The notes under the pieces: generated by a model
What the model was told of the DNA's origin: nothing
The model's database searches: none
What the model saw: only the letters and a program-made list of their open reading frames with translations
Source of the DNA: Nitrososphaerota archaeon
Lineage (GTDB): Archaea; Thermoproteota; Nitrososphaeria; PSMU01
Length of the DNA stretch: 64,000 nt
Reading direction: 5' to 3'
Assembly: GCA_040290255.1 (NCBI GenBank)
Contig: PSMU01000001.1
Location: 198,723 to 262,722, forward strand
In this document: piece after piece, positions 1 to 64,000 of the stretch
Layout of the letters: each line of letters opens with the position of its first letter
Position numbering within the stretch: the stretch's first letter is position 1
Program-made: the position numbers and the translations under genes

Positions 1-609
1 CGCGCTGCCCAGCGCGCTCCTCTTGGCATGTCTGCCGAGGCCCCCCTTGAACCTCTCCTCCAGCCATACGTTTCCCCTCTCATGATAGCCGTAGGCCTCC
101 CAGTAGCCATCCCTATATGCCTCCATGAACTCGATCCTCGTAAGCCACTTGGCGCTCTTCCAGCCATAGAGGCTGGGTATGAAGGGCCTGGCCGGGAAGC
201 CCTGCTCCGGGGCCAGGGGCCTGCCGTTCATGCGCAGCGCGATGATGGCCTCCTCGCCCAGGGCATCCTCTATCGGCACGGGCGCGCTATAGCCATCCAG
301 GCAGTGGAACATGACCCATGTGGCCCTGGGGCTCACGCCCGCCTCCTGCGCCAGCTGCCTGATGGGCACGCCCTCCCAGGCCACATCCCTTATGCTCCAC
401 TTCGTGACGCAGTGAAAGGAGGCGACATAGCGCTTCAGCTCCCTAGCGAGCAGCTGCCCATAGGTGAGCTCGAGCGGCCTCTCCACCAGGCCTTCTACCC
501 TTAGCCTCCAGGATTGTATGTCGACGCGCGGCACGCCCAGCGCCGCGTAGATGATGAACCTCCTTCCCCAGACCTGGCCCGGAGGGAGGGACTGAGCCTT
601 TGGCTCCAT
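1..609 (-). CDS. molybdopterin-dependent oxidoreductase, sulfite-oxidase family (partial; C-terminus runs off window start)
   Basis: Manual minus-strand translation: MEPKAQSLPPGQVWGRRFIIYAALGVPRVDIQSWRLRVEGLVERPLELTYGQLL...FHCVTKWSIRDVAWEGVPI...LRMNGRPLAPEQGFPARPFIPSLYGWKSAKWLTRIEF, typical Moco-domain motifs; no stop before position 1; alternative in-frame ATG at 684. Not in ORF track because it has no stop in window. Confidence 0.6.
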   Translation of the reverse strand, partial: MEPKAQSLPPGQVWGRRFIIYAALGVPRVDIQSWRLRVEGLVERPLELTYGQLLARELKRYVASFHCVTKWSIRDVAWEGVPIRQLAQEAGVSPRATWVMFHCLDGYSAPVPIEDALGEEAIIALRMNGRPLAPEQGFPARPFIPSLYGWKSAKWLTRIEFMEAYRDGYWEAYGYHERGNVWLEERFKGGLGRHAKRSALGSA

Positions 610-718
610 GCGCGAGCATGCGGGGGCAGGAAGATAAGCCTTGATGCCTCGCGCTATGGTGAAAGGGGGGCAAGCATGGCCATGAAAAGGCTTTTAGTGG
701 CGGAGAGGAGGCGGGGCG

Positions 719-910
719 ATGGCGGCCCTCATCCTCGGCTTTGAGCCCTTTCAGGAGTACGATGAGAACCCCTCCCAGCTCGTGGCGGAGCGCCTGGGCG
801 GGAGGAGCATGGCAGGGGAGAGGGTGGTGGGGCGCGTGCTGCGCCTAGGGCTCGGGGTACATTGCTCCTCCTCCGGGGGTCTCCAAGATGACTTCATCGC
901 CCGGCTCTAG
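719..910 (+). pseudogene. N-terminal remnant of pyrrolidone-carboxylate (pyroglutamyl) peptidase-like gene
   Basis: 63 aa ORF; first ~40 aa MAALILGFEPFQEYDENPSQLVAERL...GERVVG match the Pcp N-terminus pattern (GFEPFgg..NPSwe); rest of the Pcp body absent; overlaps 3' end of convergent hyuB. Confidence 0.35.
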
Positions 911-2410
911 CTCGAGCGTGCACTTGCTGGGCAGCGCCAATTCTTGGCCCTTAGCTCTCCTGACGTGGGCGGCGCCCGGCCTTCCGGCTTCACCTCCCCA
1001 GAGCCCCCAGGGAGGGTTCCTGAACCTATCGGCCAGCAGCGAGAGCCTGCAGCGCTCCAGCACCCTGAAGGCCCTCACTATGCCATCCCCCCCTCTATAC
1101 CTGCCGCGGCCGCCGCTGCCCTCCCTTATCCTGTAGGCGGTGAAGAGCAGCGGATAGGCCCTCTCGGCCACCTCGATGGGCGTGTTGAGCGTATTGGTCA
1201 TGTTCACCTGCACGGCCGATACGCCGTGCCGGCCGGGCCTTGCGCCGGTGCCGCCTCCTATCGTCTCATAGTAGGCCCAGGGGCCCGCTGGCCCCACGCC
1301 CCCCAGGAGCACGTTCATCATCGTGCCGGAGCCCGCCGCGGGTATCCTGTGGGGCAGCGCTTGCGCCAAGGCCCTGAAGGCCACGTCCGCCACCCTCTGG
1401 CTCGTCTCGAGGTTACCGCCCGCCACGGGCGCAGGGCGGTGGGGGTTAACCAGGCTCCCAAGGGGCGCCCGCACCTCTATGAGCGCGTAGAAGCCCTCGT
1501 TCGTGGGCACCTCTCGCTCCAGCGCGCACCTCACCGCGAAGGCGGTGGCCGAATAGGTGACGCCGTAGACGGCGTTGAGCGGCGCCTCCACCTCCTGATC
1601 CGTGCCCGTGAAGTCCGCCCTTATGCCTCGCTCGCCTATCTGCAGCCTCAGCCTTATCCTGAGGTCCCGCTCGCCCAGCTCCAAATAATCCTCGGCCTCA
1701 TAGGTGCCCGCCCGCCAGGAGCCCATCTGGCGCAACGCCAGCTCGCGCCCGTGGGCCAGCGCCCTCTCCCATGCCTCCCTCAGGGCCTCGAGGCCCCTGC
1801 GCTCCAGCAGCTCCTGCAGCATCCTTATCCCCCTGAGGTTGGCGGCCAGCTGCGCGCCCAGGTCGCCCCTGCTCACGTGCGCCGCCTTCACGTTGGCCTC
1901 TATCAGGCCCAGCAGCCCCTCATCGAGATGCCCGGCCCTGACGAGCCTTACGGGCGGTATGATGAGGCCCTCCTCGTAGAGGGTCCTGGCCTGGGGGTTT
2001 ATGCTGCCGGGCACGGGCCCGCCTATGTCCACGTGGTGGGCCTTGTTCACCACATAGGCCACCACCTCTCCCCTATAATACACCGGGGCCAGCAGCATGA
2101 CGTCGTTGAGGTGTGTGCCCGAGATGTAGGGGTCGTTGAGCGCCAGCATATCCCCCTCGCCCAGCTCGAGGCCCTCCTTCTCGAGCCAGGAGAGCGCGTT
2201 GGAGAGGCCTACCCTGAAGGAGCCCAGGTGCACGGGTATGTGCTCGGCCTGGGCCACGATCCTTCCGCGCTCATCGGCTAGGGCGCAGCTGTGGTCCAGC
2301 CTCTCCCTTATGTTGGGCGAGAGCGCGGACCTCTTGAGGGCCACGCCCATCTCCTCGGCTATGAAGGCGGAGGCCCTGTACAGCACCTCCCAGGAAGGAG
2401 GGGACATCAT
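845..2410 (-). CDS. hyuB: hydantoinase B / 5-oxoprolinase subunit B family protein
   Basis: Track ORF 845..2584 trimmed to ATG at 2410 (MMSPPSWEVLYRASAFIAEEMG), which overlaps the hyuA stop; HyuB-family body; ends 5 aa after the GGG motif (TPGGGAMYPEP). Confidence 0.8.
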   Translation of the reverse strand: MMSPPSWEVLYRASAFIAEEMGVALKRSALSPNIRERLDHSCALADERGRIVAQAEHIPVHLGSFRVGLSNALSWLEKEGLELGEGDMLALNDPYISGTHLNDVMLLAPVYYRGEVVAYVVNKAHHVDIGGPVPGSINPQARTLYEEGLIIPPVRLVRAGHLDEGLLGLIEANVKAAHVSRGDLGAQLAANLRGIRMLQELLERRGLEALREAWERALAHGRELALRQMGSWRAGTYEAEDYLELGERDLRIRLRLQIGERGIRADFTGTDQEVEAPLNAVYGVTYSATAFAVRCALEREVPTNEGFYALIEVRAPLGSLVNPHRPAPVAGGNLETSQRVADVAFRALAQALPHRIPAAGSGTMMNVLLGGVGPAGPWAYYETIGGGTGARPGRHGVSAVQVNMTNTLNTPIEVAERAYPLLFTAYRIREGSGGRGRYRGGDGIVRAFRVLERCRLSLLADRFRNPPWGLWGGEAGRPGAAHVRRAKGQELALPSKCTLELEPGDEVILETPGGGAMYPEP

Positions 2411-4365
2411 GCCCTGCGCAGCCTCAGCTCCCCCAGCGGGCCCACATGAAAGGCCCAGCCTCCGGGCACCACGGTGCAGGAGCCGTACTCCTCCACGAGC
2501 GCGGGCCCCCCATACAGGGCCCCGGGCTTCAGGGCCTCCCTTCGGTAGACCGTTGAAAGGTGCCATTCGCCCCCCGCCAGGCACCTCCTCCGCCCGCTCA
2601 CGGCCTCGCCCTTGGGAGACGGGGGCATGAGCCTGGGCCTGGGCCGGCGAAGGATGCCGTGGACCCTGATGGTGACCACTTCTATGCGATGCTTTAGCGT
2701 GAAGCCGAAGGTGGCCAGGTGCTTCTGCTCAAAGCTCTCCTGCACCTGCCGCTCCGAGCAGGGCCTGGGCACGGGCAGCGTGAGCTCCCAGCCCTGCCCC
2801 TCATACCTTACGTCGGCATACCTGACAAAATAATCCACGCGGCCCAGCCTGGAGCTGAGCCGGGCCTCGAGCTCGGCATACGCGCTCTCCAGGGCCCTGG
2901 GGAAGGAGGCCCTTGCCTCGAACCTCCAATCGGCGAGCAGCAGGCCCAGCGCGCTGAAGGCGCCAGGGTGAGGCGGTATGATGACCTGGCGAATGCCCAG
3001 CTCCTGGGCCAGCTCGGCGGCATGCTGGGGCCCCGCGCCCCCGAAGGCGATGAGCGAAAACCTCCCCGGCTCCAGCCCCCTCTCCACCGTGACGAGCCTT
3101 ATCGCCCTGGCCATCTCCACGTTGATCAGCTCTATCGCGCTCCTGGCCACCTCGAGCGGCTCGCCCAGCCCGGAGAGCGCCCTGAGCGCTGCCGCGACGT
3201 CGAGCCTGAGCTCCCCTCCCAGCAGGCATTCGCCTATCCTGCCCAGGGCCAGGTTTGCGTCGGTGATGGTGGGCTGGGCGCCGCCCCTTCCATAACATGC
3301 GGGGCCCGGCTCCGCCCCCGCGCTCAAGGGCCCGACCCTCTGCGCGCCCGCTTCATCCCTCCAGATGATGGTCCCCCCTCCCGCGGAGACCTCGGCCACG
3401 TCCACGAAGGGGAACCGGACGGGATAGCCCGAGCCCTTCACGAGCCTGCCGTGGTGTGCCTCGCCGCCCACCTCATACTCGCCGGTGACCTGCACCTCTC
3501 CCTCCACGATGGTGCCGGCCTTGGCCGTGGTGCCGCCCATATCCAGGCTGATGGCCTGGCCCTCGTTCATCATCCTGGCCAGCTCCGCGGCCGCCACCAC
3601 ACCCGCCGCGGGCCCGCTCTCGATCAGCTGCACGGGCCTCGCCGCCGCCTCCTCGGGGTCCACGAGCCCCCCTGAGCTCGACATGATGTGCAGCGCGCTC
3701 GACCTTAATGCGCCGCGCAGCCGTCCGAGGTAGCCGGAGATGAGCGGCATGAGGGCGGCGTTCACCACGGCCGTGGACGTCCTTTCGTACTCCCTGGGCT
3801 CAGGGGCCACGTCATGGGAGAGCGTGATGTGCTTTACCGCCCCGCGCAGCGCTTCTCCGGCCCTGAGCTCGTGCCGGGGGTTGGCGTAGGAGTGCAGGAA
3901 GCCGATGGCCAAGGCCTCGACGCCCCTGGCCCTGAGCTGCTCCTTAACCTGCTCCAGCTCCTCCTCGTTGAGCGGCAACAGCACATTGCCCTGCGCGGTA
4001 ACCCTCTCGCCCACCTCGAACCTGAGCTCCTTCGGGACCAGGGGCCTGGGCCGCTCAAAGAAGGGGTCGTACAGCTTGGGCCTGTTCTGCCTCCCTATCT
4101 CTATTATATCCCCGAAGCCCTTCGTGGTGAGGAGCGCGACCCTGGGCAGCTCGAGCCCAATCTGCCCCCTGAGCGCGTTCGTGGCCACCGTGGAGGCATG
4201 CAGCACCTCGCCGACGGGGCCCACCCTCTCCAGCCCCTCGAGCACCACGCCCTCCGGCTCCCGCGGGCGCGTCAGGGCCTTGAAGGAGCGCAGCTCCCCT
4301 CCTTCATCGACGTACACGAAGTCCGTGAAGGTTCCTCCCACGTCGACGGCCACGGCGAGGGGCAT
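2407..4365 (-). CDS. hyuA: hydantoinase A / 5-oxoprolinase subunit A family protein (ATP-dependent)
   Basis: 652 aa; N-terminus MPLAVAVDVGGTFTDFVYVD is the typical HyuA/ASKHA ATPase start; stop overlaps hyuB start (ATGA). Confidence 0.85.
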   Translation of the reverse strand: MPLAVAVDVGGTFTDFVYVDEGGELRSFKALTRPREPEGVVLEGLERVGPVGEVLHASTVATNALRGQIGLELPRVALLTTKGFGDIIEIGRQNRPKLYDPFFERPRPLVPKELRFEVGERVTAQGNVLLPLNEEELEQVKEQLRARGVEALAIGFLHSYANPRHELRAGEALRGAVKHITLSHDVAPEPREYERTSTAVVNAALMPLISGYLGRLRGALRSSALHIMSSSGGLVDPEEAAARPVQLIESGPAAGVVAAAELARMMNEGQAISLDMGGTTAKAGTIVEGEVQVTGEYEVGGEAHHGRLVKGSGYPVRFPFVDVAEVSAGGGTIIWRDEAGAQRVGPLSAGAEPGPACYGRGGAQPTITDANLALGRIGECLLGGELRLDVAAALRALSGLGEPLEVARSAIELINVEMARAIRLVTVERGLEPGRFSLIAFGGAGPQHAAELAQELGIRQVIIPPHPGAFSALGLLLADWRFEARASFPRALESAYAELEARLSSRLGRVDYFVRYADVRYEGQGWELTLPVPRPCSERQVQESFEQKHLATFGFTLKHRIEVVTIRVHGILRRPRPRLMPPSPKGEAVSGRRRCLAGGEWHLSTVYRREALKPGALYGGPALVEEYGSCTVVPGGWAFHVGPLGELRLRRA

Positions 4366-4521
4366 AGGGCTCTGACCACGGCCCGCGCGGCGGCGCGATT
4401 TTAAGGGTGCCCCAAGCGCCCGCCCATCGCCCTGGCGGGGCTGCAGGCTCGCATATCGCGCCAGGCCAAGCGGCCCCTAAGATGGCCAAATCCATGCGGC
4501 CCTCTATGTTCTCAAGGAGAC

Positions 4522-5979
4522 CTAGGGCCCTGCTGGCTCCTCCCTGGGGCCCGCCGCGGCCAGGTTCTGCAGGATGATGGCGAAGGAGGCCTCCATGCTC
4601 AGCAGCCCGCCGGTGGGCCCCCCTTCGGCCACCACCAGGTACTCGTTGGGCGAGTGCGCCAGCCCGCCATGGCCCAGCCCTCCTTCCACGAAGGGGAGGC
4701 CCAGAGGAGGGGCGGCGAAGAGCGAGAAGGGCGCGCTGCCCGCGAGCGTGGGCCAGACCTCCACCTCCTTCCCCAGGGCCCTATAGGCCTCGCGCACCGC
4801 CTTGGCATACTTGTGGCCGTAGGGCATGCGGGCCGGGGGATAGCCCACATCGAGGGGCCGGAGCTCCACCTCCGGAAAGCCCCTCCTGTTCAGGTGGTCC
4901 CTGATCATGGGCAGCACCCTCTCCACCTTCATATTCGGCACGAGCCTTACGTCCATCTTCACGGTGATCTTATGGGGCAGGAGGGTCTTTGAGCCCGGCC
5001 CTATATAGCCTCCCCAGATGCCATCTATGTTCAGCGTGGGGCTGAAGAGGTAGAGCTTCAGCGCCTCCTCGCCGCTGGCATCGCCTATGAACTTGCTCAC
5101 CCTCAGCTGCTCCTTCATGGCGGCCTCATCGAAGACCTTGGCCAGCTCCCTCACGAGCCTCAGGTCCTCCTGCGTGGGCACGGCCACATCATCGTAGAAG
5201 CCCTCGATGAGCACCCTGTTGCCATCGGGCGAGGTCATGGTCGCGAGCGCCTGTATCATCCTCCAGGCGGGGCTGTCCACCCAGGCCTTGTTGCTGCCAT
5301 GTATGCCGAACTCCAGGGGCCCCCTTCCCCACTTCGCTCCATCGAGCTCGAGCTCAAAGTACACGATCCCCTTCACGCCAAGGTGCTGGACGGCCCTTCC
5401 CCTCCTGTTCTCGGAGGGGATGGGGAAGAAGAGCAGGTCGGCCTTGGAGAGCTCGCCCTTCATGGCCTCAATGAACTCCGGCAGGTGCCTGCTGCCCAGC
5501 TCCTCCTCGCCCTCTATCGCGAAGATGAGGTTCACGGGCAGCTCCCCGCTCACCTCCCTTATCGCCTCGCAGGCGTTGAGGAAGCCGGCCAGCGCGCCCT
5601 TCGTGTTATAGGCGCCCCTGGCTACAAGGCAGGCGCCAAAGGGCTCGAGCTCGATGACCCTGCCCTCAAAGGGGGGCACCCTCCACGAGGGCTCATCGGC
5701 GGGCTGTGTATCATACATGCCGTAGAGCAGCACCGTCAGGGGGGCGCCCGCATCATAGGTTCCGAAGACGACGGGGTTTCCCGAGGTCTCCACCAGCCTG
5801 GCATCCTCGCAGCCCAGCTCCTTTAGGTAGCGCCTCACGAGCTCGGCGCACTCCCTTATCCCCCTATCCTCGGGGCTCACTGAGGGCTGCCTCACGAGCT
5901 CCTGGAGCCTCCTCAGATGCCGCTCATAGCGGCCCTTCAGGTAAGCGATGAGCCTTCCCTGATCGAGGGCCTTGGGCAC
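4522..5979 (-). CDS. M20-family metallo-amidohydrolase (possibly N-carbamoyl-amino-acid amidohydrolase-like)
   Basis: 485 aa; M20 motifs (GAYNTKGALAGF, IEGEEELGS); directly upstream of hyuAB on the same strand. Confidence 0.75.
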   Translation of the reverse strand: MPKALDQGRLIAYLKGRYERHLRRLQELVRQPSVSPEDRGIRECAELVRRYLKELGCEDARLVETSGNPVVFGTYDAGAPLTVLLYGMYDTQPADEPSWRVPPFEGRVIELEPFGACLVARGAYNTKGALAGFLNACEAIREVSGELPVNLIFAIEGEEELGSRHLPEFIEAMKGELSKADLLFFPIPSENRRGRAVQHLGVKGIVYFELELDGAKWGRGPLEFGIHGSNKAWVDSPAWRMIQALATMTSPDGNRVLIEGFYDDVAVPTQEDLRLVRELAKVFDEAAMKEQLRVSKFIGDASGEEALKLYLFSPTLNIDGIWGGYIGPGSKTLLPHKITVKMDVRLVPNMKVERVLPMIRDHLNRRGFPEVELRPLDVGYPPARMPYGHKYAKAVREAYRALGKEVEVWPTLAGSAPFSLFAAPPLGLPFVEGGLGHGGLAHSPNEYLVVAEGGPTGGLLSMEASFAIILQNLAAAGPREEPAGP

Positions 5980-6002
5980 AGGGGAGCCTGGGGGCGCGGT
6001 AG

Positions 6003-9000
6003 TTAAGCCCTGCCCTCTGTCCCCCGCCTTGCCTTGGCCCTCCTGAGCGCATAGGCGGCTAGGGCGGACAGGGCCGCGAGGCCCCCGGCCATGGCCGCGA
6101 GGGCGGGGATGTTGTACGAGAAGGCGGCGCCCAGGGCCTGGGGCGAGCTGACGACGAGCGAGATGGAGGAGGAGGTGGCGTTGACCGCGCCCGACCAGCC
6201 CCTAAAGGCATACAGGAAGCTCGAGGGCCTGGCGCGGAGCTCTATGGCGCTTCCCGGGGGCACGTAGAGCGTCTGCGCGCCCGTTATGGTCCCCGAGCCG
6301 GCGCCGTAGCTATAGTCCACGTATCCCGGCCCGGTGATGGAGATGGCCAGGCCCGGATAGAAGAGCGCGGTCTCGTTCAGCGGCGCGCTCACGCGCACCA
6401 GCGCGGAGCTGGAGGGGCCCGAGAAGGCGCCGGGGCCCTCGCCCCGCCATCCCTGGAACCGCCATCCCTGCTGGGCGCTCGCCGAGAGCTGAAGCGCTTG
6501 AGAGGCGTTATACCAGCCGCTTTGGGGGCTCACCTGGCCTCCCGCCTCGGGCTCGGCGCGCACGAAGACATAGTACTGATGATAATATGCGGGCGCTATG
6601 GTGCCGGGCATCGTTATCTGGCCCTGGGGCTGTGGGGCATACCACCGCTCGCGGCCGGCGCTGCCCGGCAGCAGCTGAGGATATGAGTAGGTGGACCCCG
6701 CATCGGCCCAGGCGGGGACAGGGCCCGAGGAGCTCAGCGGGAGTTGCAGCGGCCTGCCAAGGCTGAAGAGGCTGACCGTGGGCGGCGAAGAGCCGCTGTG
6801 CCCTCCAATGATGACATAGCCGAAGGAGACGAGGTACTGATGGTGGTATGTTATGGCCAGCTCCAGCGGCCCCGCGAGCAGGCCCATATTTGCGGCATTG
6901 GCCTGCCACCTCTCATTCTGGGTCAAAGCCTGCAGCGTGGCCGGAAAGGAGTAGGGCGAGCCGGCATCGGCCCAGACCTGGGCTGGCCGTTCTGAAAGCG
7001 TGAGCGTGGAGCTCAGGCCCAGCGATATATAGCTCAAGGAGGGAGGCGGAGGCGCGCCGCCCCCGCTGACCGAATACGATATGGTGAGCAGGTACTGGTG
7101 GTAGTAGAGCGCCTTATAAAGAAGGGGCCCCGTGATGTAGCCCGAGGCGTTGGGCGCATACCACCTTTCGCCCTGCCCCCCGGCCATGACGGCCTCAAAG
7201 CTGTAGCCGGAGCGCGCGTCGGCCCAGGCCATCACGCCGCCGGCGGAGGAGGGCATGGAGCTGGCCAGGCCAAAGCTGGAGAAGGTAACTAGGGGCGGGC
7301 CAAAGGCGGAGCCATCGCTGGAGGCGTGCGCGAAGGTCACCAGATACTGATGATAGAAGGAAAAGGCCATGGTCAGGGGCTGCAGCGCGGTGCCGTTGGC
7401 GGGCTGATGGGTGGCCCACCTCTCGAGGCCGCCGGGCGAATAGAGGCTCGGCGTCACGCTCCAGGGCGTGCCATAGTCCGCCCGGTAGGTGGTGGGGACC
7501 CGGCTCAGGGGGGCCTTGATGGTCATGCCATCGGATACATATGTGAGCAGCGGCGGGCTAGGGGGCTCAGGGCCGTTAGGCACTATGTAGCTGAGCGTGA
7601 GGCTCACCTTCGGTATGACCATGCTCGCCCTGCTGATGAAGGTGGCCCAGCCCTGCGGCGTTCCGTATTCGCCAGCAAGCCAGACCGAGGAGGGGTCCGA
7701 TGGATCATCGCTGGCCCCAAAGTAATCGCCGTAGCGGCAGACGTTGGGTGGCACGAGGAAGCCGCAGACCGTCTGCTCGGGCCCGCTGCCCTGTCTTATG
7801 GCGCTCAAGGAGGCGAGGAGCGAGCTGGGGTCCTCGAAGGGGGCAAGGCCCGCGGCCCCCAGGCTGGGGTAGGAGGAGCTGGAGGAGTAGCCGAAGGCCA
7901 TGTAGAGGTTCGAGCGACCATCCAAGGCCAGGGCGGGGTAAAAGAGATAGAGGCCAGGGCCCGCGTGCACAGTAAAGTCGATGGGGGCCACGAGCGCGCT
8001 CAGGTCGGCCTTCACGAGCCTGAAGCAGGACCTGGGCTGGACATCGCCAGGAGGGGTACAGGCCTCGTTAAAGGTGAGCCAGAGCGCGTTGCCCGAAAGT
8101 ATGGCCGCCTGGGGCCTGAAATCTCCCGTATGCAGCAGCTTATCCGTGCCCCGCTGGGGCGCATCAGGAGGCGCTTGGGCGCTGCGTATGCCCACGTCGA
8201 GCCTGGCCAGCGAGACGGGCGCGGGCGGCACGCCCTGCACCCTGAACAGGGCCAAGGTGCCGCCGCAGTACATTACGCAGGCCATGTAGGCGAAGGTCGA
8301 GGGGCCCCTGGGGCGGGTCGGATGCAGCGAAAAGAACTCGGCATAGGGGCCCAAGGCAGCATAGCGCACGCTCGTTCCGGAGAGCAGGTCGGCCTTATTC
8401 AGCACCCACACGTAGGCGCCCAGGAAGGAGCTGAGGCTTGGCAGCGAGAAGAGGTTGGCCGAGAGCACCACCTGGCCATCGCTGAACCCCAGCATGGGCT
8501 GGTCTGGCGCCGTGCCGGGCGGGGCGGGCAGCGCATATACCCGCCAGGCAGAGGTGGGGTCCGAGGACGAGGAGATGGCGAAGAGCACCGCGCTGGAGGT
8601 GAAGTCAAATGCGGAGGCATACCACCTCCCGGCGCCCGCATCGAAAGCGAGCTGGGGGTCGCCGATATGGTGCCATCTTGGCGCGCCGAAGAAGGAGTAG
8701 AGATCCCTGGCCATGAGGGGCGTGCCGTCCTTCAGCCAGACGCTGAGCTGCAGGTTCACCATCTCCGCTACATGCAGCGGCCCGACGGCCAGCTGCACGT
8801 CCGGCGGCGCGGTCTTAAGGAGGCTTGAGGCATAGCTTATGCCCTCGAAGGCCTGCGCGAAGTGCAGGTTTGCCTGGCTCGGGGCGGGCGCCTGCGTAGC
8901 GGCCGGCCCTGGGCCCTCGGCGCCCCTTGAAGCCAGCGCTGGCGCGGAACCTGGAGGGCCCTGGGCGAGCGCGGCGGGCAGGAGCAGGAGGAGCGCCAGC

Positions 9001-9035
9001 AGGGGCAGGAGCCCCCTCACAGGGCCAAATGGCAA
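6003..9035 (-). CDS. large secreted, C-terminally membrane-anchored surface protein with tandem repeat domains
   Basis: 1010 aa; N-terminal signal peptide (LLPLLALLLLLPAALAQG); at least four ~75 aa repeats with recurring YHHQYL / WADAGS.YS / ERW.A motifs; C-terminal hydrophobic helix followed by RRAKARR. Confidence 0.7.
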   Translation of the reverse strand: MPFGPVRGLLPLLALLLLLPAALAQGPPGSAPALASRGAEGPGPAATQAPAPSQANLHFAQAFEGISYASSLLKTAPPDVQLAVGPLHVAEMVNLQLSVWLKDGTPLMARDLYSFFGAPRWHHIGDPQLAFDAGAGRWYASAFDFTSSAVLFAISSSSDPTSAWRVYALPAPPGTAPDQPMLGFSDGQVVLSANLFSLPSLSSFLGAYVWVLNKADLLSGTSVRYAALGPYAEFFSLHPTRPRGPSTFAYMACVMYCGGTLALFRVQGVPPAPVSLARLDVGIRSAQAPPDAPQRGTDKLLHTGDFRPQAAILSGNALWLTFNEACTPPGDVQPRSCFRLVKADLSALVAPIDFTVHAGPGLYLFYPALALDGRSNLYMAFGYSSSSSYPSLGAAGLAPFEDPSSLLASLSAIRQGSGPEQTVCGFLVPPNVCRYGDYFGASDDPSDPSSVWLAGEYGTPQGWATFISRASMVIPKVSLTLSYIVPNGPEPPSPPLLTYVSDGMTIKAPLSRVPTTYRADYGTPWSVTPSLYSPGGLERWATHQPANGTALQPLTMAFSFYHQYLVTFAHASSDGSAFGPPLVTFSSFGLASSMPSSAGGVMAWADARSGYSFEAVMAGGQGERWYAPNASGYITGPLLYKALYYHQYLLTISYSVSGGGAPPPPSLSYISLGLSSTLTLSERPAQVWADAGSPYSFPATLQALTQNERWQANAANMGLLAGPLELAITYHHQYLVSFGYVIIGGHSGSSPPTVSLFSLGRPLQLPLSSSGPVPAWADAGSTYSYPQLLPGSAGRERWYAPQPQGQITMPGTIAPAYYHQYYVFVRAEPEAGGQVSPQSGWYNASQALQLSASAQQGWRFQGWRGEGPGAFSGPSSSALVRVSAPLNETALFYPGLAISITGPGYVDYSYGAGSGTITGAQTLYVPPGSAIELRARPSSFLYAFRGWSGAVNATSSSISLVVSSPQALGAAFSYNIPALAAMAGGLAALSALAAYALRRAKARRGTEGRA

Positions 9036-9754
9036 GGGGGATTTAAAAGCCTAGTCCCTACAGCTTGCGCCTGGGCCCCCTCCTTCCTCAGGAGGCTCAA
9101 GAAGGCGCGTGCGGGCCTGACCATGTTCAGGTAGTGAAAGGAGAAGTAGGCCTCCCTTGGGCTCAGCGCGCGCAGCCTTGCCCTGAGCTCCTGGAGCGCC
9201 TCCTGCCGCACGCCGAACCCGAAGAGGCGGGCATAGAGCAGCTCATGGGCATAAGAGGGCAGCTCCCTGAGCAGGTCCACGGCATGCACGATGCCCAGTT
9301 CGCGCAGCACCTCTATGGCCTGCGCGGCCAGCGGCCTCATGGTCCTTCCTCCGGGGTCTAGGGCGAGCGCCACCTTACGCCCTACCGTCGATGCCAGCTC
9401 CCTGAGCCCCGAAAGCGCCGGCCCATCGAGCGGAAGGGAGGAAGGCGTCTGAAGCAGCAGCGCGCGGGCCCTGAGCTCCCCGCAGACCTCCAGCATGCGC
9501 TCCAGGCATGCCAGGGCCCGCGCGCTCGGCCTGAGCCGCTCCTCATGTGTTATGATCCTATTGCACTTGACCGTGAAGGCGAAGGAGGGCGGCACGCTCC
9601 TCCTCCAGGCCTTAACCCTCTCCAGCGGGGGCAGCGCGTAGAAGGTGGAGTTGACCTCGGCGAAGTTGAAAAGCCTGGAGTAGCGGGCCAGCATATGGTA
9701 GGGCGGTTCGTTGGAGGCCCACCCGCCCGTGCCCACGTACACCTTGGTCTCCAT
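9017..9754 (-). CDS. DUF72 family protein
   Basis: METKVYVGTGGWASNEPPYHMLARYSRLFNFAEVNSTFYALPP matches the DUF72 (YecE-like) N-terminus; start taken at the internal ATG. Confidence 0.65.
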   Translation of the reverse strand: METKVYVGTGGWASNEPPYHMLARYSRLFNFAEVNSTFYALPPLERVKAWRRSVPPSFAFTVKCNRIITHEERLRPSARALACLERMLEVCGELRARALLLQTPSSLPLDGPALSGLRELASTVGRKVALALDPGGRTMRPLAAQAIEVLRELGIVHAVDLLRELPSYAHELLYARLFGFGVRQEALQELRARLRALSPREAYFSFHYLNMVRPARAFLSLLRKEGAQAQAVGTRLLNPPCHLAL

Positions 9755-9839
9755 CCGTGGCCCCGTGGAAGGCCGTAGCGACATGAGGTTATAGCCTTGC
9801 CGGCTCCTTGGCCATAGCCCTGGGCTTCCCTGTCGCAGG

Positions 9840-10454
9840 CTAATCCTTAGGGCTCGCCGCTATGTAGCTCACCGATTCGCCGATATACTTCGCGTGGTCC
9901 GCTATCCTCTCCAGGTAGCGAAGCATCAGCGAGCCGGAGAGGATGCACCTCACATCTGCATCCCTTGAGGCCAGGGCCCTCTTCAGGTGCTCCAGGTAGA
10001 TCTTGTCTATCTCATCGTCCATGGCCTCCAGCCTCTTGGCCATCGTGGCGTCCCTCTCGGCAAAGGCCTGCGCGCTCAGCCTTATCATCTCCTTCACGCG
10101 CTCGGCCGCGGCCCGCGCATCGGCCTTGTCGCAGGAGGAGATGTCGCCGCAGAGGTCCAGGGCCACCATGATATCGTAGGCATACCTGCTCATGCGCCAG
10201 AAGCCGTAGGCGATCTCCATGCAGGACTTTATGAACCTCAGGTCCGAGGCGACGGGCTGAAACCTGGCGATGAGCTCGACGGCCACTTCGCTCGCCTCCT
10301 CCTGAAGGTGCCTGAGCCTCTGGGCCACGCTCAGCGCCTCATCGGGCTTCCCCCTACCCCTCATGTAGGCCTCTATCGCCGTGTCCACGCTCCTCTCCGA
10401 GAGCTGGGCCATCTCCAGTATGAGCGCCCTGAGCCGCTCCAGGCCTATGTCCAT
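9840..10454 (-). CDS. phoU: phosphate transport system regulator PhoU
   Basis: Two PhoU repeats; last gene of the pst operon; start trimmed to ATG at 10454 (MDIGLERLRALILEMAQ). Confidence 0.8.
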   Translation of the reverse strand: MDIGLERLRALILEMAQLSERSVDTAIEAYMRGRGKPDEALSVAQRLRHLQEEASEVAVELIARFQPVASDLRFIKSCMEIAYGFWRMSRYAYDIMVALDLCGDISSCDKADARAAAERVKEMIRLSAQAFAERDATMAKRLEAMDDEIDKIYLEHLKRALASRDADVRCILSGSLMLRYLERIADHAKYIGESVSYIAASPKD

Positions 10455-10467
10455 GAGCCTCGACAAG

Positions 10468-11247
10468 CTAGCCCACCCTCCCCGTGACGTACAGCTCCGT
10501 GAGCCTATGCCTGGGGCTGGTGAAGAGCTGCGCCGCCTCGCCCACCTCCACCACCTCACCTCCGTACAGGAAGGCTATAAAGTCCGAGACCCTGGCGGCC
10601 TGCTGGGGCACATGCGTCACTAGGATCACGGTGTACTCCTGCTTGAGCTCGCGCATGAGCGCCTCTATCTTGCTCGTGGCCACGGGGTCTACGGCCGAGG
10701 TCGGCTCGTCCATCATTATTACTTCTGGGTTCAGCGCCAGGGCCCTGGCGATGCAGAGCCTCTGCTGCTGTCCGCCCGAGAGCCTGGAGGCCTTCTTGCC
10801 CAGCTCCTCCTTCACCTCATCCCAGAGCGCGGCCTTCCTCAGCGCCTCCTCCACGCGCCTGCGCAGCTCCTCTCCCCTCGCGATGCCGTTGACCCTCAGC
10901 GCAAAGGCCACGTTATCATAGATGCTCATGTGGGGGAAGGGGTTGGGTATCTGGAAGATGAGGCCCACCCTCCTCCTGAGCTCCAGGGGGCTCATGGAGA
11001 AGACGTCCGCCCCATCGAGGAGGATGCTGCCCTCCACCCTGGCATCGTGCTGAAGCTCGATCAGGCGGTTGATGCAGCGCAGCAGCGTGCTCTTGCCCGA
11101 GCCCGAGGGGCCCATGATCGTGAAGACGCAGCGCTTCGGCACCTCCAGGCTCACCTGCTTGAGCACCTGCTTGGGGCCCAGCCACACGCTCAGGCGCTGT
11201 ATCTGCAGCGCGGGCGCTTCTCCCTGGCTCATCTCGAGCCCAGCCAC
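10468..11247 (-). CDS. pstB: phosphate ABC transporter ATP-binding protein PstB
   Basis: Walker A GPSGSGKST, ABC signature LSGGQQQRL, PstB-type sequence. Confidence 0.9.
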   Translation of the reverse strand: MAGLEMSQGEAPALQIQRLSVWLGPKQVLKQVSLEVPKRCVFTIMGPSGSGKSTLLRCINRLIELQHDARVEGSILLDGADVFSMSPLELRRRVGLIFQIPNPFPHMSIYDNVAFALRVNGIARGEELRRRVEEALRKAALWDEVKEELGKKASRLSGGQQQRLCIARALALNPEVIMMDEPTSAVDPVATSKIEALMRELKQEYTVILVTHVPQQAARVSDFIAFLYGGEVVEVGEAAQLFTSPRHRLTELYVTGRVG

Positions 11248-12065
11248 CTGGCGGCCCTGGTGCCCATGAATATAAGCAGAACGAGCAGCGCCAAAACGAG
11301 GGAGCCGCCCCAGGCGACCTGGTGCCAGTTATCGTAGGGGCTCAGCGCGAAGAAGAAGATGAGCACGGGCAATCCCGACGTGGGCGAGAGCGGCGAGGTG
11401 AGGTAGAGGTTGAAGGAGGTGGCCGTGGTGAAGAGCAGGGGCGCCGTCTCCCCCATGGCCTTGGCAAGGCCTATCAGGAAGGCCGTGAGCACGCCGCCCG
11501 CCGCGGCGCCCAGGAGCACCCTGACGGTGTGCCTCAGCCGAAGGCCCAGCGCCTCCGCCGCCTCGAGCAGCGACTGCCTGGGGGCCCTGAGCGCCTCGCT
11601 CACCTGCACCACCACGTAGGGCAGCATGACGAGCGAGAGCGCCACCGCCCCCGCCAGCGCGGAGAAGGTGCGCGTGGGCACCACGAGCAGGAGGTAGACC
11701 ACGATGCCTATGACGATGGTGGGGAACTCGACCATGGCCTCAGCGAGCGCCCTGCTGAGGCGGGAGAGGCGTGAGTTAGGGTAAAGCGCAACATAGACCC
11801 CCGTGGCCAGGCCCAGGCCGCCCGCGAGGGCCAGCGCCAGGCCTGACATGAAGAGCGTGCCCTGAAGCGAGGGCCCCACTCCGCCCAGGCCCTGGCCTGG
11901 AAGCGGGGGGAGCGCGGCCAGGAAGCGGGGGCCCACCTGCAGGAGCACGGGGAGCCCCTGCCGCACGACATCGCCCAGCATCCAGAGGAAGGGGAGGAGC
12001 GCGAGCAATGTGCCCGCGGCGCTGAGCAGCAGGGCCAGGGCGTCCTTAGCCCGCACCTCCCCCAC
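11229..12065 (-). CDS. pstA: phosphate ABC transporter permease PstA
   Basis: Polytopic membrane protein between pstC and pstB; overlapping stop/start with neighbours. Confidence 0.85.
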   Translation of the reverse strand: MGEVRAKDALALLLSAAGTLLALLPFLWMLGDVVRQGLPVLLQVGPRFLAALPPLPGQGLGGVGPSLQGTLFMSGLALALAGGLGLATGVYVALYPNSRLSRLSRALAEAMVEFPTIVIGIVVYLLLVVPTRTFSALAGAVALSLVMLPYVVVQVSEALRAPRQSLLEAAEALGLRLRHTVRVLLGAAAGGVLTAFLIGLAKAMGETAPLLFTTATSFNLYLTSPLSPTSGLPVLIFFFALSPYDNWHQVAWGGSLVLALLVLLIFMGTRAARWLGSR

Positions 12066-12942
12066 CCCCTAGGATGCGCTTGAAGAGCGTCAGGAGCCCC
12101 AGGCCCAGCAGGAAGAGCAGGAGCGCGAGAGAGAAGAGCGCGGAGGCCTGCAGCGAGGGGTAGTAAGAGGAGCCGAACTGGTTTACGATCAGGGCCGGTA
12201 TCGTCAGGCCCGGGGCCAGGAGGCTCGCGGAGACGTTGAAGGCCCCGCCCACCGTCATGGCCACGGCCACGGTTTCGCCCATCGCCCTTCCCAGGGCAAG
12301 GGCCAGGCCCCCAAGGACCTGCGCCCTCGTGTAGGCGAGCGTGACCCTGATCGCCTCCCACTTCCCCAGGCCCAGCGCATAGACGCCCTCCACCATCGCC
12401 CTGGGGGCCTGGGCATAGGCCTCCCTGATGAGCGAGGAGGCGAAGGGCGTGATCATGATGGCCAGGACGAGGCTCGCCAGCAGGTAGCTGGGCCCGTAGG
12501 GCCTGGTGGAGAAGAGCGGGATCCAGCCCAGCTGGCCGTAGAGCCAGCTGAAGAGCGTGCCCTTGAGCAGGGGGGCCAGGGAGAGGAGCCCCCAGAGGCC
12601 GAAGAGCACGGCCGGAAAGGAGGCGATCAGGTCGCCCACGTTCACGAGCACCGGCCTCAGCCAACGCGGCGAGAACTCGTTCGAGAAGACCGCCATGGAG
12701 AGGGCCAGGGGCATGGCCAGGCCCACCGCGATGGCGGTCACCACCAGGCTCCCGTAAATGGCCGCAAACCCCCCGTAAACGTCCTCATACGGGCTCCAGC
12801 GGTTGCCCAGGTAGACGCCCAGCCCCAACTTTGAGAAGGCCTCCAGCGAGGCGAGCAGGAGCGCGAGCACGATTAGCGCGATGATGGAAATTAGGAGAAG
12901 GGGAGGAAGCGCCAGCGCGTTGAAGCGGGCCCTTGCCTCCAT
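12046..12942 (-). CDS. pstC: phosphate ABC transporter permease PstC
   Basis: Polytopic permease immediately downstream of pstS. Confidence 0.85.
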   Translation of the reverse strand: MEARARFNALALPPLLLISIIALIVLALLLASLEAFSKLGLGVYLGNRWSPYEDVYGGFAAIYGSLVVTAIAVGLAMPLALSMAVFSNEFSPRWLRPVLVNVGDLIASFPAVLFGLWGLLSLAPLLKGTLFSWLYGQLGWIPLFSTRPYGPSYLLASLVLAIMITPFASSLIREAYAQAPRAMVEGVYALGLGKWEAIRVTLAYTRAQVLGGLALALGRAMGETVAVAMTVGGAFNVSASLLAPGLTIPALIVNQFGSSYYPSLQASALFSLALLLFLLGLGLLTLFKRILGGGGGAG

Positions 12943-12976
12943 CCCGCCGCCGGCCCGATGCTCATGCCTTTCTGCC

Positions 12977-14182
12977 TTACGGCCAGAGCAGGAGATCCCT
13001 GACCGGCCTACCCTGGTAGCTCAGCGCGGCGTTCACCTGCTCTAGGAGCCTGCTGGCCAATGGGCTTGGCAGCGGGATATAGCCCTGCAGCACGATGCTA
13101 TCGCTCTGGCCCGCGGTGAGGAGATACCGAAGCCAGAGGTATACGGCCGCGGCCTCCATGATGTTCGAGTAATGAGCCTTGCAGATGAGATAGCTGAAGG
13201 TGACAATGGGATAAGAGGAGTGGCCCGGCAGGTTCATGAAGAACGAAGTATAGTTGGACCAATCGGCGGTGATGCTGGGCAGGCGGCTCAGGTTCGCGCC
13301 GTTGAGGGCAGCGGCGACCGTTTCGCGGCTGGCGAAGACGGGCAGCCCGTCATGGTTGATGAGCTGTGCCGAGGGGAGGCTGCTGGCCGCGGCGTACTGA
13401 TATTCCACATATCCTATCGAGAAGGGCGTCTGCTGCACCAGCGCGGCGACGCCTTCATTCCCCTTCCCGCCCAGGCCCGTGCCCAGCGCATCGACGGGCC
13501 AGCGCACTGTGAAGCCCGTGCCCACGCCGCTCCCCCTCCACTCCTCGGAGACCCCGTATAGGTACGTGGTGAAGGCGGCCGTAGTGCCGCTGCCGTCGCT
13601 CCTGTGGACCGCTATTATGCTCTCATGGGGCAGCGCGGTGCCCGGGTTGAGCTGCTTTATCCTCGGGTCATCCCAGAAGGAGATCCTGCCCAGGTAGATG
13701 GCCGCGAGCGCCTCGCCATTGAGGATAAGGGGGCTTGAGAGGCCCGGAAGGTTGTAGATGACCGCTATGCTCCCCACGATGACGGGGACCGTGATTATGG
13801 AGCCGTAAAGCCTCACGGCCTCCTGGTACTTCTCCTTGGTCAGGGGGACATCGGAGGCGCCGCAGGTGTAGGTTCCTTGGAGAAAGCCGGAGACGCCGGC
13901 CCCGCTGCCCACCGAGCTGTAGGAGACAGGGATGCCCGCATAGTTCCAGCGGCTCACCCAAACTTGCATCTGCGGGTTAATGAAGCTCGCGCCGCCCATG
14001 ACGAGGTTATACGAAACCTTGGAGGGGGCTATCCTGTCGGAGGGCGCGGGGCTCGATCTTGCCAAAAGTGAGTAAGAGACCGCCGCGGCCGCGGTAAGGA
14101 TGAGCACGACGGCCACCAGAGCTAGCCTGGAGATTCCCTTCACGGCCAGCCTCCCGGCCCCCCTGATATAAGCAAGTCGCAT
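12977..14182 (-). CDS. pstS: phosphate-binding protein PstS (membrane-anchored)
   Basis: 401 aa with N-terminal hydrophobic anchor and PstS-like binding domain (SVGSGAGVSGFLQGTYTCGASD); first gene of pstSCAB-phoU. Confidence 0.85.
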   Translation of the reverse strand: MRLAYIRGAGRLAVKGISRLALVAVVLILTAAAAVSYSLLARSSPAPSDRIAPSKVSYNLVMGGASFINPQMQVWVSRWNYAGIPVSYSSVGSGAGVSGFLQGTYTCGASDVPLTKEKYQEAVRLYGSIITVPVIVGSIAVIYNLPGLSSPLILNGEALAAIYLGRISFWDDPRIKQLNPGTALPHESIIAVHRSDGSGTTAAFTTYLYGVSEEWRGSGVGTGFTVRWPVDALGTGLGGKGNEGVAALVQQTPFSIGYVEYQYAAASSLPSAQLINHDGLPVFASRETVAAALNGANLSRLPSITADWSNYTSFFMNLPGHSSYPIVTFSYLICKAHYSNIMEAAAVYLWLRYLLTAGQSDSIVLQGYIPLPSPLASRLLEQVNAALSYQGRPVRDLLLWP

Positions 14183-14242
14183 GTGAAACTAGTAAATTCA
14201 TTTCTGAATATATTTATTAGGCGCTGATATATACCAAGGCTC
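14183..14242. promoter_or_regulatory. AT-rich divergent promoter region between pstS and the AbrB-PhoU regulator
   Basis: 60 bp island of low GC (aaattcatttctgaatatatttattaggcgctgatatata) with TATA-like elements in an otherwise GC-rich context. Confidence 0.4.
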
Positions 14243-15313
14243 ATGAGCGAGGAGGGGGAGCTCAGGAGGCTGCAGCGCTCGGGCAGGTCTTCGTACATCT
14301 TGGTCCTGCCCAAGAGATGGGTGGAGGAGGCTCGGCTGAAGGAGGGCAAGAGCGTATATGTGGCCAAGCAGGCCGATGGCTCGCTGCTGATATCGCCCTA
14401 TGGGCCCCTCTCGAAGCCCTCGATGGGCGAGGCGCAGATAGAGCTTAGGCAGGGCGACGACGCCAACGCCATCATCAGGAAGATCATTTCGGCGTATCTG
14501 CACGGCTACAGCGCCTTCTACGTCAGGGCCAAGGGGGCGAGGCTAGGGCTCGCGCAGCGGATGACCGTGAAGGAGACGATCCGAAGGTACCTGATAGGGG
14601 CCGAGGTCGTCTCGGAGTCGGCCGAGGGCGTGGTGGCGCAGGTGCTGGTCAGCTACCCGGAGCTGGACGTGGAGGGGGCGCTGCGAAGGATGGCCCTCAT
14701 AGCGCGGAATATGCACAAGGATGCCCTCGATGCGCTGAGGAGGCTCGACAGGGAGCTGGCCGAGGCCGTCATAAGGGCGGATGATGAGGTGGATAGGTTC
14801 GCGCATTACGTGGACAGGCAGCTGAACTTGGCCGTACAGCTCCACGGCCTGCTGAGGGAGCTGGGCCTCAGGTCGCCGAAGGACTGCCTCAGCTACAAGC
14901 TGATAGCGAAGAGCGTGGAGAGGGTCGCGGACCACGCTTCACAGCTGGCCTCCATAGGGCTGAGCCTAAGGGAGGGGCTGAGCCCGAAGCTGCTCGAGGC
15001 CCTCGGGCAGCTGAGCGAGGGCTCGCTGGAGGTCTTCGGCGGGGCGATGGAGGCCCTGTACAAGAGGAGCTATGAGGCGGCGGAAAGCATCGTGGGCGCC
15101 GCGAAGAGCGTCGCGCGCCAGGGCGAGCAGGCCATTGCGGAGCTCAGCCTGGGCGAAACGGACCTGCGCTGGGCCCGCGTTATACTGGAGCATATAAGGC
15201 GCACGGCCGAGTATGCGAGCGATATAGCCGAAGCGGTGCTGAACCTGACGGCCGAGGGCATCGTCGTGAAGGCGCTCGGGCCGAGGGAGCAGGCCCTAGC
15301 GCGGGGCCCCTAG
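14243..15313 (+). CDS. phosphate uptake regulator, AbrB/SpoVT-type DNA-binding domain fused to PhoU domains
   Basis: N-terminus SYILVLPKRWVEEARLKEGKSVYV (swapped-hairpin AbrB-like) followed by two PhoU-like helical repeats; divergent from pstS. Confidence 0.75.
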   Translation: MSEEGELRRLQRSGRSSYILVLPKRWVEEARLKEGKSVYVAKQADGSLLISPYGPLSKPSMGEAQIELRQGDDANAIIRKIISAYLHGYSAFYVRAKGARLGLAQRMTVKETIRRYLIGAEVVSESAEGVVAQVLVSYPELDVEGALRRMALIARNMHKDALDALRRLDRELAEAVIRADDEVDRFAHYVDRQLNLAVQLHGLLRELGLRSPKDCLSYKLIAKSVERVADHASQLASIGLSLREGLSPKLLEALGQLSEGSLEVFGGAMEALYKRSYEAAESIVGAAKSVARQGEQAIAELSLGETDLRWARVILEHIRRTAEYASDIAEAVLNLTAEGIVVKALGPREQALARGP

Positions 15314-15429
15314 GCCCTCTCTTTGGCGCCAGCGCAGGGTCACCATGGCGAAAGCTCAGCCAACCATGGCCGCCAGGGTCCTAAAGGAGAGCCCACAGCT
15401 AATTAACCCGCGAGGTAGGCCTTGGCGGC

Positions 15430-16221
15430 TTGGTGCTGGTATCGCCCCAGCTGGTAAAGGAGAAGGTAAAGGGGAACACGAAGCTGGAGAGGGCGCTGCA
15501 GTTCCTGGAGCAGGACGAGGAGGTGCAGGCCTACCTCAACCTCTGCAACGACATGGTCGTGAAGCGGCTCTTCTATAATGACCACGGGCCCGTGCACTCG
15601 CGGATCGTAGCTGGCGCGGCGCTGGAGATCCTGGAGCTGCTGAACGGGGCGGGCATAAGGCCCTCTATCATGGTGGAGGGCGGCTACGGGCTAGAGGATG
15701 CCCAGCTGGTCGTCCTGCTCGGCGCCTACCTGCACGATATTGGCAACATGATACACAGGGACTTTCACCACGTGACGGGCACCTACCTGGCCCTGGGCCT
15801 GCTGGGCCGCTGCCTGCCCCAGCTCTACGAGGATAGGAGGAGGATGTACAAGGTGCAGCAGGAGGTGCTGCACTGCATCCTTGCCCATGACGAGTCGCTG
15901 AGGGCGCTCACCGTGGAGGCGGGCGTGGTGAAACTCGCGGACGGCACGGATATGGCCGAGGGCAGGGCTAGGATACCCTACAGGGCGGGCAAGTCGGACA
16001 TTCACTCGGTCTCCGCCCTGGCCATCAGGCGGGTGGACATAGTCAGGGGCGAGGAGAGGCCGATAGAGGTGGTGGTGAACATGGACAACGAAGCGGGCCT
16101 CTTTCAGGTGGAGGAGGTCTACGGCAAGAAGATCGCCACCTCGGGCCTGGCCCAGTACATCCTGGTCAGGATGATGAAGGAAGGGAGGCTCTTCAAGGTC
16201 TTCAGGCTGGACAGACATTAG
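15430..16221 (+). CDS. HD-domain metal-dependent phosphohydrolase
   Basis: H...HD motif (GAYLHDIGN) and downstream His/Asp residues (LHCILAHDESL). Confidence 0.7.
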   Translation: MVLVSPQLVKEKVKGNTKLERALQFLEQDEEVQAYLNLCNDMVVKRLFYNDHGPVHSRIVAGAALEILELLNGAGIRPSIMVEGGYGLEDAQLVVLLGAYLHDIGNMIHRDFHHVTGTYLALGLLGRCLPQLYEDRRRMYKVQQEVLHCILAHDESLRALTVEAGVVKLADGTDMAEGRARIPYRAGKSDIHSVSALAIRRVDIVRGEERPIEVVVNMDNEAGLFQVEEVYGKKIATSGLAQYILVRMMKEGRLFKVFRLDRH

Positions 16222-16251
16222 GGATAAAAGGGCGCCTCCGCCAAAACGCCC

Positions 16252-16986
16252 GTGCAGGCGGCCGAGGTGTCGGTGGTGATCTCCGAGCGCAGCTTCTCGC
16301 CGCGAAGGCCCTATCTTGTGGTGGGGGTGCCCGAGGCGGGGCTGGTGGGCTCCATAGCCGCCTCCTACATGGCCCAGAGGCTGGCGCTGCCCGAGGTGGG
16401 CTACCTGGACTCCGACCTCTTCCCTCCTATCGTCGTAGTTCACGACGGCGAGCCCCGTTCCCCCTTCAGGATCTTCGGCAGGGAGGACCTAGTAATCGTG
16501 AACGCGGAGGTGCCGGCCTCGCCCGAGCTCTACTCGCCCATCGCCCAGGCGCTCACCGCATGGGGGCGGGACCTTCAGAGCCCGCTGATGATAGGCATGA
16601 CGGGCCTACCCTCCAGGCAGCGGCTCGAGGTGGAGAGGCCCAGGGTCTTCGCGCTCAGCAGTTCGCCCGAGGTGAGGGAGAGCTTCAGGAGGGCGGGGAG
16701 CGAGGCCTTCCAGGAGGGCTTCTTGGTGGGCTTCTACGCGCAGCTGATGAGGGCCTGCCTTAAGGCCGGCCAGCCTAACCTCACGCTCCTGGCCGAATCC
16801 CATCTGCAGTTCCCCGACCCGGGGGCGGCGGCGGGCATCGTGGCCCAGCTGAGCGCCTACCTCTCGCTGGGCCTGGACGTGAGCCCCCTCATCGAGGAGT
16901 CGGAGCAGATAAGGCTTCGCACGAGGGAGCTGATGAACAAGACACTGGAGAGCATGTCGAAGGTCGCCTCCGGACTGTACGCATAG
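16252..16986 (+). CDS. PAC2-family proteasome assembly chaperone (PbaA/PbaB-like)
   Basis: LVVGVPEAGLVGSIAASYMAQRL N-terminal PAC2 pattern; C-terminus ends LYA, a HbYX-type tail. Confidence 0.6.
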   Translation: MQAAEVSVVISERSFSPRRPYLVVGVPEAGLVGSIAASYMAQRLALPEVGYLDSDLFPPIVVVHDGEPRSPFRIFGREDLVIVNAEVPASPELYSPIAQALTAWGRDLQSPLMIGMTGLPSRQRLEVERPRVFALSSSPEVRESFRRAGSEAFQEGFLVGFYAQLMRACLKAGQPNLTLLAESHLQFPDPGAAAGIVAQLSAYLSLGLDVSPLIEESEQIRLRTRELMNKTLESMSKVASGLYA

Positions 16987-16990
16987 AGGC

Positions 16991-17404
16991 ATGAGCCAGG
17001 AAGAAGGAGCCCCTAGGAGGGTGGAGAGGATGATGGAGGAAGCATATGGGGGCATCAGCTCGGACCTCTGCGAGCCTTCGGAGGGCTGCCTAAAGCCGCT
17101 GTACAGGATAGAGGTCGATGAGAACTACGTCACCGTGACCTTCGATATGCCGGGCGCGAAGAAGGATGAGATAAGGGTGAGCGCGACCGAGGAGATGCTG
17201 GCCGTGGAGGCCAGGCTCGTCGAGCCCGTGGCGCTGATGATGGGCGGTCCGCTTCAGAGAAAGGTGAGCTTCACGAAATACATGAGGAGGATAAGGCTGC
17301 CGGCGAAGGTCGACCCGGAGAGGGCCTCCGCCACCTACAGCAAGGGCCTGCTGTCGATAAGGTTCCCCTTAGAACGAGGGGGCAAGGCCATCAGCATCGA
17401 GTAG
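16991..17404 (+). CDS. small heat-shock protein, Hsp20/alpha-crystallin family
   Basis: Alpha-crystallin domain pattern (VTVTFDMPGAKKDEIRV ... LPAKVDPERASATYSKGLLSIRFP). Confidence 0.85.
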   Translation: MSQEEGAPRRVERMMEEAYGGISSDLCEPSEGCLKPLYRIEVDENYVTVTFDMPGAKKDEIRVSATEEMLAVEARLVEPVALMMGGPLQRKVSFTKYMRRIRLPAKVDPERASATYSKGLLSIRFPLERGGKAISIE

Positions 17405-17433
17405 CTGGCTTAACGGGAGGCGGGGCGGGGGCA

Positions 17434-17545
17434 ATAGCGGGGGTTCTCCCCTGCGGCTACAGGTGTGGATTTGAATTCGGCGCCCTAGGCTCCACCGACC
17501 TCCGGGTTATGAGCCCGGCGGGGTAACCTGGCTCCCCTACCCCGC
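17434..17545 (-). tRNA. initiator-type tRNA-Met (CAT) with two putative introns (about 16 nt and 21 nt) in the T-arm region
   Basis: Minus strand: acceptor AGCGGGG / CCCCGCT (A1:U72), D-arm GGGG-AGCCAGGTTA-CCCC, anticodon arm CCGGG-CTCATAA-CCCGG with three G:C pairs, T-loop TTCAAAT; 112 nt span needs about 37 nt of insertion to give a 75 nt tRNA. Confidence 0.55.
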
Positions 17546-17586
17546 TGGCGCCCAAGCGGGCCCCCTCTAATATAGGCCTTTCGGTG

Positions 17587-18066
17587 CTACTCGCTTATCA
17601 GGCGCACCCTCCCGTGGTCCATCTCATACCTCAGCAGCAGCGCATACCTGCCCCATTCGACGATCCAGAGGAAGAGCCTCTCGGGGTCCACGTCGGGCAT
17701 CTCCCGCCTGAGCAGGGCCAGGAGCAGCTCCTTCTGGACCTCGCCATCCTTCTTGGAGATATAGCCCAGGACCTGCTTGAAGGGAGGCAGCGCGGCCAGG
17801 ATCCTGTTGAGGAGCCTCTTCCTGCCCCTCGAGTCACAGGAGAGCAGTTTCTTGCCCTTATCGGTGAGCTCCAGGTCCCCGTCGCTCACCTTCAGCAGGC
17901 CCAGGAACTCGGCCGCGTTCACGACGGGCAGGAGGCTGTCGACGGACATCACCAGGTCGTTGGAGACGAGCGCCATGTCCACCCTGCCGCCGTAATCCTC
18001 GAGCACCTCAAGTAGCCCTATGACCTGGCCGATATGCACGGAGGAGATCGAGGGGATGTCGGCCAT
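17587..18066 (-). CDS. small cytosolic accessory protein of the ABC transporter (tentatively a stand-alone AAA-associated C-terminal domain)
   Basis: 159 aa, last gene of the permease-ATPase operon; functional assignment by recollection only. Confidence 0.45.
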   Translation of the reverse strand: MADIPSISSVHIGQVIGLLEVLEDYGGRVDMALVSNDLVMSVDSLLPVVNAAEFLGLLKVSDGDLELTDKGKKLLSCDSRGRKRLLNRILAALPPFKQVLGYISKKDGEVQKELLLALLRREMPDVDPERLFLWIVEWGRYALLLRYEMDHGRVRLISE

Positions 18067-18131
18067 CTTGCTGGTTCTTCCTGATGCTTCGCTTCAGCGC
18101 TTAATTAACTTTAACCGTGGCGCGCCCATAG

Positions 18132-18911
18132 CTATACGGGTCCCAGCGCGGGCCCTCCCGCGAGCAGGGAGGTGACCTCATCGGCGATCGCGTACAGCTC
18201 CTGGCTCTTCGGGTCCCTGGGCCTCTTGAGCGGCACGGGCACCTCCTTGAGGATCGTGCCGGGCCTGGGCGTCATGACCAGGATGCGGTCGGCCATGTAC
18301 ACGGCCTCCATGATGTTATGTGTCACCATCAGTATGCTGCTGGGGGGCCTGCTCCTATCCTCCCAGAGGTCCAGCACCTCCTCCCTCAGGTGAGAGGCGG
18401 TGAGCACGTCGAGGCTGGAGAAGGGCTCATCCATCAGCAGGACCTCGGGGTCCGAGACGAGCGCCCTAGCCAAGCCCACCCTCTGCTTCATGCCCCCCGA
18501 CAGCTCGCGCGGGTAGGCCTCCTCAAACCCCTCAAGGCCCACGAGCCTTATAGCCCTGAGGGCCCTCTCCCTCCTCTCCTCCTTGGAGAGGGGCTTGCCC
18601 TCCAGGCCCAGCTGCACATTCTCATACACGGTGAGCCAGGGAAAGAGGGCGAAGTTCTGAAAGACGAAGGCCATCTCGCCGCAGACGCCCTGCACGGGCC
18701 TGCCCTTATAGTACACCGCCCCCTCGCTGGGCTGCACCAGCCCTATGATGATCCTGAGCAGCGTGGACTTGCCGCAGCCCGAGGGCCCTATGATGCAGAC
18801 GAACTCGTTCTCCTGCACGGCCATGTTCACATGCTCGAGCACCACCAGCGGGGGCTGGCCGGGCCTATAGTAGGCCTTCGTGACGTTCTCCACCAGCACC
18901 AGGGGCGCCAA
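18132..18911 (-). CDS. ABC transporter ATP-binding protein, NitT/TauT (nitrate/sulfonate/bicarbonate) type
   Basis: Walker A GPSGCGKST, signature LSGGMKQRV, Walker B LLMDEPFSSLD. Confidence 0.9.
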   Translation of the reverse strand: MAPLVLVENVTKAYYRPGQPPLVVLEHVNMAVQENEFVCIIGPSGCGKSTLLRIIIGLVQPSEGAVYYKGRPVQGVCGEMAFVFQNFALFPWLTVYENVQLGLEGKPLSKEERRERALRAIRLVGLEGFEEAYPRELSGGMKQRVGLARALVSDPEVLLMDEPFSSLDVLTASHLREEVLDLWEDRSRPPSSILMVTHNIMEAVYMADRILVMTPRPGTILKEVPVPLKRPRDPKSQELYAIADEVTSLLAGGPALGPV

Positions 18912-18921
18912 GGGCGCTCAC

Positions 18922-20568
18922 CTACGCCTCGAGCTTGTAGCGGGCCAGCGCGAACCTATATATCCGCTTCCATGCCAGCCTATTCAGCGCCAGCACGGTG
19001 AGCACCATGGCCCCAAGGCCGGCGAGCAGCAGGCCGTTGTTGCCCATCTCCAGCGCGGCCGTGCTCAGGAGCGAGCCTATGCCCGGCAGGCTCACGACGC
19101 CCCTGCCCGTGACGATGTACTCCGATACGATCAGCGTGTTCCATCCTCCTCCCCACGCCGTTATGCTGCCCGTGACCAGCGAGGGCAGCGAGGCGGGGAG
19201 GATGAGCCTGGTCCAGAGCCTGAGCCCCCTGAGCCCATAGACGCTGGAGGCCTCGCGCAGCTCGTTGGGTATGGAGCTGATGCCGCCCAGCAGGTTGAAC
19301 AGGATGTACCACTGCATGCCCGTCATCGTCAGCAGCACGGAGACGAGCCAGTAGCCGCCGGGCAGGTAGGGCGCGACCAGCGTGAACAGCGGAAAGAAGG
19401 CCGTGGCGGGGATCGAGGCCAGGACCTCCGCCGTCACGCTGAGCGCGTAGAGTCCCCCGCTGCCCCTTTGGCTCAGCCAGGCCACGAGCGGGAAGGACCA
19501 GGCCAGGCTGAGCGCAAAGGCCGCCGCGAGCCGGGCGAGCGAGTAGAGGATGTAGAGCGGCATCTGGCGCAGCAGGGCCGAGGCCCTAGGGTCCGCCAGC
19601 TGGGCCGCCAGCAGCGAGAGCTGAAGCTTCAGTTGCAGGAGGAGCTGCGGGGCCAGGGCTATGACGAGCGCGGGGAGGGTTACCGTGGCCCCCAGCGCCA
19701 GCGCCCTGAGCAGCCTTACTTGGGGCTGGAGGCGCCCCCAGGAGGGCCTGATCGCCCTCCTGAGCAGCGCCGCGCGCGGCGGCCCATGCCTCCAGGAGAG
19801 GGAGGAGAGGACCCTGAGCCTTGCATGCCTCCTCAGCCAGGCGAAGGCCGAGATGTGGAAGAGGTAATAGCCCGAGGCCCTTTCGTGGGCCACGGCCTCC
19901 TGCACGAACCTTTCCGCATACGCGCGGAGCGGCAGCCAGAAGAGCAGCTCCACGAGGGCCAAGATGAGGAGCAGGGCGGCGAGCCCCAGCAGGTACCCGC
20001 CGAAGTCGCCCGCGAAGGTGGCCTGGGCCAGGTAGCTGCCCAGGCCGGGCAGCCTATAGCTGGTGGAACCGAGCGTGATGTATTCGGCGGCGATGAGGAA
20101 GAACCATCCGCCGGCCCATGACATAGTGCCGTTGTAGACGAGTTTGGGCACGGCGGCGGGGATGAAGAGCCGGCGCAGCTTCTGCAGGAGGGAGAGGCGG
20201 TAGACCTTTGCGGCATCCTCGAGCTCGGAGGGCAGTGCGCTGACGCCCTCATATACGGCGAAGGCCAGGTTCCAGGCCATGGAGGTGAAGATCAGGAAGA
20301 TGGCCGCCAGCTCGAGCGCCAGGCGCGCGCCCTGAAAGGCGCTGATGAGGAAGAGGATGGCCACGGGAAAGAAGCCCAGGATGGGCACCGACTGGAGCAC
20401 GTCCAAGATGGGCAGCAGCACCCTCTCGGCCGCCTTGCTCCTCGCCGCGAGGACGCCGTAGGGGATGGCGAAGGCATACGAAAGCGCCAGGCCCGCGAAC
20501 ATCCTGAACAGCGAAAGGGCGGCATAGGCCAGCACGGCGCCCAGCGCCTCCAGCAACTCTAGGGACAA
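18922..20568 (-). CDS. ABC transporter permease with duplicated transmembrane domain
   Basis: 548 aa, two tandem binding-protein-dependent permease modules; no substrate-binding protein gene adjacent. Confidence 0.85.
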   Translation of the reverse strand: MSLELLEALGAVLAYAALSLFRMFAGLALSYAFAIPYGVLAARSKAAERVLLPILDVLQSVPILGFFPVAILFLISAFQGARLALELAAIFLIFTSMAWNLAFAVYEGVSALPSELEDAAKVYRLSLLQKLRRLFIPAAVPKLVYNGTMSWAGGWFFLIAAEYITLGSTSYRLPGLGSYLAQATFAGDFGGYLLGLAALLLILALVELLFWLPLRAYAERFVQEAVAHERASGYYLFHISAFAWLRRHARLRVLSSLSWRHGPPRAALLRRAIRPSWGRLQPQVRLLRALALGATVTLPALVIALAPQLLLQLKLQLSLLAAQLADPRASALLRQMPLYILYSLARLAAAFALSLAWSFPLVAWLSQRGSGGLYALSVTAEVLASIPATAFFPLFTLVAPYLPGGYWLVSVLLTMTGMQWYILFNLLGGISSIPNELREASSVYGLRGLRLWTRLILPASLPSLVTGSITAWGGGWNTLIVSEYIVTGRGVVSLPGIGSLLSTAALEMGNNGLLLAGLGAMVLTVLALNRLAWKRIYRFALARYKLEA

Positions 20569-20624
20569 GCCGCTCGCTGCCCGCGGTTTGCGCCGGGCTT
20601 TATACGCCTACCGCGCCCGTGAGG

Positions 20625-21149
20625 CTAGGCGCGGGGCCTCAGCTTTAACTCCTTCTCGATCTCGGCGATCCTGGCGCCCAGCGCCCTTACCATCTCGCTG
20701 TTGTCGACCTGCTGCAGCACGTTGCCGCAGGTGGGGCAGGTGTAGAAGGAGTCGATCGCCTCCTCCTCCTCGAGCACGGGGTGGCCCTTGGCGCCGCAGT
20801 GGTAAAACCTATGCTCGCTCTCATACCTGAGCCTCTCCCTCAGCCTCATCAGGATCTTATGCTTCTGGCCCTCGATATAGCTCTCGACCTGATCCCTGTC
20901 GGCCTTCCACCTATAGATCGTCCACCCCTTCTTGGGGTCCTTGGTCCTGATGCCCTTTATCAGCGTGCGGCCGTGCAGGTCGTAAAGGATCCTCCTGACC
21001 GCGTTGATCTTAAGGCCCGTAGAGCTGGCGACCTCCTCGTCCGTGACGCCCTCCGTGGAGAGCAGCGCGCGGGCCACCTTCACATACTCATCGCCCCCCA
21101 GGATGCTGCAGAGCTTCACGAAGCTGTCCTCGAACTCTACCTTCGACAA
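20625..21149 (-). CDS. tfe: transcription factor E (TFE-alpha)
   Basis: N-terminal winged helix plus zinc ribbon (YHCGAKGH ... YTCPTCGN); 174 aa. Confidence 0.75.
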   Translation of the reverse strand: MSKVEFEDSFVKLCSILGGDEYVKVARALLSTEGVTDEEVASSTGLKINAVRRILYDLHGRTLIKGIRTKDPKKGWTIYRWKADRDQVESYIEGQKHKILMRLRERLRYESEHRFYHCGAKGHPVLEEEEAIDSFYTCPTCGNVLQQVDNSEMVRALGARIAEIEKELKLRPRA

Positions 21150-21174
21150 GGCCGTTTACTCGCCTCCTGTTCGT

Positions 21175-21606
21175 TTAAGCTTTGCGCTTCTCCTTGAGCA
21201 GGCCCTCGAGATAGGAGCCGTAGCCCCGCGCGTCGAGCAGCTGGGTTAGCTCGGCCTCAAAGCCCTCCCGCAGCTCCAGGGCCGCGATCCACCCCTGCTC
21301 ATAGGGCGAGGCGTTGATGAGCTCGGGCCTGCTCGTGAGGGCCTGGTTCACCTCGAGCACGATGCCCGAGAGCGGGGCATAGACCTCCCCCACGGCCTTC
21401 ACGGACTCCAGCGTGGCGACCACATCGCCCTGCTTCACCCTGTCGCCGGGCCTGGGCAGCGAGACATAGACGATGTCCGTGAGCTCCTTCGCGGCGTAGT
21501 CCGTGATGCCCAGGTACGCCCTGCGCCCCTCCACCCTCGTCCACTCATGTTGCTTTGTGTAGAGAAGGCCCTCCCTTATTCTGTAGCCCTTCACGAGGCG
21601 CTCCAA
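21175..21606 (-). CDS. gcvH: glycine cleavage system H protein
   Basis: Lipoyl-lysine motif ESVKAV and HEW start region; overlaps gcvT stop. Confidence 0.85.
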   Translation of the reverse strand: MERLVKGYRIREGLLYTKQHEWTRVEGRRAYLGITDYAAKELTDIVYVSLPRPGDRVKQGDVVATLESVKAVGEVYAPLSGIVLEVNQALTSRPELINASPYEQGWIAALELREGFEAELTQLLDARGYGSYLEGLLKEKRKA

Positions 21607-22727
21607 GCCTGCCCTCTCTCCCGGGCTCCCCTCCTATAGCCATAAAGGCTTTGGTCGTAGAAGGGAGGCCTCCTTATGAGCGCCCTCCTGCTCCTGCCCT
21701 CGGCCACCACGAGGAGCTCGAGGTTCTCCTGGGCCAGCTCGGGCGCCACGTAGCCCAGCGCGATGCCCCTCCTGAGGATGGGCGAGTAGCCGCCGCTGGT
21801 GATGCGGCCCACGATGGCGGAGTCCCGGGCCAGCTGCTGCCCCGCCCTGGGCACGCCGGGCTCGAGCAGCAGCAGGCCCACCCTCTTCTCCCTGATCTTG
21901 GCCGAGGAAAGGGCAGCCCTTCCCACGAACTCCCCCTTCTCCAGGTTCACGAGCCGCTCCAGGCCCGCCTCCAGCGGGTTTGTATCCTCGTTTATGTCCT
22001 GGCCATAAAGGCAATAGCCCGCCTCGAGGCGAAGGCTGTCCCTGGCCCCGAGGCCGCAGGGCCTGGCGCCCAGCTCCAGCAGCCTCTGCCAGAGCGCGAG
22101 CGCCGGGTCGGGCCTATGGAGCATCACGTCTAGGAGCACCACCTCAAAGCCGTCCTCGCCCGTATAGCCCGTCCTGGAGATGATGGCGACCTGCCCCTCG
22201 AAGCGGGCCTGAAGCAGGCCGAACCTCCTGAGGCCTGGGGCGGAGGGGAAGAGCTGGGCCAGGAGCCCCGCCGCCAGGGGCCCCTGCAGCGCCACCATGG
22301 CGCTGGCCTCGGTTATATCGGCCACGCTCACGCGCGCGGCGCCTCGGCGGGCCCTCAGCCAGCTCGCATCCTTCTCCCTGTTCACCGCGTTGCCCACCAG
22401 CAGGTAGCGCTCCTCCTCCAGCCTCATGATGATGACGTCATCCAGGATGCCCGCCGCCTCGTTGAGCAGGAGGGTATATGCCGCCCTCCCCGGCTGCAGG
22501 CTAGAGAGGTCGCTCGGCACGAGCCCATCGAGGAAGCTGGCCGCATCGGGGCCCTCGATCAGGAAGCGGGCCATATGGGAGACGTCGAAGAGCCCGCAGC
22601 GCTCCCTCACCGCCATATGCTCCGCGAGGATGGACTCGTAGTAGAGCGGCATCAGGTAGCCGGCGAACTCCGTGAGCTTGGCGTGCGCGGCATGATAGCT
22701 GTACAGGGGCGTGAGCCTTAAGGGCAC
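21591..22727 (-). CDS. gcvT: glycine cleavage system T protein (aminomethyltransferase)
   Basis: 378 aa with GcvT pattern (GLFDVSHMARF, GYTGEDGFEV); GTG start. Confidence 0.9.
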   Translation of the reverse strand: MPLRLTPLYSYHAAHAKLTEFAGYLMPLYYESILAEHMAVRERCGLFDVSHMARFLIEGPDAASFLDGLVPSDLSSLQPGRAAYTLLLNEAAGILDDVIIMRLEEERYLLVGNAVNREKDASWLRARRGAARVSVADITEASAMVALQGPLAAGLLAQLFPSAPGLRRFGLLQARFEGQVAIISRTGYTGEDGFEVVLLDVMLHRPDPALALWQRLLELGARPCGLGARDSLRLEAGYCLYGQDINEDTNPLEAGLERLVNLEKGEFVGRAALSSAKIREKRVGLLLLEPGVPRAGQQLARDSAIVGRITSGGYSPILRRGIALGYVAPELAQENLELLVVAEGRSRRALIRRPPFYDQSLYGYRRGARERGQAWSAS

Positions 22728-22811
22728 GCCCTGGCCTCGCGCTCGGCCGTTTAAACGCTTGGGCAGGTTTAAATGCCGGCCCTTCGGCCGCTGGCCATTG
22801 TCCTACTCCGG
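22728..22811. promoter_or_regulatory. divergent promoter region with two TTTAAA-type TATA boxes
   Basis: gtttaaacgcttgggcaggtttaaatg between gcvT and the CofE-like gene; the track ATG at 22773 lies inside the second box, so the CDS more likely starts at ATG 22812. Confidence 0.35.
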
Positions 22812-23687
22812 GCAATGGCGCTAAAGGGGGAGGCTTCAGGACGCGCCCTGCTCGAGGCGCCGCGGGACGCGCTGCGCGACGGGGATATCCTGGTCGTATC
22901 GAGCAAGTATGTGGCCAAGCTGCAGGGGAGGGTGCTGAGGTATACCGGGGTGAGGCCCAGGGCGAGGGCGAGGAGGCTGGCGAGGGCCTTTGGCCTGCAG
23001 CCAAAGGAGGCCGAGGTCATCCTGAGGGAGGCGGAGGAGGTCTACGGGGGGATTCGCGGCGTGCTGCTCACCGCCAAGCTGGGCACGCTGGCCCCCAACG
23101 CGGGCATCGACCACTCGAACGTCAGAAGGGGCCTGGTCGTGCTACAGCCCCTTCGACCTTGGGAGGAGGCGCGCAAGCTGTGGGACAGGTTCTTCCTGTA
23201 CCGCAACGCGAGGCTCGGGATCATCATAGCGGACAGCCGGCTGACGCCTCTGAGGCGAGGCACCACGGGCGTGGCGCTGGCCAGCTGTGGCGTGCCGGGC
23301 GTGCTGGATGAGAGGGGCAGGGAGGACCTTTATGGCAGGAGGCTTCGCGTCACCTTCAGGGCGCTGGCGGATGCGCTGGCCTCGGCGGCGGAGGCGCTGA
23401 TGGGCGAGGCGGGCGAGGCCACGCCCCTGGTGCTGATCAGGGGCTATAGGGCCAGGGGAAGGGATGCCGGCGCGCTCAGCGTGAGCCCGCGCATCTGCCT
23501 CTTTATGAGGGGCCTAAAAGGAGGGGCTGAGCTCCAGCTTGAACCTGTCGAGGGAGAGCAGCCGGCCGCAGCTCCTGCAGCGGTTGGAGTAGATCTTCAG
23601 CGCATCCCTGGGCGACCTGAGCTCGGAGCCCGAGTAGATGACCGCCCCGCAGGCGCCGCACCTGATCTCGAAGACCACCCCTCCTAG
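22773..23687 (+). CDS. CofE-like (F420-0:gamma-glutamyl ligase family) protein
   Basis: DILVVSSKYVAKLQGRV and LGIIIADSRLTPLRRGTTGVALASCGV match CofE-family motifs; alternative start 22812; C-terminal ~55 aa are low-complexity and overlap an antisense small ORF. Confidence 0.65.
   Translation: MPALRPLAIVLLRAMALKGEASGRALLEAPRDALRDGDILVVSSKYVAKLQGRVLRYTGVRPRARARRLARAFGLQPKEAEVILREAEEVYGGIRGVLLTAKLGTLAPNAGIDHSNVRRGLVVLQPLRPWEEARKLWDRFFLYRNARLGIIIADSRLTPLRRGTTGVALASCGVPGVLDERGREDLYGRRLRVTFRALADALASAAEALMGEAGEATPLVLIRGYRARGRDAGALSVSPRICLFMRGLKGGAELQLEPVEGEQPAAAPAAVGVDLQRIPGRPELGARVDDRPAGAAPDLEDHPS
23514..23678 (-). CDS. small zinc-ribbon protein (CxxC-x23-CxxC), 54 aa
   Basis: Manual translation VVFEIRCGACGAVIYSGSELRSPRDALKIYSNRCRSCGRLLSLDRFKLELSPSF; GTG start preceded by GGAGGG; below the track length cutoff; antisense to the CofE-like tail. 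Confidence 0.35.
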   Translation of the reverse strand: MVFEIRCGACGAVIYSGSELRSPRDALKIYSNRCRSCGRLLSLDRFKLELSPSF

Positions 23688-23740
23688 GCCGCGAGGGGGG
23701 CCTATAAACTTAAAGCCTGGGGCCTGCGACCCGCGCCAGC

Positions 23741-24130
23741 TTGGGGGCCCGGGCCTTTCTCTCCCGCTTCATGGAGAGGCTGAGGAGCAGGCCTAGGGGA
23801 CATGGCGCCGCGGCCCTACTCCCGCTGCTGCTCTATCTGGCGGCGCTGGCCCTCTTCAGCGCGGGGCTGCTCAACGTCCTGCTCGAGGGAGCGACGCTGC
23901 CGAGGGATGTGATCATCTACGGCGGGCGAGAGCGGCAGACCATCTACGAGCTCTTCATGCTCATGGGCGTCTACATAGTAGGCGCCACGGGCCTCTACGC
24001 CTGGGTGCTCGCGGGGAGAAGGGGGATGCAGGAGAGGATCGCGAGGATGTACTTTATGGTCGGCCTGCTGGGCCTCCTGCTGGCCTTCGCGATGGGCTAC
24101 TATATCCTGGTGCGCAAGGGCTACTTCTAG
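23741..24130 (+). CDS. small integral membrane protein (three predicted TM helices)
   Basis: 129 aa with three hydrophobic segments; no family recognised. Confidence 0.5.
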   Translation: MGARAFLSRFMERLRSRPRGHGAAALLPLLLYLAALALFSAGLLNVLLEGATLPRDVIIYGGRERQTIYELFMLMGVYIVGATGLYAWVLAGRRGMQERIARMYFMVGLLGLLLAFAMGYYILVRKGYF

Positions 24131-24132
24131 GC

Positions 24133-24624
24133 CTAGAGCTCTATGACGTGCACGCCCAGCCTCTTGAGGGCCAGCTGATTTATCAGCCACCTGCCGTAGG
24201 CGCCCAGCTCGTATTCGCAGAGCAGCACGGGCGCCTTCAGCTGCAGGGCCAGCTCGGAGAGGAGCACGAGGTAGAAGAGCGTGAAGAGCGGCACCTCCCT
24301 GAGCATGAGGCCCCTGGCCATCGAGAGCACGGGGGCGCGCAGGCTGTCGGAGATGACGCAGGAGGGCGTCGAGAAGAGGGGGGGCAGCGGGGGGAGGCCC
24401 AGCTGCGCGCAGAAGGCCAGGCCATCCACCGCCCTCACCCTGCGCGTGAGGGGTGCGGCGAGCCGGCGCAGCACGTGAGGCCAAGAGCCGCAGAAGTCGT
24501 AGTAGAGCGCCCATCCGCCCTGGGCATAGCGCTTCAGCGAGGCCGCGAGGAAGTCCAAGGCATCGGCCGGGTCGCCGTAGATGGCCAGGTTCACGCTGTC
24601 GCCGCGGAGCTCGGGCGCGGCCAA
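24133..24624 (-). CDS. hypothetical protein
   Basis: 163 aa ORF, protein-like composition unlike the overlapping Arg/Pro-rich frames; TTG start; no family recognised. Confidence 0.45.
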   Translation of the reverse strand: MAAPELRGDSVNLAIYGDPADALDFLAASLKRYAQGGWALYYDFCGSWPHVLRRLAAPLTRRVRAVDGLAFCAQLGLPPLPPLFSTPSCVISDSLRAPVLSMARGLMLREVPLFTLFYLVLLSELALQLKAPVLLCEYELGAYGRWLINQLALKRLGVHVIEL

Positions 24625-24748
24625 GCCCTAGCCCCTGGCCCACTTGGGGTGGTCGGACTTCTTGTTCTCTTCACAAATCGGTGAGACAGGTCCTCCGCAT
24701 CCCACCCTGATGAAGAAGGGACGCCCGGGGTTATAAGAGTTTGCGCGC

Positions 24749-24949
24749 CTAGGGCAGCAGCCGCCCCGCCACCCTCCTGGCGCGCCGCTCGAAGGCGGCC
24801 TCCTCGACCAGCTCCTGGGCGGCATACTCATGCATGTGGCCCATGGGGCAGGCCAGCACGTATCTTTCCTGGCCCTTAACCATGCCCTGCTCGGGGAGCC
24901 CGCTGTTGAAGTAGAGCCCGCAGCTCCTGCAGCGCACATATAGGGCCAT
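24749..24949 (-). CDS. small zinc-binding protein (Cys/His cluster)
   Basis: 66 aa, YVRCRSCGLYF ... ACPMGHMHEY; divergent from thiDN. Confidence 0.5.
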   Translation of the reverse strand: MALYVRCRSCGLYFNSGLPEQGMVKGQERYVLACPMGHMHEYAAQELVEEAAFERRARRVAGRLLP

Positions 24950-25034
24950 GGGCGCCCGGGGCGCCGGTCGCTTATATGGTTGGTCTTAACCGGGTTATAG
25001 CAATCGTTAAATCGGCTGCGCCTTTCGCTTTCCC

Positions 25035-26405
25035 GTGAAGGTCCCCGTCGCGCTCACCATCGCGGGCTCGGACTCAGGGGGAGGGGCAGGGATCCAGGCG
25101 GACCTTAAGACCTTCGCCGCCCTAGGCGTGCACGGCGCCTGCGCGATCACGGCCATAACCGCCCAAAACACGCGGGAGGTGACGGGGGTTGCGCGCGTGG
25201 AGATCCCCCTGCTGAGGGCGCAGATCAGGGCCGTGGCCGAGGACCTGGGCGTGGATGCGGCCAAGACGGGCATGCTCTACGATGAGGAGGTCATCAGGGC
25301 CGTGGCCGAGGAGTGGAGGTCGGTGCGAAGCCCGCTCGTGGTGGACCCCGTGATGGTGGCCAAGAGCGGCGCGCGGCTGCTGAAGGAGGAGGCCGTACGG
25401 GCGCTCATCGAAGAGCTCCTGCCCCTGGCCACGGTGGCCACGCCCAACATCCCCGAGGCGGAGGTCCTGAGCGGGCGGCGCATCGACGGCCTGGAGGCCA
25501 TGGAGGAGGCGGCCCGCAGCATCGCGGGGCTCGGGCCCAGGGCGGTGGTGGTCAAGGGCGGGCATAGGCCCACGGGCTCTAAGGTCGTGAACGTGCTGTA
25601 CTGGGAGGGGAGGTTCTGGAGGCAGGAGCTCCCCTATCACGAGACTAGCACCACGCACGGCGCCGGCTGCTGCTTCTCCGCGGCCATCGCGGCCGAGCTG
25701 GCGAAGGGGGCCAGCATCGAGCGGGCCGTCGAAGCGGCCGGACTTCTCGCCAATAGGGCCATACAGCACGGGCTGGCCCTGGGCGGGGGCCATGGCCCCG
25801 TCAACCCGCTCGTAGAGCTCTACTCGAGGGCCGATGAGCTAGCGACGCTGCAGGACGTGGAGAGGGCCGCGCGCCTGCTGGAGGAGGCGGGCTCGGGCGC
25901 GCTGCTGAGCCCCGAGTGCCAGATCAACGTGGCCATGGCGCTACAGTACGCGCGTGATGCGATGGATGTGGTGGCCATCCCCGGCCGCATCGTGAACGTG
26001 ATGGGCAGGCTCCGGGCCAGCGCGCCGCCCAGGAGGGGCGCTTCAAGGCACCTGGCCAGCTACCTGCTCGCGCTGAGGCCCCATGCCCCCGAGCTGAGGG
26101 GCGCCGTCAACATACGCTACTCGAAGGAGTTCATCGAAAGGGCCAGGGCGCTGGGGCTGCGCGTTTCAGGCTACGACCGCCGGGCCGAGCCGCCCGATGT
26201 GAAGGAGAGGGAGGGCGCCACGACGCGCTGGGGGGCCGAGCAGGCCCTGAAGGCCCTCGGCAGGGCGCCCGACGTGATCTACCATGAAGGGGACGTGGGA
26301 AAGGAGCCCATGATCGTGGTGCTGGGAGGGACGGCGACGGAGGCCGTCAGGCGGGCGCTGAGGATGGCGGGCCTGCCCGAGCCCTCGGGAGCAGGAACTT
26401 CCTGA
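25035..26405 (+). CDS. thiDN: bifunctional hydroxymethylpyrimidine kinase / thiamine-phosphate synthase (ThiD-ThiN fusion)
   Basis: N-terminal ThiD kinase domain ([21 protein letters not shown]) plus ~190 aa C-terminal ThiN-type domain. Confidence 0.85.
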
Positions 26406-26997
26406 TGAAATACCTGTGCAGCCTCGTATCGCCCGAAAGCTCGGGGTGAAAGGTCGTGGCCAGCACGCTGCCCTGCTCAAGGGCGACGATCGCGCCATCG
26501 GGCAGCTTGGCCAGCGGCGTGACGCCCTCGCCCACCTGCCTGATGATGGGCGAACGTATGAAGACCGCCCTGTAGGGCGGCGGGCCCAGCACGGGTATCT
26601 CTATCTCGGCCTCGAAGGACTCCCTCTGCCTGCCGAAGGCGTTGCGCTCCACGAGCACATCCAGCAGGCCGAGCAGGGGCTGTGAGGTCTGGCCCACCAC
26701 GCGATCATAGGCCCTCTTGGAGAGCAGGATGGCCCCCGCACAGGTGGCGAAGATGGGCAGCCCGCCCGCGATCTTCGCCTTCAGGGCCTCATGTAGGCGC
26801 GAGTAGAGCGCCAGCCAGCCCATCACCGTACTCTCGCCGCCCGGCATCAGGAGCGCGCTCACCCCCTCTAGGTCCTCGGCCCTCTTGACGTGCACGAAGC
26901 TGCTCTGAAGCCCCTCCTCCTCGAGCGCCCTCCTCATGGCTCCTTCGTGCTCCTCCAGGTCTCCCTGAAGCGCCAGGATGCCTATCTTCAGCTCCAT
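26347..26997 (-). CDS. pdxT: pyridoxal 5'-phosphate synthase glutaminase subunit PdxT
   Basis: MELKIGILALQGD ... PGGESTVM ... CAG ... VERNAFGRQ ... FHPE; start trimmed to ATG 26997; no pdxS adjacent. Confidence 0.85.
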   Translation of the reverse strand: MELKIGILALQGDLEEHEGAMRRALEEEGLQSSFVHVKRAEDLEGVSALLMPGGESTVMGWLALYSRLHEALKAKIAGGLPIFATCAGAILLSKRAYDRVVGQTSQPLLGLLDVLVERNAFGRQRESFEAEIEIPVLGPPPYRAVFIRSPIIRQVGEGVTPLAKLPDGAIVALEQGSVLATTFHPELSGDTRLHRYFIRKFLLPRARAGPPSSAPA

Positions 26998-27036
26998 GGT
27001 GGGGAACAAAGGCCGGTGCAATATAAGCTATCCGCG

Positions 27037-27879
27037 CTAGGCCCTGGCGGGCAGGCCCCTCAGGAGCTGCCCCTCATTTGCCAGCGCCTCGAGCGCCAAC
27101 TGCGCGGCCCTCTTGCCGCTCAGCAGCATGGCGCCGAAGGTCGGCCCGGGCCTGGGAAGGCCGAAGGTCTCGGCCACCGCCATGCCGGCCACGATGAGGC
27201 CCGGGTAGATCATGCGCGTATGCTCCACGATGGCCTCCTCCGACCTCTCCACCCACATGGCCCCCATGCCAGGGATCTTTATGATGCCCCTCTCATCGAG
27301 CCGCTTCACGCAGGCCGCGTCGTGGCCGCTGGCATCGATCACGACCTTCGCCTCCAGCGCGATGGGGTCCACGCAGGTGACGTTCCTGGGCAGGGCGGCC
27401 ACGGGGCTCCAGTTCACGACCACGCCCCTAACCCTCCCCTCGCGCAGGATCATGTCATCCAGCTGCGTGAGGTTCAGCACCTTGGCCCCCGCTTCGAGCG
27501 CGGCACAGGCGAGCTTGGCGGCGGCATAGGGGGCGCTGGCCACGAAGAGCCCATCGCCCCTGGGCTCATACCTGATGCCCAGCTCGTCCAGCACGCGCTC
27601 GGCCGGGTGCCTGAAGGTGGCTATGTTCATGAGGTAGCCGCCGACCCAGAACCCGCCGCCCAGGTAGTTGTTCTGCTCGATCAGCAGCGTCCTGTGCCCG
27701 GCCCTGGCGAGCTCCCTCGCCGCGATGAGGCCGGAGGGCCCGGCGCCCACGACGATGGCGTCGCTCTCCAGCAGCCCCCGGAGCTCCTCTGCGAAGCGGC
27801 TCACGATGGCCTCGCTCACATCCTTCTCCCTGGCCCTGCTGTCGAAGAGAGCCATGAGGTTCCGGCTTCCGGAGCGCAT
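27037..27879 (-). CDS. thi4: thiazole synthase Thi4 (archaeal type)
   Basis: FAD-binding VVGAGPSGL and Thi4-type sequence throughout. Confidence 0.85.
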   Translation of the reverse strand: MRSGSRNLMALFDSRAREKDVSEAIVSRFAEELRGLLESDAIVVGAGPSGLIAARELARAGHRTLLIEQNNYLGGGFWVGGYLMNIATFRHPAERVLDELGIRYEPRGDGLFVASAPYAAAKLACAALEAGAKVLNLTQLDDMILREGRVRGVVVNWSPVAALPRNVTCVDPIALEAKVVIDASGHDAACVKRLDERGIIKIPGMGAMWVERSEEAIVEHTRMIYPGLIVAGMAVAETFGLPRPGPTFGAMLLSGKRAAQLALEALANEGQLLRGLPARA

Positions 27880-27934
27880 ATAAGGTTGGCTATAAGCGAC
27901 TTATTCTTAATAACTGCGGGCGGGCGCCTGGCGC

Positions 27935-29500
27935 GTGGCAAGGGAGGACCTGCTCGACCGCCTCAAGGCGCTGGCCAGGATCGTGGAGGAGGGCATCGAC
28001 CCCTATCCTCACAGCTTCACGCCCACCCACGCCATAGCCGAGATAAGGAGGGCCAACCAGGGCGAGCTAAGGCTGAAGGGCCCGCTCGCGACCGCGGGGA
28101 GGGTGATGGCCATCAGGAGGCACGGGAAGGTGCTCTTCGCGGACCTGCTGGATGAAGGCGAGCGGCTTCAGATCTACCTCACCGCTGAGCGGCTGGGCGA
28201 CAGGTATTCCTGGTTCCTCAGGAACATCAACAGGGGCGACTTCCTGGGCGTAAGGGGCGAGCTCTTCTTCACGCAGAAGGGCGAGCTCACGCTGAATGTG
28301 GATGAGTACGTGCTGCTGGCCAAGTCCCTGCTCGAGCTGCCCAGCAAGTGGCATGGGCTCAGGGACGTGGAGGAGAGGTACAGGAAGAGGTACCTGGACC
28401 TACTGCTGAACGGCGAGGCCAGAAGGATCCTGCTGGTGCGCTTCTCGCTCATCAGGGAGCTCAGGAGGCAGCTGGAGGCCCGTGGGTTCATAGAGGTCGA
28501 GACGCCCATCCTCCAGCCCCTCTATGGAGGGGCCGCGGCCCGCCCCTTCAGGACGACGATAAGGGCCCTGGGCGAGGAGTGGTACCTGAGGATCTCGGAG
28601 GAGCTGCCGCTGAAGAAGCTGCTGGTGGCGGGCTTCGATAGGGTCTACGAGATAGGGAAGGTCTTCAGGAACGAAGACATAGACGTCATGCACAACCCCG
28701 AGTTCACGATGCTGGAGGCCTACCAGGCCTATGCGGACTACAACGACATGATGAGGCTCGCCGAGGAGGTGCTCTGCGCCGCCATCAGGGGCGTGCTGGG
28801 GGGCTATAGGGTGAGCTGGATGGGCAAGGAGCTGGACTTCACGCCGCCCTGGCGGCGCATAAGGCTCTACGAGGCCCTCGAGAAGTACGCCGGCGTGCGC
28901 GCCCAGGAGGCGGCGGAGGAGGAGCTGCGCTCGCTCCTCAGGCAGAAGGGGCTCGAGGCGCCCAGCGAGATGCCCCGGGGGCTCCTGCTGGAGAAGGTCT
29001 TCGACCTCTACTGCAGGCCTCAGCTGCTGAACCCCACCTTCGTGCTCGACTATCCTCGTGAGACGACGCCGCTCTGCAAGCCCCATAGGGCCCAGCCGGG
29101 GCTCGTGGAGCGCTTCGAGCTGTTCGCGGGCGGGCTCGAGCTGGCCAACGCCTACAGCGAGCTGAACAATCCGCTGCTGCAGCACAGGTTCTTCCTGGAG
29201 GAGCAGAGGATACATGCGGCGGAGGTGGAGATGGCCCACCGCTATGACGCGGACTTCGTGGAGGCGCTGATGTACGGCATGCCGCCCGCCGGCGGCATCG
29301 GAATAGGCATCGACAGGCTGGCCATGCTGCTGGCCGGGGCCCCGAGCATAAAGGAGGTGCTGCTGGCGCCCATCATGAAGAGGGTCCTCAATCCATCGCC
29401 CTTCGAGGGCGTAGAGGTGGAGGAGCTGACGCGCAAGTTCTTAAAGGAGGCGCCCCCGCTCAGGCCAGGGACGGGCCAGTGGTCTAGCCTGGTAGGATGA
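27935..29500 (+). CDS. lysS: lysyl-tRNA synthetase, class II
   Basis: Anticodon-binding OB domain plus class II motifs (KVFRNEDIDVMHNPEFTMLEAYQAY, GGIGIGIDRLAML); GTG start; last 28 nt overlap tRNA-Val. Confidence 0.9.
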   Translation: MAREDLLDRLKALARIVEEGIDPYPHSFTPTHAIAEIRRANQGELRLKGPLATAGRVMAIRRHGKVLFADLLDEGERLQIYLTAERLGDRYSWFLRNINRGDFLGVRGELFFTQKGELTLNVDEYVLLAKSLLELPSKWHGLRDVEERYRKRYLDLLLNGEARRILLVRFSLIRELRRQLEARGFIEVETPILQPLYGGAAARPFRTTIRALGEEWYLRISEELPLKKLLVAGFDRVYEIGKVFRNEDIDVMHNPEFTMLEAYQAYADYNDMMRLAEEVLCAAIRGVLGGYRVSWMGKELDFTPPWRRIRLYEALEKYAGVRAQEAAEEELRSLLRQKGLEAPSEMPRGLLLEKVFDLYCRPQLLNPTFVLDYPRETTPLCKPHRAQPGLVERFELFAGGLELANAYSELNNPLLQHRFFLEEQRIHAAEVEMAHRYDADFVEALMYGMPPAGGIGIGIDRLAMLLAGAPSIKEVLLAPIMKRVLNPSPFEGVEVEELTRKFLKEAPPLRPGTGQWSSLVG

Positions 29501-29546
29501 CGCCCTTACACGGCGTTGGTCGCCGGTTCAAATCCGGCCTGGCCCA
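29473..29546 (+). tRNA. tRNA-Val (TAC), intron-less
   Basis: Acceptor GGGCCAG / CTGGCCC, anticodon arm ACGCC-CTTACAC-GGCGT, T-arm GCCGG-TTCAAAT-CCGGC; 74 nt; CCA not encoded. Confidence 0.8.
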
Positions 29547-29551
29547 CCCGC

Positions 29552-29941
29552 CTATGGCTCCTCCGCAAGGACCTCGCGCAGCTCCTGGGCGCTGCCCCTC
29601 AGCACGAGCTCCAGGGCGTTCTCCTGGCCCGGGGTGAGGCGCCCCCTCAGCAGCTCATCCTTGCGCAGCCGCAGGACCAGCTCGGCCCTGCCGGCCTCGA
29701 CCTCCTGCCTGAGCGCCCGGCGCAGGTCCTGGGGCAGCGCCCTCAGCAGCCTCAGCGCCAGGGCCCTGGCCCCCTGGCCCCTCAGCTCGGCGGTGTAGTA
29801 GAGGATGGGGTTGCCGAAGTGTCCCTGAAGCCTTTGTAGCCGCAGCTCCTGCGGAGGGAGGCCCAGCCCGCTCCTGAGCGCGGCCAACACCCTCGGCTCG
29901 TCCTCGGTGGCGTGCAAGATGAGCGAAAGCCTTATCCTCAC
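29552..29941 (-). CDS. conserved hypothetical protein, ~129 aa (start unresolved)
   Basis: C-terminal 129 aa of track ORF 29552..30175 look protein-like (VRIRLSLILHATEDEPRVLAAL ...); upstream part is low-complexity and would overlap kae1; GTG at 29941 sits ~30 nt downstream of a TAATAAA box on the minus strand. Confidence 0.4.
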   Translation of the reverse strand: MRIRLSLILHATEDEPRVLAALRSGLGLPPQELRLQRLQGHFGNPILYYTAELRGQGARALALRLLRALPQDLRRALRQEVEAGRAELVLRLRKDELLRGRLTPGQENALELVLRGSAQELREVLAEEP

Positions 29942-30013
29942 AGCGCCGGCTCTGCCGCTTGGGGGCCCAGAGCCTTTATTAGCTTTGAGAGGGCCCGGGG
30001 GGAGAAGGCGAGG
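29942..30013. promoter_or_regulatory. bidirectional promoter region (AT-rich TATA-like element)
   Basis: cctttattagctttgagagg between the minus-strand hypothetical gene and kae1. Confidence 0.35.
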
Positions 30014-31030
30014 ATGGCCCTTATGCTTCTGGGCATCGAGTCGACCGCCCACACCTTTGGCGTGAGCGTCGTGGAGGCCGAGGGCAATGAGGGCCGCATC
30101 CTGAGCGACGTCAAGGAGGTCTACAAGGCCAAGCCCGGCTCGGGCATAGAGCCGGGGGAGGCGGCGCAGCACCATGCGGCCGTGGCCCCGGGGCTGCTCG
30201 CGCGGGCCCTTAGGGCGGCGGGGACCTCGGTGAAGGATCTTGCCGCCGTGGCCTACTCGGCCGGCCCCGGCCTGGGCCCCTGCCTAAGGGTGGGCGCCAC
30301 CGTGGCCAGGGCGCTGGGACTCTACTATCGTAAGCCGCTGGTGCCCGTGCACCACGCAATAGGGCACATCGAGCTGGGCTGCCTGCTCACGGGCGCGCGT
30401 AACCCCATCGTGCTGCTCGTGACCGGAGGGCACACGGCGATCCTGCTCTTCTCGTCCGGCAGGTGGAGGATCTTCGGCCAGACGCTCGACATAACGGTGG
30501 GCAAGCTCTTCGACCAGTTCGGCAGGGAGGTGGGCCTGAGCAGGCCGGAGCTCGCGGGCTTTGGGGGGCCCTCCATCGAGGCCCAGGCCGGGCGCTCCTC
30601 CGCGTACCATGAGCTGCCGTACAGCGTGAAGGGTAACGACGTGTCTTTTTCCGGCCTGCTCACGGAGGCCCTGAGGCTCTGGAGGGGCGGCGTGCCGCTG
30701 GAGGAGGTCTGCTTCTCCCTTCAGGAGACGGCCTTTGCGATGCTGGCCGAGGTGGTCGAGAGGGCGCTGGCCTTCACGGGGCTCAGGGAGCTGCTGCTCG
30801 TGGGCGGCGTGGCCGCGAACGAAAGGCTGAGGGCCATGATGCAGGGGGTGGCGAGGCGCTATTCGGCCTCCTGCTATGCGATCCCAGCGCAGTATGCGGG
30901 GGACTGCGGGGCCCAGATCGCCTGGGCGGGGGCCCTGGCGCTGGCCTCGGGCATGAAGGTGAAGCCCGAAGAGGCCTTCGTCCGGCAGGCCTGGAGGATC
31001 GACAGGGTGGCGGTCCCATGGAGAGGCTGA
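30014..31030 (+). CDS. kae1: tRNA N6-adenosine threonylcarbamoyltransferase Kae1
   Basis: MALMLLGIESTAHTFGVSVVE start, metal-binding HHAIGHIE; track start 29912 rejected as it reads through the promoter. Confidence 0.9.
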   Translation: MALMLLGIESTAHTFGVSVVEAEGNEGRILSDVKEVYKAKPGSGIEPGEAAQHHAAVAPGLLARALRAAGTSVKDLAAVAYSAGPGLGPCLRVGATVARALGLYYRKPLVPVHHAIGHIELGCLLTGARNPIVLLVTGGHTAILLFSSGRWRIFGQTLDITVGKLFDQFGREVGLSRPELAGFGGPSIEAQAGRSSAYHELPYSVKGNDVSFSGLLTEALRLWRGGVPLEEVCFSLQETAFAMLAEVVERALAFTGLRELLLVGGVAANERLRAMMQGVARRYSASCYAIPAQYAGDCGAQIAWAGALALASGMKVKPEEAFVRQAWRIDRVAVPWRG

Positions 31031-31650
31031 TGGCCAGGGGGGCGGAGGCGGACCTCTTCTTGGGCCGCTGGCTGGGCCACGAGGCGGTGGTGAAGGTGCG
31101 GCCGCCGAGGGGCTATAGGCATGAGCGGCTCGATGTGGCGCTACGTGCCAGGAGGACGCTGAGGGAGGCCGAGCTGCTGGTGGCGGCGAAGCTCGCAGGG
31201 GTGCCCACGCCGCAGCTCTTCTTCGTTGACGCGAAGGGCATGAAGCTGGTGATGGGCAGGGTGAAGGGGAGGCGCCTGAAGGAGCTGTTGGAGAGGAGCC
31301 CCTCCAGGGCCCTTCCGCTCTTCCAGCAGCTGGGCCGCCATGTGGCCCTTCTGCACAGGAGCGGCATAATGCACGGCGACCTGACCACGAGCAACGTCTT
31401 CGTGAGCGATGACGGCGTGCTCGTGCTCATCGACTTCGGCCTCTCCTACCGCTCACAGAGGGAGGAGGATATGGCCGTGGACATACACCTCTTAAAATCC
31501 GTGCTGGAGGGGGCCCACACGAGGAGCGCGCGGAGGGCCTTCTCGCTCTTCATGAAGGGCTATGCCGAGCTGCTGGGCGATGCGGCGCCGCGCATCCTAA
31601 AGCGCGTCTCCGAGATCGAGAGGAGGGGAAGGTATGCGAGGGAGGGATAG
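31018..31650 (+). CDS. bud32: KEOPS kinase Bud32
   Basis: Small atypical kinase (GAEADLF ... MHGDLTTSNVFV ... LIDFGLS); separate ORF overlapping kae1 by 13 nt. Confidence 0.85.
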   Translation: MERLMARGAEADLFLGRWLGHEAVVKVRPPRGYRHERLDVALRARRTLREAELLVAAKLAGVPTPQLFFVDAKGMKLVMGRVKGRRLKELLERSPSRALPLFQQLGRHVALLHRSGIMHGDLTTSNVFVSDDGVLVLIDFGLSYRSQREEDMAVDIHLLKSVLEGAHTRSARRAFSLFMKGYAELLGDAAPRILKRVSEIERRGRYAREG

Positions 31651-32218
31651 CGCCGGCCGCGCCGTGCTCTATCTATCGCGCAACGCCCACAAGTATGAGG
31701 AGGCCAGGGCGCTGCTGGGGCAGGCCGTGAAGCTCGCCTTCAGGCCGATGTCCTTCGTGGAGCCCCAGCTGCTCAGCGTGAGGGCGGTGGCGCTTCACAA
31801 GGCCAGGCAGGCCGCGGTCCGCATTAAGGGCCCCTTTTTGGTGGAGGACTCGGGCCTGTATGTAGCGGCGCTGCGCGGCTTTCCGGGCGCGCTCTCATCG
31901 CCCGTCTTCTCGCTGCTGGGCAACGAGGGGCTGCTGAGGCTGCTGAAGGGGGAGCGCGACAGGAGGGCCGTCTTCAGGGCCTGTGTGGTCTATGGCGAGG
32001 GGGGCAGGCCCGTGAGGCTCTTCTGCGGCAGCGTTACGGGCAAGATCGCCCAGGAGCCCCGGGGCTCGGGCGGCTTCGGCTTCGACCCCATCTTCGTGCC
32101 CAGGGGAAGCGCGAGCACCTTCGCGGAGATGCCTTTGGAGCTGAAGAACAGGCTCTCGCACCGCGCGAGGGCCCTGCGCCGCTTCGCGGCCTGGTTCGGG
32201 GCTAGGGAAAGTTTATGA
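31634..32218 (+). CDS. non-canonical purine NTP pyrophosphatase (HAM1/RdgB family)
   Basis: GFGFDPIFVP and the overall HAM1 pattern. Confidence 0.8.
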   Translation: MRGRDSAGRAVLYLSRNAHKYEEARALLGQAVKLAFRPMSFVEPQLLSVRAVALHKARQAAVRIKGPFLVEDSGLYVAALRGFPGALSSPVFSLLGNEGLLRLLKGERDRRAVFRACVVYGEGGRPVRLFCGSVTGKIAQEPRGSGGFGFDPIFVPRGSASTFAEMPLELKNRLSHRARALRRFAAWFGARESL

Positions 32219-32242
32219 ACTGAGCACACCCCCGTCGCCCAG

Positions 32243-32692
32243 ATGGCGCGAACTCACGCTCATAGGAGGGGGCAGTCCCACTCGAAGCGCCCGCCTTATC
32301 CAAAGGAACCCAGCTGGCTCACCTATAGCAAGGAGGAGGTGGTGGGCCTGATCCTCAAGCTGGCAAAGCAGGGCCTGGGCCCCAGCGAGATAGGGCGCAG
32401 GCTGCGCGATGAACACGGCATCCCGCTGGTCAAGCCCATCGTGGGCAAGACCGTGACCGAGGTGCTCAAAGAGGAGGGACTCGCGCCGCCGCTCCCGGAG
32501 GACCTGAGCAGCCTGATGCAGAAGGCCAACAGGATTCAGGAGCACCTGAGCAGGCATAGGGGGGACAGGAGGAGCGTGCACAACCTGGAGCTCGTGGAGG
32601 CCAGGATTCATCGCCTTGCCAAGTACTATAAGAGGGAGGGCATCCTGCCTCAGGACTGGAAGTTCAAGCCCACGATAGCCCAGCTGGAGTAA
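32243..32692 (+). CDS. rps15: 30S ribosomal protein S15 (uS15)
   Basis: MARTHAHRRGQSHSKRPPYPKEPSWLTYSKEEV ... HLSRHRGDRRSVHNLELVEARIHRLAKYY. Confidence 0.9.
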   Translation: MARTHAHRRGQSHSKRPPYPKEPSWLTYSKEEVVGLILKLAKQGLGPSEIGRRLRDEHGIPLVKPIVGKTVTEVLKEEGLAPPLPEDLSSLMQKANRIQEHLSRHRGDRRSVHNLELVEARIHRLAKYYKREGILPQDWKFKPTIAQLE

Positions 32693-32693
32693 G

Positions 32694-34127
32694 ATGGGCG
32701 ATCCCAAGGCCCTGGCCGAGGCCGCCGAGGAGGCCGCGGAGCTCCTCCTACGCCAGGTGAGGAGGGGCAGGCGGCTCATCATAGTCGGCCACCTCGATGC
32801 CGATGGGCTCACCAGCAGCAGCCTGCTCGCGAAGGCCATCTACGGCGAGGGGGGCCACTTTCACCTGACCATCGTCAGCGACCTCACGCCCCAGCTCGTG
32901 CGCACGCTGGCGAAGGATGAGAGGGGCTTCTACGTCTTCGTGGACCTGGGCGCGGGCCTGGCCAAGGACCTGCAGGAGAACTTCGGGGATAGGTGGCTGG
33001 TCATAGACCATCACGAGCCCCCCGAGGAGGAGCGCGCGCTGCCCTCCGTCTTCAACTGCTGGAAGTACGGCTATGATGGCGGGGAGGAGGCCTGCTCGGC
33101 CACGATGGCGTACTTGGTGGCCAAGGCCCTGAGGGCCAGGAACCAGGGCGAGGCATGGCTGCCTGTGCTGGGCGCGCTGGCGGACAGGCAGGATAGGGGC
33201 GAGGGGGGCTCGCTGATATCGCTGAACAGGGCCGCGCTGGAGGAGGCGCAGCAGTACAGGCCCGACGGCGCCACGCCCCTTCTTCACATGTCGAGGGACC
33301 TCCTGCTGCCCGGCAGGGAGACGAGGCCGGTGCATGAAGCGCTGGCCGCGCTCACGCTTCCCTACCTGCCCAACCTCTCGGGCAACAGGGATGCCTGCTA
33401 CTCGGCCCTAAAGGCGGCGGGCCTGAGGCTGAAGGAGGGCGAGAGGTGGCGCGTGCTGGCCGAGCTGACCGAGGACGAGAAGAAGCTGCTGCTGGATACT
33501 ATATTGGCCCACGTGCAGGTGGAGGGGAGCAAGGACTGGCTCCTGCAGGAGCTGGTGGGCGAGGTCTACACGCTGCTGTACGAGGATAGGTTCACGCCCC
33601 TAAGGGATGCGAGGGAGTTCTCCACGCTGCTGAACGCCTGCGGCAGGACGAGGCGCCACTCGCTGGGCGTGGCGCTCTGCATGGGCGACAGGGGGCCCGC
33701 CATGAACGAGGCCGTGAGGGCGCTGCGCGAGTACAGGCAGACGATCACGGGGACCGTGGCCCAGCTCACATCGCTTCCCGAGAAGGTCATCGAGAGGGGC
33801 CCCCTCGCGCAGGTCATAGGCGATGGCATCGTAACGGAGGAGATGACGGGCGTGATCGCCTCCGTGCTCAGCTCGCTGCCCCGCTTCGCCAGGAGCTTCC
33901 TGTTGCTCAGGAGCGCCACGGTGGACGGCGACATAAAGCTCTCGATAAGGGCGCCCTACCTCTCGCCGACCCGCGTGAACCTGGGCCAGGTGATGAGGGA
34001 GGCGGCGCAGAAGGTGGGCGGCATAGGCGGGGGCCATGCGAGGGCCGCGGGGGCCCGCATCCCCTTCTTCGCCTATGACAAGTTCGCGCGCGAGGTGGCC
34101 TCATGGCTGGAGGGCCATGCGCCATAG
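32694..34127 (+). CDS. DHH/DHHA1-family phosphoesterase (archaeal RecJ-like nuclease)
   Basis: DHH motif region (IVGHLDADGLTSSS, VIDHHEP) and C-terminal GGGHARAAG (DHHA1). Confidence 0.8.
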   Translation: MGDPKALAEAAEEAAELLLRQVRRGRRLIIVGHLDADGLTSSSLLAKAIYGEGGHFHLTIVSDLTPQLVRTLAKDERGFYVFVDLGAGLAKDLQENFGDRWLVIDHHEPPEEERALPSVFNCWKYGYDGGEEACSATMAYLVAKALRARNQGEAWLPVLGALADRQDRGEGGSLISLNRAALEEAQQYRPDGATPLLHMSRDLLLPGRETRPVHEALAALTLPYLPNLSGNRDACYSALKAAGLRLKEGERWRVLAELTEDEKKLLLDTILAHVQVEGSKDWLLQELVGEVYTLLYEDRFTPLRDAREFSTLLNACGRTRRHSLGVALCMGDRGPAMNEAVRALREYRQTITGTVAQLTSLPEKVIERGPLAQVIGDGIVTEEMTGVIASVLSSLPRFARSFLLLRSATVDGDIKLSIRAPYLSPTRVNLGQVMREAAQKVGGIGGGHARAAGARIPFFAYDKFAREVASWLEGHAP

Positions 34128-34374
34128 GGCCAGGCTCGAGGTCCTCCTGGGCGCCAGGGAGGCCCGCGCGGTGGTGGGCGCACTCAGGCCCTCGAATGTC
34201 CGCCTCCCGGAGGGCATGAGGATAGCGATGGGCGCGCGGAGGGGGCGGCTCGAGGTGCGCATAGGCATGAGGGATGGGCTCTTCACGCTTCTTTCCACGC
34301 TGAACGAGCTGCTGGCGGAGGCCGAAGCGGCCTGGCGGGCGCTGCTCGTGGCCAAGGAGGCCAAGCTTAAGTAA
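34117..34374 (+). CDS. pcc1: probable KEOPS subunit Pcc1 (85 aa)
   Basis: ARLEVLLGAREARAVVGALRPSNVRLPEGMRIAMGARRGRLEVRIGMRDGLFTLLSTLNELL fits the Pcc1 pattern as I recall it; ATG at 34117 within track ORF 34036..34374. Confidence 0.5.
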   Translation: MRHRARLEVLLGAREARAVVGALRPSNVRLPEGMRIAMGARRGRLEVRIGMRDGLFTLLSTLNELLAEAEAAWRALLVAKEAKLK

Positions 34375-34401
34375 AGGCGCCAGGTCGGGAGCGCGGTCGC
34401 T

Positions 34402-35052
34402 ATGGCCGCCTCACAGGCTAAGCGCATGAGGGAGAAGTGGAGGGAGAAGGTCTGGCTGTGGGTCAAGGCCCCTCCGGCCTTCGGCGAGAAGCCCATCGCC
34501 TACATCCCGGTCACGAGCGTGGAGCGCGCCGTGGGCCGCGTGATAGAGACCACGCTCTTCGACATCACGCAGGAGGACCCCCAGCACTACCAGCTGAAGC
34601 TCTACTTTCAGGTCACGAAGGTGGAGGACCACGTGGCCAGCACCATCTTCAAGGGCTACGAGTACGCGCGCGAGTACCTCAGGAGCCTGGTCAAGCGAGG
34701 ATCGTCGCTGGTGGACTTTATCCGCGACTATACCACGAGGGATGGCTACAGGGTACGGCTCTACTTCACGGCCTTCACGGAGCGGAGGGTCAACTCCTCT
34801 AAGAAGCGCGCCATCAGGAGGGCGGCCCACGGGGTGCTGAGCGAGCGCGTGCCCAACATGAGCTATGATCAGCTCGCCCAGGAGGTCGTGCTGGGCAAGC
34901 TCGCCTCGGACATCCTGAAGGAGGCTAAGAAGTTCGCGGCGCTGAGGCATGTGGGCATAAGGAAGTGTAAGCTGGTGGAGGCCCCCCAGCCCGCGCCCAT
35001 GGGCGAGGAGGTGCGCGCGGAGGCGCCGGCGGCTGAGGGCGCAAGCCCTTAA
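34402..35052 (+). CDS. rps3ae: 30S ribosomal protein S3Ae (eS1)
   Basis: KWREKVWLWVKAPPAFGEKPIAYIPV N-terminus and S3Ae-type body. Confidence 0.85.
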   Translation: MAASQAKRMREKWREKVWLWVKAPPAFGEKPIAYIPVTSVERAVGRVIETTLFDITQEDPQHYQLKLYFQVTKVEDHVASTIFKGYEYAREYLRSLVKRGSSLVDFIRDYTTRDGYRVRLYFTAFTERRVNSSKKRAIRRAAHGVLSERVPNMSYDQLAQEVVLGKLASDILKEAKKFAALRHVGIRKCKLVEAPQPAPMGEEVRAEAPAAEGASP

Positions 35053-35073
35053 ACGCCCGCCGCCAGGAAGCGC

Positions 35074-36342
35074 GTGTCCCGCGTGGCGGTCGTGGGGGGA
35101 GGGCTCGCGGGCGTCGCCGCGGCCCAGGCCCTGCTGCGGGCAGGGGAGGAGGTGGACCTATATGAAAGGGGCGGCCTAATAGGGGTTGACTGGTCGCTCC
35201 TGCCATATCTGCTGTACAGCGGCCAGGGCGCGCCCGAGGGCCCCTCGCTACAGGTTCCTGCCGCCCAAGAGCTGCCGCGCCGCCCCGAGGCCAGGCTGCT
35301 GCTGGGGCACAGCGTGATGGAGGTAAGGAGGAGCGGCAACGGGTACCTGCTCCGGCACTCCTCGCGCGGCGCCATGGGGGAGGCCTTCTACGAGAGGGTC
35401 ATCATCGCCACGGGCGCCCGGCCCAGGCAGAGGGCCGAACAGAGGAGGCACCTGTACCGCGCCGACGTGCCCGAGCACGTGGCGGAGTTCGTGAGGGAGA
35501 GGGAGGGCTTCGCGAGGGTGGCCGTGCGCGGCGACTCCCCTCCCTCGCTGGCCGCTGCCCTTGGTTTGCGCGAGAGGGGACTGGATGTGCTCTACATAGG
35601 CGCCAGGCCGCTGCTGCGCGGCCATGCCGATGCGGCGCTGGCCCCCCTGCTGGAGGAGGCCTGCAGGGCCGGCGGGCTCAGGGTGCTCACGCCGCGCCTC
35701 AGCTTTAGGGTACTGGGCAAGGGGCGCGTGGAGGCGGTGCAGGTGGATGCCGAGGTGGTGCCCTGCGACTGCGTGCTGGAGTTCCCCTCTTACTTGCCCG
35801 AGACGCAGCCGCTGGAGGGCCTGGACCTCCGGCTGGGCCCCTTCGGCATAACGGTGAGCGAGGCGATGGAGGCGGGCCCCGGCCTTTGGGCGGCGGGCAG
35901 GTGCATCTGCCTGGAGGATGGCACGCGCAGCCTCTACTCACCCTCCTTCAGCTACATCACGGGACACATAGCGGGCCTCCGCGCGGCCGGCCTGCGCCTT
36001 GCCGCCCCCTCCCTCGAGCCCGTGGAGGCCTGGAGGCTGGGCATGCTGGAGCTGGCCTTCGCGGGCTCCAGGCCCAAGGGACCCCCCCTCGCCAGAAAAT
36101 TCCTCACGATCAGGCCCTCCCTGGGCGAGGGGGGCGTCCGGGGCGTGGCCCTGCTGAAGGGGGGCCTGGTGAAGAGGGTTGAGCTGCTGGGCAGGGGGGC
36201 CCTCGCCTGGGCGCGCTGGTGCTCCCCGCTCATCTCCAGGGGGATAAGCTATGAGGAGCTGGCCCTCTGCGAATGGGGACACGTGCCCTACGAGAGCAGC
36301 CTCCCGTTATTATCCGCTTCCCTCAGCCCTGGCCGCCCTTAG
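35074..36342 (+). CDS. FAD/NAD(P)-binding oxidoreductase (pyridine nucleotide-disulfide oxidoreductase-like, divergent)
   Basis: Rossmann dinucleotide motif VAVVGGGLAGVAAAQALLRAGEEVDLYE and VIIATGARP; otherwise divergent; convergent with nuoC. Confidence 0.6.
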   Translation: MSRVAVVGGGLAGVAAAQALLRAGEEVDLYERGGLIGVDWSLLPYLLYSGQGAPEGPSLQVPAAQELPRRPEARLLLGHSVMEVRRSGNGYLLRHSSRGAMGEAFYERVIIATGARPRQRAEQRRHLYRADVPEHVAEFVREREGFARVAVRGDSPPSLAAALGLRERGLDVLYIGARPLLRGHADAALAPLLEEACRAGGLRVLTPRLSFRVLGKGRVEAVQVDAEVVPCDCVLEFPSYLPETQPLEGLDLRLGPFGITVSEAMEAGPGLWAAGRCICLEDGTRSLYSPSFSYITGHIAGLRAAGLRLAAPSLEPVEAWRLGMLELAFAGSRPKGPPLARKFLTIRPSLGEGGVRGVALLKGGLVKRVELLGRGALAWARWCSPLISRGISYEELALCEWGHVPYESSLPLLSASLSPGRP

Positions 36343-36868
36343 CTTCGCCCTCGCCCAGCGTGAGCCCGTGCTCGGCCCTCTCCTCTTCATGCCACTTCCT
36401 GAGCTGAAAGTCCTTGCGAAGCGGCGGCAGGTCGTTCCAGTCCTCCGGCAGGAGCAGGCGGCGCAGGTCCGGGTGGCCCTCGAAGGAGATGCCCAGCATC
36501 TCGAACTGCTCCCTCTCATGGTACTCCGCGCCCGGCCAGATCGCCACCAGGCTCGGCGCCCTGGGCTGCGCGCGGTTTAGCCTCGTGGCCAGCAGCACCA
36601 CGGCCCTTCTCCACTCATCGCTGGAGACCGTGCCCACGACGTACGTGAGCTCGATCTCGCCGGCCTTTGGGTAGTCGGTGCCGGTGATCATGTGCAGGTG
36701 GTCAAAGCCCAGCTCCTTGAGCAGGGCCGCCGCCTCCTTCAGGTGCTCCTGCTTAACCTCCACCTTGACCCTGTTACGATGCGGCGAGCTCACCCTTAGC
36801 GCCCGGGCCCCCAGCCTCTCCGCCAGCAGCTGGCCCAGCCGCGCCTCCAGCGCGCCCTGCTGGCTCAT
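36323..36868 (-). CDS. nuoC: complex I-like subunit C (NuoC, 30 kDa subunit)
   Basis: HEREQFEMLGISFEGHPDLRRLLLPEDW is the NuoC signature region. Confidence 0.85.
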   Translation of the reverse strand: MSQQGALEARLGQLLAERLGARALRVSSPHRNRVKVEVKQEHLKEAAALLKELGFDHLHMITGTDYPKAGEIELTYVVGTVSSDEWRRAVVLLATRLNRAQPRAPSLVAIWPGAEYHEREQFEMLGISFEGHPDLRRLLLPEDWNDLPPLRKDFQLRKWHEEERAEHGLTLGEGEAKGGQG

Positions 36869-37380
36869 CCCTCCCTTTCGTGCACCATCGAGCCCTGCCG
36901 CAGCTCCGGCTGCACGTAGGGGCTTGAGGGGGCCTTAGGGGGCACGGCCAGCTCATAGGGCGTGTAGTAGAGATGGCCCCTATCGAACTCCGAGAGCTCC
37001 TGGTCGGGCGTCATCTCGAGCGCGTAGAAGGGGCAGGCGTCGACGCAGAAGCCGCAGAAGACGCACCGCCCATAATCCACGGCCGGGTAGATGCCCTTCT
37101 TGTTCTGGGGCCTCCTCTCCTCGGGCAGGGGCACCATCTCTATGGCTTGGGCGATGTTCTCGCAGGCTATGTAGCAGAGCGAGCAGCCCGTGCACTTATC
37201 CAAGTAGAGCAGGTGCCTCCCCCTCCATCCGGGAAGGCCCGCGCCCCTCTTGGGGTCAAAGGCGTAGTTCGTGGCCAGGTTGGTGAGGAAGGCCTCGGGG
37301 TAGCGCACGGTCATCCGGGGGCGCACCAGGTGCCTTATCGCGCTGCCCAGCGCCCTCACATGCTTCGCCAGCGCGCTCAC
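36865..37380 (-). CDS. nuoI: complex I-like subunit I (NuoI, 2x[4Fe-4S] ferredoxin)
   Basis: Two CxxCxxCxxxCP motifs (CTGCSLCYIACE, CVFCGFCVDACP); start set to GTG 37380 preceded by GGAGG, directly after nuoB stop; upstream part of the track ORF is low-complexity. Confidence 0.85.
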   Translation of the reverse strand: MSALAKHVRALGSAIRHLVRPRMTVRYPEAFLTNLATNYAFDPKRGAGLPGWRGRHLLYLDKCTGCSLCYIACENIAQAIEMVPLPEERRPQNKKGIYPAVDYGRCVFCGFCVDACPFYALEMTPDQELSEFDRGHLYYTPYELAVPPKAPSSPYVQPELRQGSMVHEREG

Positions 37381-37961
37381 TCCTCCCTCCCCTCGACGTA
37401 CTGGCCCAGCGCGTTCGAGCGTCTTATCTTCTCCTGAAGCAGCACGATGCCCTCCAGGATCTGCTGCGCGGTGGGCGGGCAGCCGGGTATGTACACGTCC
37501 ACGGGTATGATCCTGTCCACGCCCTGCAGGACGTTGTAGCTGTCCACGTAGAGCCCCCCGCTGATGGCGCAGGCTCCTATCGCGATGCACCACTTGGGCT
37601 CGGGCATCTGGTCCCAGACGAGCTTAAGGCGGGGCGCCATCTTCCTTGTTACCGTGCCCAGCACGACGAGCAGGTCACACTGGCGCAGCGAGCCGAAGGC
37701 CTCGAGCACGCCGAACCTCTCCATATCCCAACGGGCCCCGGAGGCGGCCCCCCACTCCACGGAGCAGCAGGCCGTCTCCAGGTGCACGGGCCAGAGGCTG
37801 TAGAGTCGCCCCCAGTTCAGGAGATAGGCCAGCGGGTCCCTTACATTCTTCTCGAGGGCTTCCTGCAGCGCCTTAAAGACGAGCTTCGTCTGGCCCGCCA
37901 GGGCCACGAGCCCGGCCCCCGCGGCCGCCGCCGGCCTTATCTCCGCTATCTTCACGGGCAC
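37377..37961 (-). CDS. nuoB: complex I-like subunit B (NuoB, N2 cluster subunit)
   Basis: ETACCSVEW, IGACAISGG and PGCPP cysteine motifs. Confidence 0.9.
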   Translation of the reverse strand: MPVKIAEIRPAAAAGAGLVALAGQTKLVFKALQEALEKNVRDPLAYLLNWGRLYSLWPVHLETACCSVEWGAASGARWDMERFGVLEAFGSLRQCDLLVVLGTVTRKMAPRLKLVWDQMPEPKWCIAIGACAISGGLYVDSYNVLQGVDRIIPVDVYIPGCPPTAQQILEGIVLLQEKIRRSNALGQYVEGREE

Positions 37962-38045
37962 GATGGGCTTCGGCCGGGTCGCGGTCTAATAAAGCTTTAG
38001 AGGCCGTTAACTCATTTAAGGGGGCAGCGGAGGAGCCTGGCGGAG
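37962..38045. promoter_or_regulatory. divergent promoter region between nuoB and nuoA
   Basis: AT-rich tctaataaagctttagagg ... ctcatttaagg elements in a GC-rich context. Confidence 0.35.
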
Positions 38046-38402
38046 ATGGCGGGGCTCGGCACGTTACTGCTCACGGCGGGCTTTGTGGCCGCGGCGCTGG
38101 CGCCGCTGTACATCATCTACCTGCTCTTCGCGCCCCGGCGGCCCAACCCGGTGAAGAACGAGACCTTTGAATGCGGCCAGCCGCCCTCGGGCAGCGCGCG
38201 GGTGCACCTCTTCATGCAGTACTACCCCTTCCTGCTGATGTACCTAGTGCTGGATGTAACCACGCTCTTCCTCTATGCCTGGTCGCTCAGCGGTGCGCCC
38301 TACAGCCCCTCGAGCCTGCTGCTGATCTACGCCTTCTTGGGCGCGCTGCTGCTCCCGATAGCCTATACGCTTAAGCTCTCATACAAGAGGGAGCTGTGGT
38401 AG
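38046..38402 (+). CDS. nuoA: complex I-like subunit A (NuoA)
   Basis: 118 aa membrane protein with NETFECGQ and the NuoA-type C-terminal helix. Confidence 0.8.
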   Translation: MAGLGTLLLTAGFVAAALAPLYIIYLLFAPRRPNPVKNETFECGQPPSGSARVHLFMQYYPFLLMYLVLDVTTLFLYAWSLSGAPYSPSSLLLIYAFLGALLLPIAYTLKLSYKRELW

Positions 38403-39527
38403 ATGGCCGAGCGGGGGCTCCTGCAGCTGCTGAGGGGGCTGCTGCACCTCATCTTCTGGGCATTGATCTTCCTTCCCATCTTCGTGCTTCCCGTCTATTA
38501 TATGCTCGAGCAGCCGCTGCTGAGGCCCTTCATCTCCTCGCTGATGAGCGAGCTCACGAACCCCGCCAGCTTCGCCTTCCGGCTGATCGTCTACCCCGGC
38601 TTCACCTTCGTGGTGCTCTACGCGACCTTCCTGGTGCTGATAGAGAGGAAGCTGGCGGCTAAGGTGCAGCTGCGCGTGGGGCCGCAGTACGCGGGCAGGT
38701 TCGAGGGCATCCTGCAGAGCTTCGCGGACCTGCTGAAGATGTTGGGCAAGGAGATGATCGTGCCCGCGGGCGCGGACAAGCCGCTCTTCTTGGCGGCGCC
38801 CTTCCTGGCCACGGTGCTGGCCGGCTCGCTGATCGCGCTCGTGCCCGTATCGCCCACCTCGGCCATCGCGAACCTCAGCTATGGGCTGCTGGCCTTCTTC
38901 GCGATCCTTTCGCTCTACCCCATCATCGTCCTGCTCGCGGCGTGGTCGAGCAACAACAAGTTCACGCTCGTGGGCGGCCTCAGGGCCCTGCACCAGCTCA
39001 TCGCCTATGAGGTGCCCATGCTCGTCGCCGCGCTCACGCCGGCCCTGCTGGCCCGCTCGATAAACCCCCTCGACATAGCCGGCGCGCAGGTTATGCGAGG
39101 TATCCCCTTCCTCATGCTCGCCCCCCTCTCGGCCTTCGTCTTCTTCTGCTGCATGGTGGCCGAGCTTGAAAGGATCCCCTTCGATATACCCGAGGCGGAC
39201 AGCGAGATCGTGGCCGGCTGGCTGACGGAGTACTCCAGCGTGAGCTACCTGCTTCTTTACGGCGCCGCGCCCTACATAAAGATGTATGCCTTCGCGGGCC
39301 TCTTCACGGGGCTCTTCCTAGGAGGCTGGGCGGGCCCCTCCTTCCTGCCGCCCGACCTCTGGTTTCAGCTCAAGGCGTTCGCGGTCATCCTGCTGGTGCA
39401 GCTGCTGAGGGCCGTGTACCCCCGCTATAGGATGGATCAGCTGCTCGCCCTGGGCTGGGGGAGGCTCTTTGTGCTGGCCCTGGTGAACCTGGTGCCCGCG
39501 CCCTTTATAGCAGCGTACTTGGCCTAG
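38403..39527 (+). CDS. nuoH: complex I-like subunit H (NuoH)
   Basis: 374 aa polytopic protein with NuoH pattern (RVGPQYAG ... YEVPMLV ... ELERIPFDIPEADSEIV). Confidence 0.9.
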   Translation: MAERGLLQLLRGLLHLIFWALIFLPIFVLPVYYMLEQPLLRPFISSLMSELTNPASFAFRLIVYPGFTFVVLYATFLVLIERKLAAKVQLRVGPQYAGRFEGILQSFADLLKMLGKEMIVPAGADKPLFLAAPFLATVLAGSLIALVPVSPTSAIANLSYGLLAFFAILSLYPIIVLLAAWSSNNKFTLVGGLRALHQLIAYEVPMLVAALTPALLARSINPLDIAGAQVMRGIPFLMLAPLSAFVFFCCMVAELERIPFDIPEADSEIVAGWLTEYSSVSYLLLYGAAPYIKMYAFAGLFTGLFLGGWAGPSFLPPDLWFQLKAFAVILLVQLLRAVYPRYRMDQLLALGWGRLFVLALVNLVPAPFIAAYLA

Positions 39528-39535
39528 GGCGCGGC

Positions 39536-40021
39536 ATGGTCGATCTAGCCTTCATCGCGCTCGCCTCGCTCACGGTGGGGGCCGCGGTGCTCTCGCTCGA
39601 GGCGAGGCAGCTGGTCTACGGCGCGGTGAGCCTCGCGCTCTTCTTCCTCTTCGTGGGCGGCCTCTTCGCGCTCCTGGGCGCGCCCTTTCTGGCCATGTTT
39701 CAGATCTTCATAAACGTGGGGGCCGTGGCCGTGCTGATCATCTTCACGGTCATGCTGGTCAGCCCGCAGCGGTGGCAGGAGCGGCGGCCAAGGGAGGCCC
39801 GGCTGGGGCTCGTGGGGCTGCTCATCACGCTCTTCGGGCTCGTGCCCCTGCTCTATCCCCTTGTGCAGGGGGTGGGGCTCTTGAGCTCGCCGCCCACGCT
39901 CGGCGGGGAGCTGGGCTCGCTGCTGCTGGAGCGCTACGGCCTGGCGCTGGTGCTGCTGGCCTTTCTATTGGCCGCGGCCATAGCGGCCTCCGTCACGCTG
40001 GCGAAGGAGGAGAAGGGCTGA
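39536..40021 (+). CDS. nuoJ: complex I-like subunit J (NuoJ)
   Basis: 161 aa membrane protein, NuoJ-like; stop overlaps nuoK ATG. Confidence 0.8.
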   Translation: MVDLAFIALASLTVGAAVLSLEARQLVYGAVSLALFFLFVGGLFALLGAPFLAMFQIFINVGAVAVLIIFTVMLVSPQRWQERRPREARLGLVGLLITLFGLVPLLYPLVQGVGLLSSPPTLGGELGSLLLERYGLALVLLAFLLAAAIAASVTLAKEEKG

Positions 40022-40329
40022 TGGCCGCCCTGGGCGATTACCTGCTGCTTTCGCTGCTGCTGCTGGCCGTGGGCATCTATGGCCTGGTCTCGAAGAGGGA
40101 TGCCATAAGGCTTCTCTTCGCGCTGGAGATCATCCTGAACGCCGCCCTGCTCAACGCCGTGCTCTTCACGCGCACGCCGGCGGCCCTGGCGCCCGCGGGC
40201 CAGGTGCTGGCGCTCTTCATCATCTCGATAGGGGCCTGTGAGGTGGCCGTGGGCCTGGCCATAATAATCCTGCTCTACAGGCGCACGGGCGACGTGGACG
40301 TTTTGGAGCTGAGGAAGGTCAGGGATTAG
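40021..40329 (+). CDS. nuoK: complex I-like subunit K (NuoK)
   Basis: MAALGDYLLLSLLLLAVGIYGL ... GACEVAVGLAIII; internal ATG of track ORF 39772..40329, overlapping nuoJ stop (TGATG). Confidence 0.85.
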   Translation: MAALGDYLLLSLLLLAVGIYGLVSKRDAIRLLFALEIILNAALLNAVLFTRTPAALAPAGQVLALFIISIGACEVAVGLAIIILLYRRTGDVDVLELRKVRD

Positions 40330-40379
40330 CGCCCAACTCCTTAAATAAAGGGCCCTAGGGCCCCGTGCAGCCGTGAGGC

Positions 40380-41978
40380 TTGAGTCCAGGGCCCCCCTTC
40401 ACGGGGGCAAGAGCTCCAGGCCTCTGGCCTTGGTCGGCGGCGCAGGGCCCTTGGCAGGGGGGTGATGGCTTGCCCATCCCCTACTCGCTCACCCAGGCGA
40501 CGTTCCTCCCCCTCGCCGGGGCCGTGCTCGCCTATTTCCTGGGCGGGAGGCTCCTGAGGAGGATCGGCTGGCTGGCCTTCGCGCTGCTCTCCTACTCGAG
40601 CCTGCTGCTGGGCCTGAGCTACCTAGAGCCGGCAGGGGGGTTCCCCTTGCTCGAGCGCTTCGGCTGGACCTCGGTGCCTGGCCTGAGCTTCGGGCTCCTG
40701 GGCGATGGCCTCAGCCTGCCCGTGGCGTTAGTGATGAACGTGGCCGCCGCCGCGGTGGCCGTCTATTCGATGCCCTACATGGCCAGGAGGATGGCGGCGC
40801 TTTACGGCGAGGAGAGGGGCTCGTTCTGGGGGCTCTACTACGCCAACTACCTGCTCTTCGCCGCGGGGCTCACGGGCGTGGCGCTGGCCACGAACCTGAT
40901 CGAGCTGTACATCTTCGTCGAGCTCATCCTCATCCCCGCATACCTGCTCCTGGGCCTCTTCGGCCAGGTTGACCGGCAGCGCATTGCGCTCATGTACTTC
41001 ATCTGGAACCAGCTGGGCGCCTTCATCTTCCTTGCCGGCATCCTCGTGGCCTGGTTTGGAACGAGGAGCTTTGACATCGCCGCCCTTGGCGCGCTAGGGG
41101 GCCCCTTGGCGCTCCTGGTCACGGGGCTCATGCTACTGGGCTGGCTGATCAAGATGGCCACCTTCGGCTTCCACGTATGGCTCCCCTTCGCGTATGGCGA
41201 ATTCCCCAGCTCCGTCGCGGCCATCAGCGCCATCACGGGACTGGGAAGCTACGTGCTCACCAGGCTGCTGGTCCTTAACCTCTACTCCTCATTCCAACAG
41301 CTGGCCCATCTTATCATCCTGCTGGCCGTCGTGACGCTGCTGTACGGCGGCGCGCTGGCCCTCGCGCAGGAGGACATCAACCGGCTTTATGCATGGTCCA
41401 CGGTCAGCCAGACGGCCTACCTGCTGCTGGGCCTGGCCAGCCTGAGCGCGCTGGGCATCGCGGGCAGCATCTTCCTCTTCCTGGCCCAGGTGCTGGGCAA
41501 GGCGGTGCTCTTCTGCGTGGCGGGCATCCTGGTGACGCAAACGGGCCTGAGGCAGATGGGCAGGATGGGCGGCTATGCCGCGAGGATGCCCCTCACCGCG
41601 CTCCTGGCGCTGGGCGCTTCACTCATCATCTCCGCCGTGCCGCCGACGCTGGGCTTTCAGGGCGAATGGTTGCTCTTTACGGGGCTTCTGGGCTCGGCCC
41701 TGTACGGGCCCCCCTTCTCGCTGGCGCTGGGCTTCGCCGCCCTGCTGGGCACGATGCTCACCGTGGCCTACACGCTCTGGGCCGTTAAGCGCATCTTCTT
41801 CGGCCCGCTGAGCGGGGAGGCCGGGGAGCTGAGCGAGGCGCCCAAGAGCATGACGCTGCCCCTGCTCGCGCTCCTGGCCCTCGCGCTGCTACTGGGCATC
41901 TACCCCGAGCCCCTGCTGGGCCCGCTCTACAGGTACCTGGCTTCAGCGCTGCCCTCGGGCCTGCCGCTGGGAGGATGA
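40380..41978 (+). CDS. antiporter-like membrane subunit (NuoM/N-related, degenerate; fourth antiporter-like subunit)
   Basis: Polytopic, NuoM/N-like, but the conserved W-L-P-D-A motif reads FHVWLPFAYGEFPSS; N-terminal ~30 aa of the track ORF are probably not translated (possible TTG start at 40470). Confidence 0.75.
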   Translation: MSPGPPFTGARAPGLWPWSAAQGPWQGGDGLPIPYSLTQATFLPLAGAVLAYFLGGRLLRRIGWLAFALLSYSSLLLGLSYLEPAGGFPLLERFGWTSVPGLSFGLLGDGLSLPVALVMNVAAAAVAVYSMPYMARRMAALYGEERGSFWGLYYANYLLFAAGLTGVALATNLIELYIFVELILIPAYLLLGLFGQVDRQRIALMYFIWNQLGAFIFLAGILVAWFGTRSFDIAALGALGGPLALLVTGLMLLGWLIKMATFGFHVWLPFAYGEFPSSVAAISAITGLGSYVLTRLLVLNLYSSFQQLAHLIILLAVVTLLYGGALALAQEDINRLYAWSTVSQTAYLLLGLASLSALGIAGSIFLFLAQVLGKAVLFCVAGILVTQTGLRQMGRMGGYAARMPLTALLALGASLIISAVPPTLGFQGEWLLFTGLLGSALYGPPFSLALGFAALLGTMLTVAYTLWAVKRIFFGPLSGEAGELSEAPKSMTLPLLALLALALLLGIYPEPLLGPLYRYLASALPSGLPLGG

Positions 41979-41979
41979 T

Positions 41980-44118
41980 ATGTCGGTCCCCTCCTACGCC
42001 CTTTGGGCCATCTTCCTGGTGCCCTACGCCGGCGCCCTGCTCTCCTTGGCGCTCTGGAGGCTTCCGCGGCTCAGGGACGGCGTGGCGCTCTCGGCCTCGC
42101 TCGGCAGCGCGCTGTTTTCGCTCTGGCCCCTGGCCTCCCTCCTCTCGGGCGGCCTGACCGTTTACGACTCCGTCATCCCCGCCCGCATCCCCTGGATCCC
42201 CTCCCTTGGCATCACGGCCGGCGTGCTGAGCGACCCGCTCACCATCATTCTGGCCAGCTTGGTGGCCTGGATCAGCTTTGCCGTCATGGTCTACAGTCTG
42301 GGCTACATGAGGGGCGACCCGGGCCTCACGCGCTACTGGTTCTTCATGAACTTCTTCATAGGCAACATGGAGCTGCTGGTGCTCTCGGATAACTTCCTTC
42401 AGCTCTTCTTCGGGTGGGAGGGCGTGGGGCTCTGCAGCTATGCGCTCATAGGCCACTGGTACAGCGATGAGGAGGATAAGTGGGTGGGCACCAGGGGGCA
42501 CGTCGTATGGGGCGAGGAGCAGGCCTACCCTCCCTCGCATGCCGGGCTGAAGGCCTTCCTCATGACGCGCTTCGGCGACGTCTTCTTCCTGGCCGGCCTC
42601 TTCCTGCTCTACAACTTCGCGCACACCTTCAACTATGACGAGCTGGCGAGGTCGGCGCTGGGGGCCGGAGGCTGGGCCGAGGCCCTGCGGGCCAGGGGCC
42701 TGCTCGTGCCCGTAGCCCTGCTCATCTTCGGCGGCGCCGTGGGCAAGTCCGCGCAGTTCCCGCTGCATGAGTGGCTGCCCGATGCCATGGCCGGGCCGAC
42801 TACGGTTTCGGCGTTGATACATGCGGCGACGATGGTCAACGCGGGCGTGGTGCTCGTGGCCAGGGCAGCACCGCTCTTTTATGCGCCCTTCTCGGCCTCC
42901 CCCGAGGCCGTGCAGGGCTTCTTTCAGGCCGTGGCCTGGATAGGCGGCTTCACGGCCTTCTTGGCGGCCACGCAGGCCTGCGTGGGCTTTGAGCTGAAGA
43001 AGATCCTGGCCTACTCCACCTTCTCCCAGATAGGGTACATGATTCTGGCCCTGGGCGTGGCGGGGCTCTCCTCGTTGCCCGTGGGTCTCTCCGCCGGCAC
43101 CTACCACTTGATGAGCCACGCCATCTTCAAGGCAACGCTCTTCTTGGCCGCGGGGGCGCTGATACATGCCTGCGAGTCAAAGTATGTGAGCGATATGGGA
43201 GGCCTGGCCGGGAGGATGAGGGTTACGCTGGCCGCCTTCCTCATCTCCGCCGCCTCCCTCGCGGGCCTCCCTCCCTTTAGCGGCTTCTGGAGCAAGGAGT
43301 CGGTGCTGCTCGCCTGCTGGCAGGCGGGCCAGTACGGCCTCTTCGCGCTGGCCGCGGCCTCTTCCGCGCTTACGGCATTTTACTCCTTCAGGCTGCTGGG
43401 CCTCATCTTCTATGGCGGCGAAAGCGAGAGGCTCAGGCAGCTCTTGGGCAGGGGGCATGAAGTTAAGGAGGCGCCGCCCGTGCTGCTTCTGCCCTACGTA
43501 GCCCTTTCGCTGTTTACGGTGCTGCTGGGCCTCTTGGCGCCGCTCGTGGGCCTGGAGGCGCGGCTGGAGGAGGCCTCCACGGCATACCTGGCCTCTCTGT
43601 TTCCAGGGCTGGCCACGGGCGGCCTGGGCGGCTTCGCGTTGGCCCCCTCCATGATCGGCCTGGGCCTCTCCTCGCTGGGCGCCGTCGTGGGCTGGGCGGC
43701 CTACATTTCGCCGCGGGCCGGCATTAGGGCCTTGGGGGCCACGGGCCTGGCAAGGGCCCTCTACTCCTTCTTCGAGGCGCGCTGGTACATCAACGCCTTC
43801 TACTATAAGGCCTTCATGAGGGCGCCGCTTCGGCTCTTTAATCTCGCCCAGGAGCGGCTCGAGCTCCCGCTGCTGGCCAAGCTGAGCGATGTGGGCGCGC
43901 TGGCGGGGGTGGGCCTCTCCTCCTTGGCCAACTGGTTCGACGCCAACGTGGTGGACAGGATGGGCGCCGCGCTCGCGGCCGTGAGCAGCTCGCTCTCTAG
44001 GGTAGCCAGGCGGCTGCAGAGCGGCGTGGTCGAGCAGTACCTCTTCGTCGTCGCCGTGGGCGCGGTGCTCGTGGTGCTGCTGCTCCTCTTCCTGCTGGGG
44101 AGGGTGGCGCCGGCATGA
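41980..44118 (+). CDS. nuoL: complex I-like subunit L (NuoL)
   Basis: 712 aa with FPLHEWLPDAMAGPTTVSALIHAATMVNAG and a long C-terminal extension. Confidence 0.9.
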   Translation: MSVPSYALWAIFLVPYAGALLSLALWRLPRLRDGVALSASLGSALFSLWPLASLLSGGLTVYDSVIPARIPWIPSLGITAGVLSDPLTIILASLVAWISFAVMVYSLGYMRGDPGLTRYWFFMNFFIGNMELLVLSDNFLQLFFGWEGVGLCSYALIGHWYSDEEDKWVGTRGHVVWGEEQAYPPSHAGLKAFLMTRFGDVFFLAGLFLLYNFAHTFNYDELARSALGAGGWAEALRARGLLVPVALLIFGGAVGKSAQFPLHEWLPDAMAGPTTVSALIHAATMVNAGVVLVARAAPLFYAPFSASPEAVQGFFQAVAWIGGFTAFLAATQACVGFELKKILAYSTFSQIGYMILALGVAGLSSLPVGLSAGTYHLMSHAIFKATLFLAAGALIHACESKYVSDMGGLAGRMRVTLAAFLISAASLAGLPPFSGFWSKESVLLACWQAGQYGLFALAAASSALTAFYSFRLLGLIFYGGESERLRQLLGRGHEVKEAPPVLLLPYVALSLFTVLLGLLAPLVGLEARLEEASTAYLASLFPGLATGGLGGFALAPSMIGLGLSSLGAVVGWAAYISPRAGIRALGATGLARALYSFFEARWYINAFYYKAFMRAPLRLFNLAQERLELPLLAKLSDVGALAGVGLSSLANWFDANVVDRMGAALAAVSSSLSRVARRLQSGVVEQYLFVVAVGAVLVVLLLLFLLGRVAPA

Positions 44119-45587
44119 TGCCGATCCTCTCCGCGCTGATCCTGCTGCCGCTGCTGGGGGCCCCGATAGGCTATGCGCTCTTCAGGCTTAACAGGCGCGC
44201 CGGCCTTGCCTTCTGCCTCTCGGTCACGGCCGCCACGCTGGCGCTCTCGCTGGCAGCCTATGCCCTGGTGGCCCTGCGCCCCTCCCCTCCCGGAGCCTAT
44301 GCGCTGGTGGAGCGCTACAGCTGGGTCTCCCTGCCCGACTTCTCATTCGATCTGCTGCTCGGTCTGGATGGGCTGGGCGCGGTCCTGCTGGTGCTCTCCT
44401 CCCTCCTTACGCTTCTGGCGATGGCCGGCTCCCCCGCGCTCATCAGAGAAAGGGAGGGCGAGTACTACTCGCTGATGCTGCTCTTCGAGGGGGCGATAAA
44501 CGGCGTGTTCAGTTCCCTGAACCTGATCTTCTTCTATATCTTCTGGGACCTGGTGCTGATCCCCATGTTCCTCTTCATAGGCATCTGGGGCGGGCCGCGG
44601 CGCAAGTATGCGGCCCTCAAGTTCCTGCTGTACACCTTCACGGGAAGCGTGGTCATGCTCACCGGCTTCCTGATCGCCTACTTTGGCTCGCCCGTGCGCT
44701 CCTTCAACCTGCCCGAGCTCATGGGCCACGTGCCGGCTACGCTGCAGCTGTATTCGTTGCTCGCGGCCTTCATAGGCTTCGGGATAAAGCTGCCCGTCTT
44801 CCCCTTCCACAGCTGGCTGCCCGATGCGCACGTGGAGGCGCCCGCGCCCATCAGCGTGCTCTTGGCTGGGGTGCTGCTCAAGATGGGCGGCTACGGCTTC
44901 ATAAGGATAGGCCTTCAGCTCTTTCCCGAGGCCTCAAGGCAGCTCGCCTGGCTCTTCATGGCCGTTGGGCTGGCCACGATGTTCTACGGGGCCATCGTGG
45001 CGCTCCTCTCATCGGACCTCAAGAGGATGATCGCGCTCACGAGCATCAACCACATGGGCTTCGTGCTCCTGGGCGCCTATGCCGCCATAGCCTCCGGCGC
45101 CGCCCTGGGCCTGCAGGGGGCCATCTTTCAGATGTTCAACCACGGCCTGGCCATAGGCTCCCTCTTCTTGCTCTCGGGCTATATACATGAGCAGGCGGGG
45201 ACTAGGGAGATCAGCCGGCTGGGCGGGCTAAGGTATGCCATGCCGCGCACCGCGGCGCTCCTGATGCTCAGCAGCCTGGCGGGCATGGGCTTCCCCCTCT
45301 TCTCGAGCTTCCTAAGCGAATTCATGGTCATCGCGGGTGCCGTGGCGGGCTACAGGGCCTACTCGGTGGCCGTGCTGGTGCCCGTCATCACGGGGGCCTA
45401 CTTTATGTGGATGCTGAGGCGCACGGTGCTCAGCGAAAGGAACGAAGCGCTGCCGGCGCACGACCTGCCGACGCGTGAGGCGCTGCTGCTCCTGGCCTTC
45501 CTGCTGCCCCTCACGCTGCTCCTCTTCATGCCCTCGCTCATCCTCTCGCCGCTGCAGCCCTTGGTGGAGAGCGTTATGGGGCCATGA
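44115..45587 (+). CDS. nuoM: complex I-like subunit M (NuoM)
   Basis: FHSWLPDAHVEAPAPISVLLAGVLLKMGGYG. Confidence 0.85.
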   Translation: MMPILSALILLPLLGAPIGYALFRLNRRAGLAFCLSVTAATLALSLAAYALVALRPSPPGAYALVERYSWVSLPDFSFDLLLGLDGLGAVLLVLSSLLTLLAMAGSPALIREREGEYYSLMLLFEGAINGVFSSLNLIFFYIFWDLVLIPMFLFIGIWGGPRRKYAALKFLLYTFTGSVVMLTGFLIAYFGSPVRSFNLPELMGHVPATLQLYSLLAAFIGFGIKLPVFPFHSWLPDAHVEAPAPISVLLAGVLLKMGGYGFIRIGLQLFPEASRQLAWLFMAVGLATMFYGAIVALLSSDLKRMIALTSINHMGFVLLGAYAAIASGAALGLQGAIFQMFNHGLAIGSLFLLSGYIHEQAGTREISRLGGLRYAMPRTAALLMLSSLAGMGFPLFSSFLSEFMVIAGAVAGYRAYSVAVLVPVITGAYFMWMLRRTVLSERNEALPAHDLPTREALLLLAFLLPLTLLLFMPSLILSPLQPLVESVMGP

Positions 45588-47035
45588 ACCCGCTCTACAT
45601 CATCGCGGTCCTGCTGGTGGCCTCGCTCGCTACCGTGCTGCTGCAACTGCTGGGCGCCGGGCGGCGGGGGGCGGCGGTGCCGCTGTTGGGCCTTACGTTC
45701 GCGGTGGGCGCAACGCTACAGGGCCTCTTGGGCGGGGGGAGCGGCGTGGGCCCCCTGGCCGCGGACGGGCTGGGCTTCTTCTTCGCGCTGGTGGGCAGCT
45801 TCGTGGGCCTCTCAGCGCTAGTCGCCAGCCTGGAATACCTGAGGGGGGATGAGAATGAGCTGCTCTTCTACAGCCTCCTGCTCGCCTCGGTGGGGGGCCT
45901 TGTCGCGCTCTCCTTCGCCAGGGACCTGCTGACGCTCTTCGTCTCATGGGAGCTGATGGGCATCCCCACCTTCGCGATGGCCGCCTTCAACAAGAAGAGC
46001 GAGGCCTCGCTGGAGGCGGGCCTGAAGTACTTCTTCGTGGGCGCCCTCTCGACCGGGCTGCTCGCCTATGGGATCTCGCTGGCCTATCTGCTCACGGGCT
46101 CACTGGACCTCGCCGGGGTGGCCGCGGGCTTCTCATCGCTCAGCGCCCAGCAGCTCCCCCTGGCGGCCGCGGCCGCGGGCCTCCTGGCGGCGGGCTTCGG
46201 GTTCAAGATGGCCTTCGTCCCCTTTCATATCTGGATCCCCGATGCCTATCAGGGCGCGCCCACGACGCTCTCGGCCTACCTTTCCGCGGCCACCAAGAAG
46301 GCCGGCTTCGTCGCCGCCATAAGGGTGCTGCTCATCTCCCTCGCCCTTCAGCCCCTGCTGAGGCTCGGCTGGGCCGAGCTCTTCGCCGCCCTCTCGCTGC
46401 TCACGATGACCTTCGCCAACCTGGCCGCCCTGACCCAGAGGAGCCTCACGAGGCTGCTCGCTTACTCCAGCATCGCCCAGGCGGGATATATACTGCTGGG
46501 CCTGGCCGTGACGGGGCCCGCCTCGGCCTTCGCGCTCAGCTCCGCTCTCTTTCACGTGCTGAACCACGCGATCCTCTCGGGCCTCTCCTTCATAGCCGCC
46601 GCCTCGTACCTGAAGGGCCTGGGCACGGACGACCTGGATGCCCTGGCGGGCAGCGGGGCAAGGACTCCCTGGACCTCGGTGAGCCTGGCCATCGCGCTGC
46701 TGGGCCTCGCGGGCCTGCCGCCCATTAACGGCTTCTGGAGCAAGCTCTTCATCTTCTCGGCCTCGGTGCAGGCGGGCGGCGTCTACTGGTGGGGCCCCTA
46801 CCTGGCCCTGGCCGGCTTCCTGAACAGCGCGCTGAGCCTGGGCTACTACGGCTGGGTGATTCGCAGGCTCTTCTTCGATGAGCCCGCCGGAGAGGGAGGA
46901 AACGAGCCCAGGCTGCTGGCCCTGCTCTGTGCCGCCCTGGCCGCGCTGGCGCTGCTGATAGGCCTCCTGCCGGGGCCCTTCGCGCGCCTGCTCTACGATG
47001 TAGCTTCCTCCTTCTTGGCCAGCGGCGGGACCTAG
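45584..47035 (+). CDS. nuoN: complex I-like subunit N (NuoN)
   Basis: FHIWIPDAYQGAPTTLSAYLSAATKKAG. Confidence 0.85.
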   Translation: MNPLYIIAVLLVASLATVLLQLLGAGRRGAAVPLLGLTFAVGATLQGLLGGGSGVGPLAADGLGFFFALVGSFVGLSALVASLEYLRGDENELLFYSLLLASVGGLVALSFARDLLTLFVSWELMGIPTFAMAAFNKKSEASLEAGLKYFFVGALSTGLLAYGISLAYLLTGSLDLAGVAAGFSSLSAQQLPLAAAAAGLLAAGFGFKMAFVPFHIWIPDAYQGAPTTLSAYLSAATKKAGFVAAIRVLLISLALQPLLRLGWAELFAALSLLTMTFANLAALTQRSLTRLLAYSSIAQAGYILLGLAVTGPASAFALSSALFHVLNHAILSGLSFIAAASYLKGLGTDDLDALAGSGARTPWTSVSLAIALLGLAGLPPINGFWSKLFIFSASVQAGGVYWWGPYLALAGFLNSALSLGYYGWVIRRLFFDEPAGEGGNEPRLLALLCAALAALALLIGLLPGPFARLLYDVASSFLASGGT

Positions 47036-47304
47036 AGCGGCAGGAGGAGCAGCGCCACCAGGGCCACCGAGAGGGCTGAGAGCAGCGAGAGGCCTATGAG
47101 CGCCCTCCAGAAGGCCGAGGGGCTGGGCACGCCGCCCTTAAGCAGGGCCCCGGGCAGGAAGATCAGGCCGAGCAGCATTATGTATAGCGAGAGCGCCTCC
47201 AGCCCCGCATATCTGTACATGCCTGGGTAGAAGAACATGAGCAAGAGGCCCGAAAAGCCCAGGAGGATCATGCCGACCGAGGCGTAAAGCAGCCCCTTGT
47301 CCAC
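47032..47304 (-). CDS. small hydrophobic membrane protein (~90 aa)
   Basis: C-terminal part of track ORF 47032..47493 has two or three TM segments; GTG 47304 or ATG 47271 lies downstream of TATAAG boxes; upstream part is Arg/Gly-rich. Confidence 0.3.
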   Translation of the reverse strand: MDKGLLYASVGMILLGFSGLLLMFFYPGMYRYAGLEALSLYIMLLGLIFLPGALLKGGVPSPSAFWRALIGLSLLSALSVALVALLLLPL

Positions 47305-47373
47305 GCCGCGCGCTCCTCCCCTCCTTGCTATAAGTCTATAAGAGAGCCGGCCCCGCGCAGGGCGAGGCCTGGG
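47305..47373. promoter_or_regulatory. divergent promoter with tandem TATAAG elements
   Basis: gctataagtctataagagagcc between the small membrane protein gene and ctaB. Confidence 0.35.
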
Positions 47374-48255
47374 ATGCTGGAGGGGAGCCAAGGGGGCGCG
47401 GCCAGGGCCTATGCCTCCCTCGCAAAGCCGGGCATCATCTCGCTCCTGGTCTTCACCGCCCTCGCGAGCAGCTTCGTGGCCTCCTGGCCCCACCTGAGCC
47501 CCCTCCCGCTCCTGGCCCTCGCCCTCGCGGGGGCCCTGAGCTCCGGGGGCTGCATGGCCATCAATGACTATGTGGACCGGGAAAGGGATAGGCGGGTGCC
47601 CTGGCTGCAGAAGAGGCGGCCGCTCCCGGCGGGCCTCCTGAAGCCCGACCGGGCGCTCTACTTTGGCCTCGCGCTGCTGGGCATGGGCCTAATCACGGCC
47701 TTCGCCCTCCTCCCGCTGCCCTCCGCGCTCTTCGTGCTGGCGGGGGCCGTGATCTACCTGCCGCTGTACACGCTTTACCTGAAGCCCAGGCACTGGTCGA
47801 ACATAGTGATAGGAGGCGCGGCGGGCAGCATGGCCTCGCTGGCCGGCTGGGCGCTCTCCTCGCCGCTGGATCTGCGCGCGCTTTCGCTCGCGCTGCTCGT
47901 CTTCCTCTGGACGCCCGGCCACTTCTGGAGCCTCTCGCTGGCCTTCAGGGGGGACTATGCGCGGGCCGGGATACCCATGCTAACGGACCTGCTTACGGAG
48001 AGGGGCGCGGCGCTGGTGGTCTTCGCCAACGTGGCGCTGACGGTGGCCGCCTCGCTCGCGCTCTTCTTCTGGTGGACCACGGCCGTATATCTGGTCCCGG
48101 CCGCCCTCTTCGGGGCCCTCGTGCTGCTCAGGGCCCGGGCGCTGCTCTCCGAGAACAGCAGGGCCGCGCGCCTCAGGGCCTTCAGGTATGCTACGCTTCA
48201 TCTTTACGTGCTCTGGTTCCTGCTCATCTTGGATAAGGTCGCGAACTTTATCTAG
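47374..48255 (+). CDS. ctaB: protoheme IX farnesyltransferase (heme O synthase), UbiA family
   Basis: NDYVDRERDRRVPWLQKRRPLPAG and RGDYARAGIPML motifs. Confidence 0.85.
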   Translation: MLEGSQGGAARAYASLAKPGIISLLVFTALASSFVASWPHLSPLPLLALALAGALSSGGCMAINDYVDRERDRRVPWLQKRRPLPAGLLKPDRALYFGLALLGMGLITAFALLPLPSALFVLAGAVIYLPLYTLYLKPRHWSNIVIGGAAGSMASLAGWALSSPLDLRALSLALLVFLWTPGHFWSLSLAFRGDYARAGIPMLTDLLTERGAALVVFANVALTVAASLALFFWWTTAVYLVPAALFGALVLLRARALLSENSRAARLRAFRYATLHLYVLWFLLILDKVANFI

Positions 48256-48276
48256 AGGAGGCGATGAGGCCGTGGC

Positions 48277-48756
48277 ATGGCCCTCCAAGAGGGAGACCTG
48301 GCCCCCGACTTCGAGCTGCCCGATGAGCGGGGGAGGCCCATAAGGCTCTCCTCCTTCAGGGGGAGGAAGGTCGTGCTCTACTTCTATCCCAAGGATGACA
48401 CGCCGGGGTGCACGAAGGAGGCCTGCGCCTTCAGGGACCGCCTGCCGCTCCTTGAGGCGAGGGGGGCCCTCGTGCTGGGCGTGAGCACGGATGATGAGGC
48501 ATCCCATGCCCGCTTCAAGGACAAGTACTCGCTGCCCTTTCCGCTGCTCGCCGACAAGGAGGCCAAGGTCTCGAGGCTCTATGGCGTTTACAAGCTCAGG
48601 AGCTTCGGGGGCAGGAGCTTCTGGGGCATAGAGCGCACGACCTTCATCATAGATGAGAACGGAAGGATAGCGAAGGTCTTCCCAAGGGTGAACGTGGACG
48701 GGCACGTGGAGGAGGTGCTGGCCGCGCTAGGGGCCACAAATGAGCAGCCCTTATGA
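48277..48756 (+). CDS. bcp: peroxiredoxin (Bcp-type thiol peroxidase)
   Basis: [11 protein letters not shown] ... [23 protein letters not shown]. Confidence 0.9.
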
Positions 48757-48925
48757 AGAGTATCTGGAGCGGAGGATAAAGGAAAGGGAGGCCCTGCTGG
48801 ACGGCCCCGAGAGCTCGGTGGGAAGGGCCAGAAGGCAGGAGCTGGAGAAGGAGCTGGCCTTCCTCAAGGCAGAGCTGGAGCGTTATAGGAAGGGCCTGAA
48901 GGCGCTGAGGAGGGAGGAGGGATAG
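48740..48925 (+). CDS. small predicted coiled-coil protein (61 aa)
   Basis: Charged heptad-like sequence ([15 protein letters not shown] ... [23 protein letters not shown]); could also be non-coding. Confidence 0.25.
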
Positions 48926-48928
48926 CCC

Positions 48929-49732
48929 GTGGCGCGGGCCGCGCCGTATACGCCCAGGACCTACTTCGTTTACCCGCCAGGGCCGCGGGGCCCGCTGCAC
49001 TGCACCATCCTGCCCAAGCTCTCTGAGCGGCAGCTCTCGGCGCTGCTGGTCTTATTGGAGAGCAGGGGGCTCAGGTGTGAGCGCCTGGGTCCCGATGTGG
49101 CGCGCGTGAGAAAGGAGGGGCTTTGGTTTAGGCTGGAGCGCTCGGGCATCATGACGGGGTCCGTGGACCCCCTGGAGGCCCTACCCGAGCTCTTCGCGCT
49201 GCTGGGGCGCCTGGCCAAGAGGTGGCGGCCCAGGCCCGAAGCGAAGGGCCCCTTTAGCTCTTGGCGCAACGCCTACCTAAGGCTTCTTCTCTCGGGCCCC
49301 AGGGGCAGGATCGTGCTGAGCCCAAGGCTAGAGGCCCCAGGGGCAGGCTGGAGCAAGAATAGGGAGCGCCACGCCTGCCTGCTGCTGCCCGATGAGCTGC
49401 TGGTGCTGGCCTTCGCCATCAGGGCGGCGAAGCCCAGGGGCGTTGAGCTGCTCAGCCACAGGCCCTTCGCCCGGGCCAGGCCCCTATCGCTCGCTGGCCG
49501 GCTCTACTTCCTCATTAGGTTGAGCGCGGGCCAGGCGCGCCGCTGGCTTGAGCGGCAGGCGCTACACTACCCTGAGGAGGCAAGGCCCCAGCTGCTCCTG
49601 GGCCCCGACCTCTCGCTCCTGCTCTTCTCGCCCAGGCCGTTTGCGCTGACGGGGCGGGGGCTGAGGGGGCTCTGGTACCTTCTGGGCCGCTGGTGCCTGG
49701 ATCCGCAGGCGCTTGCGGGCGAGCTCTCGTAG
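48929..49732 (+). CDS. hypothetical protein (Arg-rich, 267 aa)
   Basis: Longest ORF in an otherwise unassigned 0.8 kb; no family recognised; coding status uncertain in this GC-rich context. Confidence 0.35.
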   Translation: MARAAPYTPRTYFVYPPGPRGPLHCTILPKLSERQLSALLVLLESRGLRCERLGPDVARVRKEGLWFRLERSGIMTGSVDPLEALPELFALLGRLAKRWRPRPEAKGPFSSWRNAYLRLLLSGPRGRIVLSPRLEAPGAGWSKNRERHACLLLPDELLVLAFAIRAAKPRGVELLSHRPFARARPLSLAGRLYFLIRLSAGQARRWLERQALHYPEEARPQLLLGPDLSLLLFSPRPFALTGRGLRGLWYLLGRWCLDPQALAGELS

Positions 49733-49746
49733 CCATCAACAGGACG

Positions 49747-49839
49747 TGCTCCGGGCGGGAGTTCCATGGCGCGCCACTTTGAACCCGCGATCTGCGGCTC
49801 GAAAGGCCGCTATGCTTGACCGGGCTACACCACCGGAGC
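49747..49839 (-). tRNA. tRNA-Glu (TTC) with a ~17 nt insertion (putative intron) in the T-loop
   Basis: Minus strand: GCTCCGG-TG-GTGT-AGCCCGGTCAA-GCAT-A-GCGGC-CTTTCGA-GCCGC-AGATC-GCGGG-TTCAAA[gtggcgcgccatggaac]T-CCCGC-CCGGAGC-A; exons resemble archaeal tRNA-Glu. Confidence 0.6.
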
Positions 49840-49917
49840 GGTGGCACGGGCGTCGCGAGGGCTTAAAAGCGTTAAGGCCTGGCGCAAACGAAATAAGAGC
49901 CCCCGCCCACCAAGGGC

Positions 49918-50019
49918 GGGCCCGTAGCTCAGCCTGGCAGAGCGACCGGCTCATAGCCTGCTGGGAGACCGGTCGGTCGTGGGATCGAAAGGCCTAGCTC
50001 GAGGAGCCCACCGGGCCCA
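49918..50019 (+). tRNA. tRNA with CAT anticodon (elongator Met or Ile2), 12 nt canonical-position intron plus ~16 nt T-arm insertion
   Basis: GGGCCCG-TA-GCTC-AGCCTGGCA-GAGC-G-ACCGG-CTCATA[gcctgctgggag]A-CCGGT-CGGTC-GTGGG-(23 nt)-CCCAC-CGGGCCC-A; T-loop residue 54 would be A in any splice model; 3' end overlaps the stop region of the convergent CDS. Confidence 0.5.
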
Positions 50020-51661
50020 CCTTCTTGAGCTCCTCCTCCAGCGCCGCGAGCTGCCGCTCGCCCCGCCTTAGGCCCGCCTCGAGCTCCCTCCTGAAGGCCT
50101 CGCCCCTTATGAGGCCCTGGCCTCCCCTCCTGAGCAGGGAGATCAGGTCCCTGATGGCCTTCTCCTCCTGGCGCTCCTGGGCCAGCGCCGCCCTGTAGCC
50201 CTTTAGCTCCGGCATCGCCCCCAGGGCCTCCCTGAGCTCCTCGAGCCTCCTCAGCAGCGCCTCACGCCTGGGAGCCAGCTGGGAGTAGAGCTCCAGCAGC
50301 TCGGGGGCCGGGGCGCCCTTGGCCGAGGAGCTAGCCAGCGCGGTGAGGAGCCCACGGTCGAGCTTGGCGCGCTCCTTTAGCAGCGAGAGCAGGAGCTCGG
50401 CCCTTCTCAGGGGGCTCTCCTCCCTTATCACGCGGCCCAGGGCCAGGTGGATGCCCCAGAGGGCCACCAGGATGAGCGCCCAGAGCCCCTGCAGCTGAGA
50501 GGCGGGCGAGGCCAAGCCGGGCTGCAGGAGCAGCGGCGCCGTCTCCATAACGGCGAGCGGCGAGAGCCCCTGTAGCGAGAGGCCCGCGGAGCGCGAGGCC
50601 CAGGCCGGGGCTACGGCCAACGTGAAGTTATCGACGATGCCCTGCACGGGGCTAAAGGCCAGCCCCTTGGCGCTAAAGCCCCAGGGCGTGGGCGTGAAGA
50701 GCGAGGGCGAGTAATAGTGGAGGGTCAGCCGCTCGCTGCTGCCCGGCGCTATGCTTCTGCCCAGCGCTGCCAGGTCCAGCTCCCCCTGGGTGAGCGAGGC
50801 GGAGGCCGAGGAGCCGGGGATGGGGCCCGGGGGCGCCGGCAGGTAAAGCGTCGCCACGTCCGGCGGGAGGTTAAGAGGGAGGCTGGTGAGCGTGGTCCCG
50901 CCGAGGTTTTGGATCAGGATCACATCCTCGATGAAGGGCTGCGCGGTGCCGTTGAGCTGCACCTTCCTTATCACCTCAGGAAAGCGCAGCGCGCTCAGGC
51001 GCGCGCCGCTTCCCAGCTGCAGCGTAAGGTTGTAGAGCCTGGGCTCAAGGAGCCTCGCGGCCCCCGTTGAGTTCGAGTACACGCTGCCCGAGGGCAGCTG
51101 GCTCACCTTCGTGAAGTTGACGCCGAGCGCGCTCACGCCCTGGGGCAGGGCCAGGGAGAGCGTAAAGTTCCTCAGCTCCAGGCCCGGGGAGAGGGAGGGC
51201 AGCGGCAGCGCTAGGCTCATGTTCTGCCCGCCCAGGGGGCGCAGCAGCCCCCCTGCCCCCCTAAGGAAGAAGCTCAGGCTCACGGACTCATTGGCCGAGG
51301 GGGGGAGCAGCCCCGGCCCCGGCCGAAGCGCTATGGGGCCCCCCGCTTGGGCGCTCACGTTAACGGGCACGGGCCCTCGCACGCTGAACGACCAGCTCAG
51401 GGGGCCGGGCGGCAGGGCGGCGCTGAAGGCCTCAGGAAGGCGCAGCTCCAGCGAGGGAATGGGGGCGGACGCGTTCGAGGGGGCCAGAAAGGCCATCGTC
51501 ACGTTCAGGCGCACGAAGCCGGTGGGCAGCACCTGGTAGGCCAGGGTGAGCGAGACGCCGGGTTCGCCGCCCTGGGCGGAGGCGGGGGCCAGCAGCGCGA
51601 GGAGCAGCAGCAAGGAAAGGAGGGGAGAGCAGCGGGCCACGCCGCCCCTTTGCGCCCTCAT
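49994..51661 (-). CDS. membrane-anchored extracellular glycoprotein with cytoplasmic coiled-coil tail
   Basis: Signal peptide (LLSLLLLLALLAPASA), at least ten N-x-S/T sequons in a ~390 aa ectodomain, one TM helix (LWALILVALWGIHLAL), ~150 aa charged helical C-terminus. Confidence 0.65.
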   Translation of the reverse strand: MRAQRGGVARCSPLLSLLLLLALLAPASAQGGEPGVSLTLAYQVLPTGFVRLNVTMAFLAPSNASAPIPSLELRLPEAFSAALPPGPLSWSFSVRGPVPVNVSAQAGGPIALRPGPGLLPPSANESVSLSFFLRGAGGLLRPLGGQNMSLALPLPSLSPGLELRNFTLSLALPQGVSALGVNFTKVSQLPSGSVYSNSTGAARLLEPRLYNLTLQLGSGARLSALRFPEVIRKVQLNGTAQPFIEDVILIQNLGGTTLTSLPLNLPPDVATLYLPAPPGPIPGSSASASLTQGELDLAALGRSIAPGSSERLTLHYYSPSLFTPTPWGFSAKGLAFSPVQGIVDNFTLAVAPAWASRSAGLSLQGLSPLAVMETAPLLLQPGLASPASQLQGLWALILVALWGIHLALGRVIREESPLRRAELLLSLLKERAKLDRGLLTALASSSAKGAPAPELLELYSQLAPRREALLRRLEELREALGAMPELKGYRAALAQERQEEKAIRDLISLLRRGGQGLIRGEAFRRELEAGLRRGERQLAALEEELKKVGPVGSSS

Positions 51662-51668
51662 AATTAAG

Positions 51669-53180
51669 CTAGCCCTCCGCCTTGGGCTCGAGGGCCCTGA
51701 GCTGCCTCCAGGTGACGCAGAGCGTGAGCGGGTGCGAGGCCCTCACCTCATCCACCCTTTGGGCCGCGGCGTTATGAGGGGCCCTGCGAAGGGTTGAGGC
51801 CCTCTCCTTACAGGCGGCGATCAGGGCCTCCGCGAAGGCGTCCAGCTCCTCCTTTGTGGCCGACTCCGTGGGCTCTATCATGAGGGCCTCCTCCACGATC
51901 TGCGGGAAGTACACGGTGGGCGCGTGGTGGCCGTAGTCCAGCAGCCTCTTGGCCAGGTCCCAGGCCCTGACCCCCCTCTTCCTGAGCCTGGCGCTGGGCG
52001 CTATTACGAACTCGTGCTTCCTGTGCTTCTCGGGCCTGTAGGGAAGCTCGAAGTAGCCGGACCGAAGCAGCCTCCTGAGCAGGTAGTTGGAGTGCAGGAC
52101 CGAGAGCTCGGCGACCCTCCTTAGCCCCGCCGCGCCCAGCGATAGGATATACGCATAGGCCCTGACGAGCACGGGGATCTGGCCGTAAAAGGCCCTCGCC
52201 CTCCCTATGCTCAGCGGCCGATCGTAATCCAGGAAGTAGCGCCTCCCGTCGAAGGCTATCAGAGGCGCGGGCAGATAGGGCTCGAGCTGGGCGCTCACCC
52301 CTAGGGGCCCCGCGCCAGGCCCCCCTCCTCCATGAGGGGTCGAGAAGGTCTTGTGCAGGTTCACGTGCACGATATCGAAGCCCATGTCGGCCGGGCGGGC
52401 GATGCCCAGGAGGCTGTTAAGGTTCGCCCCATCGTAATAAAGCAGCCCGCCCGCCTCATGTATTATATCGGCTATCTCCGAGATCCTCCGCTCGAAGATC
52501 CCCAACGTGTTCGGGTTCGTGAGCATGAGCCCCGCCGTCCTGGGGCCCACGGCCGCCTTCAGGGCCTCCACGTCCACGCAGCCCTCCTCATCCGAGCGAA
52601 TGACCCTGACCCTGAACCCCGCGAGGCTCGCGCTCGCGAAGTTCGAGCCGTGCGCGCTATCGGGCACCAGGACCTCCTGCCTCTCCTCTCCCCTCCTCCT
52701 GAAGAAGGCCCTCATGATGCTCACGCCGCAGAACTCGCCGCTGGAGCCCGCGGGGGGCTGGAGCGAGAAGCGCGCCATGCCCGTGATCTCGCACAGCATC
52801 TGCTCCAGCTCATAAAGGAGCGCCAGCAGCCCCTGCACGCTCTCCTCCGCCTGATAGGGGTGAAGCTCCCGCAGCGCCTCCAGCGCTGCCAGCGCATCGT
52901 TCACCTTCGGGTTGTACTTCATCGTGCAGCTGCCGAGCGGGTAGAAGCCTAGGTCGACGCCGTAGCTCTGCTGGGAGAGGCGCGTGAAGTGGCGCACGAC
53001 CTCGTGCTGGCTCAGGGAGGGGAGAGGAAGCTCCTCCCGCCTCAGCCCCGAGAGCTCCCGCTCGACCCCCTTGAGCGCCTCGCGCTCCTGAGGCGTGAGC
53101 TCCGGCAGCAGGAGGCCTATCTTGCCCGTGCCGCTGCGCTCGATCAGCAGGGGCTCCTCCCAGCGGGCCTGCCTAAACAT
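51669..53180 (-). CDS. gcvPB: glycine dehydrogenase (decarboxylating) subunit 2
   Basis: GcvPB pattern; start trimmed to ATG 53180, which overlaps the gcvPA stop. Confidence 0.9.
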   Translation of the reverse strand: MFRQARWEEPLLIERSGTGKIGLLLPELTPQEREALKGVERELSGLRREELPLPSLSQHEVVRHFTRLSQQSYGVDLGFYPLGSCTMKYNPKVNDALAALEALRELHPYQAEESVQGLLALLYELEQMLCEITGMARFSLQPPAGSSGEFCGVSIMRAFFRRRGEERQEVLVPDSAHGSNFASASLAGFRVRVIRSDEEGCVDVEALKAAVGPRTAGLMLTNPNTLGIFERRISEIADIIHEAGGLLYYDGANLNSLLGIARPADMGFDIVHVNLHKTFSTPHGGGGPGAGPLGVSAQLEPYLPAPLIAFDGRRYFLDYDRPLSIGRARAFYGQIPVLVRAYAYILSLGAAGLRRVAELSVLHSNYLLRRLLRSGYFELPYRPEKHRKHEFVIAPSARLRKRGVRAWDLAKRLLDYGHHAPTVYFPQIVEEALMIEPTESATKEELDAFAEALIAACKERASTLRRAPHNAAAQRVDEVRASHPLTLCVTWRQLRALEPKAEG

Positions 53181-54555
53181 GGCGCAGCGCCCCCTCGAGG
53201 GCCTTGCAGAGCTCATCTATGTCCTGCACCTCATGCACCTCCGTGACGCAGAAGAGGCCGGCCTCGCCCAGCTCGGGGTACAGGTGCGCCAGCGGGAGCC
53301 CCGCCTCGAAGCCCGCCTCGTTCAGCGTACGCCTCACCCGCGCGGCGCTGCCGCGCTCATATCCCACAGCGAAGTCCTTGAAGTGGGGAGCGCGAAAGAG
53401 CGGCGCCCTGAGCCCCTCGATGCCGGCCATCCGGCCCAACGCATAGGAGGTCCTGGCGAGGATGAGCTCGGCTAACCTGCGCAGCCCCTCCCTTCCCAGC
53501 AGGGCCAGGTAGGCCGCGGCGGCTATGGCGTAGAGGGCCTGGTTGGTCGTGATGTTCGAGGTGGCCCTCTCGCGCCTAATGTGCTGCTCCCTGGCCTGCA
53601 GGACGAGCGTGAAGGCGCGCCGACCCCCTGCATCCAGCGTGGCGCCCACGATCCTGCCCGGCATCTGCCTGAGCAGCTCCTGGCCGCGGCAGGCCATAAG
53701 GCCGAGCAGCGCGCCGCCGTAGTACATGCCCAGCCCCAGGGGTTGCCCCTCGCCCACGGCGATGTCGGCCCCCAGCTCGCCGGGGGGCTTCAGCAGCGCC
53801 AGCGAGAGCGGCTCGAAGCCCATCACGTAAAGCGCCCCCCTGGCATGGGCGAGCTCGCCCACTTCGCGCGGGTTCCTCGCGATGAACCCCAGAAAGCTGG
53901 GGCTCTCCAGGTAGACGAAGGCCGTATCGGCATCGAGCTTAGAGGCCAGGTCCTCCAGGTCCGCGGCGCCATCGGCCCGCCATCCGTACTCGTGCACGCT
54001 CATGCCCAGGGGCTCCGCATAGAGCTCGAGCACCCGCCTCCTCTCGGGCCCCATATAGCGGGGCACGAGGGCCTTCCTGCGCCTGGTGTGCCTATAGGCC
54101 ATGCGCGCCGCCTCCCCCAGCGCGGAGGCCCAGTCGTACAGCGAGGAGTTAGCGTACTCCATGCCCGTGAGCTCGCAGATCAGGCTCTGGTACTCGAAGA
54201 GCGCCTGAAGCAGGCCCTGGCTCACCTCCGCCTGATAGGGCGTGTAGGAGGTGAGAAATTCGCCCCTGGCGATGATCTGCTCCACCACGGCGGGCACGTA
54301 GTGCGGCCAGCAGCCCGCGCCCAGGAAGAGCCTGCGCCCAAATGCCCTTGTCCCCTTTAATCGGTCCTCGACCCTTCTCCTAACCTCCAGCTCGCTCAGC
54401 GGGCCCGGCAGGGCCAGGGGCCTCCTGAGCCTGACGCGCTCCGGTATATCTTGGAAGAGCTGCTCGAGCGAGCGGAGCCCCAGCTCGCGTAGCATGAGCT
54501 CCACCAGCTTCGGGTCGGAGGTGGGGAGGTAGGGATGGAGGAACTCGCGCTCCAC
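53173..54555 (-). CDS. gcvPA: glycine dehydrogenase (decarboxylating) subunit 1
   Basis: MEREFLHPYLPTSDPKLVELMLRELGL ... FLTSYTPYQAEVSQG. Confidence 0.9.
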   Translation of the reverse strand: MEREFLHPYLPTSDPKLVELMLRELGLRSLEQLFQDIPERVRLRRPLALPGPLSELEVRRRVEDRLKGTRAFGRRLFLGAGCWPHYVPAVVEQIIARGEFLTSYTPYQAEVSQGLLQALFEYQSLICELTGMEYANSSLYDWASALGEAARMAYRHTRRRKALVPRYMGPERRRVLELYAEPLGMSVHEYGWRADGAADLEDLASKLDADTAFVYLESPSFLGFIARNPREVGELAHARGALYVMGFEPLSLALLKPPGELGADIAVGEGQPLGLGMYYGGALLGLMACRGQELLRQMPGRIVGATLDAGGRRAFTLVLQAREQHIRRERATSNITTNQALYAIAAAAYLALLGREGLRRLAELILARTSYALGRMAGIEGLRAPLFRAPHFKDFAVGYERGSAARVRRTLNEAGFEAGLPLAHLYPELGEAGLFCVTEVHEVQDIDELCKALEGALRHV

Positions 54556-54609
54556 GCGCCGCGTACCCCGCTGAACTTTAAAAGGTAGCCCACCCCGTCG
54601 GAAAGGGCC
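54556..54609. promoter_or_regulatory. divergent promoter region (TTTAAAA box) between gcvPA and mtaB
   Basis: gaactttaaaaggtagc. Confidence 0.3.
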
Positions 54610-55905
54610 TTGCCCAGGGTCTGGGTGGAGAGCTACGGGTGCAGCGCCAACTTGGCCGACGCCGAGATCATGATGGGCCTGCTGCGCGAAAGGGGCTATG
54701 AGCTGGCCTCGAGCCCCGCCGAGGCGGACCTGAACATGATCGTGACCTGCAGCGTGAAGAACGCCACCGCGAGCCGCATGATTACCCGCATCAACGAGCT
54801 CACACGCACCCGCCGGCCCCTGATCGTCGCCGGCTGCCTGGCCAAGGCGGAGCCCGAGCTCGTGGCCAGGCTCAATCCCAGGGCCTCGCTGCTCGGCCCC
54901 AGGACGGTGCAGCGCGTGGGCGAGGTGGCCGACCTCACGAGGGCGGGCTATAAGGTAGTGGCGCTCGAGGCGCTCGCCGAGCCCAAGGTCTGCCTGCCGA
55001 GGGTCAGGACCAACCCCGTCGTGGCCATCGTCGAGATCTTGAGCGGGTGCCTGAGCAGGTGCAGCTTCTGCCAGACCAAGCTGGCCCGGGGCGACCTCGT
55101 CAGCTACTCGCCCGAGCTGATCGTCAGGGAGGTGGAGATGGCCGTGAGGGAGGGATGCAGGGAGATCTGGCTGACCTCCCAGGATAACTCGTGCTATGGC
55201 AGGGACATCGGCACGAACCTAGCGGAGCTCCTCGAAAGGGTCTGCCGCGTGGAGGGCGACTTCATGGTGAGGGTAGGCATGATGAACCCCCTTCATCTGA
55301 GGCGCTTTCTGGGCGAGCTGATAGAGGCCTTTAAGCACGATAAGGTCTACAAGTTCCTACATCTCCCCGTGCAGACGGGCAGCGACCGCCTGCTCAGGCT
55401 CATGAGGAGGGGCTATACGGTCGATGAGTTTCGCGAGTATGTCAGGGCCTTTAGGAGGGAGATACCGCAGATCACGCTGGCCACCGACATCATCGCCGGC
55501 TTCCCCACCGAGGCCGAGGAGGACGTAGCGCTGACGGTCGAGCTGCTGGAGGAGGTGCAGCCCGACGTGGTCAACCTCTCCTCCTACTCGGCCAGGCCCC
55601 ACACGGACGCGGCGCTGCTGCCCCAGCTGCCCAGGGAGGAGGTGAAGAGGAGGACCCGGTTCCTGGCCGAGGTCGCGGGCCGCGTGATGCTGGAGAGAAA
55701 TAGGAGGTGGCTGGGATGGCGGGGCAGGGCGCTCGTGGAGGAGAGGGTTGAGGGGGCCTTCGTGGCGAGGAATTTTGCGTACAGGCCCATCATCGTCAAG
55801 GCGGAAGCTGCCCTGGGCCAAGAGGTGGAGGTGAGCATAGCGCGCGTCACGGCCCACTGCCTTTATGATGAAGGGGCCGCTTCGGGCACTGGTGAAATTA
55901 ATTAG
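54610..55905 (+). CDS. mtaB: tRNA methylthiotransferase (MiaB/MtaB family radical-SAM enzyme)
   Basis: N-terminal MTTase cysteines, radical-SAM CLSRCSFCQTK, C-terminal TRAM-like region. Confidence 0.85.
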   Translation: MPRVWVESYGCSANLADAEIMMGLLRERGYELASSPAEADLNMIVTCSVKNATASRMITRINELTRTRRPLIVAGCLAKAEPELVARLNPRASLLGPRTVQRVGEVADLTRAGYKVVALEALAEPKVCLPRVRTNPVVAIVEILSGCLSRCSFCQTKLARGDLVSYSPELIVREVEMAVREGCREIWLTSQDNSCYGRDIGTNLAELLERVCRVEGDFMVRVGMMNPLHLRRFLGELIEAFKHDKVYKFLHLPVQTGSDRLLRLMRRGYTVDEFREYVRAFRREIPQITLATDIIAGFPTEAEEDVALTVELLEEVQPDVVNLSSYSARPHTDAALLPQLPREEVKRRTRFLAEVAGRVMLERNRRWLGWRGRALVEERVEGAFVARNFAYRPIIVKAEAALGQEVEVSIARVTAHCLYDEGAASGTGEIN

Positions 55906-55973
55906 GTGAGGTGTGAGCGAAAAATTAAGCCCCACGCCTTATAAGCCTCCGCCCGGCCTGGCGGCCTTGCGAT

Positions 55974-56843
55974 ATGGCTGATGCTGAGCTTGGGCTGATG
56001 GCCGTCGGCGAGCTGGCGACCCGCGCGGCCGACCGGCTGGGAAGCGATTCATACCCGGTCATGAGGGGGCTGCCCCAGCTGAGCGCCTGGGGCCAAAGCC
56101 CGGCGCAGCTGCGCCGCGGGCTTCTTTCTAGGAGGGAGGAGATAGTCCGGGGCCTTTCCGAGTTCAGGAGGGTGGTGCTGCTGGCCGACCTGAGCTCCAC
56201 GCTGGGCGCCTCGCTCACGCCCTCGCTCGTGGGCCTGCTGGAGGGCAGGCTCAGGGGGGCGTGGGTGGTGCTGCCGGGGCCCCGGGAGGGGATGAGGACC
56301 TTCCTGGCCGGCACGGCCTTGGGCCGGCTGCTGGCCCAGGGCGCGCCCATCCTCGTGACGGAGAGGGCGAACCTGATGGACGGCTTCTGGTCCTCCCCGG
56401 CGGAGGTTGCCCTGGAGCACCTGACGGCCCGCATGGCACACATCGTCAAGGAGGTGTCGCTGCCCTACCTGATGGCCCAGCAGCGCGGCACCTTCCTGAT
56501 GGTAGTAGGCTCCTCCCAGGAGCCCGAGGAGGCCCTGGCGAACTTGGCGCTGAAGGTGCAGGGCTCGGCGAGCTCGGGCGCGGAGGGCATCGTGCTGGCC
56601 CCCGGCGATAAATCGCTGGCCGCGCTGGAGGCGCTCGTGCAGGAGGCCCAGGCGGTGCTTAGGGTTTCGCTGAGCTATAAGCTGGCCAAGCTCGAGGAGA
56701 CGATCGCGGTGCTCGTCTGTCCGCTGGAGGCCCAGGCGGTGCTTAGGACCTATGACCCCCTGAGCGGGCTGAAGCAGCTGGACGATGAGCCCAGCGTGGC
56801 GTTACCGGAGGAGGCGGAGCTGGGGCTCCCCTATGTTCCCTAG
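55974..56843 (+). CDS. hypothetical protein; possible highly degenerate FtsZ/tubulin-fold protein
   Basis: 289 aa; segment order resembles FtsZ by eye (LGLMAVGELATRAADRLG ... VVLLADLSSTLGASLTP ... GTFLMVVGSSQ) but the GGGTG(S/T)G GTP loop is absent; promoter ccttataagcc ~35 nt upstream. Confidence 0.5.
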   Translation: MADAELGLMAVGELATRAADRLGSDSYPVMRGLPQLSAWGQSPAQLRRGLLSRREEIVRGLSEFRRVVLLADLSSTLGASLTPSLVGLLEGRLRGAWVVLPGPREGMRTFLAGTALGRLLAQGAPILVTERANLMDGFWSSPAEVALEHLTARMAHIVKEVSLPYLMAQQRGTFLMVVGSSQEPEEALANLALKVQGSASSGAEGIVLAPGDKSLAALEALVQEAQAVLRVSLSYKLAKLEETIAVLVCPLEAQAVLRTYDPLSGLKQLDDEPSVALPEEAELGLPYVP

Positions 56844-58480
56844 CCCAGCTTGGCCTTAAGCCCCTCTATCTCGTCGCGCTCTATCCTTCTAAATAGCGGA
56901 TAGGCCTCGGCTATCCTGTGGCCCGGCGGGATAAGGGGCGAAGAGGCGCTCTCCCAGGGGCCCTTGCCCACTTCGCCTTTAAGCCCCAAGAGGCGCCAGA
57001 GCCGCTCGGCGGAGGAGGGAATGAAGGGATACAGCAGGATGGCCAGGCTCCTGAGCGTGTTCGCTCCCACCCACAGCGCGGCCCGGTAGCCCTCGCGCCT
57101 GGCCCAGGGCGCCTTGGCCTGCAGGTAGGCGTTGCAGAACCTCGAGAAGTCCATCGCCTCCCTGAGCGCGGCATCGAACCTCCCCTCCTGAAGCCTTTCG
57201 CCGCAGGCCCGGCACGCCTGCGCCATGCGCTTCAGCGCCCCCTCATCCTCCTGCGATAAGGTCCCGGGCTCGGGCACCCCGCCGCCCTCGCGGCGCAGCA
57301 GCGTCAGCACCCTATACGCGTAGTTGCCGAAGTTATCCACGAGTTCGGAATTTATCTTCTCCCTGAAGTCGTCCCAGTCGAAGTTCACGTCGGCCTGCGA
57401 GAGGGGCGTTATATAGGCCAGGTAAAAGCGCAGGTAGTCGGCCGGGAAGGCGGCCAAGAAGTCCCTGAGCGAAATATACCACCTCCTGCTCTTGGAGATC
57501 TTCTTGCCCTGAAGCAATAGGTGCCCCCTGGTGGGAATGTAATCGGGAAGCTTGAACCTCCCGTCGGCCAGCCTCATGGCGGGCAGGAAGAGATAATGAT
57601 GGTACACGATGTCCTTTCCTATAAAGTGGTAGATGGTGGCCTCGTTCCACTTCCTCTCCCCCTCATGCCCCAGCAGGAGGAGCGCGGCGCTGATGTAGCA
57701 GAGATGGTTGTCGAACCAGCCGTAGAGCACCTGCCCCTCCGCCTCTTCGAGCGGTATGGGCACGCCCCAGCTTATGTCCCTCGTTATGTCCCAATCGGCC
57801 AGCCCTTCCTCTATCCACCTCATGACGTAGTTAACCACGTCCTCCTGCAGGCGCCCGTTGCCCCTCAGCCACTCCCTTAACCGGTCCGAGAAGGCCGAGA
57901 GCCTGAAGAAATAGTGGGGCACGCTCCTGAGCGAGGGAGGACGCCCGCAGAGCGCGCAGGCCCTATCCCTGAGCTCCGAGGGCGAGTATGTGCGGCCGCA
58001 GACCTCACAATAATCTCCGTACTGGTCCCTTGCCCCGCAAAAGGGGCAGGTGCCCCTTAGGTAGCGGTCGGGCAGGAACTTCTTATCATGCTCGCAATAG
58101 TACTGCTGTACTTCCCTCCTGTAGATGTATCCTGCCCTATAGAGGCGCAGGAAGAACTCCTGGACGAACGCGACGTTCTCGGGGCTGCTGGTCTGGTGAA
58201 AGATATCGAACTTTATGCCCACGGCTTCAAAGTCCTCCAGGTCCCTCTTCCACCACCCGCGCACGAACTCCTGAGGGCTCTTGCCCTCGCGCTCCGCCTG
58301 GATGAGGATGGGCGTGCCGAAGTCATCGGTGGCACAGATGAAGTACGTCTCGACACCCTTGAGCCTCAGGAACCGGACGAAGATATCAGGGGGAAGGTAG
58401 GTGGAGGCCAGGTGGCCCAGGTGGATCTCGCCGTTGGCATAGGGAAGGGCCGCCGTAACGATGACCCTGCTGAGCGCGCA
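56840..58480 (-). CDS. metG: methionyl-tRNA synthetase (start codon unresolved)
   Basis: Track ORF starts at GTG 58264, but the frame is open 72 codons further upstream encoding VTAALPYANGEIHLGHL (HIGH motif) with no ATG/GTG/TTG in frame; a GGAGGTGATG site lies 1 nt out of frame at 58481. Confidence 0.8.
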   Translation of the reverse strand, partial: CALSRVIVTAALPYANGEIHLGHLASTYLPPDIFVRFLRLKGVETYFICATDDFGTPILIQAEREGKSPQEFVRGWWKRDLEDFEAVGIKFDIFHQTSSPENVAFVQEFFLRLYRAGYIYRREVQQYYCEHDKKFLPDRYLRGTCPFCGARDQYGDYCEVCGRTYSPSELRDRACALCGRPPSLRSVPHYFFRLSAFSDRLREWLRGNGRLQEDVVNYVMRWIEEGLADWDITRDISWGVPIPLEEAEGQVLYGWFDNHLCYISAALLLLGHEGERKWNEATIYHFIGKDIVYHHYLFLPAMRLADGRFKLPDYIPTRGHLLLQGKKISKSRRWYISLRDFLAAFPADYLRFYLAYITPLSQADVNFDWDDFREKINSELVDNFGNYAYRVLTLLRREGGGVPEPGTLSQEDEGALKRMAQACRACGERLQEGRFDAALREAMDFSRFCNAYLQAKAPWARREGYRAALWVGANTLRSLAILLYPFIPSSAERLWRLLGLKGEVGKGPWESASSPLIPPGHRIAEAYPLFRRIERDEIEGLKAKLG

Positions 58481-58489
58481 TCACCTCCC

Positions 58490-59728
58490 TCATAGGGCCC
58501 AGCTCTCCGCATATTTAACCTGCTCCTCGGTGAGCGCGTCGAGCGCTATGCCGTAGGCCCCGAGCGTGGCCCTGGCCACCTCCTCATCCACCTCCTGAGG
58601 CACGGGCACGAGCCTCTTCTCAAGCCTTGGCGCTTCGTTGGCCAAGTACAGCAGCGAGAGCAGCTGGTTGGAGAAGCTCATCATCATCACCTCGGGGGGA
58701 TGGCCCTCCGCGCAGACCAGGTTCACCACCCTTCCCTCGGCCAGGAGATACAGGCGCCGGCCGTCGGGCAACTCGTACTCCGTGACGTTGGGCCTGACTT
58801 CCCGGCTCGCCCTGGCCATCCTCTTCAGCGCCCCGACGTTCACCTCCACGTCGAAGTGGCCCGCGTTGGCCAGCACGGCGCCGTCCTTCATGTTCAGCAG
58901 GTGGGGCTCATCGATGACGTTGATCTGGCCAGTGCAGGTGATGAAGAGGTCTCCCAGGGGCGCCGCCTGGCGCATGCTCATGACCTCATAGCCCTGGAGG
59001 AGGGCCTCGAGGGCCCTGATCGGGTTCACCTCGGTGACCACCACGCGGGCCCCCAGGCCCCTCGCCCTCGCGGCAACGCCCCTGCCCACCCACCCATAGC
59101 CCGCCACGACGACGACCTTTCCGGCCAGCAGCAGGCTCGTGGCCCTTAGGATGCCGTCGAGCGTGCTCTGCCCCGTGCCATATCGGTTGTCGAAGAGGAA
59201 CTTGGTGCTCGCGTTGTTCACGGCTATGATGGGATAAGCGAGCCCCCGCTGCCTCTCAAGGGCCCTGAGCCGAAGCACGCCGGTGGTCGTCTCCTCGGTG
59301 CCCCCCTCGATCCTCGCAGCATACCCCTCGCTGTGGGCCATGACGTGCGCATCCGCGCCATCGTCCACCTGCAGGCTCGGCCCCGCCCTCAGCACATTTC
59401 TTATGCAGGCCTTATACTGCTCGGTACTCTGCCCCCTCCAGGCCCAGACCTCGACCCCCTCGCTCAGGAGGTAGGCGGCGATGTCGTCCTGGGTCGAGAG
59501 AGGGTTCGCGCCCGCCAGGTAGACTTCGGCGCCGAGCTGCTGCAGGCCCTTGACGAACACGGCCGTCTCCTTGGTCACGTGCAGGCAGACGCCCACCTTT
59601 TTTCCCTTGAGGGGGGCCTTGGGCCTCTGGTCCTCTATTATGCGCGTGAGCGTGGGCATGTGGCGCCAGGCCCAGCTGAAGTTAATGGCCCCCCTGGGCG
59701 CCAGCGACTCATCGGCTACCCTCTTCAA
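58490..59728 (-). CDS. ahcY: adenosylhomocysteinase
   Basis: AhcY pattern (NAD site VVVVAGYGWVGRGVA); likely TTG start at 59728 (LKRVADESLA), as the first 30 aa of the track ORF are Ser/Trp/Arg-rich and overlap mtaD. Confidence 0.9.
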   Translation of the reverse strand: MKRVADESLAPRGAINFSWAWRHMPTLTRIIEDQRPKAPLKGKKVGVCLHVTKETAVFVKGLQQLGAEVYLAGANPLSTQDDIAAYLLSEGVEVWAWRGQSTEQYKACIRNVLRAGPSLQVDDGADAHVMAHSEGYAARIEGGTEETTTGVLRLRALERQRGLAYPIIAVNNASTKFLFDNRYGTGQSTLDGILRATSLLLAGKVVVVAGYGWVGRGVAARARGLGARVVVTEVNPIRALEALLQGYEVMSMRQAAPLGDLFITCTGQINVIDEPHLLNMKDGAVLANAGHFDVEVNVGALKRMARASREVRPNVTEYELPDGRRLYLLAEGRVVNLVCAEGHPPEVMMMSFSNQLLSLLYLANEAPRLEKRLVPVPQEVDEEVARATLGAYGIALDALTEEQVKYAESWAL

Positions 59729-61076
59729 CGTTCGCGCCGGCCCGCTGCAGTAAATTAAGCTTAGCCTCCTCGACCTGGGCCAGGAGCTCCTCCAGGTCGA
59801 CCAAGACGGGCCTCCCATTCTCCACGACGAGTCTGCCCTGCACCCACACGTGGCTGACGTTGCTGGGCCTCGCGGAATAGACCAGCGCGTAGACGGGGTC
59901 GTAGACCGGGAAGGTGTTGTGCCTCCTCAGGTTAAAGAGCACGAGGTCGGCCAGGTAGCCCTTCGCTATCCTCCCGAGCCTCTCGCCCAGGCCCAGGGCC
60001 TTCGCCCCGTTCTCCGTGGCCAGCCTGAGCGAAGTATAGGCATCAAGCGCCGTCGGGTCGCCCGAGGCCACCTTCTGAAGCAGCGAAGCGACCTTGACCG
60101 TCTCCAGCATGTCCAGCGTGTTGTTCGAGGCGGGGCCGTCGGTGCCCAGCCCCACGTTGACGCCTTTCCTGAGGAACATGGCCAGCGGCGCAATGCCCAT
60201 CGCGAGCTTCATGTTGGCGATGGGATTTGAGGCTATCGAGGCCGAGGCCCGGGCGAAGTGCTCGGCGTCCTGCTCGCTGATATGAATGCAGTGGGCCGCG
60301 ATCAGGTCGGGGCCCAGCAGGCCGGCGGCCCTTAGGTACTGCGCGAAGCCGCCGCTCAGGTCCACGCCGTACTTCTTCCGCACCTCCTCCGCCTCCCTGG
60401 GCTCCTCGGCCAGGTGAATGCTCAGCTTCACGGGCCCCCTTTCGCCATACCTCTCCTTCAGCTCGGCGTGCAGCTCCGCGCTTCTCCTGAGCAGCCGAGG
60501 GGAGACGCTATAGGGCGCATGGGGACCCACGCAGGCGAAGATCCTGCCCTCCCTCCCATGCCAGCTCGAGAAGAGGCGCTCCGTCTTGCGGAGCCCCTCC
60601 TGCTCGGTCCAGTCAAAGTAGCCGTGAGCTATGAAGGCCCTCAGCCCGGCCTGAAAGCAGGCGGCGGCTTCGTTGAGCTCCTCGCTCTCATAGAAGTACA
60701 TGCTGAGCGCGCAGGTCGTGCCCGAAAGCAGGGCCTCGACGGCCGCCAGCTTTGCGCCCAGATAGATATCCCTGGGCGTGAGCTTTGCTTCGAGCGGCCA
60801 GACCCTCTTCTGCAGCCAATCCATCAGGGGCAGGTCCTCGGCGTAGCCCCTCAACAGGGCCATGGCCAGGTGCGTGTGAAGATTTATGAAGCCGGGCAGG
60901 AGGAGCCCGCCCCTTCCTTCTAGGCGCTCATAACGAGGATACCTGGGGCCCAGTTCATCGTAGGGCCCCACGTCCGCTATCTCGCCCCCCTCGACCACGA
61001 CCGCGCCGTCCCTGAGCACGCGGCCCGTGAAGACATAATCGGCCCTGATGAGGTAGGCCTGCTCGCCCCGCGCCAT
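59709..61076 (-). CDS. mtaD: 5'-methylthioadenosine/S-adenosylhomocysteine deaminase (amidohydrolase family)
   Basis: Amidohydrolase metal-binding motifs (GFINLHTHLAMALLRG, HCIH, GLGTDG); start ATG 61076. Confidence 0.85.
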   Translation of the reverse strand: MARGEQAYLIRADYVFTGRVLRDGAVVVEGGEIADVGPYDELGPRYPRYERLEGRGGLLLPGFINLHTHLAMALLRGYAEDLPLMDWLQKRVWPLEAKLTPRDIYLGAKLAAVEALLSGTTCALSMYFYESEELNEAAACFQAGLRAFIAHGYFDWTEQEGLRKTERLFSSWHGREGRIFACVGPHAPYSVSPRLLRRSAELHAELKERYGERGPVKLSIHLAEEPREAEEVRKKYGVDLSGGFAQYLRAAGLLGPDLIAAHCIHISEQDAEHFARASASIASNPIANMKLAMGIAPLAMFLRKGVNVGLGTDGPASNNTLDMLETVKVASLLQKVASGDPTALDAYTSLRLATENGAKALGLGERLGRIAKGYLADLVLFNLRRHNTFPVYDPVYALVYSARPSNVSHVWVQGRLVVENGRPVLVDLEELLAQVEEAKLNLLQRAGANVEEGSR

Positions 61077-61129
61077 GGCGCGAAGGGGCAATGTTAAATA
61101 ATAATGTTATTCGCCCGCAGCCCAAGGGC
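61077..61129. promoter_or_regulatory. bidirectional promoter with repeated AATGTTA elements
   Basis: caatgttaaataataatgttattcg between mtaD and aIF2-beta; the track ATG at 61091 lies inside it. Confidence 0.35.
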
Positions 61130-61543
61130 ATGGAGCTTACGTACGAGGCGCTGCTCGACCGCCTCTATGGCCGACTCGAGAAGCTGGGGATCAAGCCCGT
61201 CAAGAGCCGCCTGGAGGCGCCGCCGCCGCAGGTGATCAATATGGGCAACAGGACGGTGCTGCGGAACTTCCTTGAATACGCCAGGCTCTTCAGGAGGGAG
61301 CCGGCCGAGCTGCTGGGCTACCTCAGCAGGGCCCTGGCCACCTCGGCGCACCTAGATGGGGAGAGGGCCATCTTCAAGGGCAACAAGGATGCGGCCGCCG
61401 TGCAGGCCGCGATCGCCAAGTATCAGAGGGAGTATGTGAACTGCCCGGTCTGCGGCTCGCCGGATACCAGGCTGGAGAAGGTGAAGAAGGTGCTCTACCT
61501 GGTCTGCGAGGCCTGCGGCGCCAGGTCGCCGCGAGGGGCATGA
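61130..61543 (+). CDS. eif2b: translation initiation factor 2 subunit beta (aIF2-beta)
   Basis: C-terminal zinc ribbon VNCPVCGSPDTRL ... LVCEACGA and aIF2-beta helical domain. Confidence 0.85.
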   Translation: MELTYEALLDRLYGRLEKLGIKPVKSRLEAPPPQVINMGNRTVLRNFLEYARLFRREPAELLGYLSRALATSAHLDGERAIFKGNKDAAAVQAAIAKYQREYVNCPVCGSPDTRLEKVKKVLYLVCEACGARSPRGA

Positions 61544-61848
61544 GCGGGGACAGGCGCTTCGCGAGCAGGGCCCTCAGGGCCCAGGGCAGGTTCTTGGTGA
61601 GCATCTGCGATGCCGAGCTGCTGGGCACCACGCTCAGGGGAGATGGCGTGGAGATAAGGATAGACCAGGCCCGGTACGGCGGGGGGCTCATCGATGAGCG
61701 ATACGCGCTGCAGCTGGTCAGGAGCGGCGACATAATCGACCTGGTGGGGCGCCGCATCGTGCAGCTGGCGCTCGACAACGGCCTCGGCCATCCCGATGGC
61801 GTAAAGCTCGTGGGCGATGTGCCCTTCCTCTTCATCTACAGGCTTTAG
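61540..61848 (+). CDS. DUF424-like conserved archaeal protein
   Basis: VSICDAELLGTTLRGDGVEIRID ... LVGDVPFLFIY fits the DUF424 pattern as I recall it. Confidence 0.5.
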   Translation: MSGDRRFASRALRAQGRFLVSICDAELLGTTLRGDGVEIRIDQARYGGGLIDERYALQLVRSGDIIDLVGRRIVQLALDNGLGHPDGVKLVGDVPFLFIYRL

Positions 61849-61889
61849 GCTCCGGTAGGTTTATCTAAGGCTTAGCGAAATTCAGTCGC

Positions 61890-62198
61890 ATGGGAAAGCG
61901 AAAGGTGCTGAGCGAGGAGGAGCTAAAGGAGCTCGTGCTCCCCGGGCAGGGGGAGATGCTGGGGAGGGTGATCAGGCTGCTGGGAGGGGATAATATACTG
62001 GTGCGGTGCGTGGACGGGAAGGAGAGGCTGGCCAGGATCAGGGGCAAGCTGAAGAAGAGGATATGGGTGCGGGACGGCGACGTGGTGCTGGTGGCGCCTT
62101 GGGACTTCAAGGACGATAGGGCGGACGTGCTGTGGCGCTATACGGTGGCCCAGGTGGACTGGCTCCGGGCCAACGGCTACCTGCCCCCCGACCTGTAG
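61890..62198 (+). CDS. eif1a: translation initiation factor 1A (aIF1A)
   Basis: S1-like OB fold sequence (GEMLGRVIRLLGGDNILVRCVDGKERLARIRGKLKKRIWVRDGDVVLV). Confidence 0.9.
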   Translation: MGKRKVLSEEELKELVLPGQGEMLGRVIRLLGGDNILVRCVDGKERLARIRGKLKKRIWVRDGDVVLVAPWDFKDDRADVLWRYTVAQVDWLRANGYLPPDL

Positions 62199-62200
62199 GC

Positions 62201-62995
62201 TTGCCCGGCCGAGAAGAGGAGTTCGACGAGGCCAGGCTGAAAAAGGCACTGGAGGCGCTGCGCAGGCTCGAGTACAGGGATAGGTTCAGGATAAAGGGGG
62301 AGGAGCAGAGGGAGGTCTTGGAGCAGGTCTTCGATGAGAGGACGTTGATGACGCTTTATGAGCTGGCGAACAGGGGGGCCTTCAGCGTGCTGGACGGGGC
62401 CATCAGCTCGGGCAAGGAGGCCCGTGTTTACTGGGCCCGCCGGGGCGATGGCGGCGAGCTGGCCGTGAAGATCTTCGCGTATGCCGCGCTGCGCTTCAAG
62501 CACAGGCTCCCCTACATACAGGGTGACCCTCGCTTCTCTCGCTTCCCGAGGCGCTCCCACAAGTTCATAGATGTCTGGGCGAGGAAGGAGTTCGCGAACC
62601 TCAGCCAGGCCTACCAGGCGGGCGTGGCGGTGCCCAGGCCCTATGCGATAAGGCGCAACGTGCTCGTGATGCAATTCGTCGGCAGGGACGGCGTGCCCGC
62701 GCCCCGCTTTGTGGATGCCAAGCAGGAGCTCAGGGCCGCGCACTACGATGCGCTGCTGGGCGAGGTGGCAAAGCTCTACAGGAAGGCGCGGCTCGTGCAC
62801 GCCGACCTCTCGGAGTACAACGTCTTCTACTGGGAGGATGGGCCCGTGCTCTTTGACTTCGGCTCGGCCGTGGATACATCGCACCCGTCGGCGCAGGCCT
62901 TCCTGGCCAGGGACCTTATCAACGTCAACCGCTTCTTCTCCGAGCTGGGCGTGCCCGTGCTGCCGCTGGAGGAGCTGCTGAAGAGGGTGATGTAG
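62201..62995 (+). CDS. rio1: RIO-type serine/threonine kinase (Rio1-like)
   Basis: ATP-binding Lys region (GKEARVYWA ... LAVKIF), catalytic LVHADLSEYN, DFGSAV; start set to TTG 62201 just after the aIF1A stop. Confidence 0.85.
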   Translation: MPGREEEFDEARLKKALEALRRLEYRDRFRIKGEEQREVLEQVFDERTLMTLYELANRGAFSVLDGAISSGKEARVYWARRGDGGELAVKIFAYAALRFKHRLPYIQGDPRFSRFPRRSHKFIDVWARKEFANLSQAYQAGVAVPRPYAIRRNVLVMQFVGRDGVPAPRFVDAKQELRAAHYDALLGEVAKLYRKARLVHADLSEYNVFYWEDGPVLFDFGSAVDTSHPSAQAFLARDLINVNRFFSELGVPVLPLEELLKRVM

Positions 62996-63011
62996 GCTGC
63001 CGGCGCACTTC

Positions 63012-63575
63012 GTGAAGAACCTGAAGGTGCCCCTGGAGCGGGTGGGCGTGCTGATAGGAAGGGCGGGGGAGGTGAAGAGGAGGATAGAGGAGGCCTGCCG
63101 CGTCAAGCTGGAGGTGAACGGGGCGACGGGCGATGTCACGATAACGCTGGCGGACGATCCGGGCGAGGCGGCCCCGCTGAAGGCGGCCGAGATCGTCATG
63201 GCCATCGGCCGCGGCTTCTCCCCCGACAGGGCCTTTTCGCTGCTGGAGGAGGGCTGGGAGCTGAGGGTCGTGGACCTAATGGAGTACGCGCGCTCGAGGG
63301 AGGACCTGCCCAGGGTAAGGGCCCGCCTGATCGGCAGCCAGGGCAAGGCCAGGAGGACGATCGAGGAGCTGACGGGCACCTACGTTTCCATTTACGGCGA
63401 CACGGCCTGCGTGGTCGGCCAGCACGAGCATGCCGCCATCGCGGAGGAGGCGATAAGGAAGCTCGCCTCGGGCTCGCCCCATGCGGCCGTCTACTCCTTT
63501 CTGCAGAGGATGAGGAGGACGCTAAAGCTGGAGGAGCTGGGCCTCTGGGAAGGGAAGGTGCTTGGCCAGGGCTAG
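63012..63575 (+). CDS. KH-domain RNA-binding protein (Dim2/Pno1-like)
   Basis: Two KH-like modules (VGVLIGRAGEVKRRIEE ... LIGSQGKARRTIEELTG). Confidence 0.8.
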   Translation: MKNLKVPLERVGVLIGRAGEVKRRIEEACRVKLEVNGATGDVTITLADDPGEAAPLKAAEIVMAIGRGFSPDRAFSLLEEGWELRVVDLMEYARSREDLPRVRARLIGSQGKARRTIEELTGTYVSIYGDTACVVGQHEHAAIAEEAIRKLASGSPHAAVYSFLQRMRRTLKLEELGLWEGKVLGQG

Positions 63576-64000
63576 CCGCCAGGAGTTCAAGGAGATAAGC
63601 CCCTCCGAATTCTTCTACAGGAATAGGGAGCTCGCCGGCTTCTCCAACCCCAGCCGCTCGCTCTACTCCGCCGTCAGGGAGTTGGTCGAAAACTCCTTGG
63701 ATGCCTGCGAGCTGAACGGCATCCTGCCCAGCGTGCAGATAAGGATCGCCAGCGCGGAGCAGGACCGACTTGACCCCAGGCTTTACACGCTCACGGTCGA
63801 GGATAATGGGCCCGGCATAAGGGCCGAGCAGCTGCCCAGCGCCTTCGGCAAGGTCTTTTATGGCTCGAAGTTCGTCCTAAGGCAGAGCAGGGGCCTCTTT
63901 GGGCTGGGCGGGACGATGGCCATCCTCTATGCCCAGATCACGAGCAGCCAGCCGGCCCTCATCGCCTCCTGCACGGACGGGGAAACGGGCATTAGGGTCA
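63562..64000 (+). CDS. top6B: DNA topoisomerase VI subunit B (partial; continues past window end)
   Basis: Manual translation QEFKEISPSEFFYRNRELAGFSNPSRSLYSAVRELVENSLDACE ... EDNGPGI ... QSRGLFGLGGTMAILYAQ (GHKL ATPase Bergerat fold); probable TTG start at 63562; not in ORF track because there is no stop in window. Confidence 0.85.
   Translation, partial: MARASRQEFKEISPSEFFYRNRELAGFSNPSRSLYSAVRELVENSLDACELNGILPSVQIRIASAEQDRLDPRLYTLTVEDNGPGIRAEQLPSAFGKVFYGSKFVLRQSRGLFGLGGTMAILYAQITSSQPALIASCTDGETGIRV

Follow-up and report, generated by a model that had tools for sequence, protein, structure and literature searches.

The left end of the window (the whole 64-kb stretch of DNA analysed) carries a molybdopterin oxidoreductase gene, a remnant of the pyroglutamyl peptidase I gene (pcp) that is transcriptionally divergent from it, and, converging on this remnant, the genes hyuB and hyuA together with an M20-family peptidase gene. 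These features, some of which were delimited by comparison with L085, a contig of a sister lineage, are as follows.

1..609, minus strand: sulfite-oxidase-family molybdopterin oxidoreductase (YedY/MsrP-like), 203 aa (Pfam Oxidored_molyb, E 4.3e-45)
610..718, no strand: divergent intergenic spacer, 109 nt in the window and in L085 alike
719..842, plus strand: pcp remnant, corresponding to codons 1–41 of a pyroglutamyl peptidase I gene (Pfam C15, NF009672 and comparison with L085)
719..910, plus strand: 63-aa ORF with an ATG start, whose residues 42–63 result from chance read-through into hyuB in antisense
842..845, no strand: breakpoint interval between the pcp-derived DNA and the hyuB 3' end (alignment with L085; hyuB stop codon at 845–847)
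845..2410, minus strand: hyuB, hydantoinase B/oxoprolinase B subunit, 521 aa (Pfam Hydantoinase_B, E 3e-182)
2407..4365, minus strand: hyuA, hydantoinase A/oxoprolinase A subunit, 652 aa (Pfam Hydant_A_N, Hydantoinase_A and Hydant_A_C)
4522..5979, minus strand: M20-family metallopeptidase/dipeptidase upstream of hyuAB, 485 aa (Pfam Peptidase_M20 and M20_dimer)

The oxidoreductase gene, the stop codon of which directly precedes window position 1, was called as a 203-aa protein in all related contigs. Within its coding sequence, five of the seven consecutive bases at 337..343 differ from L085 (GCCCGCC in the window versus CTTTGCT), forming a small substitution cluster. At the other side of the locus, the ATG of hyuB at 2410 overlaps the stop codon of hyuA in an ATGA-type coupling, and the partner subunit HyuA is thus encoded immediately adjacent. 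The mechanically defined hyuB ORF (845..2584, minus strand) begins at a GTG located 58 codons upstream, within hyuA; the homologues and all gene calls placed the start at ATG 2410 and not at that GTG. The M20 gene was found on the same strand as hyuAB and upstream of them, as had been described before, and it also matched the NCBIfam dipeptidase models PRK06446 and PRK08201, each below its cut-off. Beyond it, the region 6003..9035 (minus strand) encodes a large secreted or surface protein having repeated ...YHQYLV... modules, for which a weak match to Pfam Flg_new_2 was obtained in related contigs. The length of this protein differs among 99.9%-identical strains (1010 aa for the ORF in the window, 1005 aa in L074 and 931 aa in L075), and these differences may be due in part to the choice of start codon or to small indels.

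In the preliminary description, the 63-aa ORF was proposed to keep only the first ~40 residues of a pyroglutamyl peptidase-like protein and then to run antisense into hyuB, and profile searches corroborated this assignment. Residues 2–41 of the ORF matched positions 2–41 of the 204 positions of Pfam Peptidase_C15 (E 2.2e-5, 25 bits, above the cut-off of 22.7 bits), and residues 1–42 matched positions 1–42 of the 209 positions of NCBIfam NF009672 (pyroglutamyl-peptidase I, E 1.1e-9). The N-terminal GFEPF...NPS segment was present, ILGFEPFQEYDENPSQ being alignable with four Pcp sequences as well as with the Pfam and NCBIfam profiles. Furthermore, the ORF showed 87.8% amino acid identity to residues 1–41 of the L085 Pcp (E 5e-18). 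Residues 42–63 were without Pcp homology in the comparison with the same protein, and the ORF indeed overlaps the terminal 66 nt of hyuB (845..910) in antisense orientation.

The similarity did not extend to the remainder of the enzyme. The whole-ORF scores against NCBIfam models were 15.6–38 bits, far under their cut-offs of 199–382 bits, and instead of an end-to-end C15 domain of ~200–220 aa, only the N-terminal profile positions given above were covered. The Glu-Cys-His set constitutes the catalytic triad of family C15; in the L085 Pcp, Glu79, Cys142 and His164, which align with the ERVAVN, GTYLCN and GFIHVP segments of 1iu8, are all located beyond residue 41. Any product of the stump would consist of a 41-residue Pcp N-terminus followed by 22 residues of antisense-hyuB read-through, and it cannot be a peptidase because it is devoid of the triad and of ~80% of the fold. 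As for the ORF itself, its length is no evidence, since 8 kb of this DNA, with a GC content of 65–70%, contains 55 ORFs reaching 40 aa or more; it was counted as real because of its Pcp homology, not its length. The product is on record at NCBI as 'hypothetical protein C4339_01275 [Nitrososphaerota archaeon]'.

A search for relatives of the divergent oxidoreductase led to L085, a 1545-bp Logan contig from SRR24079469, which encodes an oxidoreductase (P0122) 97% identical to that of the window and reaches 73 nt beyond pcp. L085 and window 1..842 could be aligned without gaps at 95.6% DNA identity, and the two sequences are unrelated beyond this point. At the orthologous site, divergent from the oxidoreductase gene behind the same 109-nt spacer, L085 carries a complete pcp gene, whose 216-aa product covers positions 3–199 of the 204 positions of Pfam C15 (E 2.7e-47) and matches PDB 1iu8 (E 5e-40). 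The search for an intact pcp at a syntenic locus, suggested at the outset, was therefore successful. The homology ends abruptly inside the gene, at nt 842, three bases short of where the hyuB stop codon lies (845–847): following the common GTGCTGC, the window continues with GCCTAGGG and L085 with CCGTGGAT, or, likewise written from the breakpoint onward, with GCCTAGGGCTCGGGG and CCGTGGATCACTCG, respectively. With an intact pcp at the orthologous site of the sister lineage, the interval 842–845 is established as a true site of deletion or rearrangement.

The missing part of pcp was not found elsewhere in the 64-kb window: when codons 42–216 were sought, in other frames and antisense to hyuB as well, by blastn with L085 and by tblastn with the L085 Pcp and with the P. 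furiosus Pcp, only chance-level matches were returned. The 73 nt downstream of the L085 pcp were not found in the window either by blastn or by tblastn. Just past the pcp stop codon in L085, at 1..92 in window orientation, there is a convergent gene that shares 19 nt with the pcp 3' end; its known part comprises 29 residues, ending ...G FGAVNALVSKGRSFQGGPEPRRDGYAASA at the stop codon, had no Pfam match and was absent from the 64-kb window.

The suspicion, also raised at the outset, that the junction might be an assembly artefact proved unfounded. The 63-aa product was present on 13 contigs, and the same junction was common to at least ten independent assemblies, indicating that it is not a misassembly. 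In the ten contigs retrieved (ENA ERZ1673964–67; JGI 3300003442 and 3300003453; Logan SRR13254584 and SRR6519253/56/59), the oxidoreductase gene, the stump, hyuB (521 aa), hyuA and the M20 gene were all found in the same arrangement. Because these contigs are 99.8–100% identical to the window and share this arrangement, the deletion was considered to be fixed in the sampled population.

Two further Logan contigs, both 99.8% identical to the window, end exactly at window nt 844, within the breakpoint interval: L073 (SRR29496777, end at 4525) and L089 (SRR29483437, end at 5853). A contig end of this kind is the appearance of a branch in a de Bruijn assembly. Repeated k-mers were rejected as the cause of these ends, as none occur in the window. 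The ends may reflect a second allele in which hyuB and the single base following its stop codon are shared but the sequence then differs. It is conceivable, though improbable, that deleted and undeleted alleles coexist in some hot-spring samples. If true, this would be a live example of ongoing gene loss.

With regard to hyuB, the preliminary description held that the gene stops 5 residues after its GGG motif, that ~30 further residues are usual in the family, and that both convergent genes consequently appear to have lost their 3' ends. The actual number of residues after the motif is six (PGGG followed by AMYPEP), and HyuB covers positions 5–514 of the 519 positions of Pfam Hydantoinase_B. 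We aligned HyuB with 120 homologues; one of them, P0001, is the identical protein, and the other 119 are archaeal proteins of 57–67% identity. In these 119 orthologues, in all of which the C-terminus follows closely upon the PGGGG[WYF]G motif, the tail following PGGG has a minimum of 4 and a median of 7 residues, and it is 6 residues or shorter in 44% of them; their lengths range from 477 to 537 aa (median 519 aa), as compared with 521 aa for the protein in the window. The orthologues thus end at about the same position as HyuB of the window, the domain of which is complete and the length and end of which are typical. The earlier claim of a double truncation accordingly stands for pcp, reduced to a stump of codons 1–41, and falls for the full-length hyuB.

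Longer C-termini appear to be restricted to distant subfamilies such as caprolactamase-beta, in the profile of which HyuB of the window stops at position 525 of 577, with ~50 further positions beyond, and the expected tail of ~30 residues probably stems from such subfamilies. The motif itself (857..874) reads PGGGAMY in the window versus PGGGG[WYF]G in almost all of the 119 orthologues; the nearest variant, PGGGGLY, was found in three orthologues only (P0028, P0037 and P0054). Given this motif, it is conceivable that a few native C-terminal residues of HyuB have been lost.

In view of the convergent gene next to pcp in L085, we also considered a model, in our judgement an unlikely one, in which a single deletion of ~600 bp clipped both convergent 3' ends. 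The converging gene of L085 would then be hyuB having a ~30-residue tail, and the AMYPEP ending of the window would be new sequence made at the junction. This model is in line with the gene order and orientation, which would then be equal in the two lineages only 4.4% apart in DNA, and with the available portion of that gene in L085, which begins with FG after a codon ending in GC and is hence compatible with PGGGG[FWY]G; in addition, a few orthologues do have tails of 17–25 residues, and 'PEP' is present in the same frame in the window and in L085. However, the 29 residues showed no significant similarity to the 119 HyuB orthologues, the best local score (37) being close to the mean obtained after shuffling (35.4; p = 0.31), and the top alignments fell outside the HyuB C-terminal tails. 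Together with the empty Pfam search, this led us to reject the identification of the L085 gene as HyuB from a tail similarity seen by eye. The common 9-mer GGGCTCGGG was likewise discarded as a microhomology or relic, since it is at chance level, with 14.6% of random 28-mers of the genome matching the deleted segment equally well. Moreover, clipping of both genes would require ~23 nt of unexplained filler (843–865). Also against the model, the AMY ending resembles the GLY variant of P0028, P0037 and P0054, and the two Logan contigs described above stop at nt 844 and not at ~866.

Taking these comparisons together, it is very probable that 719..910 represents a pcp pseudogene stump left by a deletion, and that hyuB, hyuA and the M20 gene are intact. 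In the mechanism we propose, the ancestor would have possessed a complete pcp of ~216 codons divergent from the molybdopterin oxidoreductase gene. The deletion would have taken pcp from codon 42 onward along with whatever separated pcp and hyuB; at a minimum, the convergent neighbour that pcp has in the sister lineage would have lost its 3' end. The right-hand end of the deletion would lie 1–3 nt beyond the hyuB stop codon. This loss took place after the split from the sister lineage, which is ~4% divergent in DNA. The contact between pcp and hyuB in the window is probably a product of the deletion, because the gene abutting pcp in L085 is unlike HyuB.

A larger rearrangement having its breakpoint at the same position would be a less likely variant of this mechanism. 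It would imply that an inversion, a translocation or an insertion of the M20-hyuA-hyuB block split pcp, with the 3' part now outside the window, and we regard this as decidedly improbable. The ancestral state is known on one side only, from L085, and the protein collection contained no HyuB of the 95%-type lineage, both of which leave room for such an event; a search via 90% cluster members for sister-lineage contigs bearing hyuB, hyuA or the M20 gene yielded only members of the 99.8% population or contigs that were too short. On the other hand, the pcp 3' fragment was not found in the 64 kb, and neither repeats nor mobile-element signatures were observed at the junction. The GC content showed no step at the junction and so gave no indication of a foreign island. 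Finally, HyuB and the oxidoreductase are equally far from their nearest homologues (67–70% identity), which disfavours a recent foreign insertion.

The pseudogene reading was also compared with the divergence of the stump. Differences from L085 affect 11 of 124 positions in the stump (8.9%), 8 of 109 in the spacer (7.3%) and 18 of 609 in the oxidoreductase coding sequence (3.0%), the contrast between the stump and the coding sequence being significant (Fisher p = 0.005). When the five amino acid differences in the stump were polarised with outgroup Pcps (L088, L029 and that of P. furiosus), they were spread over both lineages. The divergence would fit neutral drift, which with such small counts is suggestive only, and the higher value of the stump could merely be that of a faster-evolving gene. 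The diversity within the population of 99.8–100% identical contigs is too low for a selection test on the stump.

The spacer contains two A/T-rich elements, GGAAGATAAGCC (629–640) and GGCTTTTAGTGG (689–700), each ~25 nt upstream of one of the start codons, which we infer to be putative archaeal TATA-like promoter elements. The eight spacer differences from L085, at 612, 622, 660, 663, 665, 667, 704 and 717, are all outside both elements. Because the start codon and the upstream spacer have been kept, the stump may still be transcribed. It is nonetheless very unlikely that the retained pcp promoter fires an antisense transcript over the hyuB 3' end that serves as a new cis-antisense regulator or encodes a 63-aa micro-protein. 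If it did, the antisense reading would couple hyuAB expression to the former control signals of pcp. An actual function of the ORF or of such a transcript, whether as a micro-protein or as a cis-antisense RNA over the hyuB 3' end, seems scarcely credible. Compared with L085, neither the start codon nor either of the putative TATA-like elements has changed, and the ORF is identical in 13 contigs; the latter is, however, uninformative, as these contigs differ by at most 0.2% everywhere. Furthermore, the divergence of the stump from L085 is on a level with that of the intergenic spacer, and in a word-indexed search of 5.8 billion protein clusters, which is sensitive to fairly close relatives only, the ORF matched nothing else.

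The proximity of pcp to hyuAB had initially been viewed as functionally suggestive. Pcp releases N-terminal 5-oxoproline from peptides (PMC13274462), and HyuAB-type enzymes include 5-oxoprolinases, hydantoinases and caprolactamase, which use different lactams as substrates (PMC8453981). 5-Oxoproline is therefore no more than a putative substrate of HyuAB at this locus; the orthologues are named either '5-oxoprolinase' or 'N-methylhydantoinase B' in their sources, and no NCBIfam equivalog model was passed.

Among 72 genome loci containing HyuB, Pcp was present in two (L023 and L029), at a distance of ~10 kb; the 9 kb between pcp and hyuB in L029 contains unrelated genes (GNAT, MFS, MscS, glutamine synthetase and others). 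The neighbourhood of the closest HyuB relative outside the population (67% identical) was without pcp. When metagenomes were scanned with the L085 Pcp, L088 (54% identity) was the only relative returned. On this distant contig (JGI Ga0187771_10152736, 258..1898), hyuA (Hydant_A_N and Hydantoinase_A) follows an intact pcp in the same orientation after no more than ~10 nt, and this was the only direct adjacency of pcp and hyuA seen. The proposed pairing of Pcp with an oxoprolinase thus gained from the arrangement in L088 and lost from the rest, namely the pcp neighbour unlike HyuB in L085, the 9-kb distance in L029 and the presence of Pcp in only two of the 72 loci. A pairing of Pcp with a HyuAB-type oxoprolinase accordingly seems plausible but weakly supported.

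Judged from these sequence comparisons, the feature is very probably a genuine and ordinary 5' remnant of a pcp pseudogene, resulting from ordinary gene loss. It matters mainly for annotation: C4339_01275 should be marked as a fragment of a pcp pseudogene, and the annotation of hyuB as intact should stand. The population has lost this copy of pcp while retaining M20-hyuA-hyuB, which adds a minor observation on genome streamlining and on how loosely Pcp and HyuAB-type lactamases are linked in genomes; no open question hinges on the stump.

Three known systems bear comparison with this locus. The stump shares the GFEPF...NPS segment with pyroglutamyl peptidase I (MEROPS C15, PF01470), as represented by the enzymes from P. 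horikoshii (1iu8), T. litoralis (1a2z) and P. furiosus (1iof); unlike these, it keeps 41 of the ~204 profile positions and is without the catalytic Glu, Cys and His, and is hence a fragment rather than an enzyme. The hyuB and hyuA genes of the window encode full-length members of the HyuA/HyuB-type ATP-dependent lactam hydrolases, such as N-methylhydantoinase, OplAB and CapAB, from which HyuB deviates in having PGGGAMY in place of PGGGG[WYF]G and in scoring far below the caprolactamase equivalog cut-offs. With ordinary prokaryotic deletion remnants, the feature has in common the 5' stump, the kept start codon and upstream region, the out-of-context fusion to a neighbour and the intact orthologue in a sister lineage, and it is unusual among them only in that its breakpoint lies no more than 3 nt from the stop codon of the neighbouring gene.

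Follow-up and report, generated by a model that had tools for sequence, protein, structure and literature searches.

An initiator-type tRNA-Met(CAU) gene with two putative T-arm introns in a deep-branching Nitrososphaerota lineage

We analyzed a 64-kb stretch of archaeal DNA (64,000 nt, referred to here as the window) and found on its minus strand a locus that is supported, from its sequence features, as an initiator-type tRNA-Met(CAU) gene with two non-canonical introns; its assignment to initiation likewise comes from those features. We consider it very likely that this is a functional archaeal initiator gene whose T-arm is split by two introns that would be removed by the tRNA splicing endonuclease. 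The original prediction, made from the sequence, had proposed an initiator tRNA-Met gene interrupted by two non-canonical introns, and three results bear this out: the bulge-helix-bulge (BHB) register of both introns, the ARAGORN call on the spliced sequence and an ungapped alignment to archaeal initiator tRNA genes.

All of the tRNA elements that had been proposed were found on the minus strand in the expected order. The 5' part of the precursor reads AGCGGGG-TA-GGGG-AGCCAGGTTA-CCCC-G-CCGGG-CTCATAA-CCCGG-AGGTC-GGTGG on the minus strand, and after GGTGG the 3' part continues as [AGCCTAGGGCGCCGAA]-TTCAAAT-CCAC-[ACCTGTAGCCGCAGGGGAGAA]-C-CCCCGCT-A. The span had been given as 17434-17545, which is one base off, as A1 to A73 occupy 17435-17546 (Table 1). 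Removal of about 16 nt had been predicted between the T-stem 5' strand and the T-loop, and this insert is exactly 16 nt long (17491..17476) and lies at 53/54. For the second insert the predicted length of about 21 nt was right (it is exactly 21 nt) but the place was not, since the insert lies at 64/65, one base inside the T-stem, rather than at the T-stem/acceptor junction. Since the bases on either side of each junction are different, a shift of either intron boundary would alter the product. Upstream of the gene, the TATA of the ACCGAAAGGCCTATATT block is centered about 25-26 nt from A1, and we regard this block as a putative promoter from its position and conservation.

Table 1. Features of the interrupted initiator tRNA gene, with the introns of the related species (L127) for comparison
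Feature	Position in window	Strand	Description	Counterpart in L127
Pre-tRNA-iMet(CAU) gene	17435..17546	(-)	112 nt; A1 = 17546, discriminator A73 = 17435; CCA not encoded; based on minus-strand reading, Rfam RF00005 with permissive filters, and ARAGORN after in-silico splicing	
Exon 1	17492..17546	(-)	tRNA positions 1-53: acceptor 5' strand, D-arm, anticodon arm, variable loop, T-stem 5' strand	
Anticodon CAT	17511..17509	(-)	in exon 1	
Intron 1	17476..17491	(-)	16 nt, AGCCUAGGGCGCCGAA, between 53/54	AGCGACCCCGCGCCGAA (17 nt)
Exon 2	17465..17475	(-)	positions 54-64: T-loop TTCAAAT and CCAC of the T-stem 3' strand	
Intron 2	17444..17464	(-)	21 nt, ACCUGUAGCCGCAGGGGAGAA, between 64/65	ACCUGCCCAACCCAGCAGGGGAGAA (25 nt)
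Exon 3	17435..17443	(-)	positions 65-73: last T-stem base, acceptor 3' strand CCCCGCT, discriminator A	
Putative archaeal promoter	17569..17585	(-)	BRE/TATA-like ACCGAAAGGCCTATATT; based on sequence reading and conservation in L127	

When both inserts were removed in silico, ARAGORN called a tRNA-Met(CAT) of 75 nt with all four arms of the cloverleaf, the length that had been predicted for the mature species; with only one insert removed, ARAGORN called either nothing or a malformed tRNA. In the spliced 75-mer, the anticodon CAU occupies a standard 7-nt loop within a complete cloverleaf, the acceptor stem begins with an A1:U72 pair (AGCGGGG...CCCCGCT), and the anticodon stem CCGGG/CCCGG has three consecutive G:C pairs, G29-G31:C39-C41. 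The A1:U72 pair and the three G:C pairs at 29-31:39-41 are identity features of archaeal and eukaryotic initiators, and set archaeal initiators apart from elongator tRNA-Met and tRNA-Ile2. As both are present here, we rejected a reading of the gene as an elongator tRNA-Met or a tRNA-Ile2.

We also compared the spliced 75-mer with six uninterrupted 75-nt archaeal initiator tRNA genes, which were among the matches listed in a scan of genome contigs (Thermococcus, Woesearchaeota, Micrarchaeota, Iainarchaeum and others). The alignments required no gaps and gave 63-67 identities in 75 positions, and these genes carry the same A1:U72 and G:C features; moreover, nucleotides 27-73 of the spliced tRNA are identical to those of a Woesearchaeota gene. 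Thus, the ungapped match to uninterrupted genes is enough to set the intron boundaries, with no recourse to a structural model.

It had been anticipated that standard scanners may miss this gene, and they do. Both ARAGORN and Rfam with default filters at the gathering threshold failed to call the unspliced gene, and in the 64-kb window both called only a tRNA-Val. With permissive filters, the Rfam tRNA model (RF00005) gave 33.9 bits over 17435-17546 (gathering score 29), in an alignment that models the T-arm as a 52-nt insertion. Further searches of the 64-kb window for hidden tRNAs (ARAGORN with its intron option, motif scans and Rfam in E-value mode) returned the tRNA-Val only, and no other CAU tRNA was found within the window, which was the whole scope of the search within this genome. 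The tRNA-Val(TAC) gene, at 29473-29548 (+), overlaps by 28 nt the 3' end of an ORF at 27935-29500 (+) that encodes a class II aminoacyl-tRNA synthetase of the Asp/Asn/Lys type.

The formation of a BHB-like structure at both proposed junctions was the test set beforehand for the two introns. As described in the excerpt of PMC4090602 used here, the BHB motif consists of a 4-bp helix between two 3-nt bulges that hold the splice sites, with the first two anticodon bases lying within the central helix of the canonical motif, and it occurs in a strict form (hBHBh') and in relaxed forms (hBH or HBh'). From this definition we derived a register in which exon nucleotides -6..-3 pair with intron nucleotides n-5..n-2, the 5' bulge is made of the last two exon bases and the first intron base, and the 3' bulge is made of the last two intron bases and the first base of the next exon. 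We found that intron 1 forms a relaxed HBh' motif in this register and that intron 2 probably does too, and that for both the cleavage sites given by the BHB geometry are exactly the junctions that the cloverleaf requires. The helix on the outer side of the 3' site is weak or absent in each intron, and thus the motif is of the relaxed HBh' form, not the strict hBHBh' form.

Intron 1 has a full central helix, in which C48 G49 G50 U51 pair with G11 C12 C13 G14 (CGGU/GCCG; 4/4 pairs), flanked by a 5' bulge of G52 G53|A1 and a 3' bulge of A15 A16|U54. Its 3-bp h' hairpin, GCC-UAG-GGC, stacks directly on the central helix, an arrangement recovered by a local ViennaRNA fold; we saw no convincing outer helix by the 3' bulge. 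Intron 2 has three of the four central pairs (U60 C61 C62 with A18 G17 G16) and an A59.G19 mismatch. Its 5' bulge, A63 C64|A1, is a perfect 3-nt bulge between two stacked helices, while A20 A21|C65 forms the 3' side, where an outer helix is absent. The 5-bp h' hairpin of intron 2, CCUGU-AGCC-GCAGG, appeared in the minimum free energy (MFE) and centroid structures of the whole precursor as well as in local folds. Both introns have the ends A...GAA.

To gauge how readily such structures arise, we shuffled each intron in 200,000 trials, and the observed BHB register was reached at a frequency of 9e-4 for intron 1 and 2e-4 for intron 2. A blind scan of all combinations of start and length yielded about 20 other weak BHB candidates in the GC-rich precursor; the informative point is the match of the BHB sites to the cloverleaf junctions, not the motif by itself. 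With respect to folding energy, the MFE structure favored by ViennaRNA has the central helix of intron 2 shifted slightly out of this register. The full two-BHB structure has an energy of -43.6 kcal/mol, which is 5.8 kcal/mol above the unconstrained MFE (-49.4 kcal/mol) and 3 kcal/mol above a fold in which only the acceptor, D and anticodon stems were enforced (-46.6 kcal/mol).

The locus is conserved in a related species, L127, represented by three JGI contigs, which hold an orthologous tRNA and, in the same gene order, an 82%-identical homologue of the protein encoded upstream of the tRNA. The L127 exons are identical to those of the window gene at 74 of 75 positions, the sole change falling in the D-loop in exon 1, and the introns lie at the same two sites, 53/54 and 64/65. 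The introns themselves differ in sequence and length (Table 1), with changes that either fall in the h' loop or preserve pairing: in intron 1 the third h' pair is changed from C:G to G:C, a compensatory substitution, and the loop is altered; in intron 2 an h' pair is changed from U.G to C:G, the single pairing-preserving change there, and the loop is enlarged from 4 to 8 nt. In both introns, the bulges and central helices are the same as in the window gene. The shuffle test on intron 2 of L127 gave a P-value of about 5e-6. The ACCGAAAGGCCTATATT block is also identical in L127, whereas divergence is seen in the 3' trailer and in the leader that separates this block from the tRNA. As judged from sequence comparison, a functional gene whose introns are under structural constraint would be expected to show this pattern, and a pseudogene would not.

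We looked for the gene in more distant Nitrososphaerota by synteny walking. No initiator tRNA gene was found near homologues of the upstream PF09821 protein (P0004, P0005, P0006 and P0009), or near homologues of the PAC2 protein (P0133, P0139 and P0142). Since synteny walking gave no further copies in these more distant Nitrososphaerota, the evidence for intron 2 comes from two species. We also note that the tRNA in the window is flanked by a PAC2-HSP20 gene pair, and that in one more distant relative (L184, 5737-6472) this pair lies about 2 kb from a gene for the RNA ligase RtcB, at a locus with no initiator tRNA gene.

Intron 1 belongs to a class that is found widely in other archaea. We scanned metagenomes for a pattern of initiator tRNAs in which 15-45 nt separate the variable loop from the T-loop, and obtained 38 loci (L139-L176). 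One of these (L154) was excluded as an artefact with Ns, and in another (L141) the insert lies one position away from 53/54; in the remaining 36 of 38 loci the intron is at exactly 53/54. Nearly all of these introns resemble those of the window in their ends, with 35 of 36 starting with A and 33 of 36 ending in GAA, and in all 36 the four bases preceding the last two of the intron are complementary to C48-N51.

We examined covariation in a set made of the 36 loci, the window gene and L127, trimmed to a 33-column frame and comprising 32 distinct sequences. In the central helix and the first three h' pairs, 96.9% of cells were paired, and compensatory changes on both sides were seen in six of the seven pairs of intron 1 (51 cells). 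None of 500 shuffles gave covariation this high, and when the partners were slid out of register only 14-64% of cells were paired. The central helix also covaries with the T-stem, with G:C replaced by A:U at position 49, and by U:A or A:U at position 50, which is what is predicted for a BHB built partly from exon sequence.

Exact look-ups of neighboring proteins placed several of the 53/54 contigs in DPANN (Candidatus Nanoarchaeia, Woesearchaeota, Aenigmarchaeota and archaeon GW2011_AR3). Relative to the introns in this set, intron 1 of the window has the same insertion point, the same BHB architecture and similar ends, but it is the shortest (16 nt, compared to 17-33 nt in the set, with 17 in L127) and its h' helix has 3 bp, whereas those of the DPANN-type introns have at least 5 bp. 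The DPANN-type genes differ further in that they lack the 64/65 intron, and many carry extra inserts in the D-arm region instead. The 64/65 intron was absent from all other loci of the 53/54 metagenome scan and was seen only in the window species and L127. Low-GC metagenome contigs commonly carry initiator genes with an intron at 53/54 (for example L144, 3182-3256; L142, 4617-4694; and L158, 6984-7059), and many of these genes seem to be interrupted in the D-arm too, as the sequence upstream of the anticodon arm is not a normal 5' half.

We infer transcription, cleavage by EndA and ligation from these features, and suggest the following course for the maturation of the tRNA. The gene would probably be transcribed from its own TATA/BRE-type promoter into the 112-nt precursor, flanked by a short leader and trailer, and the introns at 53/54 and 64/65 would keep the T-arm of this precursor from forming. 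The 3' part of each intron would pair with the four exon nucleotides that precede the last two of the upstream exon to make the central helix, and its 5' part would fold into the small hairpin h'. In the relaxed HBh' arrangement that results, a 3-nt bulge would hold the 5' splice site, and the 3' splice site would be found 2 nt beyond the central helix. A broad-specificity heterotetrameric alpha2beta2 tRNA splicing endonuclease, as reported for Thaumarchaeota, could cut the four sites, and an RtcB-type ligase would join the three exons. After ligation, the T-stem (49-53:61-65) would form and CCA would be added to give the 75-nt tRNA. Among the 30 window ORFs scanned against Pfam, there was no tRNA splicing endonuclease (EndA) and no RtcB.

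We considered that the locus might be a decaying pseudogene that had acquired two insertions in the T-arm, with the real initiator tRNA encoded elsewhere, as might be suspected from the lack of any call by ARAGORN or default Rfam. We judge this to be very improbable, since the exons match at 74 of 75 positions in two species despite a diverged leader and trailer, the promoter block is conserved in L127, and both inserts are in exact BHB register with substitutions that preserve the helices. Furthermore, inserts of the 53/54 class, with strong covariation, occur in 30 other distinct archaeal initiator genes. We also weighed a second alternative, in which only intron 1 is spliced by the endonuclease and the 21-nt insert, its BHB being too degenerate, is either removed in some other way or retained as an unusual expansion. 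Intron 2 does lack an outer helix h and has only three pairs, beside an A.G mismatch, in its central helix; the MFE structure picks another register for it, its 64/65 site is not among the positions in the excerpt of PMC4090602 used here, and no other sequence in the metagenome scan has an intron there. Nevertheless, the 5' site of intron 2 lies in a perfect 3-nt bulge and its 3' site is 2 nt past the helix, as in intron 1, and the two introns share the ends A...GAA. Its register was rarely reached by shuffling (2e-4 in the window and 5e-6 in L127), and L127 retains the stem and flanks of intron 2 while the loop has been replaced. Moreover, without the removal of intron 2, neither a T-stem nor continuity of the acceptor stem would be possible. 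Thus, we also regard splicing of intron 1 by itself as a poor explanation, with little chance of being correct.

The opposite strand offers one further reading, that of an H/ACA-like small RNA related to Pyrobaculum sRNA 205, to which the tRNA features would be secondary. This reading comes from an Rfam match to PyrR205 at 17479-17536 (+), antisense to the tRNA and intron 1, with 24.9 bits. This falls short of the gathering score (35.6), with an E-value of 0.46 for the whole window. In contrast, the tRNA on the minus strand is conserved and exceeds its own threshold, and every base of the reverse complement is accounted for as tRNA and intron. The reverse complement of the PyrR205 consensus forms no tRNA anticodon loop. 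The PyrR205 match is probably a chance match of GC-rich hairpins, and we consider the small-RNA reading extremely unlikely.

An initiator tRNA gene with two putative T-arm introns fits well with what is known of archaeal tRNA genes. Crenarchaeota (especially Thermoproteales), Thaumarchaeota, Aigarchaeota and Nanoarchaeota are all well known to have tRNA genes with several introns or with introns at non-canonical positions, in which the BHB motifs are relaxed. In the excerpt of PMC4090602 used here, 53/54 is listed as a non-canonical intron site, and Thaumarchaeota are described as having an alpha2beta2 endonuclease that accepts hBH and HBh' motifs. A Thaumarchaeota-specific intron model is part of tRNAscan-SE 2.0, and 107 non-canonical introns, as well as genes with two or three introns, were reported in the thaumarchaeal genomes analyzed (PMC8450103). 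Three multi-intron tRNAs are known in Caldiarchaeum (PMC3082918; PMC3293823), and in Thermofilum pendens the initiator tRNA is encoded by a permuted gene that is broken in the T-loop, with the junction at 59/60 (PMC3218864).

The window gene shares several features with the multi-intron genes of Crenarchaeota, Thaumarchaeota and Aigarchaeota (the SPLITSX/tRNAscan-SE 2.0 class; PMC4090602; PMC8450103; PMC3082918). Its introns of 16 and 21 nt are within the typical range of 12-25 nt, and like these genes it has more than one intron, non-canonical positions that include 53/54, and the relaxed HBh' form, which is probable for intron 2; its host phylum is also reported, in the same excerpt, to use the alpha2beta2 endonuclease, as in this known class. 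The window gene differs from this class in its host, a deep-branching Nitrososphaerota lineage with 66% GC that is known only from metagenomes, in having both introns in the T-arm, separated by only 11 nt, and in its 64/65 site, which does not appear among the intron positions given in that excerpt of PMC4090602. It resembles the Thermofilum pendens initiator gene (PMC3218864) in that the T-arm region of the initiator is disrupted and repair by the BHB splicing machinery is needed; the Thermofilum gene is circularly permuted, while the window gene is collinear and its two introns are ordinary cis-introns located elsewhere in the tRNA.

Thus, the structure of the gene is of an already well-known archaeal kind and is ordinary for this part of the archaeal tree; the sole detail that is possibly new is the 64/65 site, and what is known of the splicing mechanism is unaffected by the finding. 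The main value of the finding lies in annotation, in that a genome annotated by ARAGORN or default Rfam would seem to be without an initiator tRNA, and recovery of the gene needs an intron-aware archaeal search. The known disrupted tRNA genes of archaea are also joined by a doubly interrupted initiator gene, whose host is a thermophilic Nitrososphaerota lineage about which little is known, and the occupation of the 53/54 site of this tRNA in very distant archaea is a data point on whether such introns are ancient or repeatedly gained. One could speculate that the 53/54 intron is ancient and vertically inherited, given its occurrence in DPANN and in deep-branching Nitrososphaerota, and that 64/65 is a previously undescribed site, gained in this lineage, although we think this unlikely. 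If it were true, the 53/54 intron would predate the split of the major archaeal groups, and the whole T-arm of the initiator tRNA, possibly the only one, would depend on two splicing events; such a dependence might provide a checkpoint for translation initiation or protect the gene against integrating elements.

The identity of the host was examined with proteins encoded in the window, which has a G+C content of 66.4% and in which the tRNA locus is 100% identical to that in six hot-spring metagenome contigs. A RecJ/GAN-like protein (32694-34127) is identical to MER3601367.1 ('Nitrososphaerota archaeon'), with next relatives at 78%, 76%, 53% and then about 45% identity, and the protein upstream of the tRNA has homologues that carry the labels Thaumarchaeota or Nitrososphaerales. 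Thus, the host belongs to a deep-branching lineage of high GC within the Nitrososphaerota (Thaumarchaeota sensu lato), and not to the Thermoproteales. The original prediction had drawn a parallel to the multi-intron genes of Thermoproteales, which holds for the kind of gene but not for the host; such introns are known in the Nitrososphaerota as well (PMC8450103).

Several other genes in the window are related to translation or tRNA. Kae1 (TsaD) is encoded next to a small, Bud32-like kinase at 29912-31650 (+), and a protein with an aIF2-beta/eIF5-type domain is encoded at 61091-61543 (+); aIF2 is the factor that binds the initiator tRNA. The window also contains a cluster of NADH:quinone oxidoreductase (nuo-type) genes at 36323-47035, a pst/PhoU phosphate-uptake cluster at about 10.4-15.3 kb, whose identified members are a PBP-type binding protein (12977-14182) and PhoU (14243-15313), and the glycine-cleavage T and H genes at 21.2-22.7 kb. 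These nuo, pst/PhoU and glycine-cleavage genes are an ordinary housekeeping context, with a very high third-position GC of about 0.9.

What the first reader, a model, noticed from the sequence alone, without database searches (positions are those of the whole stretch)
40380..41978. Fourth antiporter-like subunit with a degenerate proton-channel motif
NuoL, NuoM and NuoN homologues each keep the W-L/I-P-D-A motif, but this additional 500 to 530 aa antiporter-like protein reads FHVWLPFAYGEFPSS at the same position (Asp replaced by Phe). It is inserted between nuoK and nuoL. It may be a structural or regulatory paralogue rather than a pumping subunit.
Basis: partly seen in the sequence, partly recalled or inferred. 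Interest (0 to 1): 0.5.

Follow-up and report, generated by a model that had tools for sequence, protein, structure and literature searches.

The report
Fourth antiporter subunit, archaeal 2M complex I
The gene is a real fourth antiporter-like subunit of an archaeal complex I of the already described "2M" type; its odd motif is shared by its whole widespread family, so the arrangement is normal for the lineage.

Summary
An intact antiporter-like gene ("X") lies between nuoK and nuoL. Its probable start is TTG 40470, giving 502 aa. It reads FHVWLPFAYGEFPSS where NuoL, NuoM and NuoN keep W-L/I-P-D-A.

It is not an isolated degenerate copy. None of about 200 orthologues from Nitrososphaerota, Bathyarchaeia and Methanomethylicia has the Asp, and nearly all have Gly in place of the central TM8 lysine (122/124 and 73/73). 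The TM5 Glu/TM7 Lys pair, the His-x-Trp-Leu-Pro gate, a NuoL-like TM11 Lys and the NuoM-like TM12 Glu are invariant or nearly so.

Every measurable NuoL from a K-X-L-M-N cluster (39 by the first pattern; 37 plus one longer outlier by a stricter one) has exactly 26 extra residues in its lateral helix. NuoL from three-subunit clusters does not. That insertion is the published hallmark of 2M complex I (Chadwick et al. 2018).

In other archaea an X-type protein is the only M-like subunit, so X is the native archaeal M type. The Asp is not needed for pumping: solved mammalian ND4 has Lys and ND5 has Ser at that position.

Most likely X is an integrated module that still takes part in charge and proton transfer through a rewired central axis. 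A relay-only role is not excluded. This is a new member of a known kind, of modest interest.

The parts
40470..41978 (+). Gene X: fourth antiporter-like subunit, a divergent archaeal NuoM-type protein of 502 aa.
   Evidence: (P0001 100% identical, 502 aa)
41169..41213 (+). Motif FHVWLPFAYGEFPSS (residues 234-248). H235-x-W237-L238-P239 is kept. F240 replaces the Asp (E. coli NuoM D246). Y242 replaces the TMH7b His.
41238..41240 (+). Gly257, at the position of the central TM8 lysine (E. coli NuoM K265). Gly in 122/124 and 73/73 family members.
40920..40922 (+). Glu151, the TM5 glutamate of the ion pair (E. coli NuoM E144). Invariant in the family.
41151..41153 (+). Lys228, the TM7 lysine of the ion pair (E. 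coli NuoM K234). Invariant in the family.
41487..41501 (+). TM11 segment Q340-V-L-G-K344. Gln replaces the TM11 His (His in about 92-96% of the family). Lys344 lies at the NuoL K342-like position and is invariant in the family.
41664..41666 (+). Glu399, the distal TM12 glutamate (E. coli NuoM E407), which is the M-type signature.
41980..44118 (+). nuoL (712 aa) with an extended lateral helix HL (about residues 577-686, nt 43708-44037).
43888..43965 (+). 26-residue insertion in helix HL of NuoL (residues 637-662), relative to NuoL of three-subunit clusters.
   Evidence: for the published hallmark
44115..45587 (+). Canonical nuoM (490 aa). TIGR01972 scores 447 bits against a cutoff of 263.8. It keeps D237, K256 and E402.
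45584..47035 (+). nuoN (483 aa).
38046..40329 (+). nuoA (38046-38402), nuoH (38403-39527), nuoJ (39536-40021) and nuoK (40021-40329), upstream of X.
36323..37961 (-). Divergently transcribed nuoB (37377-37961), nuoI (36865 to about 37380) and nuoC (36323-36868). No nuoD is present in the window.
40330..40469 (+). 140-nt nuoK-X spacer. Its first ~60 nt are conserved with L001: a TATA-like CCTTAAATAAAGG followed by a GC palindrome.
   Evidence: read by eye, not tested

Best explanation
The window carries the membrane-arm operon of an archaeal (Nitrososphaerota MAG) complex I-like enzyme of the known "2M" type. The operon is nuoA-H-J-K-X-L-M-N, with nuoB-I-C divergent.

Shown:
- There are four antiporter-like subunits. 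Two are M-like, with a distal TM12 Glu: the canonical NuoM and X.
- NuoL carries exactly 26 extra residues in its lateral helix. Published work postulates that such an insertion accommodates a fourth pumping subunit.
- X belongs to an old, widespread archaeal M-type family. In other lineages this family supplies the only M-like subunit.
- The family as a whole lacks the WLPD Asp and the central TM8 Lys. It keeps the TM5 Glu/TM7 Lys pair, the His-Trp-Leu gate, a NuoL-like TM11 Lys, the TM11 Phe and the TM12 Glu.

Inferred:
- X is built into the membrane arm under the lengthened helix HL.
- It passes on the electrostatic and protonation wave through its ion pair and distal Glu.
- It probably still moves a proton along a rewired central axis: K228, then water, then K344, then E399. 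In this scheme the TM11 lysine takes over the role of the missing TM8 lysine.
- In the window's own lineage three further residues linked to proton uptake from the cytoplasmic side have changed (His to Tyr242, Lys to Asn304, His to Gln340). Here its own uptake path may be weakened, and it may act mainly as a lateral relay.
For: Architecture:
- Four PF00361 genes lie in one nuo cluster.
- L001, 71% identical, has identical synteny.
- K-X-L-M-N recurs in GTDB Bathyarchaeia MAGs, in metagenome contigs and on a 2-Mb contig.

Lateral helix HL:
- A MAFFT alignment shows a clean 26-aa gap.
- The spacing between the RWYxD and LQxG motifs is 78 aa in 39/39 measured X-L-... clusters. It is 52 aa in 11/11 n-L-X clusters and in 5/5 bacterial LMN clusters.
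- A stricter pattern gives 37 clusters at 78 aa plus one at 105 aa, against 18/18 at 52 aa.
- PMC9040806 names a 26-aa HL insertion as the mark of 2M complex I.
- PMC7300363 and PMC9038741 report 2M or duplicated-M complex I in Thaumarchaeota and Nitrososphaerales.

M-like nature of X:
- The best PDB sequence matches are NdhD, NuoM and ND4.
- The best NCBIfam model is NDH_I_M.
- The AF2 model has pLDDT 84.6 and pTM 0.88. Its best Foldseek hits are NuoM/ND4 chains with TM-scores of 0.84-0.88.
- In a neighbour-joining tree the X clade is sister to the M clade.
- hhalign of the X and M alignments gives probability 100%.

Conservation:
- Key-residue tables are, and invariant columns.
- Identity between orthologues is X 51%, N 51%, L 55% and M 60%.

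X as the only M-like subunit:
- Three-subunit clusters occur in Bathyarchaeota, in Methanomethylicia and in a relative of Wolframiiraptor.
- The wider TM8-Gly family is annotated as NuoM in Thermoprotei, Wolframiiraptor and Methanosuratincola.

The Asp is dispensable: ND4 has Lys218 and ND5 has Ser235 in solved structures.
Against: - The central TM8 Lys, described as conserved in every antiporter-like subunit (PMC9271201), is absent.
- The bridging His (E. coli H322) is Gln.
- In this lineage the TMH7b His, the TM10 Lys and the TM11 His are also lost. PMC10396290 links the TMH7b His and the TM10 Lys to the connection with the matrix side, and the window's X resembles ND2, where no such connection was seen.
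- AF2 models residues 235-243 with pLDDT below 50 and predicts no TM7b helix. The canonical M, with an alignment of equal depth, gets a TM7b helix at pLDDT of about 72-79.
- X falls below the curated NuoM cutoff (222 against 263.8 bits).
- There is no experimental or structural evidence that X sits in the complex, where it sits, or that it moves protons.
Confidence: 0.6

Rival explanations
1. X is a non-pumping module. It occupies a slot in the membrane arm and only transmits or tunes the electrostatic signal, or stabilises the arm, without taking up or releasing a proton of its own.
For: - The central TM8 Lys and the H322-equivalent His are lost across the family.
- The window lineage has also lost the TMH7b His, the TM10 Lys and the TM11 His.
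- This pattern resembles ND2, for which no connection to the matrix side was observed.
- The TM7b region is modelled with low confidence, unlike in the canonical M.
Against: - Five buried ionisable residues (E151, K228, H235, K344, E399), the gate Leu and the TM11 Phe are invariant or nearly so.
- X is as conserved as NuoN.
- X-type proteins are the only M-like subunit in three-subunit complexes. A dead module there would break the chain leading to NuoL.
- The Asp itself is absent from ND4 and ND5, which do pump.
Confidence: 0.3
2. X transports or senses a different ion (Na+ or K+), like an Mrp-type module grafted onto complex I.
For: A more distant X-like protein (P0261) sits inside an Mrp-type cluster in Methanosuratincola. 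X also gives moderate scores to the MrpD, MrpA and Hyf models.
Against: - No MrpB, C, E, F or G genes lie near X in the syntenic locus L001 or in the window's operon.
- All Mrp models score far below their cutoffs (for example 163.5 against 542 bits).
- The best sequence and fold matches are NuoM, ND4 and NdhD.
- No ion-site residues were identified.
Confidence: 0.05
3. X is a decaying duplicate (pseudogene in progress), or is not part of complex I at all.
For: The motif is degenerate, and X scores below the NuoM cutoff.
Against: - The ORF is intact, and orthologues are found in well over 100 protein clusters.
- About 100 columns are invariant in a 21-sequence alignment.
- The stop codon of X is immediately followed by the nuoL start (41978/41980).
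- The HL insertion tracks the number of subunits without exception.
Confidence: 0.03

Closest known systems
2M-type complex I (Chadwick, Hemp, Fischer & Orphan 2018, ISME J; reported for Nitrospira, Chloroflexi and Thaumarchaeota/Nitrososphaerales)
   Same: Four antiporter-like subunits are encoded in one nuo cluster, and two of them are M-like. NuoL has a 26-residue insertion in the lateral helix HL. NuoEFG is absent from the window, as reported for the thaumarchaeal enzymes.
   Different: Here the two M-like subunits are not recent duplicates. X is a deeply diverged archaeal M type that lacks the central TM8 Lys and the WLPD Asp. The gene order is K-X-L-M-N, whereas nuoL-M1-M2-N is described for Chloroflexi. 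I could not read the 2018 paper, so I cannot say whether it already notes these substitutions.
Canonical NuoM / ND4 / NdhD (TIGR01972; PDB 8qby_M, 3rko_M, 6hum_D)
   Same: X shares the antiporter-like fold, the TM5 Glu/TM7 Lys pair, the His-x-Trp-Leu-Pro gate and the distal TM12 Glu.
   Different: X scores below the curated cutoff. TM8 Lys is Gly, D246 is Phe, and the H322 equivalent is Gln. X has an extra TM11 Lys, as in NuoL. TM7b is not modelled as a helix.
Three-subunit archaeal complex I/Fpo-like clusters (K-n-L-X) of Bathyarchaeota, Methanomethylicia and relatives of Wolframiiraptor
   Same: They carry an orthologous X-type subunit, about 50% identical to the window's X, with the same TM8 Gly and TM11 Lys.
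   Different: They have only three antiporter-like subunits. NuoL has the short HL (52-aa spacing), and its TM5 Glu is replaced by Lys. No canonical M is present.
Mammalian ND4 and ND5
   Same: Both lack the Asp of the WLPD motif (ND4 Lys218, ND5 Ser235), yet they are accepted pumping subunits.
   Different: They keep the central TM8 Lys (ND4 K237) or His (ND5 H248). X has Gly there.

Membership tests
2M-type complex I | Four antiporter-like (PF00361) genes in one nuo gene cluster | tested here: met
   X, L, M and N at 40470-47035 all match PF00361. The same layout is found in L001, L105 and more than 30 other loci.
2M-type complex I | Two of the four subunits are NuoM-like | tested here: met
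   X and M both have the distal TM12 Glu. The X clade is sister to the M clade in a neighbour-joining tree. hhalign of the X and M alignments gives probability 100%. The best NCBIfam model for X is NDH_I_M.
2M-type complex I | Insertion of about 26 aa in the lateral helix HL of NuoL | tested here: met
   The window's NuoL has exactly 26 extra residues (637-662). The spacing is 78 aa in the four-subunit clusters, apart from one at 105 aa (L093), and 52 aa in all measured three-subunit clusters. The published criterion is quoted.
2M-type complex I | The extra subunit is physically built into the complex and translocates a fifth proton | not testable with these tools
   This needs purification, a structure or a stoichiometry measurement. 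It is also only hypothesised in the literature.
NuoM (NCBIfam TIGR01972 NDH_I_M) | Score at or above the curated cutoff of 263.8 bits | tested here: not met
   X scores 222 bits. The window's canonical M scores 447 bits.
Canonical antiporter-like subunit of complex I (NuoL/M/N pattern as summarised in PMC9271201) | TM5 Glu/Asp and TM7 Lys ion pair | tested here: met
   E151 and K228 are invariant in 124/124 and 73/73 family members.
Canonical antiporter-like subunit of complex I (NuoL/M/N pattern as summarised in PMC9271201) | Conserved central lysine on TM8 (NuoM K265) | tested here: not met
   X has Gly257. The family has Gly in 122/124 and 73/73 members. No Lys or His lies anywhere in the N-terminal half of TM8, so a small alignment shift cannot rescue it.
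Canonical antiporter-like subunit of complex I (NuoL/M/N pattern as summarised in PMC9271201) | At least one bridging histidine between the central and distal residues | tested here: not met
   The H322 equivalent is Gln in the whole family. The H348 equivalent is His in about 92-96% of the family but Gln340 in the window's X.
Canonical antiporter-like subunit of complex I (NuoL/M/N pattern as summarised in PMC9271201) | Distal TM12 Lys (L, N) or Glu (M) | tested here: met
   X has E399. The family has Glu in 121/124 members.
Pfam PF00361 Proton_antipo_M | Gathering score of 21.5 bits | tested here: met
   X scores 154.2 bits, E = 5.6e-45.
Mrp antiporter MrpD/MrpA | Curated model cutoff reached, and the small Mrp subunit genes (MrpB/C/E/F/G) encoded alongside | tested here: not met
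   The best MrpD model scores 163.5 bits against a cutoff of 542. No Mnh/Mrp Pfam families occur within +/-10 kb in the syntenic locus L001. In the window the flanking genes are nuoK and nuoL.

The most novel reading that the evidence does not exclude
The X family may be a natural rewiring of the antiporter-like module. On this reading the central proton-loading lysine has moved from TM8 to TM11, or has been lost altogether. In the window's lineage the residues for uptake from the cytoplasmic side have also gone. X would then work as a pure lateral relay, passing charge or a proton between its neighbours. If true, archaeal K-n-L-X and K-X-L-M-N enzymes would be natural test cases. They would bear on the debate between one proton per antiporter subunit and all protons leaving through the distal subunit. 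They would also mean that the fifth proton assumed for archaeal 2M complexes is not guaranteed.
Probability: 0.25. Interest if true: 0.6.

Novelty: new member of a known kind. Interest (0 to 1): 0.3.

Why it matters
Genome papers routinely credit 2M complex I with an extra pumped proton. In the archaeal version one of the two M subunits lacks the residue that current models treat as the proton-loading site, the central TM8 lysine. The same protein type is the only M subunit in many Thermoproteota enzymes.

Two readings follow. Either the central lysine is dispensable or can be relocated, which bears on how complex I works. Or the assumed 5 H+/2e- stoichiometry is wrong for these archaea, which bears on energy budgets for slow-growing soil and hot-spring archaea.

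For this window in particular the result is ordinary. It is a typical member of a widespread and already described gene arrangement.

Tried and rejected
- The Chadwick et al. 2018 paper is not held, by DOI or by PMC id. Its content is cited only through papers that quote it.
- Full-text searches for the motif (WLPDA and variants) found nothing. Searches for mutants of the equivalent Asp (NuoN D229, NuoM D246) found nothing relevant. No mutational data could therefore be cited for that residue.
- The single-protein scan of GTDB genomes used few peptide patterns. It returned only Bathyarchaeia at 40-46% identity, one unclassified archaeon whose hit was the canonical NuoM, and bacterial (Bdellovibrionales) NuoM. 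The bacterial loci served as a three-subunit control.
- The idea that a shifted acidic or basic residue compensates was rejected. Glu244 is also present in canonical M (VEAP), and TM8 of X has no Lys or His within +/-2 positions.
- The pseudogene, assembly-artefact and Mrp-operon readings were rejected; see the rival explanations.
- That tree is neighbour-joining only and has no outgroup, so I do not rely on its rooting or on X3 nesting inside X4.
- The first HL pattern missed some NuoL variants and gave one false value of 81 for L059. These were checked by eye and with a second pattern.
- Which of X and M lies next to NuoL could not be inferred from the interface residues.
Full report
**1. 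What is there**

The window is archaeal. Kae1/Bud32, ribosomal proteins S15 and S3Ae, and a RecJ-like protein lie next to the locus. G+C is about 66%. Its NuoM is identical to NCBI protein C4339_01520 of a "Nitrososphaerota archaeon" MAG.

On the + strand lie, in order:
- nuoA, 38046-38402
- nuoH, 38403-39527
- nuoJ, 39536-40021
- nuoK, 40021-40329
- the gene in question, X
- nuoL, 41980-44118 (712 aa)
- nuoM, 44115-45587
- nuoN, 45584-47035

nuoB, nuoI and nuoC are transcribed divergently at 36323-37961.

X translates to an antiporter-like protein (PF00361, 154 bits) that reads FHVWLPFAYGEFPSS. L, M and N read WLPDAM, WLPDAH and WIPDAY at the same place.

The likely start is TTG 40470 (502 aa), not 40380. 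A GGTGAT box precedes it. An identical 502-aa protein is on record. The 71%-identical orthologue in L001 has no room for the extension.

**2. The substitution belongs to a whole family**

A search of 5.8 billion proteins gave 881 hits. The best 120 are 48-71% identical and come from Nitrososphaerota/Thaumarchaeota, Bathyarchaeota and Methanomethylicia. None has Asp after WLP.

I used the window's canonical M as a ruler for E. coli NuoM numbering. The 124-member alignment then shows:

| Position (E. coli NuoM) | State in the X family |
|---|---|
| TM5 Glu (E144) | 124/124 |
| TM7 Lys (K234) | 124/124 |
| His241, Trp243, Pro245 | 124/124 |
| D246 | never Asp: T34, Y32, I19, W12, H10, F6, S6, P2 |
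| TM8 Lys (K265) | Gly in 122/124 |
| TM11 His | 114/124 (Gln in the window) |
| TM11 Lys, at the NuoL K342 position | 123/124 |
| TM12 Glu (E407) | 121/124 |

An independent set taken from fetched loci gives the same picture for 73 X proteins. In that set every L, M and N paralogue keeps Asp or Glu at position 246. A profile-profile alignment of X against M confirms the register: F240 aligns with D237, G257 with K256, Q340 with H343, K344 with I347, and E399 with E402.

No Lys or His lies in the N-terminal half of TM8, so a small shift cannot restore the central lysine.

The window's X and its relative in L001 are the most reduced members of the four-subunit set. They also carry Tyr242 for the TMH7b His, Asn304 for the TM10 Lys and Gln340 for the TM11 His.

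**3. The gene cluster is a 2M-type complex I**

X homologues occur in two recurrent layouts.
- K-X-L-M-N, with four antiporter-like genes. Examples are the window, L001, GTDB Bathyarchaeia MAGs, a 2-Mb contig and more than 30 metagenome contigs.
- K-n-L-X, with three. Examples are Bathyarchaeota, Methanomethylicia and a relative of Wolframiiraptor.

An alignment of NuoL shows a clean 26-residue insertion in the lateral helix HL of the four-subunit type. In the window these are residues 637-662, nt 43888-43965.

I measured the distance between the RWYxD and LQxG motifs.
- With the first pattern it is 78 aa in 39/39 X-L-... clusters. It is 52 aa in 11/11 n-L-X clusters and in 5/5 bacterial L-M-N clusters.
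- With a stricter pattern it is 78 aa in 37 clusters and 105 aa in one outlier, against 52 aa in 18/18 three-subunit clusters.

A 26-aa HL insertion is the published hallmark of the 2M complex I of Chadwick et al. 2018 (quoted in PMC9040806). 2M or duplicated-M complex I lacking NuoEFG is reported for heterotrophic marine Thaumarchaeota, for ammonia-oxidising Nitrososphaerales and for Angelarchaeales (PMC7300363; PMC9038741).

**4. What X is**

X is M-like.
- Its best PDB sequence matches are NdhD1, NuoM and ND4, at 2e-37 and weaker.
- Its best NCBIfam model is NDH_I_M.
- The AF2 model (pLDDT 84.6, pTM 0.88) superposes best on NuoM/ND4/NdhD chains, with TM-scores of 0.84-0.88.
- In a neighbour-joining tree the X clade is sister to the canonical M clade.
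- It carries the M-specific distal Glu.

It is not a canonical NuoM. It scores 222 bits against the curated cutoff of 263.8, whereas the window's M scores 447. That M matches Paracoccus NuoM at 7e-79.

A HMMER search of 1.84 billion cluster representatives shows a broad archaeal family with the TM8 "GIGGY" signature. Some lineages in it still keep the Asp (Wolframiiraptor, a Thermoprotei archaeon). Members are annotated as NuoM. The Gly at TM8 is therefore more widespread than the Asp loss, which suggests it is the older change.

X is thus the native Thermoproteota-type M. In the four-subunit clusters the canonical M is at least as good a candidate for the added subunit as X is.

**5. Does the motif mean loss of pumping?**

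The Asp alone does not. Solved mammalian ND4 chains read LHLWLPKAH (Lys218), and ND5 chains read LHPWLPSAM (Ser235).

In the AF2 model of the window's M, this Asp lies at the N-terminal end of the short helix TM7b, just after the gating Leu (PMC10396290).

The loss of the central TM8 lysine matters more. Current descriptions treat it as conserved in every antiporter-like subunit and as the residue loaded from the cytoplasmic side (PMC9271201).

Several results count against a dead module.
- The ion pair, the His-Trp-Leu gate (the Leu-to-Ala variant of Paracoccus ND4 is inactive), the TM11 Phe, a TM11 Lys and the distal Glu are invariant or nearly so.
- X is as conserved between orthologues as NuoN (mean identity 51% for both).
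- X-type proteins are the only M-like subunit in three-subunit enzymes. There they presumably sit between the N-like subunit and NuoL (inference).

Other results count toward reduced function in this lineage.
- There are three additional losses in or near the uptake path.
- AF2 gives pLDDT below 50 and no TM7b helix for residues 235-243 of X. The canonical M, with an equally shallow alignment, gets a TM7b helix at pLDDT of about 72-79.

**6. Verdict**

X is most likely an integrated fourth module of a known enzyme type, and it still takes part in charge and proton transfer along a rewired axis (K228, water, K344, E399). I give this 0.6. A relay-only or spacer role gets about 0.3. Different ion specificity, decay, or not belonging to the complex are each unlikely.

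The finding is a new member of a known kind. The family-wide absence of the central lysine in an M-type subunit is a modestly interesting detail. I could not find it discussed in the literature held here, but I could not read the key 2018 paper.

Noticed in passing
window 40330-40469; L001 9855-10000: The nuoK-X junction has a 140-nt spacer, while all other + strand nuo junctions abut or overlap. Its first ~60 nt are conserved with L001: a TATA-box-like CCAACTCCTTAAATAAAGG followed by a GC-rich palindrome whose sequence differs but still pairs (GGGCCCTAGGGCCC in the window, GGCCGCTCGGCC in L001). It may be an internal promoter or a processing element.
   Followed up: partly
window 1-64000; L001: No nuoD is present anywhere in the 64-kb window (tblastn with a Bathyarchaeota NuoD found nothing), nor within 10 kb of the cluster in L001. 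nuoB-I-C is divergent from nuoA-H-J-K-X-L-M-N, so the operon is split in this lineage.
   Followed up: partly
L093 11597-13810: The NuoL of this four-subunit cluster (A-B-C-D-H-I-J-K-X-L-M-N) groups with the three-subunit type of NuoL and has WLPEAM. Its HL spacing is 105 aa, that is 52 plus 53. The extra length comes from an obvious tandem duplication (RSPTIRYVENPMDRLLNEKIPRFFYWL / RGPTLRYVENPMDRLINQRVPGLWIIF). This looks like an independent, and longer, HL extension.
   Followed up: partly
L002-L005, L033, L041, L047, L083, L087, L095 (three-subunit clusters): In K-n-L-X clusters NuoL has Lys in place of the TM5 Glu (10/10) and WLPEAM. The N-like subunit often has Glu at the TM8 central position and Glu at TM12. 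The charge pattern of the whole arm is unusual.
   Followed up: no
M genes of some four-subunit loci, e.g. L038, L048: In a subgroup of four-subunit clusters the "canonical" M itself has the TM7 Lys replaced by Glu (8/39) and the gating Leu replaced by Gln (10/39).
   Followed up: no
L108 7079-14494: In Methanosuratincola a more distant X-like protein (WLPLAHGEAP, TM8 Gly) lies inside an Mrp-type cluster (MnhE, MrpF, MnhG, MbhD, MnhB, MnhC-like, MrpD-like) and not in a nuo cluster.
   Followed up: no
L105 7453-9081; L106 7548-9107: NuoI in these two contigs of 2.1 Mb and 1.6 Mb, which carry X homologues, is 542 and 519 aa long. It carries a LAGLIDADG (intein-type) domain. In L106 the nuoL region is broken up.
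   Followed up: no
window 29473-29546 (+): This tRNA gene is the only Rfam match in the window. It partly overlaps the 3' end of the lysyl-tRNA-synthetase-like ORF (27935-29500).
   Followed up: no
L107 300-794 and 10456-10698: The three-subunit cluster of a relative of Wolframiiraptor is flanked by HycI and HypC hydrogenase-maturation genes. This raises the question of whether that "complex I" is a hydrogenase-type enzyme.
   Followed up: no

Follow-up and report, generated by a model that had tools for sequence, protein, structure and literature searches.

A 17-nt non-canonical intron at T-loop position 59/60 of an archaeal tRNA-Glu(UUC) gene, with a predicted strict bulge-helix-bulge and covarying introns in relatives

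Introduction

Non-canonical introns of archaeal tRNA genes, with the hBHBh' motif at T-loop position 59/60 among them, were reportedly described by Marck and Grosjean in 2003 and by Sugahara and co-workers in 2008. Fujishima and co-workers are said to have found, in 2010, transposed introns in Thermoproteales, in which near-identical sequences recur within a genome, at other tRNAs or other positions.

Position 59/60 is listed among the non-canonical intron positions of archaeal tRNAs (PMC4090602). In the archaeal bulge-helix-bulge (BHB) motif, each of the two strands has a 3-nt bulge, the bulges are separated by 4 bp, and each is cut after its second nucleotide (PMC4090602, PMC3241643). The (alpha-beta)2 form of the archaeal tRNA-splicing endonuclease (EndA) with a specific loop, an enzyme that cleaves non-canonical introns, is conserved in Thaumarchaeota, Aigarchaeota and Crenarchaeota (PMC5829648, PMC3241643). 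For the D-loop intron of pre-tRNA-Thr2(UGU) of Aeropyrum pernix, cleavage was obtained in vitro with (alpha-beta)2 EndA alone, without guide RNA or modification (PMC3241643). Among 498 tRNA genes of 11 Thaumarchaeota genomes, 107 non-canonical and 93 canonical introns were counted, and 39 genes carried two; tRNAscan-SE 2.0 accordingly has a clade-specific BHB covariance model for Thaumarchaeota (PMC8450103). The supplement of that paper gives intron counts per clade, without per-gene positions. T-arm introns also occur in Aigarchaeota (PMC3293823).

Here we describe a tRNA-Glu(UUC) gene with a 17-nt intron at position 59/60, located in a 64,000-nt stretch of archaeal DNA (hereafter, the window). 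Compared with the known hBHBh' introns at 59/60 (PMC4090602), the window intron has the same position, the same two 3-nt bulges, 4-bp helix and flanking T-stem, and a similarly short length, and its removal likewise restores a standard cloverleaf. Nothing essential differs from those introns; the host belongs to an uncultured high-GC lineage, and the 3' bulge is ACU, as against the AG or AA endings found elsewhere at the tRNA-Glu site. The likeness to the Thaumarchaeota introns (PMC8450103) extends to exons that are nearly identical to tRNA-Glu(UUC) of Nitrosocaldus and Nitrososphaerales, the same insertion site, the nuo-tRNA-Glu synteny and a high intron density, whereas the GC content is 66-68% in the host genome and 33-55% in the intron-bearing relatives. 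The pre-tRNA-Thr2(UGU) of A. pernix provides a mechanistic precedent, as both precursors have a canonical BHB at a non-standard position of the tRNA core; however, that intron lies in the D-loop of a crenarchaeal tRNA and the present one in the T-loop at 59/60, a position absent from the substrates of PMC3241643. The window carries five introns in four tRNAs, a density like that reported for Nitrososphaerales and Thermoproteales. Compared with the transposed introns of Thermoproteales, the tRNA-Glu intron has no obvious likeness to the other four introns of the window, as judged by eye across its four tRNAs. The intron is thus ordinary for TACK archaea: both the 59/60 position and the abundance of non-canonical introns in Thaumarchaeota have already been published.

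Results

The tRNA-Glu(UUC) gene and its features are listed in Table 1 together with the other features of the window. Read from G1 to the discriminator, the gene is GCTCCGG-TG-GTGT-AGCCCGGTCAA-GCAT-A-GCGGC-CTTTCGA-GCCGC-AGATC-GCGGG-TTCAAA-(GTGGCGCGCCATGGAAC)-T-CCCGC-CCGGAGC-A, with the intron in parentheses. All arms of a tRNA-Glu(UUC) are present in the precursor, the anticodon loop being CUUUCGA (anticodon UUC), and the T-loop alone is interrupted, by the 17 nt that sit between TTCAAA and TCCCGC. The CCA 3' end is not encoded. In silico deletion of the 17 nt gave a 76-nt cloverleaf with the T-loop TTCAAAT and all stems intact, which ARAGORN identified as tRNA-Glu(ttc). The first-pass annotation had placed a tRNA-Glu(TTC) at 49747-49839, with an intron at 59/60 whose removal restores TTCAAAT. 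These coordinates proved exact, on the minus strand; the spliced 76-mer has the T-loop named there, and no register other than 59/60 yields the same mature sequence.

Table 1. Positions of the tRNA genes, their parts and neighbouring features in the window.
Feature	Position	Strand	Remarks
Initiator-type tRNA(CAT)	17435..17546	-	A1:U72; three G-C pairs at anticodon-stem base
GCCTAG in T-arm intron of initiator-type tRNA(CAT)	17485..17490	-	
LysRS	27935..29500	+	class II
tRNA-Val(TAC)	29473..29548		uninterrupted
tRNA-Glu(UUC) gene	49747..49839	-	precursor 93 nt; G1 = 49839, discriminator A73 = 49747
5' exon, tRNA-Glu positions 1-59	49778..49839	-	62 nt, ends ...GCGGGUUCAAA; identical to L095 orthologue
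Intron of tRNA-Glu	49761..49777	-	17 nt, GUGGCGCGCCAUGGAAC; position 59/60
3' exon, tRNA-Glu positions 60-73	49747..49760	-	UCCCGCCCGGAGCA
BHB motif of tRNA-Glu	49755..49788	-	strict hBHBh'; fits predicted geometry exactly
BHB central helix, exon strand UUCA (54-57)	49783..49780	-	
BHB central helix, intron strand UGGA	49766..49763	-	
TATA-like box TTTTAA	49863..49868	-	-29..-24 from first tRNA-Glu base
Second tRNA(CAT)	49918..50019	+	78 bp from tRNA-Glu, opposite strand; G1:C72
GCCTAG in T-arm intron of second tRNA(CAT)	49992..49997	+	
555-aa ORF	49994..51661	-	
GcvPB	51669..53216	-	

The spliced tRNA-Glu is collinear with the intron-less tRNA-Glu(UUC) of Nitrososphaeria (Thaumarchaeota) MAGs, with identity at 70-74 of 76 positions. 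When the raw window was searched, the unspliced gene was called neither by ARAGORN nor by Rfam at the gathering threshold; at E<=10, Rfam returned a partial match of 21 bits in which the acceptor stem was skipped. Upstream of the gene, by about 24-30 nt, CTTTTAAG is kept in the window and in its closest relative (contig L095, described below) amid an otherwise diverged spacer (alignment A1). The TTTTAA element is a plausible archaeal TATA box and thus a predicted promoter.

When the BHB geometry is applied to the 59/60 junction, it predicts a 5' bulge composed of A58, A59 and the first intron nucleotide, a central helix between U54-A57 and the intron nucleotides third to sixth from the 3' end, a 3' bulge composed of the last two intron nucleotides and U60, and the T-stem as one of the flanking helices. 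In the tRNA-Glu precursor, the outer helix is the 5-bp T-stem GCGGG/CCCGC, and UUCA pairs with UGGA at four of four positions (U-A, U-G, C-G and A-U). The bulges are A58 A59|G on the 5' side and A C|U60 on the 3' side, each of 3 nt with the splice site after its second nucleotide, and the inner helix UGG/CCA (3 bp) is closed by CGCG. Other splice registers, from -4 to +2, either changed the mature sequence or left helices of only 0-2 bp. A 4-bp central helix accompanied by 3 bp or more of inner helix, in the 59/60 register, arose in 0.09% of shuffled introns and in 0.12% of all window 17-mers.

Neither for the whole precursor nor for the T-arm did plain MFE folding return the BHB. We therefore evaluated the BHB explicitly; it is the geometry and the comparison with relatives, rather than thermodynamics, that support it. 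In the T-arm, the BHB had an energy of -10.3 kcal/mol as against a local MFE of -12.9 (2.6 above), the latter favouring a 4-bp GUGG/CCAU hairpin with open flanks. For the whole precursor, the cloverleaf with the BHB was at -34.8 and the MFE structure at -39.1 (4.3 above); the former is near-optimal. Against shuffles, the z-score was only about -1.1. Energy models penalise 3-nt bulges and the BHB motif is bound by an enzyme, so that a BHB above the MFE was not taken as a negative result. Folding of the pre-tRNA had been proposed in the first-pass annotation as the way to look for a BHB spanning the insertion, and it bore this out in part: the intron boundaries do form a strict hBHBh' substrate, but the MFE fold is without it.

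The closest relative was identified through two proteins encoded in the window. For LysRS (77% identity) and GcvPB (78%), only one relative exceeded 63% among 5.8 billion proteins; its genes lie on JGI contigs of 777 and 339 kb, and all other matches were at or below 63%. The best named matches were those of Thermoprotei (52-55%) and Bathyarchaeia (57-60%). An exact copy of the LysRS sequence occurred in Logan and ENA only, and GcvPB was represented there by a 348-aa Logan fragment but not at full length. The GcvPB-bearing contig of the relative, L095 (GC 0.62), has the gene order nuoLMN-UbiA-Bcp-hypothetical-tRNA-Glu / tRNA(CAT)-...-gcvPB-gcvPA in common with the window. Its tRNA-Glu exons are identical to those of the window at 76 of 76 positions, and at 59/60 it has a 19-nt intron, GUGGCCUUCGCCAUGGGAA. 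This intron differs from that of the window in its loop and is 2 nt longer overall, with the inner helix lengthened to UGGC/GCCA. The intron strand of the central helix is changed from UGGA to UGGG, by which U54-A becomes U54-G with the pairing kept, and the 3' bulge has AA in place of AC; the BHB remains intact. On either side of the gene, the adjoining sequences differ for the most part between the two. Invariant exons, structure-preserving changes in the intron and diverged flanks are what a functional intron-bearing gene predicts, unlike a pseudogene. Four contigs from other samples, reached via Bcp, showed 99.8-100% identity to the window and an identical tRNA-Glu gene; they represent the same species and are therefore uninformative on conservation.

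The GC content is 64-68% throughout the window. Its genes include such typically archaeal ones as TFE, PAC2 and a RIO/Bud32-like kinase and also, by synteny with L095, eIF-1A, eIF-2 beta and MetRS. Because LysRS and GcvPB have a single relative above 63% identity, the window belongs to a sparsely sampled, high-GC archaeal lineage. The near-identity of the tRNA-Glu and the nuo-tRNA-Glu synteny suggest that the organism is nearest to Nitrososphaeria in the broad sense.

Introns at the same site were sought in other genomes with a degenerate pattern scan for tRNA-Glu loci in one genome per GTDB species. The scan returned 25 loci, nearly all labelled Thaumarchaeota or Nitrososphaeria, with exons nearly identical to those of the window. 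An insertion at 59/60 was present in 7 of the 25, including Nitrosocaldus spp. and 'Archaeon HR04', and the remaining 18 were intron-less, including the high-GC Nitrososphaeria Conexivisphaera (L020), L012 and L018. The 59/60 intron is not universal in Nitrososphaeria, since several high-GC members are without it. A metagenome scan, limited to intron-bearing tRNA-Glu genes, added 65 loci. In Nitrosocaldus-type loci, nuo genes adjoin the intron-bearing tRNA-Glu as they do in the window (tblastx). The GC content of the intron-bearing relatives is 33-55% as against 66-68% in the host genome, whose intron is correspondingly GC-rich.

The window, L095, MAGs and metagenomes together gave 37 distinct introns of 14-28 nt at position 59/60 of tRNA-Glu. 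Relatives had been named in the first-pass annotation as the comparison to make; their tRNA-Glu genes turned out not to be uniformly intron-less, as L095 and 35 further distinct sequences have a 59/60 intron with covarying helices. In the 59/60 register, the central helix has 3-4 bp in 34 of 36 introns (the set without L095), and the T-stem is the outer helix in all of them. The inner helix has 1-6 bp and very different sequences, such as UGG/CCA, CAU/AUG, CAUGC/GCAUG, GCGGC/GCUGC, AACU/GGUU and others. A central helix of at least 3 bp together with an inner helix of at least 2 bp was found in 32 of the 37 introns, compared with 1.1 expected from shuffles (maximum 6 in 2000). The position-anchored core alignment A2 (30 columns, 29 distinct rows) was trimmed from both intron ends, its register being chosen by the analyst through this trimming though not fitted to pairing. 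Within A2, 94.8% of cells are in standard pairs, as against 39-60% with the partners slid. Compensatory changes that affect both partners occur in each of the three inner-helix pairs (42 cells), and none of 500 shuffles reached the observed covariation score. Such covariation across lineages points to selection on the intron structure. The intron of L006, a MAG labelled Nitrosopumilales, shares with the window intron both its 1+3+4+3+4+2 architecture and its UGGA. At the 3' bulge, the window intron ends in AC and the other 36 of 36 introns end in AG or AA.

Two further forms of the gene were observed in metagenome contigs. Eight low-GC contigs (L038, L041, L042, L055, L063, L081, L090 and L093) carry a tRNA-Glu(UUC) that has, in addition to the 59/60 intron, a D-loop insertion of about 15 nt (GTGTAG-GCTTGCAAAAGGCAC-AGCCCGG), and are thus two-intron versions of the gene. 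The loci L031, L033 and L072 contain just the 3' part of tRNA-Glu, which runs from the anticodon stem on, includes the 59/60 intron and is preceded by unrelated coding-like sequence. The 5' half was absent from the available upstream sequence, 229 nt for L031 and 400 nt for each of the other two. These partial genes may be split tRNA genes, or att-type partial duplications that integrating elements left behind.

Apart from tRNA-Glu, three tRNAs were found in the window, of which tRNA-Val(TAC) is uninterrupted. The initiator-type tRNA(CAT) is interrupted twice in its T-arm, by AGCCTAGGGCGCCGAA at 53/54 and by ACCTGTAGCCGCAGGGGAGAA at 64/65, and was detected by Rfam in the permissive search only (33.9 bits). 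An antisense 'PyrR205' match at 17479-17536 was below threshold and probably spurious. The second tRNA(CAT) has G1:C72 and so is an elongator Met or Ile2 tRNA. It has a 12-nt intron, GCCTGCTGGGAG, at 37/38 and another of 16 nt, AGGCCTAGCTCGAGGA, for which 59/60 is the best placement; after splicing, its T-loop is the unusual AUCGAAG (A54). The unspliced gene gave no ARAGORN call and no Rfam match even at E<=10. With the inserts removed in silico, both CAT genes were recognised by ARAGORN as tRNA-Met(cat). The L095 orthologue of the second tRNA(CAT) differs from it only inside the two proposed introns, which supports their boundaries. A crude regex scan of the window for further tRNA-like genes gave only false positives inside ORFs.

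As the first-pass annotation had stated, three of the four tRNAs (tRNA-Glu and the two CAT tRNAs) have T-arm insertions, and two of these contain GCCTAG. The hexamer proved to lie in the CAT tRNAs. Counted over both strands, it is five-fold under-represented in the window, with 17 copies where 85 would be expected, and because of this rarity its presence in two of the five introns is unlikely to be a chance coincidence. The two 16-nt introns with GCCTAG are alike at about 11 of 16 positions in a hand alignment, and the L095 counterpart of the hexamer is GCCTAT. The shared hexamer could reflect related (transposed) introns or a favoured GCC-UAG-GGC hairpin.

A 555-aa ORF converges on the second tRNA(CAT) and overlaps its last 26 nt, with the TAG stop lying inside the T-loop intron of that tRNA. 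The product has no Pfam match, a signal-peptide-like N-terminus and a coiled-coil-like C-terminus. The frame and the stop position are kept in L095 (alignment A1), where no gene was called.

Discussion

We consider it very probable that the locus is a functional tRNA-Glu(UUC) gene of an uncultured TACK archaeon of high GC content (about 67%), related to Nitrososphaeria, with a 17-nt non-canonical BHB intron at position 59/60. Our analysis demonstrated the gene, its intron boundaries, the BHB geometry and the conservation and covariation in relatives; the intron-bearing gene is genuine and its function almost certain, and splicing is predicted from these sequence data. In the precursor, U54-A57 would pair with the intron UGGA instead of forming the T-loop, and the resulting 4-bp helix, flanked by the bulges A58 A59|G and A C|U60, would stack between the T-stem and the UGG-CGCG-CCA intron hairpin. 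By analogy with the enzymes described, we infer that EndA, in TACK archaea presumably of the (alpha-beta)2 type with the Crenarchaea-specific loop that handles non-canonical positions, would cleave each bulge behind its second nucleotide, at A59|G and C|U60, and that ligation would follow, an RtcB-type ligase joining A59 to U60. The normal T-loop UUCAAAU and the tRNA elbow could form after ligation. Because U54-A57 are sequestered in the central helix, T-loop/D-loop contacts would not be made until the intron is removed, and splicing would therefore precede T-loop folding, elbow formation and T-loop modification. Neither EndA nor RtcB was found among the 10 window proteins scanned against Pfam; from its TACK affiliation, the host is expected to encode a broad-specificity EndA (PMC5829648).

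The gene could instead be a pseudogene that was inactivated by a 17-bp insertion into the T-loop, with the functional tRNA-Glu(UUC) elsewhere, as standard tRNA finders do not call it, intron-less copies exist in some related lineages and the visible genome, at 64 kb, leaves room for a second copy. We regard this as very improbable. The exons match those of a relative at 76 of 76 positions although its proteins are only about 78% identical and the flanks have diverged, all stems are intact with no relaxed constraint seen, and the upstream TATA-like box is conserved. Moreover, the insertion has the exact BHB geometry, 37 distinct sequences, with compensatory changes among them, have an intron at that position, and the identical gene recurs in four near-identical contigs from different samples. 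The covariation across lineages also speaks against a scar left by a mobile element or integrase at the T-loop, such as an att-site remnant or a short duplication with incidental BHB-like pairing. Such pairing would arise by chance in about 0.1% of cases. Although tRNA 3' parts are common integration targets and the 3'-part-only loci L031, L033 and L072, intron included, resemble att-type partial duplications, the 17 nt do not duplicate flanking tRNA sequence, the gene has neither an integrase nor a foreign segment next to it, and the gene order is that of L095 and Nitrosocaldus. An integration scar is, in our judgement, extremely improbable.

The remaining alternatives accept the intron as real and concern its age. 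A recent, independent gain, related to the 'transposing' families of Thermoproteales and not orthologous to the introns of Nitrosocaldus and Nitrososphaerales, would agree with the completely different inner-helix sequences of the lineages and with the existence of intron-less high-GC Nitrososphaeria. The intron strand of the central helix (UGRR) is forced by pairing with the invariant T-loop UUCA, so that likeness there does not prove common descent, and the rare GCCTAG in two other window introns hints at relatedness of introns within the genome. However, the tRNA-Glu intron has no GCCTAG and, as judged by eye, no such motif in common with the other four window introns, its position is identical and its locus syntenic in the window, L095 and Nitrosocaldus, and L006 has the same 1+3+4+3+4+2 architecture and UGGA; we therefore consider an independent gain unlikely. 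Only tentatively, and as something we would rather doubt than assert, we raise the possibility that the 59/60 intron of tRNA-Glu(UUC) was acquired once in ancient times, inherited vertically across Nitrososphaeria, maintained by selection over hundreds of millions of years and lost only in some branches. Such a history may span Nitrosocaldales, the soil and marine ammonia oxidisers and the deep high-GC lineage of the window. The selective reason could be that the T-loop is masked from integrases, or that splicing is forced to occur before elbow formation and T-loop modification.

The tRNA-Glu intron reveals no new mechanism, and it matters mainly to annotation. Of the four tRNA genes of the window, only one is detected by ARAGORN and by Rfam at curated thresholds; an automated pipeline would therefore report tRNA-Glu(UUC), the initiator tRNA and the second tRNA(CAT) as missing at these loci. 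Through the window, an uncultured, GC-rich TACK lineage also joins the archaea whose tRNA genes are dense in introns. Many Nitrososphaeria have an intron at position 59/60 of tRNA-Glu(UUC), and the structural covariation of these introns is clear, which makes them a small, clean data set on the question of ancient versus recurrent introns. If the ancient acquisition were true, the intron would be among the oldest positionally conserved non-canonical tRNA introns and would serve as a phylogenetic marker.
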